From assembly GCA_002245135.1 (NCBI GenBank), contig NGBS01000017.1, positions 124,001 to 166,767 of the forward strand: a DNA stretch of 42,767 bases, written 5' to 3'. The notes beneath the pieces are model-generated. The model was not told the origin of the DNA. It did no database searches and saw only the letters and a list, made by a program, of their open reading frames with translations. Shown in pieces: positions 1-42,767 of the stretch; positions within the stretch are counted from its first letter, which is position 1; each line of letters starts with the position of its first letter. A program made the translations under genes and the position numbers. This DNA comes from Proteromonas lacertae. Lineage: Eukaryota.

Positions 1-1
1 A

Positions 2-76
2 AGTCAAGGAAGTGAATCAGGAAAACCAAAATCTGAAGTAGTTATTTCTGATTGTGGGGAAATAAAGACAAATTAA
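2..76 (+). CDS. Cyclophilin-type peptidyl-prolyl isomerase, 3' end only (5' truncated by window)
   Basis: Frame from nt 2 reads SQGSESGKPKSEVVISDCGEIKTN*, matching the cyclophilin C-terminal GS.SG.P...V.I.DCG motif. Confidence 0.8.
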   Translation, partial: SQGSESGKPKSEVVISDCGEIKTN

Positions 77-180
77 TCAATAATGTTGTTTTGATATGTT
101 TTATTAGTGATTTACAACAATAATTTCAAAATCAATTATCAAACTTTTGCTTGACAATTTCTGTTTGATTTTGTTCCTTC

Positions 181-2239
181 ATGAACGAGGCTCCTAGGCG
201 TCGTGGAAGACCACGAAAGAATCCAATTCCATGCGATAACCGTAAAGGCTCGTATTATGATATTTACAAGGCTCCTTCCTTTATGAGTCAGACATGGACT
301 AAAGAAGAGGATAGAGTATAACAATTTAAATATAATAAATTAATTTATAGGAAATATTACAATATGCGGAAAAATCAAACAAGAATTGGTTTTCTGCACC
401 TTCTTATTTTCATACTGTTGGTAAAAGAACTCCATTTGATTATTCAAGACGTTACAATTATTTAACACAAATAAAAAACCAATGGACACCCCTTGAAGAT
501 GACAAATTAGTTCAATTAGTAAGTCAATTCGGAGATCACAACTGGCAAGCTGTTTCTAAATCATTGCCAGGTCATACAGCAAAGCAATGTTGTATAAGGT
601 ATTCAGGATTATTAGCTTCGCAAGCAACAGAGCCATGGACAGAAGAAGAAGATCAAATTATATATAATCTATATAGTAACTATGGAACTCAATACGCTAA
701 ATATATCTCAGAATTACCAGGACGAACTTTAGATGAAATAAAGGTGCATACAATGAATTTAATTCAACAATCTCCAAATGACACTATCAACACCAATAAT
801 GATGAAGAAGAAATATTAGACGTATTATCAGAGACAAAATCATTACCACAAATATCCTCAACTAGTCCACATAAAACATTTTTGAAATTAGATGAAAAAC
901 CAGAAGTTTATCAAAGAGCAGTAAAAGCAGTATCTTATTATAATAGTAAATATTTAGAAGATGAAAGGAAAAGAAATGAAAAATTAATCAATTTTGAATT
1001 AAATAATTATCATTTAAAAAAGATTGAAAAATTATTACAAGATAAAAATGGTAAATCTCAACAACAACTTCCTCAACAGCAGCAGCAACAACAACAACAA
1101 CAATCTCAGTATAATAATAATTACAATAATCTCAATGAAATCTCGCCAAGATATTATTATGGAAATGATTTCTTAGATAATAATGGTATTGGTGATGAGT
1201 TTCAAAATAATCCATATTTATTATCATCATCATCATATTCTCCACGTTTACCATTTACACAGCCAAGCCAACATAGTCATCATCCACACCAACAACAACA
1301 AACTCCAACTATGTCATCTACATCACCTTCATCTTCTTATTATATTAACAACAACAACAATAACAATGACAATATGATGAATATGATGATGATGGGTATG
1401 ATGAATGATGATAATATGATTATTTCACCTCGTCTATCTCCAAAGACATCTCCACGATTATTAAGATCAAGAACACCATCTCCACGACCTGTAGATCGAT
1501 ATATTGTTGATGATAATCCATTACTTTCATCAACAAATTATAATTCTTACAATAATAATAATAATAATAATAATGGTTATTACTATTATAACGGTGTATT
1601 ATATAATGATATTAGTCCAAGATATTCTCCTCGAGTTATATCTCCAAGATTACTAAGTGGTAGTGGTGGTAATACTAATCCAGGTGATATTTCTCCATCT
1701 TTAAATGATTTATTTAATAGCAATAACAATAATATAATTGATAATGCATTTGGATTATCAGATTTAAATACCAGTAATAACAATAGCAATATTTCTCCTA
1801 AATATAATAGTAATAATAATTATGAATATTTACCATCTCCTAATATATCACCAAGGTCAGCTACACTTGGTAATATAGAAACTCCTCTATCAGCTATATC
1901 GGAAGGATCATTGAAGAATTTTTGGCAAGAAATGGATGATAATGATTATAAACAACAACAGAAGCAGCAGCAGAACAACAACAACAGTTACCTCCACCAC
2001 AAAGGACTCCCACAAATTCAAACTATCCATCTTTAACACCTACTGCATGTCAGTTAAGAAACCTTCAATCTCAAAATATATCTGATAAAGAAAGGACTGA
2101 TATAAAGAAGCAGATATTTGCTAGTCCTACAAACAGCAAAACAGAAGAATTGAGAAATATATGTGCTTTAGAGAGATCTGGTGCAATTACTCATGAAGAA
2201 GCTGAAAATAGAAAGAAATCATTATATTCTAGACAATAA
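181..2239 (+). CDS. AT-hook plus three-repeat Myb/SANT transcription factor with N/Q-rich, SPR-rich tail; apparent 1-nt frameshift near 1973
   Basis: ATG 181 gives MNEAPRRRGRPRKNP (AT-hook). Myb repeats WTKEED, WTPLEDDKLVQLVSQFGDHNWQAVSKSLPGHTAKQC and WTEEEDQII...LPGRT. Intron 316-350 joins in frame to the 564-2036 ORF. Literal stop at 2036, but the -1 frame continues QQQLPPPQ...KKSLYSRQ* to 2239. Confidence 0.8.
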
Positions 2240-2327
2240 TATCTTAATTTTCTATATGTTTATTTTTCGAAAAAATCTGAAACGATATTATTTTTCGTAA
2301 ACCCAATTTTTATTTTTTTTTGAGAAA

Positions 2328-3358
2328 ATGACAGAGTATTGTCGCTTTATTTTTATAACCCATCTAGAGATTCTACAAAAATGGATACTTTTAAGTTCAA
2401 GAGAGGTGAAGAAGGAACTGACAGTAATGCAAAAACTAGAAGATATATTGTGATGAATGACATTGAAAATACGTATGATTAATTAATTTATTTATTTAGT
2501 ACAGAAATTAAAGCTAACATAGCTATGCCGCAGGGATTTGATAAAAACGAGTGGCTTGCCACAAATAGTATATAATAACCTACTATATATTAGTTGTATT
2601 TTTCTTTGATGACATCTGTCACTTCGTTAAAGTAATATTCTCCAAATGTACTCCAGATACCTGTCCAAAAATGAATATAGGCACAAAATACGAATATTTA
2701 TGGCAAGATCCAGTCGAATATCCTACTCCTACAAACCTATGTGCAAAGGATTACATTGACAAAATGCTGACTTGGGTTGAAAATCTATTAAACGATGAAA
2801 AGATCTTTCCAACATTAGTGGAACAATCATTTCCAGATGATTTTATAACAGTAGTTGGTAATATTTTTAGGAGATTATTTCGAGCATATGGTCATATATA
2901 TTCAAAGTATATATAAAAAATTATTTTATTTTAGTCACTATAATTATTTTGCTGATGAAAATCTCTCTTCTTATTATAATACATGTTTTAAAAGGTTTAT
3001 ATTATTTTCAAGAGAATTTAACTTAATTCCAGCCAGAGAACTAGAACCATTGAGTGTATTAATTTTATTATATATATATATATATATAATAGAATGAAAT
3101 AAAGTTATTACTAAAAGAATCAAATGATGTAAATGAAAATAGTCTAAAAGACTCAGTAAGTCAAGAAGATGTGATTGTTGCACCACTTAAATTTCCAGAA
3201 GATCCGTATATATATATATATATTCATATTTATTATTATTTAGTCCTCCACCTAAGCTTCACAAACATTCTAGTAGTGGATATAACAATAATAAGAATAA
3301 TAATGGAACAAATGAATATGAAGGAGATAGTACCAATGAGTGTTGTAATATAATGTAG
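2328..3358 (+). CDS. MOB1/phocein-family kinase activator with C-terminal extension ending CCNIM
   Basis: Spliced product contains MPQGFDKNEWLATN, CTPDTCPKM, EYLWQD, AKDYIDKMLTWVENLLNDEKIFP, IFRRLFRAYGHIY, NTCFKRFILFSREFNLIPARELEPL. Six short GT..AG introns, e.g. 2336-2367 and 3206-3243. Confidence 0.88.
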
Positions 3359-3443
3359 TGATGTGTTATATTTTATTTTATTTAAAACAATATATACATT
3401 TTTATATACTTTTTTTTATTGATAATAAAAGATAAAAATTAAA

Positions 3444-4428
3444 TTATTTGAAAGTGAGATTTGGATCTGATGAATTAAATACTTTATAAATTGTTTCAGA
3501 TAATGCTTTTTGTTTGGCTTTACCAAATATATTCTATTCAATAAATAAATAAAAACATAAACATACTTCCAACATTTCTTTCTTTTCTTTCTCACTATTC
3601 AACATTTCATAAGCATTATATAAACTATTCAAGGTTGGATAAACTTCAACTATTTTACACATTCTTTCTTCACTTACTCCAGGTATTACTTTCAACATTC
3701 TCATATAACTCTGTTGATATTCAGATAAACTACCATCAGCTGCTATTTTCCTCTTTTTAACCGTTGATATTGTATCAGATGTTAATTTATAAGGCATTTC
3801 ACTCAATGTTTTAGCTATTTCTATTACATATTCTGATATTTGGGATAATCTTGATTTTTCCACTATTTCATTTCCTGTTTTTATATAAATTGATATTTTT
3901 GTTTCGTTTAATAGAGTTGGAGTTATTTTGAATGACATTCTTTTGTGTTTTTTCATCACTTTATTCATCTCTTCATCTATTCCATTCCAAATGTGAATTA
4001 TTCTCATTTTCTTGTTATTTATCTTTGGAAATTTTAAACTAATGTAATATAATCACTTATATACTTCAATTCTTTTATTTCTTCAAGTATATCAATTTCT
4101 TTATCTAAACTATCTACTATCTCTTTTCCTTCACATATATGGATGATCAAAGGTATTTCATCCAGTTTATCAGATTCACACTATTATAATATCAATATTA
4201 ATAATAAAAATATACATCTTCTTCTACAAGATAATTATCGATATCTTCTGCTTGCCAAGGTCTTCTTTTAAAACCAATGCAATTCTTTACATCATATTTC
4301 AATGGCTTACCAAAACAGAACTCTTTATTAGCTGTGTGTTTCAATACTGTTTCTATTTCACTTCCTATCAAATCTTTAGATAGTGATATTATTAATTCTT
4401 TGTGATATATATCCAATCTATACGGCAT
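3444..4428 (-). CDS. EME1: EME1/Mms4-like crossover junction endonuclease subunit (ERCC4-like + HhH)
   Basis: IAKTLSEMPYK and YMRMLKVIPGVSEERMCKIVEVYPTLNSLYNAY match the EME1 C-terminal HhH region. Last exon reads KQKALSETIYKVFNSSDPNLTFK*. ORFs 4198-4428 and 3534-4007 are joined through short introns. Confidence 0.7.
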
Positions 4429-4568
4429 TCAGCTCAAATTTCAAATTTTAATTTTTGATCATGATCTGAGTTTATCTCAAAAACTAAAAAAATTAAAAAT
4501 CTCATCAAATATATCTTATTATCAATTATAAACAATTTAAAATAAATATTTATTAACATATTATTGAC

Positions 4569-4994
4569 TCATTCAAAATAATTACCTAGAAAACAATAAG
4601 CATTGTAGCTATTTGATAAATCAATCATTTCATATCCACATTCTTTGGTGAAATCATATTCAGTCCATTTGAAGAAGAATGACTTCATTTCCTGATATTT
4701 CAATTGATCTTCTGGTTTTTCAATTTCAGAAACATCACCTAAATAATATGCTACTATTCCTAAGATGTACATAAAATTTGGCATATTTTTCACTCTTTCG
4801 CATAGCTTTTCATCCAAACACTTCTCACATAAACACATTAAAGGTTTTATGATATTATAAAATACCGATATTATCTCCTCACTCTCTGGTATTAATGATA
4901 CACTAAATTCCTCAGAAATATTTTCGATTTCTAAAAACAGTTCATTAAACCCACTATTCATCTCTTCACTCTCTTTTATTGTCATAGTTAACAT
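4569..4994 (-). CDS. Hypothetical protein (141 aa)
   Basis: Clean ATG-to-stop ORF with protein-like composition filling the EME1-XPB gap; no family recognised. Confidence 0.55.
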   Translation of the reverse strand: MLTMTIKESEEMNSGFNELFLEIENISEEFSVSLIPESEEIISVFYNIIKPLMCLCEKCLDEKLCERVKNMPNFMYILGIVAYYLGDVSEIEKPEDQLKYQEMKSFFFKWTEYDFTKECGYEMIDLSNSYNAYCFLGNYFE

Positions 4995-5140
4995 AATTCA
5001 ACTAAATTTTACAGATAATAATAATAAAGAATGTAAAAATAAAGAAAACAAAAGTTTGGAGGGAAAAAGAAAATTATGGCGGTTTTTTATTAATGAAGAT
5101 TTTTACTTCACAAATTCACTATTATAAAGAAACAAAATTT

Positions 5141-7710
5141 TCAATAGTTATTATTTATCATAAAACTACCACTTCTACCTCCTGATAAAGCACTTGAATT
5201 AGTTTCTGTTCTTCTTACACTTGAAGTTGGATTTGAATTTGATGTTGTTGAGATATTTATTGTATTATCATTATCATTGTCATTATTATTATTATTATTG
5301 TTTTTATCATTTTTATTTCTACTCAACTTATCTTCAATATCCAATAACAACTTCTTTATTTCTTCATTACTTTTGTATAATTTACATTCTTCTAATCTCT
5401 TTTCTGTCATTAAATCTTTCTTTATCTCAAAACTATAACCTTGATCCAATAAAAACTTCTGTCTTCTAGTCGCATAATACATTTCTTTTGTATAAGTTGA
5501 AACTAATGAATAGAAATAAGCATTATATCCACTCGTACAGCCTTTCTTTGGTCTTAATATTCGACCTAATCTTTGAGCTTCTTGTCTTCGAGCTGAAAAA
5601 TGAGAAGCAACTTGAATCAATACTGTTGCTTGAGGTAAATCAATTGAAGTATCACCAACTCGAGATATAAATAAGGTATTTAAATCTTTATTTTCTCGAA
5701 ATGATTGAAATAAACTCTCTCTTTCTCTTTCACCTACACTTCCATCAATAAATGGTCTTTTCATTGCTAGACTGTATAATCGAATTGCTATTATATTATC
5801 ACAAAAAACTAAGATTTTATCTCCTTGTTTCTCATGATATTTCACTAAATATTCACACGCATGAATCTTGTTAGGATTCATTACATAATAAATATTTCGA
5901 TTTCTTTCATTACTTCTTATATATTGTTTATAAAACTCTTTTTCCATTTCACACCAGATTTCAACACATTGAACTTTGGATAAAAATCCATTCTAAAAAG
6001 AAAATTATATAATAACAATATATATATAAAATACATCAGTTAATTCCATCCAATTAGCTTCATATAATTTTGGTCCAACCTAAATAATTCAAATCAGATA
6101 TTAAATTATCTTCTCTTACTAGAGTTGCAGTTAAACCTAACTTACAATGACATTTCATTGAACTTGTTATTCTTCGAAATGTTGATGCTGGAGCTACATG
6201 CACTTCATCTAATATTAATAAACCCCATTCTCGATTTCTCATTTCTTCTAATATCCTTTCAGTATCAGCACCTCTATGACCACTGAAACTTAACATCGAA
6301 TATGTTGTCACTAATAAAACAGCTTCATCTTTAGGTAAATCATGCTATTATCACAATTATATATGAAGATATAAATATATTTATACTTTTTCATCAGCAG
6401 TAAACTTTATTACATTATGTTGAGGTATTGTAGAAAATGTATAAAACTGTTGAACCCATTGATTTACTGAAAATGTCGCTGTACAAACACATAAACAACT
6501 TTTCTTTATAGTTGAAGCAGCTACAATTCCTACCAATGTTTTACCAGCTCCACAAGGTAATACAACTACTCCAGATCTGCCTCTTCCATTACCAAACATT
6601 TTACTTAACGATTTCTCTTGATATGGTCTTATATAGACTGAAGATCTTAAATCGATTGGTAAACAGGGATTTTTCTATTCAAATAACATTATTAATATTA
6701 ATAATATATATATATACTGTATCTTTTCTAAAATCATATTCATCAATCATTGGATATATATTATTACATATTTGTTTAATCTTTTCTACTGTTTCTTGAT
6801 CAGATTTTATTGGAAAACTATAATTCTTTCGAGCTTTCGCACTTTCTAATTCTTCTTCTATATTTCCTATTTCACCAGCATTCTATTATTTATTATTAAC
6901 ATAAAAATATACTAAAACATCTAAATTACTACTCAATTCTTTTAATGTATCACTTTCTTCAAATTCATTTGAATTTTCATTCAATTTTGCTGCATTTATT
7001 TCATTATTATTTAACATATCTCTTAATATTGATGGATTACTTGATTCTATATAATATTTACTATTCTTTAATATCAATCTCGCTTTACCACAATTCTTTG
7101 TCCAATCTAATATCAAATCACATAATCTTGTCTCGATTTCTACTTTTGATAAGTAATTTAATGTCTATTGTATGTACATATATTATATTATTATTATACA
7201 TGTAAAATATCTTCAGGAAGAATTCCCATTGAAACTGCTGCATAAAGTGAATATTTGGTTATTCGATATTCATGAATATAACTTGGTCGGCTTACAGGTT
7301 CAGCAACTGCTACTAGAAAATCAGTTGCCTTTTGATATAAAGGACAATTTACTTCTAAAAGTATATGACAAGCATAACCTTTGCTTTCAGCAGTCTCTTC
7401 GATTTTATCTTTTTTAATTACAATTGCTAGATCAGGCGGATACATACAGACCCATAAAGGACGGTTTTCATGATCTGGCTTTAATTTCAGGTTTGAAAAG
7501 TCACAAGAATCAATTATATCATCTAGAAATTATAAATAATATACCTTCTGTAGAATCAAGATTTAATTCACTTACTTTATCAATTTCAGTCTCATACTAA
7601 TAATAAAACAAAATAGTAATTACCAAGTAATCATTCTTGTTTGAGGTAGTTTTTTTATATCGTTTGGTGTCTGATATAGCGGGAGGAAGCTCTAATTTTC
7701 TTTTATTCAT
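5141..7710 (-). CDS. XPB: TFIIH/NER DNA helicase XPB (ERCC3/Rad25/Ssl2)
   Basis: [45 protein letters not shown], Walker [57 protein letters not shown]. Multi-exon; ATG inferred at 7710. Confidence 0.96.
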
Positions 7711-8102
7711 TCTTTAGACTTAACAAAATTTTCACAAACCCATTTTAATAATGAATTCTATTGGATAAAAGAATAACTAAATTATATTCGTTTCATTTTA
7801 AGAAAAATATGTTTTTCTTAAAATCTCTGCTTGAGAGTATAATATACTCAATATTACCTTCTAGTACTCATTTATTTTTGTACATTTATGTATTATAGAT
7901 AAAAGATAGAATTTGTAAAAGCAATTGTTGAAAGTGTTAAATGTTGTTGAAATAAAGGAAAAGAAGTTATTGGAATTCTATGAGATAAACTCATTCTTAT
8001 CAGAATGTTGTCTGTCATATCTATATACTTTTAGAATGTTTCAACTGAATAATCGTGTCCTTCAACCCTGGAAATAACAAATAATAATAATAATTTAAAA
8101 AT

Positions 8103-11100
8103 TTAAGGAGATTTTATACTCACACTATCATTAACATTTCTTCTACCACTTATATTTCTACTACTCACAGAATTATTCTTTGCTCGAGGAGACATTACAC
8201 TATAACTTTTACCAAACGCTTCTTCAAAAAAGAATTGTGGTTCAGATATTGTTGCCATTGCCATTTCACCTGCTTCAAGTATTTTTGGGGTTAAACGGAA
8301 ATCTACCTCGACTTGCTGCTGCTTTGGCTGATTTGTTTCTTTGAGTTCTAGAACCAGCAGAACTTCCACTTCTACTTCCACCTGCTGTTGAAGATCCAAA
8401 TGTTGATGATAATTCGGTTGTATATAAATACATTACTTTTGATCCAAATTGAACCAAGATTATCATAAATACACCGATTTCTATACCTAAACTTCTCAAT
8501 AACATCAAAGTATCAGTTTCACTAGACATTAAATAATCCAATGGAACTAATATCACACCCATAATTATCATAATAGCAATTGTCGCCATTAATGACATTG
8601 ATTCATTAAATTCAGCTGAAGCATTTCTCACACTCCATGCAAGTTTCGCACCCCAGAAGAATAATAGGAAAACAGCTACTAATTCAATTGCACTATTCAA
8701 ATAAAATAAATTAATAATAATAATAATAATATACACAAATGCTGTACTGGAAGTACATTCTCTCATATGAACATCATCTAAATAAGTCGAATAACCGCTA
8801 CTAAATGATAATGTCGGTTCAGATGGTGATACAATTTGCCATATAACTAAATACACAATTTGAATTGCTAATGTTAAACCAATCATTTTTAATAACATTG
8901 CATTTGATACTTTCACTTTCTGCAATTGTTTATTGTTAAACAATTTATGAATTCTCCATGCTTTACTAAACATAATACTAAATAATAAATCAATTGTTAA
9001 AGACAAACCCCATATTCTAATTGCACATATAATTTCATTATCAGCTAAGATTGTAAATACATCACCCATAACTGATAACAAAAATAATGAGATTAAAGCA
9101 TAATATAAAAACAAAGGACTTGCACTTTTGATTATTTTTGTATGTCGATAATAATATACCATTCCACTTACCAAGATACAACAAACTCCATTTATACAAC
9201 TGAAAGTAATAGATAAGTATCTATAAACTTCATTCAATTCATAAATTACATTATTCTTTGAGAATTGACATTGAGTATCATCTGCTGAAACATATGTCAT
9301 TTTACCTTCTACTATATACTCAATTCCTTGTTGTGGGAAAACTTGAATTAGTGATGTATCTGATAATTGGAAGATATAAATATCTTTTGAAAAATGATTA
9401 TTGTTCTCAGTTTTGATTGGACCAGAAGGACTATCATATGTTATATACTTCAAACTCAATTCAATATAATCATTACCAGGCCATTGACAATTACCACAAT
9501 TTGACATTGAATATTCTACCGCTTGTTTCCATGTGTAAATTGTACTATATGTATTTTCTAATATTTCATTTAGTTCAATAGAATCTTGATATTCAGCTGT
9601 CATTAAGTATTGAAATGCACCTGAAGCAGTGTTTGTAACAGTTGGTGAATATGATGTAACAACATAAGAACCAGTCAATTTCTTTATTACATCTTCACCT
9701 AAATCTAAAGGATCATATTTCATAAAGAATAAAACAGTGGAACTTGTGATTGATGATTGAATATAACCATTAATAAATTGAGTATTTTCACTAGCAAAGT
9801 ATAAGTTAATAATTGCTACACGATTCAACTTATCTAATTTTGTTTCTATATCTTTTAACATTTGTTCTACATACACTGAATTAAAGGGTGATAAGAATGA
9901 ATAACCAACTATTTCAATATGATCATTTTCATTATTAATATTTTCATTTACCTTATTAACTGATTTTTGTATTACATACAACTCAGTAGCGGATGAATTT
10001 CTATCACTTCCAACTACATATAATTTCTTTATTCCTAATGTCTTTATATAATCAATTAAAACATCAGATTTTTGATTGATATTTAATCCACCAACAACCA
10101 TATTCTTTTGGCATTCATAACCATCATCTCTTCCAGTAAAGAAGAATATTGAATTTTTATCTCTTATGTATCTACTTACTTCAGTTCTACATTCAGCGGT
10201 TAAACATCCAAACATTGTATTTGATTTTCCTATTTCATCAATCATTCTTGCATTTCTATAAGCATCAGAGATAGTAACCCAAGTATGATTAGCTGCAATT
10301 TCTCTACCTAAAATCCCTCCAACATCATTGATTTCTTTGACTATTAAATCGATTAGTAATGCATTATATTTCTCAGTTCTTCCGCCTAAATCTTTCTCAT
10401 GGAAGAAGGTAATAATGATTGGATTTGTATCATATCTTCTACCTCTATCTTTATTATAAAAATCACAAATCAAACCAATTTCACTTTCATTGTACTGATT
10501 ATAAATTGATGGTTTAAATGATTGTGTTGGTGACCAGTCCACAACTATTTCACCTATTGAATTAATCGTTCCACTGTATATTCTTCGATTGAAATTATTA
10601 TTTGGATTTACATCAACTGAGCCAGAAGGAGTTTCAACTGTATAATGATATAAATTAGTGATATCTTCATATAAGAATGAATTAGTTTTCTTAATCAATC
10701 CTTTCCAGAATGTTATAGCAGAATAAGCACTTTCATAATCTCCAATCACTTTGTGATCATCACCTATTTGTACATGAATATCTTTATTACAAGTTGGTGC
10801 TAATGTTGGAACTCCAACAGTATTTAATTCACTTTTACCTACAGATTCAAAGTATGAATCAAATGTCATAAAACCATTTAAACATTGTTTATTGTTATTG
10901 TTTGTAAATATTTTTTCTATCAAATTTTCATTGAATAATGAGTTGAGAATTGTGTAAGTTGGATAACTAATTCCATTTTGACATATTACTTCATAAAATG
11001 CTAGTATATCTTCATCATTTGTTAATATTGTAATAATATAACCTCCATTGGGTAATGCTCTTTGTATATCAGTTGCTAAACGACGAGTATTGGTTCTATC

Positions 11101-14100
11101 CATAATAACATTACCATTCGAAGTGATAATCAAATTCTTCATCTTTTCAGTCATTAAGTCAGAGATTTTATTTGCAAATTGATCAGCTGATCTTAGTATA
11201 AATGCACTGGAACTATATTCTAATAGTCTTCTCAACACTGCTTGAGTGATTTGAGAAGGATGTAAATGAGTTGATATAACATTCTGATAACAAGTATCAC
11301 CTAATGATCTCCCTAAGAAAAAGAAGAGTTTATTACTTCCAGTTAATATATCACCAATTCTCTCTAATGTTGAAGGTTTATAACCACCAAATATATAAGT
11401 ATAACGAGTATTATTGACTAATTTCAATAATTCATTTTCATAAATATCATCCGATGATTTTGTATCAATAACAGTGTAATTGATATAATTATCTAACAAT
11501 AATCCATTTCGATTAATATCACCAATTGCTGCGATTAAACTGTCAAAGATTGGAGTTTCAATTTCTCTATCTTCACCTGTCAAAGATAACATAATTAAGA
11601 TTGTATATGTTTGAACTGTATTTCCATCTTCTATATCTAAATTTGAAAAATCGCATTTCTTAAATACACCATTCACTGGTTCAAATGCTTCTGGAACAAT
11701 TGCATCAGTCGAATCATAGATTAAAGTACTTGTTTTATTTTCATTAAATTTCAATATTTTGGGTATTCTCGATAAGTACTGATTTACTCCAAAATATACT
11801 AATCCTTCTGGTGAATTGTATTTTACACTTCTTAAAGCAACTCTGACATTATTTCTTTCTACATTTGCTACATCTACATTCTCTTCTTTTTTATTTTTAG
11901 GTAAAGAATCTAAGGCAGTTTGCCATAGTTTAATTGAACTGTAAGTTCTAATCATAACATCTGATACATAAACATCTGAATCAATTCTTTGATATAATTT
12001 ATTCTTAAACTCCATATTAATATCAGAAGTATCATCAGGATTGTAGAATTCCATATATTCATAATTATAATAAGGTAACTTTCTCATATGTTGAGAATTC
12101 TCCATAATAATTACGTTGAATGGAATTCCATTTCCATTGGTTGCTTCGTTAATATTATCCATTAAAACACTGAATGAGTCTTCATATCCATAGAAGTATA
12201 TACAAACAGATTCTTCTTTCATCATTGCTAATTGAGATATAATCTCTCTTAAGTTGGAATTTGAAAATTCAACATCATTTACTTCATATTCAAATGTTGT
12301 AACATCTTCAATATTCATATTTTTAAGGTATTTCTCCACATATTTTGCATTATAATTATCTACATCACTATCAATGAATATCATCATTTTATCATAAAAT
12401 CTATTTCTTATAACATCTAATATCTTATCATAAAAACTCACATGTTTTACACCAACAAAGATTGGAGCATTACAATAGTTCAATTCCATTTCTAAAAGAT
12501 TAAAAAATATTAATTCATTTTCAGAAGCAATTAAACTATCAACTGCAGCAACACATTCACTTTCAACTGATCCAAATATAGCTAATGGATGATTCTCATT
12601 TATATAATCACTAATATATCTCATACAAATCTCCAAACTGCCTTGAGTATCATAAATATCAGTTTTTAATGAATAACCACCTATTCCTCCATTATCATTA
12701 ATTTCATTAGCTGCCATTTGGAAAATATCAACGTAACCTTCAGCATTTTTAGAGGTTGATAATGCAGCAATCAATCCAACTCTTTTTATTGCAACTTTGT
12801 ATTTATAACCAATCTCAGGTGTTCTTTCTGAAAATGAACATTGATATCCATAACTTGATGGAATGTTCCAATTCCAAGGAGAAGCACTTTGAACATCGTA
12901 TTTGCTATAAATAGTTTGATAAGTCAAGCCGTCTGGATTGTATCGAATCACAAAGAATGGAGCTGTAACGTAATTATTATCGTTCATTGTAATTATTCCA
13001 CTACCAACTTGGAATGATACTCCATACGATCCTTTTCTTACTTTTTCTGTATCAAATGAATCAGCCTTTTTCACAGCTTCAGCATATAAATGGACAGCAG
13101 AATAAGATGCTTCAAATAATGAAGTTGGTTTATCTAAACTAACATAATCTAATGCTTTATTTAAAAACTTCTCATTCTCTTCAGTTGGTAAATCATATGA
13201 GTATCTGACTATTTTATATATATTTTTTCTATCTTCAGCTGGAATTGTATCTGTTTCTTCAACTTCAAGGAATATATCAACAACAGCATACTTATCACTA
13301 TCAATATTCAATCTACTGTAATACTCCATAAAACTCTTAAATACTTCAATTGACACAAATGTTGAAATAATTATTCCACCTTCACTCATTTTAGATTGAA
13401 TATCATTGAATAAATTGTAAGTTATTTGGCTTGTTTCATTATAATTAAATGATCCAACTTCATTAATTAAACCATTTGCTTCACCTTTTATCATTGTTGC
13501 TAAATTCTTTGAATCTGGTTCATCTTCTGTAAGAATATAGTAATTATTCTCATAATCTACAACTAATAAAAACTCCATTAATCTTGTGATAAATTGATTA
13601 GAAACCATTGATGTATAAAATGTATTATAATCACATTCTTCACCAGCTGTAATTCTTGGGTAGTAGAACAATTTATTCGTTTCTACGGCTACTTTTTGTA
13701 CAGCATTCTTACAGACAGGTTCTGTACAACCAACATATGCGACAACATCTTTATCTTGTTTTACTTCATCCAATATACTCTCTAATTTACTAACATCACT
13801 ATTGAAATTTATAAATTTCACTAAAAGTCGATTTTCTTTGATTTTGTCACCATCATATAATTCTCTTAAAGCTGTCATAGCACCAAGAAGAGCTTTTTCA
13901 TGTGTTTTCTTATACATTCCAGCTGTAGCAAATACTAATACAATCTTCTTTACAGGAACATCAGTAACAATTCTTTCATTACGTAAATTACATTCTTTTA
14001 CTTCTTCATTATCTTCTAATACATTACCATAAGCTCTTTGTGGAATAGCAAAGGATGTTTTTTCAATTATTTCATATGAATAATCGTATGATAAAACATT

Positions 14101-17100
14101 TCCATCTTCATCATCTTCTTTTACTACTTTACTGCCTCTCTTTAGATACATTGGCATTGAAAATCTGTTATTTGAATTAAAATGGATTTTACCTAATACT
14201 GTATCTGATTCATGATCATATAAAGCATCTTTTATTCCTCTAAATGTAACTTCAGAGTTTCTAGAACAATCAGAAACTAAGTTTGCAAAAAGAAAACCTC
14301 TAGCAGTTGATTTACTAATAACAGGAATATAAGCAAATAATGAAGTAAATGTAGCTTTTATATCAGAATAAAGTTGATTTGATTCATCTTCAGCAAACGT
14401 ATCATAATAATAAGTTCCAACAGCTGCTTCACCTAATTTATAAATATCTAAATCACCCATATTTAAACACAAAACAGTATAAAGTGCGAATAACTGAGAT
14501 TGATGTAAAGATTCTATAAATGAAGACTTACTTACACCTTCTAACATTGAAACAATCAATGCACCATCTGGAGATAATCTTTCAATATAACTGACTGCTT
14601 CACTCATATCTTTGTTTTCTAATGGGAATTGTAAATATACTTCTGGTATAATATTGAAAGTATTTAAATCATACTTGAGTTTTTCAGCATAATAGTTAGA
14701 ATAAATAGTATCAGAATATAATAGAATCACTTTACCTGGATTTAACTTCATTATTGTTGGAACTAATGTATAATAAGTTGGATATCCAATTCCACCATAA
14801 AATCCATTTTCATGACATTCATTTGCTTCATAATCACGTGGGTAAAACAATAAACTATTCGTCTCAACAGCAGCTTGATGTAACACATCTCTTATATCTG
14901 AAGTCCATCCTCCGAAGAATAAAAACATATTATATCTCTTTGCATAATCAATCAGTATACTCCTAGTTTCATTTAATGTAGTTCCTTCTACAATAATAAG
15001 CATATTTGCAGAAGTTCCTTTTATTCCACCATTTTCATTGATATGAACAAATGCAGCATAAACAGATTCAAAAAATAGAACACCATCTGCTAAATACAAT
15101 CTATTCTTAGGAATGACAATACCAATTCTAGTAAATGGAGCTTCAAATTGATCAACTTTTCTATCTTTCCAATCACAGATAATATAATTTTGTCTATTTA
15201 ATGTAACACGATATGTTTCTCCTCTCCAATCTCTACTTACGTATTCTAATAGTTGAGTATCTCCATCTTTATTGATTGTACCAAAGAATATTGTTTGCGC
15301 AACATGATTACCAGAATCAACAGCTATTTTACCCATCACTGATTCTATTTCAACTTTATAAATAGAATCGAACAATTGAGTAGTATTATCATAATTAATA
15401 ACTGAAGAAAACAATGACAAAACCCATGCAGTAGAATCATATATTAAAATATCAGAATAGGTTGGTTGTGAACCACCAGTTAATTGATTATATAATTCTT
15501 TAAACTCAACATTATGTTTATCAGATGGATCATAAATATCAGAAGTGTAGATATAATGACCTTCAGAATGAACAGCTGGTTCAAATTTACGATGAGTATC
15601 ATCGATTAAATAGATTGTATATGTCTCTGCAATGTTTATTGTATCTCCATATTCTTCATTGAAATATTCATAAAAATATTTGAAAAACATCTCAGAATTT
15701 TTCTTTTGTAGCATTACCAATATTACTCCTCCATTTGGCAATACATTCTCAAATATTCTACATAATCCAATTACTTGTAATCTTATATTAGTTTCATCTT
15801 TAGTAATATCAAGTTCAGCAGTATGTAATAATTCTATTTTCATCTCATTAAATACAGAATTAATCAAATTAACTCTATTTTTATAAATCTTGTTATTAGA
15901 ATGGACAAAAGTGAAATCTCGAATTGATTCTCTCATAAACAAATGGAATAGATATGGAATAACATCTTGAGATGGTGATGTTGACATATATATAGTTCTT
16001 TGGGAACAATCTTCACCTTCATTAAAACCAGTATAAACTAATAACAAACTTAACGCTTCAATTGTTGGTTGCATTGCTTCTCTTGATGTTGGGTTACAAC
16101 CGCCAATAAATACTTTAAATCCTCTTTTATATAATGTGATTAATACAGAAGCAGCTTCTTTTTCTGTTGTTGGACAGTCATAAAGCTCTGAAACGACTGT
16201 ATTTCCATTAATTCCACCATCATAATTGATCTGTTCTATTTTAGATAAAGCTAAAATGTATTTATTAAAACCATCATCACTAAAATCTAAGAAATATGCA
16301 ATTTTGATTGGATTATATTCTCCTAATTTACCAGAATCACCTGTTTTATATGAAACAGTCATATATTTCATATCATTTTCAACAAAATAATATGGATAAG
16401 GCATTATTGGAAAGACAGTATTAACTACAAGTTCAAACTTATCATAATCAACACATTTCAATATCTTAGAATATGAACTTGCCCAATTAGAAGTAGTTAT
16501 TTTCCTTTTTCCTGAAGGAGAATCAATTTCAACCAAATATAATTGGTTGATTATTTCATCTGAATTTAAAACTTGAATATTTGGCACAACAGCTTTTAGG
16601 AATAAGAATATATCATACATAAATACACCTTCAGTTGTAACTAATGTTTCTTGTCCTTTATAACCTGTTATATCACTTAACATCTTTTTATTTGCAGGAG
16701 TTTCACTGAATCTATAATACGAAATAATACCATAAGCATTTCTGAAATTATCATCATAATATGAATGAGTTCTATAATCGAATATGAATAATGGATAAGT
16801 TGTATTATCAATTGATTGATTATTATATTTTTCCACAAAAGTTAAGGTATAAGGATCAGTGAATAAAAACAAAGCAAATTTATCACTGTTTGAAGTTTCT
16901 GTTTTGATTTCTTTTGCTATATCTTCAGCATTTGTTGAATTTAGTTCTTTAATGAATAATATATCTCTTTTGAAATATGTACTATAAGCTTCTAATAATG
17001 CAAGACGATTAAGATTCAAACTATATATTATATAAATATATAAATATAAATACTCAGTTGTTACATAAACAATACCAATTTGATTATATCTCGTATAAGC

Positions 17101-19954
17101 ATAATATAATGGAATAGAAACAGTTTGATGAGGTAAAAATGCCATTTGAATAATGAATTTATAATTTCCATTACCTTCTGGTGCACTAATTGCAAATATA
17201 ATCACTCCCAATTCTTCGGTTTTCTTATAAACTGCTTTTCTTTCAGCTTTAGTATCAGTACCAATGAAGCATAATATATTATCATATCTCTTTACATATT
17301 TTTCATATATTCCTGCAATTGTTGTTGGATCTCCTTTATATTCTGTTTGTAGCACAACTAAATCTCTTCCATTTATTCCTCCATCTTGATTGAATAAATC
17401 AATATTCAACTGCAATGTTTGTAATCTTGCCTTACCTGCATCAGTTGATAAATCAAATAACACACCAATATAATAGAAACTATAGGTTGATACTCCATTC
17501 TTATCTAAATAAATAATAATGAATATTTAATTATATATATACTCTTCTTCCAATTACAAGTCCTTTCTCCATCAATGAAAGTATTTTCAATTCTGTTAAA
17601 AGCATCTTCAAATACTAACAAAGAAGCACCTGTAGCATTCAATTCAACAATTCTAATTCTTCCTATACCATATCCATTATAATATATCTCAAATGGACCA
17701 GCAATAGCATTTTCTAAAGAATCATGATAAATATATTCCAAATAATCAGAAGGCTTATAATAAGATCTTATCGTTACTGCATTTCCAAATATATTAATCA
17801 TATTTAAAGCTAATCCCATAGCATTAGTAAGAGGTAAATCATATCCACATTGCGCTTTCATATATTCTCTAAATCCAATTAATAAATTATATTCGTTACT
17901 ATCTTTATCATCATAATAATGTGTTAAATATTTCACATTTTCCATTTTATTAAAGCCAATATTTCGTGCAATTGCTTCATTGAGAGTAAATGACAAAATT
18001 GTATAATTCTTATTAGCTACAATATTCTTATTAATTAATCTTTCAAATAATTTAATCTGATAATCTTGAGTAGCAGTTATAATAATAAAACCACTCTTTA
18101 AATAATCCAAAATGTTCTTATCAATCACTTTATCAAGGTAAATATCATCAGTTTGAACTAAATAAGACACTGAAATATCAGTAGTTATATATCCTTCACC
18201 ATTCAGTTTATTAATCAAAGATTCAGTCACTATCCTTCCATAATGATCACCGCTGGAGACGATTACATATTGTGGATTTTCAAATGTATTTAAATATTGC
18301 ACAGTACATTGTATATAATTCATTGCCATTGGATTTACATATATTACATTCTTTAAACATTCATCTCCTTCGCTTGGACTTAGATAGAAGAATTGAAAAT
18401 CTTCTTCTACCAACAGTTTTGCTAATTGCATTCTTTCTTCTGCTGAACATACTAGAATGCCTGAATGAGCATCGAATCTTTCTATATTGTCTATTATTTC
18501 ATCACTTACTTCTCCCATAGTTTTATCATCCATATTGACGAATAATTGTCGAATATGTTTACCTGCTATTCCTCCATTTACATTCACTCTTTCAATCATA
18601 TATAAAAAGAATTCTCTTAGATATCTATTTTCCGAATTTTCAATTCCTTTGATTCTCTGAATAAACATCACTATTAGTGATGAATAATCAGATAATCCTT
18701 CTTTATGATTGAGAGTAAAATTACAAGTTTGATTACCTATTTCACCCATTATATTGGTTGGTTCAAATGATGTTGAAATCGTTATTGTATAAGATGGAAC
18801 ATATGGATCAGATCTAGCACCATCTTTTTGAAATAAATGTTCAGTTGTCGATGTATAGTGATTTTCTAACAGCACTAAATATCCACCAGCATATGGTATT
18901 TGCTTATTATACATTACTGTTAATAAGTCAAGGATATTAGTGGATTTCAATTGGTCTAATGCGTATAATAACATATTCATTATTCCCAATCTATTTACAA
19001 AATAATATAATAAAAATATATTTAAATAATATACATATAAACTTCTTCATATTGATTTTCTGAATTTAAGAAAGATTTATATTTGTTTTGATATTCTACA
19101 CTATATTCATTACTACTATTAAGATATTCATCATAACCTCTTAAATGATAATTCTTTTCATTATTTGCTGCTGTTTCAAATGTACCTTGATCAAACCCAG
19201 AGGTTAATACAATAACTGGATAATCTTCATTATTCAAAGAATATGTATTTACTTTTAAATCTAAAAATTTACTATACATATCTTTATTCCAGGAAGACCA
19301 GTATGTTACAACCGTTTTCTTTGAATCTGTAATGTTCTGAAGGTATTCTTTAAAAACATCTTCAGTTAATTCGATATGATGATAATTTCCCATTTGAGAT
19401 TGACCAAAATAGTATGAAGCTGGAAATATTCTTTCAGAAATAAACTCATCGATTGGTCTACTATCACCTATAAAGCCTACTGCTTCTACTTTTGCTGACA
19501 TGAACTGAGCAACTATTGATTTATATAATCAGATTATTTTCATACGAGTTTCGATATTGTTAATCATTGAATTTCCCATAATAAAATTTTTGGAACATCT
19601 ACCTTCATTGTAAGTGTTTAAACACCAGATAAATATTCCCTTTTCAGTTAGATAGTCATCGACTGTGCTATTCATTACTTCAGGAGTGCAGGTTGTATAA
19701 TAGAAAGACGGCTTAGGATTAGCAACAGCATTAAGAGTTTTAATCAACTCTTCTGGAGAGTCAGCATATTTATACTCTTTGAATTCTATTTCTATATCAC
19801 CACTTGCAGGTAAATGATCAGTCATATATTTATTTACCATATTTAGTCTATTCAGATCATCTGCAGGGTCTACAATTGTTCTAGTGAGATATCCTATATC
19901 TAACTTAAATGAATTTACGGAATATAAAACAATAAATAATAACAACACTTTCAT
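8103..19954 (-). CDS. Giant class C (GABA-B/mGluR-type 7tm_3) GPCR with nine tandem UrtA/AmiC-like periplasmic-binding (Venus flytrap) domains, ~3,870 aa
   Basis: Signal peptide MKVLLLFIVLYSVNS. ORFs 19529-19954, 19022-19501, 17505-18989 and 8275-17463 join in frame through introns 19513-19545, 18991-19034 and 17505-17542. In-frame introns 17021-17053 and 8693-8734 are read through by the ORF track; a probable intron 8270-8306 extends the tail to 8103 (otherwise stop at 8275). IN.xGG(I/L)xG repeats every ~1.18 kb. 7TM motifs: IIKSASPLF, C.IRIW, FSKAWRIHKLF, VRNASAEFNES. Confidence 0.88.
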
Positions 19955-20097
19955 TATAATACAAATTTAAATTATCGTTTCAAAACGACTATAAATACAA
20001 AGTTGTGGTTAATTCGCCACATACCAAATTGATATGTGATAGGGTTATTTTTTAAAGTACAAACAAAAACAAATTGCAATACAAGAAACTGTTATTC

Positions 20098-22323
20098 TTA
20101 TTTTGTAATAGATTCATAATTTCTTATAATTGCGTCAATATCGAATACATTCTTAGTATAACAATCTTCTTTCCTTGTATTTTTTGTTATAAACCCTAAG
20201 TACTCCAGTTCATACACAGCTCTCATAAATCTCAATTTCAACTCTTCCTCTGCCAATTTCGGGATATGATTAGCATATTTATCATGAAAAATGTTATACC
20301 AATCAGATATGTTAATATTTGTATTGCTTTCACCATAAATACTGTATAATATACATCTATCATCCATATAAGATCTGTCATTGATATTTTTACAACATTC
20401 ACATGCAATGTAATACGATGGAGTTTTTAATGCACTAATTAAACTCTCTCTCGGCTTAATTTGGTATAATTTTTGTACATAGCAGGAGTATGGTATAAAT
20501 ATAGATTCATACATCGTAAAATCATATATATTAGGGAATAAGTGTTTTGTAATATTGTTAATTAATTCAATTAGTTGATTTGTAGAAGATGTAACATTAC
20601 CTAATAATAATTCTTTTCTTCCTTCTTTTGTTCTACTTTTTAGTCTTTTTGCCTTTATTTCTTTATTATCATTATCATTATTAATATTATTATCTTTTTT
20701 CGTTGATTTCTCAATTATGGCTAATTGTTGTTTATCTTCATCACACTATTATTATTATTATATATATAAAAATAGAATATACTATATCTAAAGTATTAAT
20801 AACCTTGATAAAACTATCAATTTCATCTTTGGTATAATATTTGATCTTATTTATCATCATAGTATGAAATGATGACTTTAACAATAAATTAATATCCAAA
20901 GAATCTAAATAAATGTTTCTTATATCACTTGGTCTATCAATGGATAAATTTGATTGTTTTAAGAGTTGAATATAAATATTCAGTTTATTTTCTCTGCTAT
21001 TCAAATAATCAAATAGACTATTTCTCCAAATATTCATCTATATATATATAATGATTATTAATTATTATATTATTTATTAAATATATACATTTTGATGTGT
21101 TTTATCTTGGTTTTGAACTGATTCTAAATCTGCAATAATAAATCTAAAATCAGGTGGTAAAGTTGGTTGTAATAAAGTTGAATGTAATAATGGATAATTG
21201 TAATAATGTTCAAATATAATACCTTTCAACTTATTTAAAAATGTATAAATTGATAAATTTGAAACAAAGAACTGATCTATCAAATTATTCAATATTTTGT
21301 AATGAAAAATGAAATGAATATTATTTTGAACGAATAAATATTTAAAAACATCTTCAAATGCAGATATTGAATCAGCAAGATGAATCTTTTTAATTTGAAT
21401 ATTTGAAACGGATGAAAATTGATTAATTATTTTATGATAAAATGTATTTACACCGAAGAAAAGCTTGATTGGAATGTCTTTATTAATGGTAGTGAGTAAT
21501 TCCATAAACTGTAATAACACACTATATGAAACACTTTCTATAAATGGTATAATAATTACAACCCATTTTCTTTTCCTATCATCCTTATTCAGATGATAAT
21601 ATTTCTTTACAAATAAATGAAATGAATTATAGTCATCTACTCGAGGAATTACAGATGGGATATATTTAGATATATTTATAGATGTATTTTTTGATATTGA
21701 ATTGATAGCTGAGGTTTTTCTGAATTTGAATGATGAATTTGGAGTAATATCTGATGATGAAGAATGACTTTGAATTAGCAATGAGGCTAACAGTGATGCT
21801 AATAACTTATCAATTGTTACAGTAGTCTATATAGTAATAACATAATAAAAGAATATATATATATACATCTTTATCAAATATAAAGAAATATGAATCTTGA
21901 TTGGATGATATATATGAAATGAATTGAGATACAATTGTATCATTATCTACTGCATTCATTCCCATATGAACCATAGCAGTTGGTAAATATAAATGTGGTG
22001 TTGGACTATCAAATATTATAAGATATATTATCATACCAATCCAATGGTTTTAAGTAGAAATTATAAATCTCTTGAAATGCTTTATTATTGACAGAACCAT
22101 AAACTCCATTGACTTTCTCTTCAACTTGAGACCAAAATGTCTGAAACGCAGCAATAGCTAATTCATTTAAGTTTTGCTTTTGATTTAGTTGTGAAATTTT
22201 ATTATCAGGTACTTTCAGATCTGTGAAGCATAGAGGGTAATCGCATGCAACAGGCGTAGCTTTCGGATAAAATGTACATGATTCAACAACCTCATCCTCA
22301 TCATCTTCCCATATTTCATCCAT
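20098..22323 (-). CDS. ORC3: Origin recognition complex subunit 3
   Basis: LPTAMVHMGMNAVD, VVIIIPFIES...IPIKLFFGVNT, PRESLISALKTPSYYIACECC, DRCILYSIYGESNTNINISDWY and RFMRAVYELEYLGFI match ORC3 N-terminal and winged-helix motifs. Multi-exon. Confidence 0.85.
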
Positions 22324-22387
22324 TTTAATCAAAATTCAATTACACAAACGAATATATTTTTGAAACAAATACGTTTTTTTTATTTGA

Positions 22388-23512
22388 ATGGCTGAAGCTC
22401 AATATTGTGATGTTAAACCTTTGAGAGATGATGATGATAATGGTGCAACAGTTGCTATTTCTTATGGTAGATATAGATTTGGACAGTTAGCAGATAAAGT
22501 ATGAATATCAATATAGTGAATATATTTAGATTCAAGCTGAAGATGAAGAATTGCGTGAAATGTCTCTAGCAATGTTATGTTCCTATATGAATGCTCCTAT
22601 GCAAATATCAGAAGGAGTTGTTGATGGAGTCGTTCCTGTATAATATAATAATAATTAATATATTTTAAATAGGCTCTAAAAGTAGTATTAGATCATGAAT
22701 CTGCTACAAGCAGAGTGAAAGCTTCTGATGCTTTGAATTCAATATCTAAAGTGCCAATAGGAAGAGTAGCAATAGTAAAACATGAAGTAGTTAAAGTATT
22801 GATTATTCATTTAGATGATTCAAACCCAAAAGTCAAAGAAAATTGTTATCACACATTAATCCACTTAACAGAGAATCAAGCTTCAATCAAACCAGTTTTA
22901 GATTTAAATATTGTAGTTAAATTAATTCAAGTAATAGAAACAGATAAAGTCCAATTCCAATATCTCGCTTTAGAATTACTTGTCAATTGTCAAACCACTC
23001 GAACTAATGAAGCAACACTTCAAGCACTTGATGCAAGAGTTGTACAAGTATGTCTTAAGATTATAGATGAAAATAACCCTAAATTGAAACTACTAGCAGC
23101 TGATAATCTTAAAAAAGCTACTTTTCCATTAGAAGGTAAGCATATATTATTAGACAATAGTGGAATTGAAATATTAATGAAATCTATTGATTATAATGAT
23201 ATACCTTACTGTATTAACATTTTAGCGTGTTTGATGAATCTATATATTCTAAACGATGCAAAAAGAGCCTATGGTAAAAATGATAAGTATGTAGAATGGA
23301 CTAATATACTGACATCTGGTTTAAAACATGAAAATAATATAATTCAATTAAACACAATTAAATTGCTATCAAGCATTACAGTTTGTCCTGAAGTAAAGAA
23401 AATGTTGTTGAAAGATGATACGAGAGATCAATTAGAGAAGATGAAGTGTGATGACGAATTAATGAATCAAGCCTGTCAAACTTTAATTGATTTGATTAAC
23501 TGGAAACCTTAA
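22388..23512 (+). CDS. RSPH14: Armadillo-repeat protein, radial spoke head 14 (RSPH14/RTDR1)-like
   Basis: ATG 22388, N-terminal ISYGRYRFGQLADK, helical ARM repeats (IGRVAIVKHEV, PLEGKHILL) and C-terminal LINWKP*, typical of RSP14/RTDR1. Two short introns precede ORF 22715-23512. Confidence 0.65.
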
Positions 23513-23599
23513 ATTAGTTTGACTATATAATTTCACTTTATTTATATTTAAATATGTTTGTTTGTAATTAATTTGAATTAATGAATATAATTATATTTA

Positions 23600-24356
23600 A
23601 ATGAAATATAATAGTCTTCATAAGTTATTATGTCAATATATGGATAGCACAATAGTTATAGCTCAGGATTGACAAAGATATGTCATTTTACACTAGTACC
23701 CAAACATTCTAGCATGTGTAATAAAGTAGTTTATAATACATATATTTCATTAGCTATGTTTACTTATCATTTGCAAAATATTACTAGACTGCTATTTATT
23801 CAAAGGAAATGGTTCTAAATATATGTTTCTAAAGCTTATTGTAAGTTACTTGATAATAAATAGGTAGGGCAAGACATAATAGTATTTATGTATTTTTGTA
23901 GTTTCATCAAAATAATAAGTCCTATTTAGTTTCGTTTTAGTATGTGCATGTTTAAAACAGAATTAATCTTTAGTTTTACTTTATCGTTACTTTATTTCTT
24001 TCAAGCCTTTTGATTGACTATATCTTTCAAAAAATTTACCGTTTTAGAAATTATATTCAAAATAGTGAAAATTAATTATTTAGGTTTGACATTGCAATGG
24101 AGAATATAAATGTATAATATATGATAATATCATATAGCCACATTCCATCTTAGAATATAATGCTTTTGATCTTTATTTAATCAATACTAGATTTCTTCGA
24201 TCGTGTTACAATGAAGAAACAAATGTAGAAGATTTAGAGTTATTTATAAATCATTATAACAATATTTTGCTAAATACTCCGCACGATGAAGATGTCAAAA
24301 ATGTGCAACTTGAAGAAGAAATTAACAAAAGTATAGAAGAACTACACATTAAATGA
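23600..24356 (+). CDS. Putative multi-exon hypothetical gene (5' exons uncertain)
   Basis: Stop-free last exon 24138-24356 (PHSILEYNAFDLYLINTRFLRSCY...IEELHIK*) follows an intron-like GTATAATA...ATAG; several GT..AG intron-like stretches lie upstream. Confidence 0.4.
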
Positions 24357-24496
24357 GCTTAACATTCTCCATTTAGCAAATTAAATACATTATAATACTA
24401 TTATATTTTTATTAGATATATATTTGTTCATTTCACGTAAATATCGTATTACTATCAAAAACACAACCAAAATATAATTATAAGTATAAATCCAAA

Positions 24497-25483
24497 TTAT
24501 AATTTCACAACTCCACTAACAAGTGCAATCAAAGCCATTCTTACATACATACCATTCTCCATTTGTTTAAAATAAGCAGCATTAGGTGTATCATCAACTT
24601 CTTCTAAGATCTCACCAATTCTTGGTAAAGGATGCATAACAATCATACCAGGTTTAGAAATTTCTAGAGTTTTCTTCGATATAATATATCTGCCTTGATA
24701 TTTCAAATATTCTTCTTGAGTTGGGAATCTTTCTTGTTGAACTCTAGTGACATACAATACATCAGTTTCTTTCAAAATATCTTCAGTCAATTCTTCAGAT
24801 ACATTCTGAGTGATTCCTTTCTCTTTGATTTCATCGAATACACAGGAAGGCATTGATAATTCAGATGGTGATATGTAATTTAATGTAACTTTAAACATCG
24901 ATAATAATCTTGACAAAGAATGAACCGTTCTACCATATTTCAAATCACCTACCATTGTTACGGTTAAACCGTCAAATGTATGATATTGATTGTAGATAGT
25001 ATACATATCTAATAAAGCTTGACTTGGATGTTCTCCATCACCATCTCCAGCATTAATTACTGGTTTGGGGGTATATTGTGATGCCAAATCAGCAGCACCG
25101 CGTTGTGGATGACGTAATGTTATTATATCACAGTAATTTTCTAAACATCTCACAGTGTCTTGTAATGTCTCTCCTTTTTTAGCTGATGATGTTTCTGCAC
25201 CAATTTGAATTACATTACCACCCAATCTCATCATAGCAGCAGCAAATGAGGAAGATGTTCTTGTTGAAGGTTCTAAAAACACATTTGCCATTATTTTTCC
25301 TTCCATAAGTTTGCATGAACCGCATGTCTTTACGATATCTTTCATTCTATCAGCTACAGTCAATACATCGAACAGCTTCTCTACATCGAATTGTTTTACG
25401 CATAAAACATCCAATCCTCTCCAAGCAATAAGATGACGTTTTGTCTATAAAAATATAAACATTTATTCATTTAATACATCCAT
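24497..25483 (-). CDS. pyrB: Aspartate carbamoyltransferase, stand-alone catalytic chain
   Basis: FLEPSTRTSSSF, KKGETLQDT, RHP, INAGDGDGEHPSQALLD, VGDLKYGRTVHSL, YVTRVQQER, MHPLPR. Two-codon first exon (ATG 25483) followed by a short intron. Confidence 0.96.
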
Positions 25484-25598
25484 AATACCAATTTCAAAAT
25501 AACCCCCCAAAATAATAAATCGATTTTTTCGAACCAACAAAATCCAAACATCTTTCAAACCCAGAAGAGTGATTTTTCTATTTTGTGGTTGATCCAGA

Positions 25599-28500
25599 AT
25601 GCAGAATTTAGCAAAGGATTTATTTCCTGAATTTAATTATTACAATAATACTGAAAAGGATTTAACTAAGAAAAAAATGAAGCAGATTGTATAAATCCGA
25701 AAGTTATTAAATTATTTAGATTGAAATTGTTGGAGAAGGAGACAAAGCTGCTGTAGATGAATATTTTAAATCCACTGTTATTGTATTCTTTATAATTTAA
25801 TGATATGTAGGAGAAACAGCCTCCACAAATCTTACCATATGAAGGTGCTATTGTATGACTATTTATAGTTATAATATTAATTGTAGAATACCACAATGTG
25901 TCCTTCTACCTACAATATTCCCAAATATTGCATACCAATAGAAAATCCAATAACAGATCCAATGAAATTCATTGAAATAATATACGATGTATCAAAAGAA
26001 ACAATGTATAAAGAAGAAAAACAAAGAATAAAAGCTCATCCTTCTTTACCAATAATCTTTACTATAAAACAAGGAGATCATCAAGTTCATATTGTATAAT
26101 AATCATATTTATATTAATAATCAATTATAGAATGAAGAATATCTTCCATTTTCACTTCGAGAAGTTCTATTATCCCAAAAATCAGTTTTACAAATCGAAA
26201 AGCAAGGTGATGCAATCATTCGATTTATCATTTACCAAATATTACAATACCTCTTATATCTTCATAATAAAGGTTTATTTCATGGAAATATTAATCCTTC
26301 AAATATATTTCTCACTGATTCATTGTGGGTAAAGATGGGACCTCCATTGATTTTATCATCTCCACCAACTTACGAATTATTATTATACAGAGATTTAATA
26401 AAGAATCCAGATACAAAAATCGACTTACCATCTTTTACATCATTATGGGCAAGAGGTGAGTTGAGTAATTTTGATTATTTAATGATTATTAACAATGCAG
26501 CTGGTAGAACCATGAATGATAATTGTTTACATCCAATTATGCCTTGGGTTACTGATTTTACTAGTCCTGATAATATAAGAGATTTTAGATATTCGAAGTT
26601 TAGAATGCAAAAAGGTGATAATCAATTAGATTTTACATATAATAATAGCGAATTTCCTCATCATATAGCTGAGAATTTATCAGAATTAACTTATACGATT
26701 TATATGTCTAGAAGAATGCCGATGTATATATTGAAGCAAGTGGTGAGAAGGAATTTTATTGCTAAAGAATATCCTGAAGAGTATATATATATATATATTA
26801 TGTTTTTATTATTGTTTAGTATGAAAAAGATGTTCGAATGGACTCCTGATGAATGTATTCCTGAATTCTTTACAGATGAAATAATATTCAAATCAATCAA
26901 TCCAGAATTAGCAGATTTGAGTATATATTATTAATTATTAATTATTAGAATATCCACAATGGTGTGATTCAGCAAAATCCTTCGATCAATGGCACAAACA
27001 GAAATTAGAATCACCAGAAGTATCAGCTGCTTTACATCAATGGATTGATTTATATTTTGGCTATTTACTAAGTGGTCCAGAAGGTATTAAAGCGAAGAAT
27101 ATTCCATTACATGTTGAATCATCATCATTACGTAAGATGCCAAGTTATGTCCAATTATTTACAAGACCTCATCCTCAAAGGAGATATTATAGTCCAAATA
27201 ATCCAATACCAACGGAATTATTGTCAAGATATTCATTTGAGAATAATAACAATAATGAAACGAATAATGAAACGACTAGTATTCCTTCTGGGACAAGAAG
27301 TCCTCCAATCAATATGAATGACAAAAAATCAGATATAAAACCTGAATCATCAACTACTTTAAAAAATGCTAAAAGTTTTAAATCTAAAAAGAGTGATATT
27401 GATATTGATTTAAACGATTCATTTGATTTATTCTCATCACTTCCATCTATTAATCTCCCAGGAATTGGTAGTAAAACATTAATATCTGAAATTAAACAAA
27501 CTGAAAGAGAATTGCAATTTACTAGAGAATATGATCATATTTTATCACCTTGTTATTTATCACCAGAACAATTATTATCTTCAGATACTGTATATATATA
27601 TATCAGTTATATTGTTTATTATATATTTTAGAATAATTCAATCTATTATGGTCAATGTAGTGATATATTCTCCTTAGCCTGTATTATTGTTGAACTATAC
27701 ACTGGAGAACCACTTTTCTCATTCATATCGTTATACAAATATATCTGTAAAGTAAAGAATCTTAAATCAAAACGTTTAATTATTAATTATTTGTTATTAT
27801 TACCTGCGTTAGAAAGAATACCATTATATATGAGAAATCCAGTCATTCAAATGTTATCAATAGAACCACAAGAAAGATTATCACCTTATTTCCTATTGAA
27901 TTGTCCAATTAGAACATCCAGTGATAATAAATTATACCATACTCCTGCAACTTATATGTTTCCTGAATATTATAATGAATTATATTCGATATTGTATAGA
28001 TTCCATGACACTGAATCTATGAAAGAAAGATTGTCAATATTAAGTGTATATAGAATAATAATATATGTTTTTATATAGATTATTAGAACTACATTTTCAG
28101 CTTACATGTCTCAAGTATATGCTATTATTATTGGTCCATTCCAAACACTCTTAAACAAACAAGGAATTCGTCAAGAATGTTTCAGTTTATTGGTTAATAT
28201 TATGTCCGAATTTCCTCACCAAAGTTTCACTACATTTATAATTCCCATGTTAAGATCTATGATTGAAGATGGTATAACTGACAAAGATTCAGCCTTATTA
28301 ATCTCCGCATTAAATCCTCAATGTCTTACCAATATAATCTTATTAGGAGGTGTGAAAGGATTTATATCATTGTTATTACCATTTATATTGGAGTTATTAT
28401 ATACATCTTCATTTGTTGTAACTAGAGATGTGAGTGAAGCAGCTTGTGATGCTTTGATCCACATTAGTTCACCTGTTGTACTTGGACCATCTTTAACTAT

Positions 28501-30945
28501 TAGATATATATTACCATCATTAGTACACAAATTAGGAAGAAATAAAAAGAATCTATTTGATAAAAGTTTCAATGAAATATTGAAGGAAATAAGTCAATTT
28601 ATGGATGAAAATCCTAAACAATATCCTGATTATAGTATATTAATGAATAAAGATCCAGTAAGTCGAGCAACAACATTTATATCCCAAAGACTACCAGAAG
28701 GAGCTGTAATAATGTTTATATTTGATAGAATCTTAAGAATATTGTTTGTTAATAATATGAAACTATCAGTAGAAGGATTGATGAGTATTCATTGTGGTTT
28801 AGTCACTTTGTATGGAATTTTACCATCTTTAAATAATGAAACTGTTTGTAATGAAATATTGAAAAGAAGTGATAGTGGAATTCAACATTTGTTATTATAT
28901 TTGCCTATTCCATGTGAAAATCAAATTGATAATAACAAAGAAAATGAAATTGAACTATTATTATTTGAAACGGTATTATTTTTAGTAACTGGTAATGTGT
29001 TAATGGGTATAATCATGAGAAATGAAGATATCAGTGAGGTTACAAATTACATAAACCAACCAATTAGTGAATTTTATGATAAAATAATGTATATTTATAC
29101 TCACATTTCTAAAGAGAATGATTTTATTAAATCCTTATTAAGAATGATAACTCGTACATTCTATTTACCACTTTCTTCATTATTTGGTTTAACCGCTCCA
29201 TTACCTAAAGATATGAATAGTGATATATGGAAAGAAATAATAGAAAATCCAATTAATTACGATATACCAATTGAAATGAATAATAACCATACAAAACCAA
29301 TTATTAATCAAAATAATAATCAAAATAATGATAACAATTCACTTCAATTTAGAAGAAGAACAATGTCAATACAATCTCCATTATTAGATTCACTAACTGA
29401 AAGTATTAACACTCCAAATACACCATCATCTCCTAGTATGAATAGTAATAAAACTGAAGATAATAATAGTCAATCAATTCCTACAATGTCATTAAATGAA
29501 CCAGCTGCTGTTGAAACTCCATCAGTAAGTGAGCCAAAAATAATGGAAAAGAAACCAATTCCAAGAATTAATAAAAAGATATATGATTTGTGGATGACTT
29601 CTGATTTAGCTGGATTAGAATATCGTCAATCTGATATTGGTCAAAAATGGAGATTTAGAAATGAATTTAAATACAATTGGAAAGCTCATGATAGTTATAT
29701 TACAGGAATTCATTCATTTAAATCTGAGAAGTTTTTAATCACAATCTCTCACGATTGTAATGCGAAAGTATGGGCAATAGAAAATGAACCTCCAAAATGT
29801 ACATTATTATTGAAACACAGTAAACCAATTATTAGTTCATGTATAATGAACAATGAAGAATGGTTATGTAGTTGTGATGGTTCAATTAAGATTTGGGATA
29901 TTGCTACAGGATCAATGGTGTTGGAACAAAATAATACAACTACTAATTATAAGACTGTCGCTGTATTATATATATATATATATGATTATTTATTTATAGA
30001 GTGTTCCATATCCATATTCAGTTTCTTCAGGAATAGGTATTGCAGAAGGTAGAAGTCAATTATACTGTGGAAGTCATAACTTATTGAGTTGTATTGATGT
30101 AAGAAGTCATGGTATGGAATGTTCTTTTGCTGGACAATGGTGTTTATCAAACAGCGGTAGTTTAAGTAATGTCAGTGTTAATTCTATAAATGTTTCTAAT
30201 TCAAATAACAGTAATTCTAGTGGTAATAGTGGTAATAGTAATACAGTTAATAGCAGTAATAGTAGCAATAATAGTGATAATAAACAATCTTATGGATATA
30301 TTACTTCAATTTGTCATTATAATGAATATGAAGTTGCTTGTGGTACAACATCTGGTTATATATTTATATTTGATACAAGATCTAATAGTTTGTTATATAA
30401 ATGGCAAGGACATGATAATACTGTATTTCAGATATTGTGTTGGAACAAACATAGTTTGATCACTATTGGTTCTGATAATTTATATCTTTTTTTCTATTGT
30501 ATGTTTTAGTTATTTTTCTTTAATTTTAATGGATTTTTTTACAATAAAGAGTTGGAATTTATGTGGTTTTAGTGAAAATGATTTGATCAACAGTCGTGGA
30601 GCTATTATAATGTCCAATAAGTTGAATTCTGTTAATGATTTATATCCTTCTAATTATTCTTCTCATATTTATAGTTATGGTGAAAATATAGACTTGTTAT
30701 GTGTTAATGGTGATTCTGTCTATCAAACTACCTTTAATGCTGTATATTTATAATAATTATATTCATTATAGAATGAAGTAGCTTCTCCATTATATGAAAT
30801 CCCATTAAATGATGCTTCAAATTCTGCAAATAATATAAGTGGTGGTGAAAAGCTAAATCATTCCAATAAATGTTTGGAATTATTGCCATTTCATAGAGTT
30901 ATTGCTTTTGGAAGAGAAGATGGTTCTATTTCAATCGCACAATAA
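25599..30945 (+). CDS. WDR81: WDR81/GFS12-like protein: pseudokinase + BEACH + WD40
   Basis: LHNKGLFHGNINPSNIFL (pseudokinase); WARGELSNFDYLMIINNAAGR...HPIMPWVTDF, SKFRMQKGDNQLDFTY, EWTPDECIPEFF, HQWIDLYFGY (BEACH); DIFSLACIIVELYTG; C-terminal WD40 repeats (AHDSYIT, IKIWDIATG, GHDNTV). Many short introns. Confidence 0.9.
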
Positions 30946-31042
30946 TTTCTATTATATTTTTTATAACTTCATTTTGTTGTTCTTTTATATATTGAGATAA
31001 AAATACAATAAAAAATAAAACAACACATAATCATTATAAAAT

Positions 31043-31911
31043 CTAAAGTTTCATTCCTCCTGCTATTCTTAATACTTCACCTGTTATATAAGATGATAAA
31101 TCACTACATAAAAACACAATTGGTTCTGCAATTTCATCTTTTTCAGCAAATCTTTTCATTCCAATCATATCTAAATATCTGTTTTTTATCTTTTCTGGAA
31201 TATCTTTTGTTAAATCAGTATTTGTAAAACCTGGCTCAACCATATTAACTCTTATTCCATATTTCATCACTTCTTTACTCAATGTCTTTGTAAAACCTAT
31301 TAATCCACTTTTTGTAGCAGAATAGATAGTTTGACCATAATTACCTTCACTTCCTACTATACTGCCTATATTCACAATTGCACCATTTTCCCCTTTGTTT
31401 TTCATCATTAATGGAAGATAATATTTACTCATATATATTGGACCAAGAAGATTTGTGTTAATTACATCACTTATATCTTCAATCTTTGATTTCACCAATA
31501 AATTATCTTTTGCTATACCAGCACCATTTACTAATATATCAATCTTTGAAAAATGTTCTTCAATTTTAGATACAGACTTTCTAAATCATTATATTTTTGA
31601 TTATATACTTTATAGCATCAATATTTGAAACATCACATTTCACAGCAATATGATTTTGACTGTCATATAGCTCTATATAAATAGAATAAACAAAATAAGT
31701 ACTAGGTAATAATTGTACTGCACCATTTAATGTCTTCTCATTTCTTCCAAATATAGCAACATTTGCACCTGTCTTTGCTAGCAGCATAGCAACAGATCCT
31801 CCTATTCCTCTACTTCCACCTGTAACTATAGCATTACGACCTTTAAGCACTATATATGAATTTATAGATATTTATAATACAAGTAGAAGAAAAACCAACG
31901 AGATTAACCAT
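31043..31911 (-). CDS. fabG: 3-oxoacyl-[ACP] reductase (FabG/CBR4-like short-chain dehydrogenase)
   Basis: TGGSRGIG, IDILVNGAGIAKD, VNIGSIVGSEGNYGQTIYSATKSG (YxxxK), VNMVEPGFTNTDLT, SYITGEVLRIAGG. Short first exon from ATG 31911. Confidence 0.88.
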
Positions 31912-32079
31912 TTTTTTCTTTTTGTTTTAATGAAACGAATATAATTTCATTTTCTCTTAAAACCAACATATACATAATATAATTAAAAATAAATATCAAT
32001 TCTTGATATTATAATGCTTTTAAAGAAATAAACAACCTTAATTCTTATGTCACAACATTAATATATTTTCATTTGTCAC

Positions 32080-34475
32080 TTAGTTAATATATTTTCTTCT
32101 ATACAATCCAACTATTATTCCATCATCTAAACTTGTAATACGAAACGCATCAGTTTGAGGGCCTTTTGGGAATAAAAACAACTTCCCACCACATACATCA
32201 GAAACAACACATCTATTCTTTTCTTTCATATACATCAGCAATCTATCATATCCTTCTCTATCTGCAGTAGAATATGGCATCATATAAAACAAAATATGAG
32301 GAGTTGAACATTGAGCTACATTAATAATTGCATTGAAATTTGTTCTTAATGGAAAATCAATTGTACTTGGAAATCTAACCATTAATGGATCGATTTGTGC
32401 TTGAAGTAAAAAAATACTTGCAGTACAAAAGAAATCATTTTGTTTACACAATCTACCACTCCAATATACTTGTTTTGGATCAACATCATATTTTCTCAAC
32501 ATATTTTGTTCATTATTATTAAATTGATGATCTTGAGGTTGTTGTTGTTGTGAATATTGATAAGAAGGCATTGGAGGAATGCTAATACTATTATTATTAT
32601 AATTATTGTATGAAGGAGAAGCATTTGAAGTAGATGGTTGAAAAGATGATTGTGGATTTGAATAATAAGAATTATTATATGAAGGTTGTTGTTGTTGTTG
32701 TTGTGATTGTGAAAGTAGATATGATGGTGGAGGTGATTGATTATAATATGATGACGACTGTTGAGGAGATTGAGATATATGAGATGGAGAATTATTATAT
32801 CTTGGTGGACTTCTATCTCTTCTTTTCCATTCATCATCATCATTATTATTATTTCTATTAAATGAAGATGAAGATGGAGATGAACCCCATTCATTATTAC
32901 TGCTTCTTCTACCACTATTATTTTGATTATCTTTTTCTGGACATTCTCTTGCAAAATGACCTGTTTTATGACATATAAAACATTCTCTTCCACCACTTCC
33001 ACCACCTCTTCTTCCAAAACCACCTCTTCCTCCTCTGTCTCTAGAATCACTTCCAAATCTACTACTACTACTACTACTACTACCCCATGAATCATTACTA
33101 AATTTTCTATTACTGCTTCCCCATGAATCATTTGATTTTTGATTTCTATCACTTGAACTTGCCCATCCATTATTATCATCATTATTACTACTATGTTTAG
33201 AATCTTCAATTGGATGTTTCCATTCATTATTATCATCTTCTTTTGTTTTACTATTTCCCCAACTACTTGATCCATCTCCCCAACTGCTTTTATTCTCCAT
33301 AGGTTTTGATTTTTCTTCTTCTTTTACTGTTGTTGCTATTGTTTCAGTTTTTGATTCACCCCATCCACTTTCATTATTTCCCCAATCATTATTGTTACTA
33401 TTTCCACTATCATTCCATAAATCATCAGGATTAACCTTCAGTTTTTCTTCTTCTTCTTCTCTTTCATTTCTTCTTCCACCTCTTCCTCTTCCTCTTCTTC
33501 CACCACCTCTTCCTCCTCTTCCACCACCTCTTCCACCCCTTCTATTATCACTTCTATATTCAGAATCAATGAGTTTTTCTTCTTCTTCTTTCTTCTTAGC
33601 TTCTTCTATTTTACTACTATCACCCCAGCTATTATCTTCATTTCCCCAATTATTGTCATTATTATTATCACCCCATAATTCATCAACATTCACTTTAGGC
33701 TTTTCTTCATCTACTCTTTTATCATTATTACTTCTTTCTCTATTATTTCCATTATCCTTACTTGTGATGTGTTTTTCTTCTTTCACTTTCTTTTCTTCTT
33801 TTTTTGATTCTCCCCATCCACTTTCATTATTTCCCCAATCATTATTATTACCACTATCATTCCATAAATCATCAGGATTTACTTTTGTTTTTTTCTCTTC
33901 CATTTCTCTTTCATTTCTTTTTCCATCTCTTTCTCCTCTTCTATTGTCTCTATTTTCATTTCTATTCTCACAGTATGATGGCTTTTCTTTTTTTTCTTTC
34001 TTCTTAGTTTCTTCTTTTTTACTACTATCACCCCAGCTATTATCTTCATTTCCCCAATTATCATTATTATTATTATCCCATAATTCATCAACATTCACTT
34101 TAGGCTTTTTTTCATTATTATTACCATCTTTGAAATTACTTCCTCTTTTGTATGACGGTGTACATTTCTCATATGAATCTTCACGTTTAGGTTGAGATTT
34201 CATATACTTTGGAGATGATTTGCTTTTATCAATTTGAGGAGTTGAGTTGACTGTAGAACATTCATTAGGAATATCTCTTAATTCACCTTCTTCGACTATT
34301 ATAACTATATTTATTCAAATATACGTTCATTATCTTCAACTTTTTTATTTTTATCTAATCCATCACTATTTAATCCGGTGTGATTATTGTCATTTTCAAT
34401 TACATTATTATTGCAACTTGTATCTACTGCTAATCCTTTGTTTTGTTCTGTTTCAGATTTGCCTTCAGTTTCCAT
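32080..34475 (-). CDS. WG/GW-repeat, RGG, CCHC zinc-knuckle and C-terminal SPOC-domain protein (~790 aa)
   Basis: ATG 34475; intron 34296-34324 joins in frame to ORF 32080-34203 and creates LEEGEL. About 15 WG/GW motifs, RGG boxes, CFICHKTGHFARECP, and SPOC-like VYWSGRLCK...FPSTIDFPLRT...RLLMYMKEKNRCVV...KLFLFP. Confidence 0.8.
33350..34110 (-). repeat. Intragenic duplication of a two-part WG-repeat module
   Basis: KPKVNVDELW..NNWGNEDNSWGDSSK at ~34015-34110 and ~33608-33705; KVNPDDLWNDSGN.NDWGNNESGWGESK at ~33802-33885 and ~33350-33440. Copies are near-identical at DNA level. Confidence 0.9.
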
Positions 34476-34704
34476 TGTAATATATTACTGAATCGAAATA
34501 ATCTGCAAAATAATGTATGGATTGCAACAAACTTTATGATAAAGAGAAAGAGCTAAAAATTGATTTATCACAATGCTTGAGCACTCAAATCATTCAAATG
34601 GGTGTTGGAAAATTTTGGATTAGTTATTTTCTTCTCTTTTTGTTTTTTTGCAGTAATTAGTGAATATTTATAATATACATAAGCACATATAATATAAATG
34701 CATG

Positions 34705-34830
34705 AAATCCTCTTTTATAGAGGATCCTCTTCTAAAAGAGGATTTTTAGATCCTCTTTAAAAGAGGAAATATAAATTTTATAAAATCCTCTTATTAAAAA
34801 AGATGACAAATGAAAAATCCTCTATGCTAA
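34705..34830. repeat. Cluster of short TCCTCT(T)...(A)AGAGGA palindromes/hairpins
   Basis: AAATCCTCTTTTATAGAGGATCCTCTTCTAAAAGAGGATTTTTAGATCCTCTTTAAAAGAGGA: three overlapping hairpins, followed by further AAATCCTCT half-sites. Confidence 0.8.
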
Positions 34831-34957
34831 ACATAATATTATTGAAAAAATTTGAAAAGTCTACTGATGAATTATTAAAAATTCTTCATCCAATATGATA
34901 CCATCATACTAGAGGATTATAATTTATTATGTGTCTATCTGACCAGCCCCCCTGTGG

Positions 34958-35015
34958 GGGGCCGATGGGGGGATGCCGGCGGGTGGAGGACTAGACTATA
35001 GTATAGACTAGAATA
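34958..35015 (+). repeat. Left arm of (sub)terminal inverted repeat
   Basis: GGGGCCGATGGGGGGATGCCGGCGGGTGGAGGACTAGACTATAGTATAGACTAGAATA is the reverse complement of 42711-42767 apart from one extra C. Confidence 0.95.
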
Positions 35016-35131
35016 TTATAAAATGTTATAGAAGAGGATTTGAAGTGTCTATTACACTATAGTTATGTATTTAGATCAAAAGAGGAAAAACAAAAGTCAT
35101 CTCATAAAGAGGAATTATCATTATCATCTAA

Positions 35132-36553
35132 TTAATGTGCACCTTCCAATGTCTTGATTCTGTCTTCAATAGGCTTCAATCCTTCTTTAACTTTGCTAAC
35201 ATCCTGCTGTATTGCATTAATTTCATCTTCATAATCATCTTTGGCTTTTTTTGAATCTATAAACTGTTTCTTGTAAGATGCTTTGTCAGGGAAGTTCTGG
35301 ATATCTTTAGAATTGTACTGCTCTTTATACTTATGCATCTCTTTGAGTAATTCATCCATTCGAGCTGATTTCTTGTAAGCCTTGTTCATTTGATTTTTCT
35401 TGTATTTCATTAATTCTGTCTTCAGGTACTTACAGGTGTTGATGGACAGGATGCTGATGTACTTTGTTAAAGATCCTTTGTCGTACCATTGATTAATACT
35501 GCACTTCTTGTTCAACAGCATCTCGAACAGTTCTGAATCTGTGTACCTCTTTGAAGGATCTGGTGGAGGAATTTCAGCTACTTTTCTCTGCTTTTTCTTT
35601 TCATCCTCCTTTTTTACTGACTGAGGTCTTTGCCTCTTCTTTGCTACAATTACTTTTTCATCATCTGAATCTGTATCACTTTCTGATACTATAATCTGAG
35701 GAATATCCTCCTTTTCAATTTCTTTTACTACTTCTTTGACTTTCTTCAATTTGCTTAGATCCTTTGGAGGAATTGTTTCAGGAGAGGATTTAGATATCTT
35801 TTTGACATTAAACTTATTCAGTATTGATGTTTTTTGTAACACCTCTTTAATAGGATCTGATTTTGGTTTTGGAGGAAGCTCTGGAGGTGGTGGTTCTTCA
35901 AAATCATCATCAGGTTCAATAATAGATGCATGTTTTTTTTGCCATTCTTTTTGACGTTTAAATACATTTTTTGCATGTTTAAGTTTTTTAAGGTGGTTTA
36001 ACTGTTTCTCTCTTTCCTTTTCATCTAGTGATACTATATCCTCTTTATCACTTTCTTCAAGATCTTCATCCCTGATTTCTTTAAGTTCTTTGAGGAATTC
36101 CTCTTTTTCAAGCATCCATTTCTATGTATATATAAATAATCAAATATACCTCAGGACTTTTCTTACTTTCCTCTTTTTCACTTTCCTCCATTTCCTCCTT
36201 TTCCTCCATTTCCTCCTTTTCCTCCTTTTCCTCCATTTCCTCCTTTTCCTCCATTTCCTCCTTTTCCTCCTTTTCCTCCTTTTCATAATGTTTCCAAGTC
36301 TATTGCAAGTATAATACATACAAAATATACTCCAGCAGGATTGTCATTTAGTTGATTAATAAATGCACCAAGTTGAGAGTATAATCCTCTCACAACAGCA
36401 TCATCCTCCTTGCTCCATTTTTCACGGGGGTAAATTGGTTGACTTCCCAAGAACTTAGTAAAAGTCCTACATTATATAAATAACAAAATATTACCTAGTA
36501 GCTTCTGCTGTAGCAACTGTTAATTTCAATATCTCAGTAGTATTAATTTCCAT
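35132..36553 (-). CDS. Element-encoded spliced hypothetical protein: charged, proline-rich middle, coiled-coil C-terminus
   Basis: ATG 36553 (an in-frame ATG also lies at 36574). Three ~28-31 nt GT..AG introns join MEINTTE..., TFTKFLG...REKWSKEDDAVVRGLYSQLG..., the (EEK/EEM)n exon and ORF 35132-36115 in one frame. Confidence 0.7.
36183..36286 (-). repeat. 9-bp coding minisatellite GAGGAA(AAG/ATG), ~11 copies
   Basis: Plus strand (TTTCCTCCA/T)n, encoding EEK/EEM repeats. Confidence 0.9.
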
Positions 36554-36768
36554 ATATTTGAAAATTCTAACCATAAAAATGGCAGGAAAACTCAGAATGA
36601 AAAGTAACGGCAAATTTACTTAAAAAGTAACGGTCGATTATGATTGGAGGATTTTCCTTCGTTACAAAAACCGTTATTTTTTACGAAAAAAGAGGATTTT
36701 CGAAACCCAAAAAAGGAACTTAGAAAAAAATCATTAATTAGGATTTTAAAATTACTCTATAACATTTT

Positions 36769-37098
36769 CTAAATTGTATCAGAATATTTTGACGGAGGAT
36801 AGTGTAATCTTCCACTGCTTGTTCTATATGTCTTGTTTATGGAGGATAATTCCTCATTTTCTTCAATAATATCCTCTTCCTCATCATCCTCTTTTTTATT
36901 TGTGCTTCCCAAATTATGTTGAATTTCCTCAACAACTTCAATGACTTTAGGAGGACAATATGCTTTATAAGTATAATATACAATTTTGATGACTTCTGTT
37001 ACAACCCAAAGGATGACATATACTAAGAGGATTCCTATACTTTCCTTGATTTCCTCAACATTTGTCTCTAAGACAGTCTCATTATTTTTTGATAACAT
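36769..37098 (-). CDS. Element-encoded small single-pass membrane protein
   Basis: 109-aa ORF with hydrophobic stretch IGILLVYVILWVVTEVIKIVYY and an acidic then basic tail. Confidence 0.6.
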   Translation of the reverse strand: MLSKNNETVLETNVEEIKESIGILLVYVILWVVTEVIKIVYYTYKAYCPPKVIEVVEEIQHNLGSTNKKEDDEEEDIIEENEELSSINKTYRTSSGRLHYPPSKYSDTI

Positions 37099-37164
37099 TT
37101 TGTAATTATGAGAGTATAATATACAAAAACAACAAGAAAATTAAAAATGAAATTAATTATTGTT

Positions 37165-37569
37165 TTATTCATCATCATCATCATCATCTTCATCTAAAGG
37201 ATCATATAATAAATGAAGCTGTAAATATCTTCTTTGTCTTACGTTAAGATTTCCACGAAGCAAAATTGGAGGATTAGGCGATGGATTAAAGATTAATTCA
37301 GGTAAATCAAGTTGCATAGATCTCATTCCGGTTCCAATAAACCATAATTCTGGTTCATCATTAACATCGCTAGTACGATATGGTACTACATGAATCCATC
37401 TATCTCCACCCATAATAATATTCTGTAATACTTGAGGATTAAATTTGATATACCATATAATCTGATATGTATTTCCTCTATCTATTACCGCATACCTGTA
37501 TAATTTGCAAACTACAGGTCCAACATTATTTGCTTTTAATGAAAAAGTATTAATTCTATATCTAGGCAT
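37165..37569 (-). CDS. Element-encoded hypothetical beta-rich protein with acidic tail (~134 aa)
   Basis: True ATG at 37569 (MPRYRINTFSLK...); ends DEDDDDDDE*; no family recognised. Confidence 0.6.
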   Translation of the reverse strand: MPRYRINTFSLKANNVGPVVCKLYRYAVIDRGNTYQIIWYIKFNPQVLQNIIMGGDRWIHVVPYRTSDVNDEPELWFIGTGMRSMQLDLPELIFNPSPNPPILLRGNLNVRQRRYLQLHLLYDPLDEDDDDDDE

Positions 37570-37639
37570 TTTGAATATATATATATATATATATTCTAAA
37601 AACAACAAGAAATATGAAAATAAAGATTAATATTAGAAT

Positions 37640-38521
37640 TTATATTTCCATTTCCTCACTATCTATTTCCTCATCATCATCAGGTTCCTCATCCATTGCA
37701 GAAGGAATGACAACATCAATCTTTCTTTTCTTTGGAGCTGGTTTAGGACATAATTCAACTTTTACTTTTCCACTACTTGAATCTTCCTCTTTAACATTTC
37801 TGTTTCTTTTGTTGTCTTTGTTTATCATAATACTCCTTCTTTTTTAAGCGGCATCTTTCACAACTTTTGTTTTTGTCACCGTTTGGCTTTGTTGCAAAGT
37901 TCTCTAAAGGAAGGATTTTGTTACATGTAGAACACTTTTGTGATCCTTCTGGTACTGGAGCTGATTCCTTCTTCTTTTTAGGAATAGGAATGGCTTTATC
38001 ATCTTCTTCCTCTTCATCATATAACCAAGAGGATTTTAACTTTATCCATTCACTAGCATCACAATCCTTTCCTGCAAACCTAGCTACTTGAACATTAGTA
38101 AACTTCACAGAATAATATCCTTCCTGATCCTCTTTTGGTTTTTCTAATTTCATCTCAGATACATGTCCAATGAAAGTTAACCATCTATTTAAATGAGGAG
38201 GAAGGTAATCACTCACTAATCCTCTTGCAGATTCTAACTTAGGAATATTTCCCATTTCTAACATTTGCTTATCACCCATGATTTCCTCACTAATTCAGCT
38301 TCATACTTTGGTTCAGGATTACTTTCCATTTCATCAACATTGTTTTCCTTACACCATCTCTCATAATCCTTAATATAAGGCTTTTCATATTCACTTTGTG
38401 ATACTGGTTCAGTTTCACAATTTTCTAAATCATCTTCATCACTAGTTATAGTAGAGTTATCCTCCTCAGCCTCCTCTTCTACATACTTTTTAGAAGTAAA
38501 GTATTTTTTACCAGAACTCAT
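37640..38521 (-). pseudogene. Element-encoded C4 zinc-finger protein with NLS, split by two frameshifts
   Basis: ORFs 38258-38521, 37791-38279 and 37640-37828 overlap briefly and read as one protein: acidic N-terminus, KCSTCNKILPLENF...SCERC, PAPKKRK, acidic tail. Confidence 0.6.
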
Positions 38522-38729
38522 GATTTTTTAGAAGTTAAGTTTTTAATAATAGAAAAATAGCAAGAAAATTGCAAATAAAAAAGTAACGATTTTTAAGTAG
38601 ATTTTTAATTATCCAATCAAAATTTAGTATACGTTTGTATTGACCAATTATATTAATTGACCAATTATTTTAAAGTATATTCATTTTTTGTTTTCTTTTT
38701 TAGTTTTGAATTTTCATAAGTATAAAATC
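38522..38729. promoter_or_regulatory. Divergent promoter of the element with CCAAT boxes and AAAAGTAACG motif
   Basis: Lies between ATGs at 38521 (minus) and 38730 (plus). ATCCAATCA ~38612, TTGACCAATTA twice (~38640, ~38657), AAAAGTAACG ~38579. Confidence 0.55.
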
Positions 38730-41700
38730 ATGAATAAAAGGAAGAATACTGATAAGCAGAAGAAATATGCTTTAAATGCAAAAACTCATTTATTAGAAAA
38801 GATGTTTAGAAAATGAGGATAGTACTTCCCAATATTTCATTAATGCAACTAGTAAAAGAAGGAAAATAAGTGAATCCTCCTATATGAGGAATTTAAATAA
38901 TAATCCTCGAGTACATATTATAAATCCTGATTATGGAATGTATTTTGGTGGAGGAGATGATGATATGGATGATGATAGAATTCATCCTCCAAGAGGAAAT
39001 TTAGAGGAAAGAATAAAAAGGTATGAATTAGAAGGACAATCCTCTGAAGGAGTAACAAGGAAGTACGTTACTAATTTAAAGGATATTCATCTTCTTACTC
39101 CAGAAGATTATTATAATTTCATTGTTGATAACACAGATGTTGCTTTAAGAATAAGTGAAATAGCACATGAAATGAAAAATATTAAAGTATACTTTGTATT
39201 TTGGTATGTTTATACTTCTTCGGAAGATGAATCAGGTGAGGAAGTATCCTTATTTCATAATACAAGAAATATATTAATAAATGAGTATGATAGTCCTGCA
39301 TCAGTAGCAGCAAAGATGCGTTCCTTATTTCATTCTATTAATGAGGATGACTTTTCTCCTCCAGAATCTGGTTTAATATTCCAATATATGGATTTAATGG
39401 AAACTCATATTAATCAATACCAAATTATGGCAGGAGCAGGAGGAAATTATCATATACCTGATATATTTAATAATAAGTATTGTTTAGATCCTTGTGAAAA
39501 TAAGGATAATGATAATATGGATTGTTTTTGGAGAGCAATTAATTCCTGTTTAAAAAAAAACATTTACCTCAAATACAACCTAGTAGCGATTTTATTACAA
39601 TACCAGTAGCTCCTGTTAATAATCCTGATATAGATAAAGTAGAGCAAACTTATGATTTAAACATAAATGCATTTGCAATTGATGAAGAGGAAAAGGACAA
39701 ACCTAAAATCCTTCCATTAAGATATAGCATAATTGATAAGAATGTTGGTAATCCTGTTATTAATTTATTATTCCTTCCTAATAATAATGATACTACAGAT
39801 GAAGTAATTACAGGACATTATTGTGCAATTAAATCCTTAAATCAAGTATTTAGCTTAGTTTTTGGTGTAATATTTAAGAATAAAACAAGTCCTTTGGTTT
39901 GTCCTTATTGTCCCTTTTATACTTATAATGCAAAATCATTTGTAAATCACAAAACAGTAAATTGTCAAAATCCTGATAATGTAATAAGGATATTTCCTGA
40001 TAAGGATAGTGAGGAAGCTTTTATGAAATTTGAACATTCTAACAGAGAGGATATGATTCCTGTTGTTATTTATTACGATACAGAAGCATACATTGTCCCT
40101 ATTGATAATTCTCAGGAAAAGACAAAAACATTAAGATCCTTCAAAAATGAACATAAGTTAAAATCATATTGTTTATATATTGAAAGTAAAATTCCTCAAA
40201 TTAAATCTACAACTATTATGAATGTGAAGATATCCGAAGATGAAAATTTAGAAAAAGAATTTATGGAGGATATCATGACAGTATATAAAGATGTAAAACA
40301 CTTATATAATATAATAAACTTATATCCTAAAGATTGGGATCAAAATGAGGAAGATTTAGCTATTCATATGAGTAAAACTGTTTGTGATTTTTGTAATAAA
40401 CCTTTTACTCCTTTTGATCCAAAAGTCCTCCATCATAATCATTTCACTGGAAAGTACATTGCTTCAATTCATTCCAAAGAGAACTTATCAATTAAAGTAA
40501 AAGGATACAAGATTCCTATAATTGGTCATAACGCTATGAGATATGACCAACATTTCATCATTAGAGAACTTGCAGAAATTGCTAAACAGACTGGTTTAAA
40601 TTTGGATATCCTTCCTTCTACTGATGAAAACTATAAAGCTATATTCTTTGATAGATTAATGTTCATTGATTCATACCAATTCCTTTCTGAAAAATTATCT
40701 AGTTTAACAGAGGATTTAAAGATAACAGCTTTAGAGTTAAATTGTAAAAAGGAAAAGTTTAAAGTCATTTATGATAACTTTCCTGAGTTAGATGAGGAAA
40801 TCATTGATAAGTATCTTCTTCAGAAAAACTTCTTTCCTTATGAATGTTGATTGTTTGGAAAAATATGATAATCAATTTAAGGATTTGAAGATTCAGGATT
40901 TCTATTCAAGTTTATCCAATTCAACAATAACAGAAGATGAATATAAGTTTGCAATGGAAGTGAATAACATTTTGTTTGAAGGAAAAGCTTCTATAGGAGA
41001 ATATTGTAATTTCTATTTAAGTATTGATGTTTATATCCTATGTTCAGTATTTGAGGATTTTAGACAAAACATCTTTAATCACTTTCATATTGATCCTTGT
41101 TGGTATGTTTCAATTCCTAGTTTATCCTTGGATTTGTTCTTGAAAGAAATTCATGAACCTGAAATATATGATTTCATCCTTAATGGATTATATGGAGGAT
41201 TATCCTATATAGGAAAGAGGAAAGAAGATGCTAATAATTTCTATATGAAGGATTATGATCCAAAGAAACCTTCAAAGTTTATTGTTTATCAGGATATGAA
41301 TTCCTTATATCCTTCAGTAATGTATTTATGTAAACTTCCTATAAGGAATTATCATCTTTATTGTTATGAAGATCCTGGTTGTCCTAAACTTCATGAGATA
41401 TTAGATTCTACTAAATTCTATGATAAGAATGATTCCTTTGAAACTACAGGATATATGTTAGAAGTGATATTGAACCTATTTCCTATTATAAGGAGTATTT
41501 AAGAGAATATCCTATTCTACCTTCAAGAAGGAAGATTAGCTATGATGAATTGTCAGATATACAAAAAGAAAAATTAGAAGTATTATACTCTCAAAAAAGG
41601 ATGATCAGAAAAATCTGATGTTCATAAATATGTTTCCTCTGAAAAGTTAGTTACTGATTTATTGCCTAAGGAACATTATGTCATCCATTATCAGAATCTC

Positions 41701-42659
41701 AAATTTGCAGTTGATCATGGATATAGAGTAACAAAAGTATATAAAGTACTAACTTTCTTGGAAGTAAACATATGTCTAAACATATTGATCAATTAAAGGA
41801 TATGAGAGTTCATGCGAAGGAAATGCATCAAACATCTACTGCTAATATTATGAAGAATTACTTAATTCACTTTATGGAAAAACTTTAGAAAGAGTTGATA
41901 AGAGGAGAAGTATCAAATTAGTAGTGTCAGAAAATCAAGCAAGAAAAGCTATTAGAGATCCTTGGTTGATAAGATAGATACTATTCACGGAGATTTGAGA
42001 TTAGTACATTATCATAAAAAGATGTTCAAAATTAATAAACCTATTCAGATAGGTATGACAATCCTTGCTCTTTCTAAATTATTAATGCAACAGTATTGGT
42101 ATGATGGAGTATTACATTACAATTCACCAAAGATGTTAGACTCTTAATGACAGATACTGACAGTCTCCTCTTTTCTGTAAAGACTAAAGATATATATTGA
42201 ATTTCAATCATCTTCAAATATATAGATGGAAGTAATCTGAATATGCCTCCTTTCAGTAATTACTACAAATGGGATTCATTATCATGTAAACCAGGAACAT
42301 TAAATAAACTCAAGTTTGAGGAACAGGATGGTAAGAAATTCTATGTCATCACTAAGTTTAGAGGATTGAAATCCAAATGTTATTATTATGAAAAGGAATG
42401 TGTTAATGATGGTACACTCAAATCCTCCAATAGATGTAAAGGATTAATAACAGCTATAGCAAGTAAGATGACAGGAGATGATTATACTGAAATGGTTGAT
42501 GGATATGTTTCTAAACAGAAGTTTGGTATTAATCATATTAGAAGTAGAAATCATCATATCTATACTGCTTATGAAGAAAAGATAGGACTTACATATTTTG
42601 ATGATAAAAGATACTTTGAGGATGATTATGAAACAGTTCCTTATGGATACAATAATTAG
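38730..42659 (+). pseudogene. Protein-primed family B DNA polymerase (Polinton/adintovirus type), with ~8 frameshifts and one in-frame stop as sequenced
   Basis: ExoI YYDTEA, ExoII HNAMRYD, FIDSYQFL, QKNFFPYE, ExoIII YLSIDV, GLYGGLS, motif A QDMNSLYP, motif B NSLYGKT, KPIQIGMTILALSK, motif C MTDTDSL, KSKCY, FDDKRY...TVPYGY*. Also a C2H2-like finger (CPYC...HKTVNC) and an endonuclease-VII-like insert (CDFC...HHNHFTGKY). Confidence 0.9.
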
Positions 42660-42710
42660 ATTTCCTCTAATATTATATACTGATTCTATATTCTTATTTT
42701 TGTTTTAGTC

Positions 42711-42767
42711 TATTCTAGTCTATACTATAGTCTAGTCCTCCACCCCCGGCATCCCCCCATCGGCCCC
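42711..42767 (-). repeat. Right arm of (sub)terminal inverted repeat, truncated by the window end
   Basis: TATTCTAGTCTATACTATAGTCTAGTCCTCCACCCCCGGCATCCCCCCATCGGCCCC is the inverse of 34958-35015. Confidence 0.95.

Follow-up and report, generated by a model that had tools for sequence, protein, structure and literature searches.

Models of class C receptor activation start from a single flytrap domain per chain, and in the GABA-B receptor two unequal partners form a functional heterodimer. Outside the animals, class C receptors carrying BMP, OpuAC, SBP_bac_1, LysR_substrate, or PBP_like_2 domains have been reported, with ectodomains of up to about 1,600-1,670 residues according to the main texts (PMC3251606, PMC5168858, PMC3971589). 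For the bacterial binding protein UrtA, the residues W120, S122, Y141, Q144, E146, Y190, N246, and S274 are described as strictly conserved for urea binding, and roles have been assigned to the pocket residues (PMC10392092).

The window analyzed here, a stretch of 42,767 nucleotides from Proteromonas lacertae, contains a minus-strand gene running from 19954 to 8103, which encodes a signal-like N-terminus, nine repeats of about 390 amino acids, and a 7tm_3 domain, and which was delimited by ORFs, a splice model, and homologue alignment. Minus-strand ORFs tile the region 19966-8275, the longest of them comprising 3,083 amino acids without a stop. Splicing, as predicted from the sequence and the homologues, would remove five AT-rich GT-AG introns of 33-44 nt. 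These are intron 1 (19513..19545, 33 nt), which contains an in-frame stop, intron 2 (18991..19034, 44 nt), intron 3 (17505..17542, 38 nt), intron 4 (17021..17053, 33 nt), and intron 5 (8693..8734, 42 nt), the latter two being in frame and free of stops. All five junctions align to homologous proteins without a gap at the junction. This bears out the initial annotation of one spliced gene, as does the existence of a whole homologue of 3,886 amino acids; separate genes or a chance chain of ORFs were rejected, since repeat 3 through the seven-helix domain form one open frame.

From the ATG at 19954, the predicted product comprises 3,829 amino acids as assembled, with a stop at 8275. The cytoplasmic tail (8103..8418) lies in two frames in the assembly. 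The tail of the homologues resumes in the frame ending at 8103, with 59% identity over 27 amino acids to the homologue P0002, which requires a one-base shift relative to the homologues at a run of five A (8282..8286) rather than for an intron; a sixth intron (8306-8273) reaching the stop at 8103 was rejected, as it would remove residues conserved in the homologues. Read across the shift, which is possibly an assembly error but may be a real frameshift, the protein comprises 3,886 amino acids. The gene end proposed earlier at 8103 thus agrees with the frame of the homologues' tail, but requires the one-base shift, because the long frame stops at 8275.

The hydropathy profile shows a single peak at the N-terminus and seven helices at the C-terminal end. 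The N-terminal peak, together with similar N-termini in the homologues P0001 and P0003, is consistent with the predicted signal peptide (residues 1-15; 19910..19954, minus strand, like all features given here). Each of repeats 2 to 9 matches Peripla_BP_5 (PF13433, UrtA/AmiC-like) above the Pfam gathering cut-off, with 50-108 bits. Repeat 2 (17494..18710; 50 bits), also matched by TIGR03407, has intron 3 near its end, and repeat 3 (16330..17493; 71 bits) has the in-frame intron 4 inside and neither cysteine of the presumed disulfide pair. They are followed by repeat 4 (15151..16329; 77 bits), repeat 5 (13966..15150), which is additionally supported by a PDB match, repeat 6 (12805..13965; 108 bits), repeat 7 (11629..12804; 66 bits with Peripla_BP_6 and 60 bits with Peripla_BP_5), repeat 8 (10441..11628; 88 bits), and the membrane-proximal repeat 9 (9247..10440). 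Repeat 6 is the best UrtA sequence match (E about 1e-20 against PDB 7s6f/8hic/7s6e), with a degenerate pocket. Repeat 9 is the most conserved (52-57% to homologues) and ends in a short stalk, after which TM1 begins. Repeat 1 (18711..19909), the most diverged and the site of introns 1 and 2, gave no family match when scanned as separate exons; aligned with the profile of repeats 2-9 by hhalign, it reached a probability of 97.4% (E 1.5e-11, 331 columns), while the reversed alignment and ten of ten column shuffles remained at or below 1.1%. The count of nine is therefore upheld, by Peripla_BP_5 for eight repeats and by profile-profile alignment alone for the first. The IN..GG motif recurs where it had been placed initially, at 18575, 17380, 16218, 15030, 13848, 12690, 11505, and 10320. 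Similarity among the repeats amounts to only 11-19%. The ectodomain has an acidic composition, conserved pairs of cysteines, and one to four sequons for glycosylation in each repeat.

The assignment of the repeats to the UrtA/AmiC type rather than to ANF domains is supported. TIGR03407 (UrtA) is the best NCBIfam match for all eight repeats scanned, albeit at 51-112 bits, below the curated cut-off of 492.75 in each, and UrtA and AmiC are the best solved structures by sequence. ANF_receptor matches two of the eight, each time scoring under Peripla_BP_5. An ANF origin finds no support in profile and PDB scores; the trees were built without animal flytrap sequences. The repeats score best against cyanobacterial-type UrtA, whose C-terminal W...C(D/N)W extension occurs in all but one of 80 cyanobacterial loci (79 of 80), whereas the ten other bacterial proteins tested lack it.

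The seven-helix domain (8419..9246), which contains the in-frame intron 5, is of class C type and GABA-B-like. It scores 127 bits with the Pfam family 7tm_3 (cut-off 33.5), and its best PDB match by sequence is GABA-B2 (E 1.6e-14). A model of repeat 9 with this domain (pLDDT 74.8; repeat 9 mostly 80-90) predicts seven helices preceded by a flytrap fold and a strand in the stalk, the second outer loop forming a hairpin, with GABA-B as best fold matches, in line with the 7tm_3-type domain of the initial annotation; a model of repeats 8 and 9 (pLDDT 50.8, pTM 0.42) is uninformative on their packing. Among the class C motifs, whose roles in TM3 and TM6 have been described (PMC3727952), the K-x-W-R motif of TM3 is present as KAWR and the acidic motif of TM6 as FNES; the PK motif of TM7 reads SK in the window protein, P0001, and P0002. 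The large flytrap-type ectodomain expected before TM1 in class C is represented by nine type I binding-protein domains. The NCD3G cysteine-rich domain has no match in the receptor, so that its layout is not that of the mGluR/CaSR/T1R subgroup.

Five homologues, one whole (3,886 amino acids) and four partial, retain the repeat order in all five clusters (P0001-P0004 and P0006), with 38-58% identity over repeats 6-8, and P0001 contains nine Peripla_BP_5 stretches. Each of repeats 2-9 groups with its positional counterpart in P0001 (SH-aLRT 100). Conservation with respect to P0001 climbs towards the membrane, from 27% in repeat 1 to 53% in repeat 9 and 65% in the seven-helix domain, which is the best-conserved part throughout (50-65% to homologues); the outer repeats diverge fastest (27-35% versus 42-53% for repeats 6-9). 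In the parts covered by the five clusters, there is no sign of homogenization or change in copy number.

Among the 120 matches listed, eight carry 7tm_3. Such relatives are found in five chytrid fungi and other eukaryotes and combine two or three UrtA-type domains, including one intact urea pocket, with 7tm_3; in seven of the eight, one domain retains the complete set of eight pocket residues, whereas the inner domain keeps none or one in every case. Against the window's seven-helix domain, P0052 scores 81.6 bits and the other seven at most 19.9. Acquisition, amplification, and fusion in one lineage, as proposed initially, is left without support: tandem UrtA-type/7tm_3 proteins occur in these organisms too, and the trees do not place the repeats. 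Rooting with LivJ/LivK draws every degenerate domain to the root. The mixture-model trees of single repeats did not include repeats 1, 3, 4, 7, and 9, the degenerate domains of eukaryotes, or five other rows; in them, repeats 6, 8, 5, and 2 have branches of 6-10 changes per site and attach at three separate points, all outside the proteobacterial UrtA/AmiC group. The positions are unstable and the branches very long, and the repeats were not joined to the eukaryotic canonical domains. Descent from a P0052-like receptor is consequently argued only from similarity of the seven-helix domain and the stalk. A protein-cluster search with two homologues returned generic 7tm_3/ANF clusters only. Eukaryotic UrtA-type domains also occur joined to another membrane domain and to a glutaminase.

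Binding of urea or amides, as proposed initially, is not supported by the pocket residues. Of the eight urea-binding residues of UrtA, repeats 1-9 keep 0, 2, 0, 2, 4, 1, 2, 0, and 0, respectively, according to MAFFT, and 1, 2, 1, 2, 4, 1, 2, 1, and 1 according to hmmalign; positions are uncertain at 20% identity, and the methods differ at several columns in repeats 4, 7, 8, and 9. By both methods the full set is absent from all nine repeats, which makes urea sensing by the window receptor unlikely as judged from these alignments. Repeat 5, with four of eight, is the best candidate for a ligand-binding domain. It is conserved at the UrtA pocket positions W1634, D1658, E1660, an acid at 1756, and N1782; four of its eight pocket positions are invariant across five sequences, the background being 12% (binomial p 0.011 uncorrected; a weak signal of about p 0.1 once all nine repeats are taken into account). 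W120 and E146 are kept, Q144 is replaced by D and N246 by D/E, position 246 being acidic in all five sequences, and Y190 is lost. In UrtA, positions 144 and 246 accept the NH groups of urea, and Y190 binds its oxygen (PMC10392092). Pocket conservation exceeds the background in repeat 5 only (repeat 8, p 0.35; repeat 9, p 0.44). The pocket chemistry is acidic in repeat 5, characterized by conserved arginines in repeat 9, and aromatic/hydrophobic in repeat 8, and a conserved CxxxxC occupies the W120/S122 site in repeats 6 and 9.

The preferred reading, to which a probability of roughly 0.45 is given, is that of a class C, GABA-B-like receptor that likely senses small molecules: the ligand would be bound by one or a few of the UrtA-related domains, and the remaining repeats would likely serve as spacer and as relay to the membrane part. 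With W120 and E146 kept, carboxylates at positions 144 and 246, and Y190 lost, the pocket of repeat 5 would fit amines, amidines, guanidinium compounds, or other cationic nitrogen compounds. By analogy with GABA-B, movement would reach TM1 and the second outer loop through repeat 9 and the short stalk, with activation of a heterotrimeric G protein by the receptor as the next step. As far as the sequences suggest, the array may have grown long ago from a receptor of two or three domains resembling P0052 and L090, in which the outer domain is intact and the inner one degenerate. This reading gives no account of how a ligand five domains out would move the seven-helix domain, and the SK in place of PK in TM7 counts against it, as does the lack of G-alpha in the eight Blastocystis genomes of PMC12129017 (Table S5).

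Should no repeat bind small molecules any longer, the ectodomain would instead span the cell coat and touch a macromolecule, a cell, or a surface, with the seven-helix domain reporting contact or tension. The loss of the ancestral pocket from every repeat, the rapid divergence of the outer repeats, and the acidic, sequon-bearing, cysteine-paired ectodomain fit such a stalk, but the conserved pocket residues of repeat 5 would be unexpected in a pure spacer, and the fixed order and number of repeats in the homologue parts covered likewise tell against it, so that this is considered rather unlikely. Somewhat more doubtful is the integration of several ligands, urea not among them, whereby repeats binding different metabolites would have their occupancy summed by the chain into one G-protein output. 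The repeats are indeed dissimilar, yet each is held in place across the homologues, and pocket chemistry differs among repeats 5, 8, and 9; pocket conservation above its own background in one of nine repeats, the CxxxxC in repeats 6 and 9, and the degenerate inner domain of the two-domain relatives oppose it. Signalling without a G protein, or a role as silent partner of another receptor, is very improbable. The GABA-B2 match would suit a silent partner, and G-alpha may be absent if the organism is Blastocystis-like, there being neither G-alpha nor class C receptors in eight Blastocystis isolates; Proteromonas lacertae, however, has 7 G-alpha and 116 class C receptors (PMC12129017, Table S5), and the seven-helix domain is the best-conserved part, with its TM3 and TM6 motifs kept.

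Also conceivable, though unlikely, is a widely scattered and so far undescribed family of eukaryotic receptors based on cyanobacterial-type UrtA, with this protein at its extreme: the chytrid short forms would be urea-sensing GPCRs, and the chain of nine units would be a multi-input class C receptor in which several re-tuned pockets detect different metabolites and control one seven-helix domain. Since the two-domain chytrid receptors keep all eight urea residues, they are candidates for a urea-sensing GPCR, and they offer a simple model of a tandem-domain relay. In the conserved chain of nine flytraps, the question is whether and how distant domains signal through the inner ones; each repeat could be expressed and screened alone. 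The set also illustrates the reuse of a bacterial transporter domain in eukaryotes with different outputs, namely 7tm_3, another membrane domain, and glutaminase.

As to novelty, class C receptors with bacterial binding domains have been described before; UrtA-type tandem ectodomains and the ninefold array were not found in the texts searched, figures and some supplements aside. No paper was found on the UrtA-type/7tm_3 receptors of chytrids and other eukaryotes, which are known as database proteins.

Summarizing, the non-animal class C receptors share the fusion of a periplasmic binding protein with 7tm_3, whereas their main texts mention neither UrtA-type domains nor tandem copies, and the ectodomain in the window comprises about 3,500 residues. 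EhVFT of Entamoeba histolytica (PMC12965686) is likewise a protist surface protein, with a flytrap domain that resembles its bacterial counterparts more closely than those of animals; as described in the parts of that source consulted, it is GPI-anchored, lacks a seven-helix domain, and is not mentioned as a tandem array, whereas the window protein has both. Cyanobacterial-type UrtA (PDB 8HIC, 7S6E, 7S6F; TIGR03407; PMC10392092) belongs to the same fold family as the repeats and shares with them the EGxEC motif and the C-terminal extension; the repeats differ in having 20-25% identity to it, in the loss of urea-binding residues, and in lying outside any ABC transporter. With the GABA-B receptor, the protein shares the best 7tm_3 matches, the short stalk joining flytrap and TM1, and the lack of NCD3G, but GABA-B has one ANF_receptor-type domain in place of nine of UrtA type (Peripla_BP_5). 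The receptors P0052, P0057, P0059, P0060, P0065, P0067, P0069, P0081, and L090 share with it the pairing of tandem UrtA-type domains with 7tm_3 and a degenerate inner domain; these receptors of chytrids and other eukaryotes have two or three domains and one near-canonical urea pocket, in contrast to nine domains and no canonical pocket in the window, and P0052 and L090 have in common with the window receptor the stalk and the most similar seven-helix domain.

The nine-repeat class C architecture encoded on the minus strand of the window (19954-8103) is real, conserved and unusual. The DNA is eukaryotic and rich in AT (GC 23-33% per kb; 27% is given for Proteromonas lacertae in the portion of PMC12129017 covered), and neighbouring genes encode an XPB helicase, ORC3, Mob1, a carbamoyltransferase and one protein each of the Myb and BEACH/WD40 types (Pfam). 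Positions 19966-8275 are tiled by four open frames, the longest of 3,083 aa. Joining these frames across five predicted GT-AG introns, which are AT-rich, 33-44 nt long and in two cases concealed within the long frame by being in phase and free of stops, gives a predicted product of 3,829 aa from the ATG at 19954. In protein alignments, the junctions of introns 1-4 are gap-free against the homologues P0001 and P0003, and that of intron 5 against P0001, P0002 and P0006; these proteins lend the gene model independent support. The C-terminal tail of the homologues follows the long frame up to 'NPK' and then the frame stopping at 8103, which points either to one surplus base of the assembly in the A run 8282-8286 or to truncation of the gene there. 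Read through this run, the product would have 3,886 aa.

The Peripla_BP_5 cut-off of Pfam is exceeded by each of the repeats R2-R9, and R1 is matched to their joint profile at 97.4% by hhalign (11 of 11 controls, at most 1.1%). The membrane part scores 127 bits for 7tm_3, and the nine tandem repeats plus 7tm_3-type domain proposed in the initial annotation are borne out. GABA-B2 is the top solved structure matched by the sequence of the membrane part, and a model of R9 with this part (pLDDT 74.8) displays a flytrap, a stalk and seven helices; its top fold match, GABA-B, stems from the whole architecture and is uninformative on repeat origin. The class C motifs of TM3 and TM6 are present, and SK stands at the place of the PK motif in TM7. 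By sequence and model, the membrane part belongs to class C.

With the C-terminal third of the receptor as query, five proteins were recovered among 6,792 candidates, and one more in a second search. P0001 is complete (3,886 aa) and laid out in the same way, with 7tm_3 preceded by nine Peripla_BP_5 stretches; P0002-P0004 and P0006 are incomplete. Across the window receptor and its five homologues, R6-R8 are 38-58% identical, and identity to P0001 climbs along the chain from 27% in R1 to 53% in R9 and 65% in the membrane domain. The nine repeats, joined by short linkers, share just 11-19% pairwise identity, yet each of R2-R9 pairs in the tree with the P0001 repeat of the same position at support 100, so the array is old and has undergone no homogenisation.

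TIGR03407 (UrtA) is the top NCBIfam model for all eight repeats scanned (R2-R9), with scores far under its cut-off. Queries with R5 and R6 against PDB sequences returned UrtA and AmiC and, at E 0.1, no animal flytrap, in agreement with the UrtA/AmiC-type assignment made initially. When repeat profiles were scored against 29 proteins, a cyanobacterial UrtA ranked top for seven of eight and the eukaryotic receptor P0052 for R4, with LivJ/LivK at the bottom for all eight. By these similarities the repeats are related to UrtA; phylogenetic trees gave no placement of the window repeats. A two-cysteine signature, found in 79 of 80 cyanobacterial loci versus 0 of 10 other bacterial proteins, suggests at most cyanobacteria as donor group, because the cyanobacterial set was retrieved by a chytrid query whose patterns already contain the two-cysteine extension. 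A conserved terminal cysteine and the cysteine of an EGxEC motif occur together in R1, R2 and R4-R9, R3 having neither; this pairing suggests a disulfide within each such domain.

Urea binding, as initially implied, is not supported. Per repeat, only 0-4 of the eight residues described as strictly conserved in UrtA in the portion of PMC10392092 covered are kept by two alignment methods, and urea is an unlikely ligand of the window receptor. R5 stands apart: five of five sequences share W120, E146, D144 and N274 (UrtA numbering), and position 246 is acidic in all five. This invariance compares with a background of 12% (p 0.011 uncorrected, about 0.1 across nine repeats); pocket conservation above background was found in none of the remaining eight repeats. 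Both positions accepting urea NH groups, according to the same source portion, are now carboxylates and the tyrosine binding the urea oxygen is lost, so that a cationic nitrogen ligand would suit the R5 pocket.

Elsewhere in the window, a ~7.8 kb element (34958-42767) carries a GC-rich terminal inverted repeat at either end (34958-35023; 42703-42767), the right one falling at the window end. It contains a gene for a DNA polymerase of type B (organellar/viral) split among several frames (Pfam E 2.7e-9), several further ORFs lacking a Pfam match and a tandem array with a 9-nt unit (36151-36302), and has the appearance of an insertion of Polinton or linear-plasmid type. The product of an ORF at 32080-34314 combines a zinc knuckle and a SPOC domain with low-complexity repeats (Pfam).

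It is already known that varied bacterial-type binding domains occur on class C receptors outside animals, as documented jointly in the covered portions of PMC5447177, PMC5608401, PMC5168858, PMC3971589, PMC3727952, PMC10392092, PMC12965686, PMC3251606, PMC12716839 and PMC12129017; that aspect is therefore not new. None of the papers listed in the literature searches concerned UrtA-type or tandem-flytrap class C receptors; a brief earlier mention may exist, for instance in figures or supplements that give architectures. For Proteromonas lacertae, Table S5 of PMC12129017, in the portion covered, counts 116 class C and 182 type I binding-protein domains plus 7 G-alpha; for eight Blastocystis isolates it has zero class C receptors and zero G-alpha. 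Short introns and a low GC content, also traits of Blastocystis, pointed towards a relative of that genus as the source of the window; given the Table S5 counts, an opalinate stramenopile outside those isolates would fit.

UrtA-type domains also occur in other fusions. Two of them are joined to a PF04960 glutaminase in P0027, P0029, P0030, P0032 and P0050, and P0027 and P0029, placed in the tree, cluster with dinoflagellate sequences. The dinoflagellate-type proteins P0005, P0025, P0026 and P0028 carry 2-4 tandem copies, with Ephrin_rec_like repeats in three of the four; their C-terminal region gives no 7tm_3 match. Among P0031-P0144, many bacterial proteins have the UrtA-type domain, in some cases twice, fused to histidine kinases, Ser/Thr kinases, cyclases, HEAT repeats or NB-ARC/ATPase domains; the domain therefore already serves signalling in bacteria.

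A search with a canonical UrtA-type domain of the dinoflagellate protein P0005, restricted to targets of 701-2,000 aa, gave 1,962 matches, and 8 among the 120 matches listed contain 7tm_3. Five are from chytrids (Blyttiomyces sp., Gorgonomyces haynaldii, Phlyctochytrium planicorne, P. bullatum and Dinochytrium kinnereticum), and two further ones cluster with these in the tree; P0052, another eukaryotic fusion, has three domains or more. In the NCBI annotation some chytrid proteins are already named periplasmic-binding-domain proteins. Five loci came from a metagenome scan, one of them (L090) related to P0052. The UrtA-type/7tm_3 pair thus occurs beyond the window's lineage, and the architecture for which the initial annotation knew no description is not unique in its fusion, domain numbers being smaller elsewhere. 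All eight urea residues, as defined from the covered text, are present in one domain of seven of the eight listed fusions (six in P0069), and the inner domain following this near-canonical one keeps 0-1. The complete set lies in the outer domain of P0057, P0059, P0060, P0065, P0067, P0081 and P0052, which are candidate urea-sensing GPCRs in chytrids and one other eukaryote.

Eukaryotic canonical UrtA-type domains form one group with SH-aLRT 91-96 in four of five trees and 51 in the fifth. On the simplest reading, the window array is an expansion of a receptor with 2-3 domains whose canonical pocket was lost, but the UrtA-type domain may also have been fused to 7tm_3 more than once. Compared with the window's membrane domain, P0052 scores 81.6 bits and the remaining seven fusions at most 19.9, and P0052 resembles the window receptor in the stalk common to both.

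Follow-up and report, generated by a model that had tools for sequence, protein, structure and literature searches.

A Polinton-type protein-primed polymerase element with terminal inverted repeats and an apparent hybrid gene, joined to protist DNA

The window analyzed here, a 42,767-nt stretch of DNA whose host is probably Blastocystis, ends in a real element of about 8 kb that combines inverted repeats, a Polinton-type protein-primed polymerase and four leftward genes. The original prediction had placed one rightward polymerase gene and four leftward genes between GC-rich inverted repeats. The four leftward units and the repeats were confirmed, as was the polymerase by its Pfam family, albeit broken by 12 frameshifts; the left end of the element, in contrast to that prediction, is probably further out, and its right end, together with any target-site duplication (6 bp in Polintons), lies beyond the window. 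The repeat arms were first called at 34968-35023 and 42703-42758, then extended to 34958-35023 (left arm, plus strand, the GC-rich stretch whose counterpart is also seen in the window) and 42703-42767 (right arm, minus strand). At 66 nt, with 94% identity and E 5e-23, the extended terminal inverted repeat (TIR) is the part lying within the window, whose end cuts the right arm. The longest exact inverted match of the element is 35 nt, while 30 shuffles gave 12 to 18 nt.

The motif AGGA/TCCT is enriched about five-fold throughout the element, on both strands. Synonymous codon usage does not explain this signature, and periodic spacing of the AGGA sites was rejected, no periodicity being seen. 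Because the change-point of the motif lies at 34708, a position that beats 34958 by 9 log-likelihood units, the left end of the element is probably near 34700, outside the GC-rich repeat. The probable outer left end (34700-34957, its terminus approximate) was delimited by the motif change-point, hairpins and folding: three TCCTC-N5-10-GAGGA hairpin units at 34705-34770 are followed by an AT-rich spacer and a C6-TGT-G6 hairpin, and 34690-35030 folds at z -6.5. Three such units occur in 101 nt; the remaining 7967 nt of the element have one, and 34699 nt of host DNA have none. This region is likely the outer part of a terminal repeat of about 320 nt, whose right-hand copy would lie beyond the window. 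Comparison of a 17-nt repeat pattern with prokaryote genomes gave three chance matches without further similarity, and no Rfam family was found within 34400-42767.

The polymerase gene (pPolB; 38730-42659, plus strand) was recognized from Pfam (DNA_pol_B_2, PF03175, E 2.7e-9), from its motifs, and from 82% identity to an intact 1318-aa relative, P0001. Terminal-protein, vOTU, exonuclease (Exo I, II and III) and polymerase motifs were located and aligned with relatives, the terminal-protein domain being assigned by position and alignment. The vOTU has an intact catalytic Cys/His pair, the protein includes an endonuclease VII-like insert, and the polypeptide stops after the KxY region. Relative to P0001, the reading frame contains the 12 frameshifts but no nonsense codon. 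If five substitutions are assumed for each indel, this absence has P 0.02; if two are assumed, P is 0.22. Base losses account for 11 of the 12, and nine fall within 0.8 kb; host reading frames reach 3083 codons. Since the frameshifts are mostly base losses, clustered and free of nonsense codons, and since host frames are long, they are most likely assembly errors: most of them would be mistakes in the consensus, made where the contig ends in repeated sequence and polishing was poor, and would not reflect decay. Section 7 of PMC10120064 describes frameshift artefacts in protist viral insertions. Introns were rejected as the source of the breaks, which are shifts of 1 or 2 bases against an uninterrupted homolog. 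Intact polymerase relatives form at least two lineages, of 1318 aa and 1301-1303 aa, that are 40% identical mutually; prokaryote genomes yielded no relative of the polymerase. A metagenome scan returned only two distant (26%) Polinton loci, L001 and L002, which served as controls, and IMG/VR scans with a polymerase piece, a polymerase alignment, the repeat pattern, gene D and the two parts of gene A (A1 and A2, see below) gave no confirmed locus.

The leftward gene closest to the left repeat, gene D (35132-36553, minus strand; predicted 444 aa), would have four exons separated by GT-AG introns predicted at 36467-36494, 36300-36330 and 36122-36149 (28, 31 and 28 nt); among all combinations of three candidate GT-AG introns, this is the sole open model. 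Residues 35-66 of the product resemble a host Myb repeat (score 56 versus 22.9 +/- 4.3, 0/1000 shuffles), and Pfam gave no Myb match in this gene. The Myb-like N-terminal stretch is accompanied by an acidic run encoded by a 9-bp tandem repeat and by a charged body, which from its sequence is probably a coiled-coil. The AGGA/TCCT sites are possibly binding sites for this protein of the element itself. Genes C and B were defined as ORFs. Gene C (36769-37098, minus strand; 109 aa) has one predicted membrane-spanning helix (19-residue hydropathy 2.3 from residue 21) and an acidic tail, with sub-threshold matches only in Pfam. Gene B (37165-37569, minus strand; 134 aa) encodes a beta-rich orphan. 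No homologs of it (73-235 aa) and no Atlas matches were found, and a fold search produced no usable match (model pLDDT 40, best Z 4.2, no E below 0.08). Its composition is near that of the presumed minor capsid protein of a control Polinton, so that by size and composition it is a candidate, though unproven, minor capsid (penton) protein. Nine ORFs of the window had no match by exact sequence in the protein collection.

The original prediction had also denied the element an integrase, a recombinase, an ATPase and a capsid gene. The first three were indeed not found: no rve, recombinase or ATPase family reached the curated Pfam cut-off in 84 stop-to-stop frames of at least 35 aa (75, plus 9 polymerase frames). 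The integrase of the control, detected at E 2e-8, had no match to the window, and rve was found in 0/84 frames; likewise, the control ATPase had no match in the element and no gene carries a Walker A motif, the single Walker A-like string, at 36672, lying in a 46-codon frame between genes C and D. The absence of a capsid gene, on the other hand, is not established, gene B being penton-sized and beta-rich. The only gene of major-capsid size is D, with 44% charged residues versus 24% in the presumed capsid of the control; the capsid tests were insensitive, since the capsid genes presumed for that Polinton likewise escaped Pfam. An Ulp1/adenain-type protease had no match in the element, the control protease itself reaching only E 0.057. 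Gene labels of control L002 other than integrase and polymerase are presumptive, having been given by size, order and motifs.

Gene A, the remaining leftward unit, has a composite structure. Its front half (38016-38521, minus strand) matches residues 1-173 of P0157, a 305-aa relative that we call A1 (49% and 64% identity, E 2e-54, tblastn), and its back half (37640-38015, minus strand) matches residues 123-236 in the C-terminal half of P0158, a 242-aa relative called A2 (62% and 47% identity, E 6e-31, tblastn); each half contains one frameshift. The P0157 match stops at 38016 (residue 173/305) and the P0158 match begins at 38015 (residue 123/242), so the switch from A1 to A2, at 38015-38016, is in frame. 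By tblastn, 132 residues of P0157 and 122 of P0158 are missing from the whole window, and the coding bases lost from A1 and A2 number at least 765. The length of A1 is 305 aa in 9/9 cluster members and that of A2 is 242 aa in 6/6. The A1 part comprises an acidic N-terminus, then a beta-rich domain severed midway by the junction; the A2 part comprises a C2C2 zinc ribbon, which in P0158 is of a type found beside endonuclease VII/HNH domains (PHROG 1035, E 2.7e-4), and a basic/acidic tail. No PDB match to A1 was found by fold or sequence (model pLDDT 32), and the impression from its strand pattern alone that it is an OB-fold single-strand binding protein is unsupported. A natural single gene was rejected, because A1 is cut inside a domain and 0/17 relatives are fused. 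Judged from these alignments, gene A is an in-frame hybrid of two genes that are separate in relatives.

We read this junction as a deletion because A1 hands over cleanly to A2, a protein unrelated to it, at adjacent bases, within the beta-rich domain of A1. The gene set of the element can therefore not be read as that of its family, and the earlier view that tight packing leaves no room for missing genes does not survive, since sequence was lost at the very place that additional genes could have occupied. The junction could also be an assembly artefact. In that case the deletion, the host join or both would have arisen from chimeric or collapsed long reads at a contig end, in an organism that has intact copies only, integrated elsewhere or free. 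The polymerase and gene A together carry 14 frameshifts (12 and 2, respectively), which points to poor read support for this stretch, and the contig terminates inside a repeat; yet the junction is precise and in frame, genes B, C and D, which are nearest the host join, have no frame break in 2070 coding nt, and the host gene adjoining the join appears whole. We consider such an artefact improbable.

Several known systems resemble the element. With Polintons/Mavericks ('adintoviruses', Polintoviricetes) it has in common the TP-vOTU-Exo-Pol order, the catalytic Cys/His, the endonuclease VII-like insert (26% identity versus L001/L002), terminal inverted repeats and a junction with host DNA; it differs in its smaller size (8 kb, against about 13-17 kb; L002, PMC3014272), in having neither rve integrase nor Walker A ATPase, and in its divergent layout, intron-bearing gene and deletion scar. 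Section 3.4 of PMC8502044 (Starrett et al. 2021) presents a Blastocystis virus that unites an Alpha-adintovirus-like PolB, an integrase and virion genes; the published virus is named 'Blastocystis MELD virus 3996' (bioRxiv 2022.05.25.493380). Compared by description only, it probably has the same host genus and has a Polinton-type PolB, but also an integrase and inferred virion genes, neither of which is recognizable in the element; it had no match in the phage collection. Transpovirons and Tlr1-type elements are comparable as linear parasites that lack a capsid, none being recognized here either, and whose replication proteins derive from pPolB. Theirs are fused to a superfamily 1 helicase and have lost the exonuclease, whereas Exo I-III are present here and no helicase is seen. 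Fungal linear plasmids (pGKL type) are also linear and TIR-bounded with a fused TP-pPolB, and the cytoplasmic ones keep an active vOTU. Cytoplasmic and mitochondrial fungal linear plasmids carry an RNA polymerase gene, and their genes, like those of plant linear plasmids, are intron-less; no RNA polymerase gene was seen in the element, which differs from them in its predicted spliceosomal introns and host 3' motifs. Because of these introns and motifs we consider that the element would be transcribed in the nucleus, in agreement with the nuclear location first proposed for it. Spliceosomal introns are said, in a passage of PMC10120064, to be absent from such endogenous viruses, versus the three predicted in gene D. 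The literature searched, which included few subscription journals, describes neither this element nor any Blastocystis pPolB element devoid of both integrase and capsid.

On balance, we favor the view that the element is an internally deleted copy of a TIR-bounded pPolB element, joined to host DNA. Its parent was likely a Polinton-like virus of the MELD type, bigger than the present copy and infecting a probable Blastocystis host, in which the lost central part would have encoded the integrase and virion proteins. A Polinton-type parent is suggested because the domain order of the polymerase is that of two Polinton loci, one of which has an rve+chromo integrase. The parent would have entered the chromosome by means of a retrovirus-type integrase; a single deletion would later have joined the start of A1 to the end of A2 while sparing the polymerase and the two termini, so that the deleted copy would need an intact sister in order to be integrated and packaged. 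By analogy with the family (bioRxiv 2024.03.18.585575), priming would take place at the ends of the repeats through the terminal-protein domain of the polymerase, which its vOTU protease would then release. The original picture holds for the present sequence insofar as this is a TIR-bounded pPolB element without integrase or ATPase, but not as that of an intact minimal element, given the scar in gene A. The scar also goes halfway toward the internally deleted Polinton that was named as its refutation, the lost genes themselves being unseen. The accompanying idea of a capsid-less, integrase-less or split-genome parent is weakened.

The size of the parent bears directly on this point: about 9.2 kb would leave no room for an integrase or a capsid gene, and at least 13 kb would leave room for both. 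Contig sizes lead us to lean weakly toward the latter, by an argument that uses lengths alone and supposes that relatives (64-82% identical, from other strains or species) share the layout of the element. A longest-contig value of 6671 nt is common to A1 and the polymerase, and none is common to A1 (9 variants) and A2 (6). Read from the right end, the 6671-nt contig extends 1221 nt beyond A1, where A2 (789 nt) would fit, but no A2 variant is recorded there. The longest A2 contig has 6654 nt, and the sum of the two, 13.3 kb, matches control contig L002 (13.4 kb). These sizes would also suit a parent in two segments of about 6.7 kb with common terminal repeats, one with pPolB, A1 and more, the other with D, C, B, A2 and more, the present copy being a recombinant or chimera. 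A2 has no longest-contig value in common with A1 or the polymerase, and bidnaviruses, as treated in part of PMC8502044, are a precedent for two segments with matching termini. The near-equal sizes may, however, be coincidental or reflect one contig broken into two halves; the junction is explained in fewer steps by a single deletion, and the vOTU catalytic pair, inactivated in bidnaviruses, is intact here; we give two segments little credence.

Restoring only the two missing half-genes yields a minimal intact parent of 9179 nt, which fits a compact nuclear linear replicon of 9-10 kb (pPolB, A1, A2, B, C and D) in which integrase and major capsid genes were absent from the outset. Such a replicon would use protein priming and host transcription and splicing; a helper Polinton would integrate or package it, or else it would exist free, as a linear molecule that the assembly attached to the host contig. 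The deletion would have taken two half-genes only. A 4835-nt A2 contig suits this layout, in which the left end to the polymerase start measures 4856 nt, and with polymerase contigs of 4843 and 4869 nt it would make up two halves. Clade contigs never exceed 6.7 kb (7/7 Logan contigs with the polymerase clade), no integrase or capsid gene has been linked to the clade, and introns with host-type 3' motifs would speak for long nuclear residence. Host contigs of the same collection are also short, at 7-10 kb. Against a compact parent stand the 6671-nt polymerase/A1 contig without an A2 variant despite the room, the join to a host gene region, for which an integrase is needed from somewhere, and the full Polinton-like virus known from Blastocystis, probably the same host genus. 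We regard it as unlikely.

As a deleted Polinton-like copy, the element is a modest finding that points to an uncharacterized pPolB clade, with several orphan genes, in Blastocystis-like protists. Whether the parent was small or large, a Polinton-like element that contains predicted host-type spliceosomal introns and bears a four-base signature along its whole length is of specialist interest. More tentatively, Blastocystis may possess nuclear linear replicons, forming a family of their own, that have introns, replicate by protein priming and lack both an integrase and a major capsid gene, either as one molecule of 9-10 kb or as two segments of about 6.7 kb each. Their AGGA/TCCT sites, on both strands, would possibly be bound by the Myb-like protein D, and the window would then hold a slightly shortened copy. 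If the parent did measure 9-10 kb, or if it was segmented, it would provide a nuclear counterpart, missing until now, to the linear plasmids that are thought to derive from Polintons.

Our main finding is that gene A of the element is a hybrid of two genes. When the gene (query 37794-38279) was searched against 1.84 billion cluster representatives, 17 matches were obtained, of which the best two span different halves: P0157 (protein A1, 305 aa) covers query positions 1-88, and P0158 (protein A2, 242 aa) positions 89-161; the other 15 of the 17 match the zinc ribbon only. Residues 1-173 of P0157 correspond to 38521-38016 and residues 123-236 of P0158 to 38015-37655, while the remaining 132 and 122 residues, respectively, were found nowhere in it or the rest of the window. 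The two proteins are unrelated to one another, and their clusters are uniform in length (305 aa for 9 of 9 members, 242 aa for 6 of 6). With these portions of two constant-size proteins lacking, the copy in the window is short of a minimum of 765 coding bases, lost at a single in-frame junction. On this point the original prediction, which saw no obvious room for further genes, fails; its minimal pPolB element does exist and is of Polinton type, but the copy has lost part of its length.

Apart from the polymerase, none of 84 stop-to-stop frames of at least 35 aa matched Pfam at cut-off; sub-threshold matches occurred in 5 of 75 frames, the sole one of note being DUF772 (E 0.02), antisense to the polymerase. 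An RVE integrase is thus lacking from the present copy, as predicted, and this absence is meaningful since Pfam detects the integrase of the control. The presumed capsid and ATPase genes of the control are missed by Pfam, so that its silence on these modules says little. No match to the element was found by tblastn with the non-polymerase genes of L002, a distant Polinton locus. The claimed lack of a Walker A motif stands for the genes, but a single Walker A-like string lies outside them. As it stands, the copy resembles Polintons in replication and falls outside them by the absence of integrase and ATPase. L002 (1-13429), which served as the control, looks like a complete set of Polinton genes in a compact block, with polymerase, rve+chromo integrase, and presumed capsid, protease and ATPase genes.

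The polymerase (38730-42659) matches Pfam DNA_pol_B_2 and is 82% identical to three intact 1318-aa relatives, themselves at least 99.5% identical to each other; a second lineage (1301-1303 aa) shows 40% identity. Two more lineages in the clade, represented by P0002, P0003 and P0133 on contigs of 4.7-6.5 kb, are 36-41% identical to P0001, an intact relative, and the family is therefore diverse. All motifs are in the window: terminal-protein link region, vOTU Cys and His, Exo I-III (with an endonuclease VII-like insert), Pol A, B and C, and KxY. They align with those of two Polinton polymerases, and this is the architecture described in bioRxiv 2024.03.18.585575. The copy carries 12 frameshifts, 11 being losses of one or two bases and 9 falling within 41465-42218, one 7-residue in-frame loss, and no in-frame stop. 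Given that 6.1% of random substitutions create a stop, the probability of zero stops is 0.22, 0.10, 0.02 or 0.0005 at assumed ratios of 2, 3, 5 or 10 substitutions per indel. This favors assembly error as the source of the frameshifts, with decay a less likely one; errors of this type are known to affect viral insertions in assembled protist genomes (PMC10120064). As an account of the element's make-up, an assembly artefact seems unlikely.

The predicted flanking inverted repeats were recovered as 66-nt arms at 34958-35023 and 42703-42767 (94% match, E 5e-23), the right one cut by the window end; their longest mismatch-free inverted run measures 35 nt, versus 12-18 nt in 30 shuffles. The element probably starts left of the 34958 arm, because AGGA/TCCT density changes at 34708 (24-27 per kb in the element versus 5.5 in the host), TCCTC..GAGGA hairpin units cluster at 34700-34800 (three, against one in the rest of the element and none in the host), and 34690-35030 has a folding z of -6.5. 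The terminal repeat would then likely be about 320 nt long, with about 260 nt of its right copy missing.

The AGGA/TCCT signature, whose enrichment marks the extent of the element, is real. Within 34700-42767, 222 sites were observed on both strands versus 44 expected from host frequencies, about five-fold, and 91 GAGGA/TCCTC versus 10. Over 5604 nt of the element's coding sequence, AGGA numbered 87 versus 54 +/- 6 (maximum 71) and TCCT 79 versus 41 +/- 4 (maximum 50) in 200 shuffles of its own synonymous codons; host genes show no such excess. The sites have no periodicity, and the signature is absent from the Polinton loci L001 and L002 (4-8 per kb). As guesses, the sites may be bound by a protein that the element encodes, or may be modified.

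Only with all three candidate introns (28, 31 and 28 nt) spliced out does gene D (36553 to 35132) have an open frame, which yields 444 aa. Its N-terminus resembles a host Myb repeat (equaled by 0 of 1000 shuffles) and has no Myb-like match in Pfam. In exon 3, a 9-bp tandem repeat of about 14 copies (36160-36293) encodes a KEE/MEE acidic run and would interrupt short-read contigs. Third-position G+C reaches 0.46-0.60 in the 3' part (35200-35560), far above other parts of the element (about 0.1-0.3) or the host (0.13-0.17), and 0.44 in one further 50-codon window; the patch was possibly acquired or recombined recently. Gene C is a predicted membrane protein of 109 aa, and gene B, a 134-aa beta-rich orphan, could be a minor capsid protein. 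A 32-nt motif including a TGTTGTT-like string recurs upstream of genes C (37121-37152), B (37594-37625) and A (38549-38580), each time 30-40 nt from the gene start, and could be a 3' signal of the upstream gene, a promoter element, or both.

The window is eukaryotic (G+C about 27%), with long, intact host frames of up to 3083 codons. That longest frame and its neighbors (8275-19966, minus strand) look, from their translation, as though they encode numerous periplasmic-binding-type domains in a row and, at the end, a seven-helix membrane region; the impression is of a giant class C GPCR. Another host gene (32080-34475, minus strand) encodes W/G/N-rich repeats, RGG boxes and a zinc knuckle and looks undamaged; just some 225 nt separate its start from the probable left end of the element. 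The host is probably Blastocystis, judging from the aspartate carbamoyltransferase (24497-25444), whose top named relative (59%, 400 bits) comes from Blastocystis sp., predicted introns of about 30 nt, and TGTTGT/TTGTTT-like strings, judged by eye, 3' of stops in several host and element genes. For that enzyme, oomycetes come next among named relatives by a thin margin (386 bits), and two other relatives reach 95% and 91%. Intron size and TGTTGTT motif agree with those reported for Blastocystis in PMC10690189. The G+C lies outside both ranges given there, for tortoise (21-23%) and for human (39-55%) isolates.

The listed sizes of relatives' contigs, on which our reasoning about the parent draws, bear weakly on its size. 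With A1 and A2 as direct neighbors, it would measure about 9179 nt. Such a small parent without an integrase is possible but doubtful: the 4835-nt A2 contig matches the 4856 nt that lie between the left end and the start of the polymerase, and the longest contig of the clade is 6671 nt, but this contig, common to polymerase and A1, leaves 1221 nt beyond A1 where no A2 variant is recorded, and no longest-contig value is common to A1 and A2. Moreover, 6671 and 6654 nt add up to 13.3 kb, which would leave about 4.1 kb, not far from the roughly 4.9 kb taken up by integrase to ATPase in L002. These two sizes are also compatible with two segments of a split genome, a parent we hold to be quite improbable. 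A larger Polinton-like parent gains from prior knowledge, since PMC8502044 describes a Blastocystis virus that has an Alpha-adintovirus-like PolB, an integrase and divergent virion genes, and from the fact that the copy is joined to host DNA. The element is, in our judgment, most likely a Polinton-like virus reduced by deletion, and its kind is already on record from Blastocystis.
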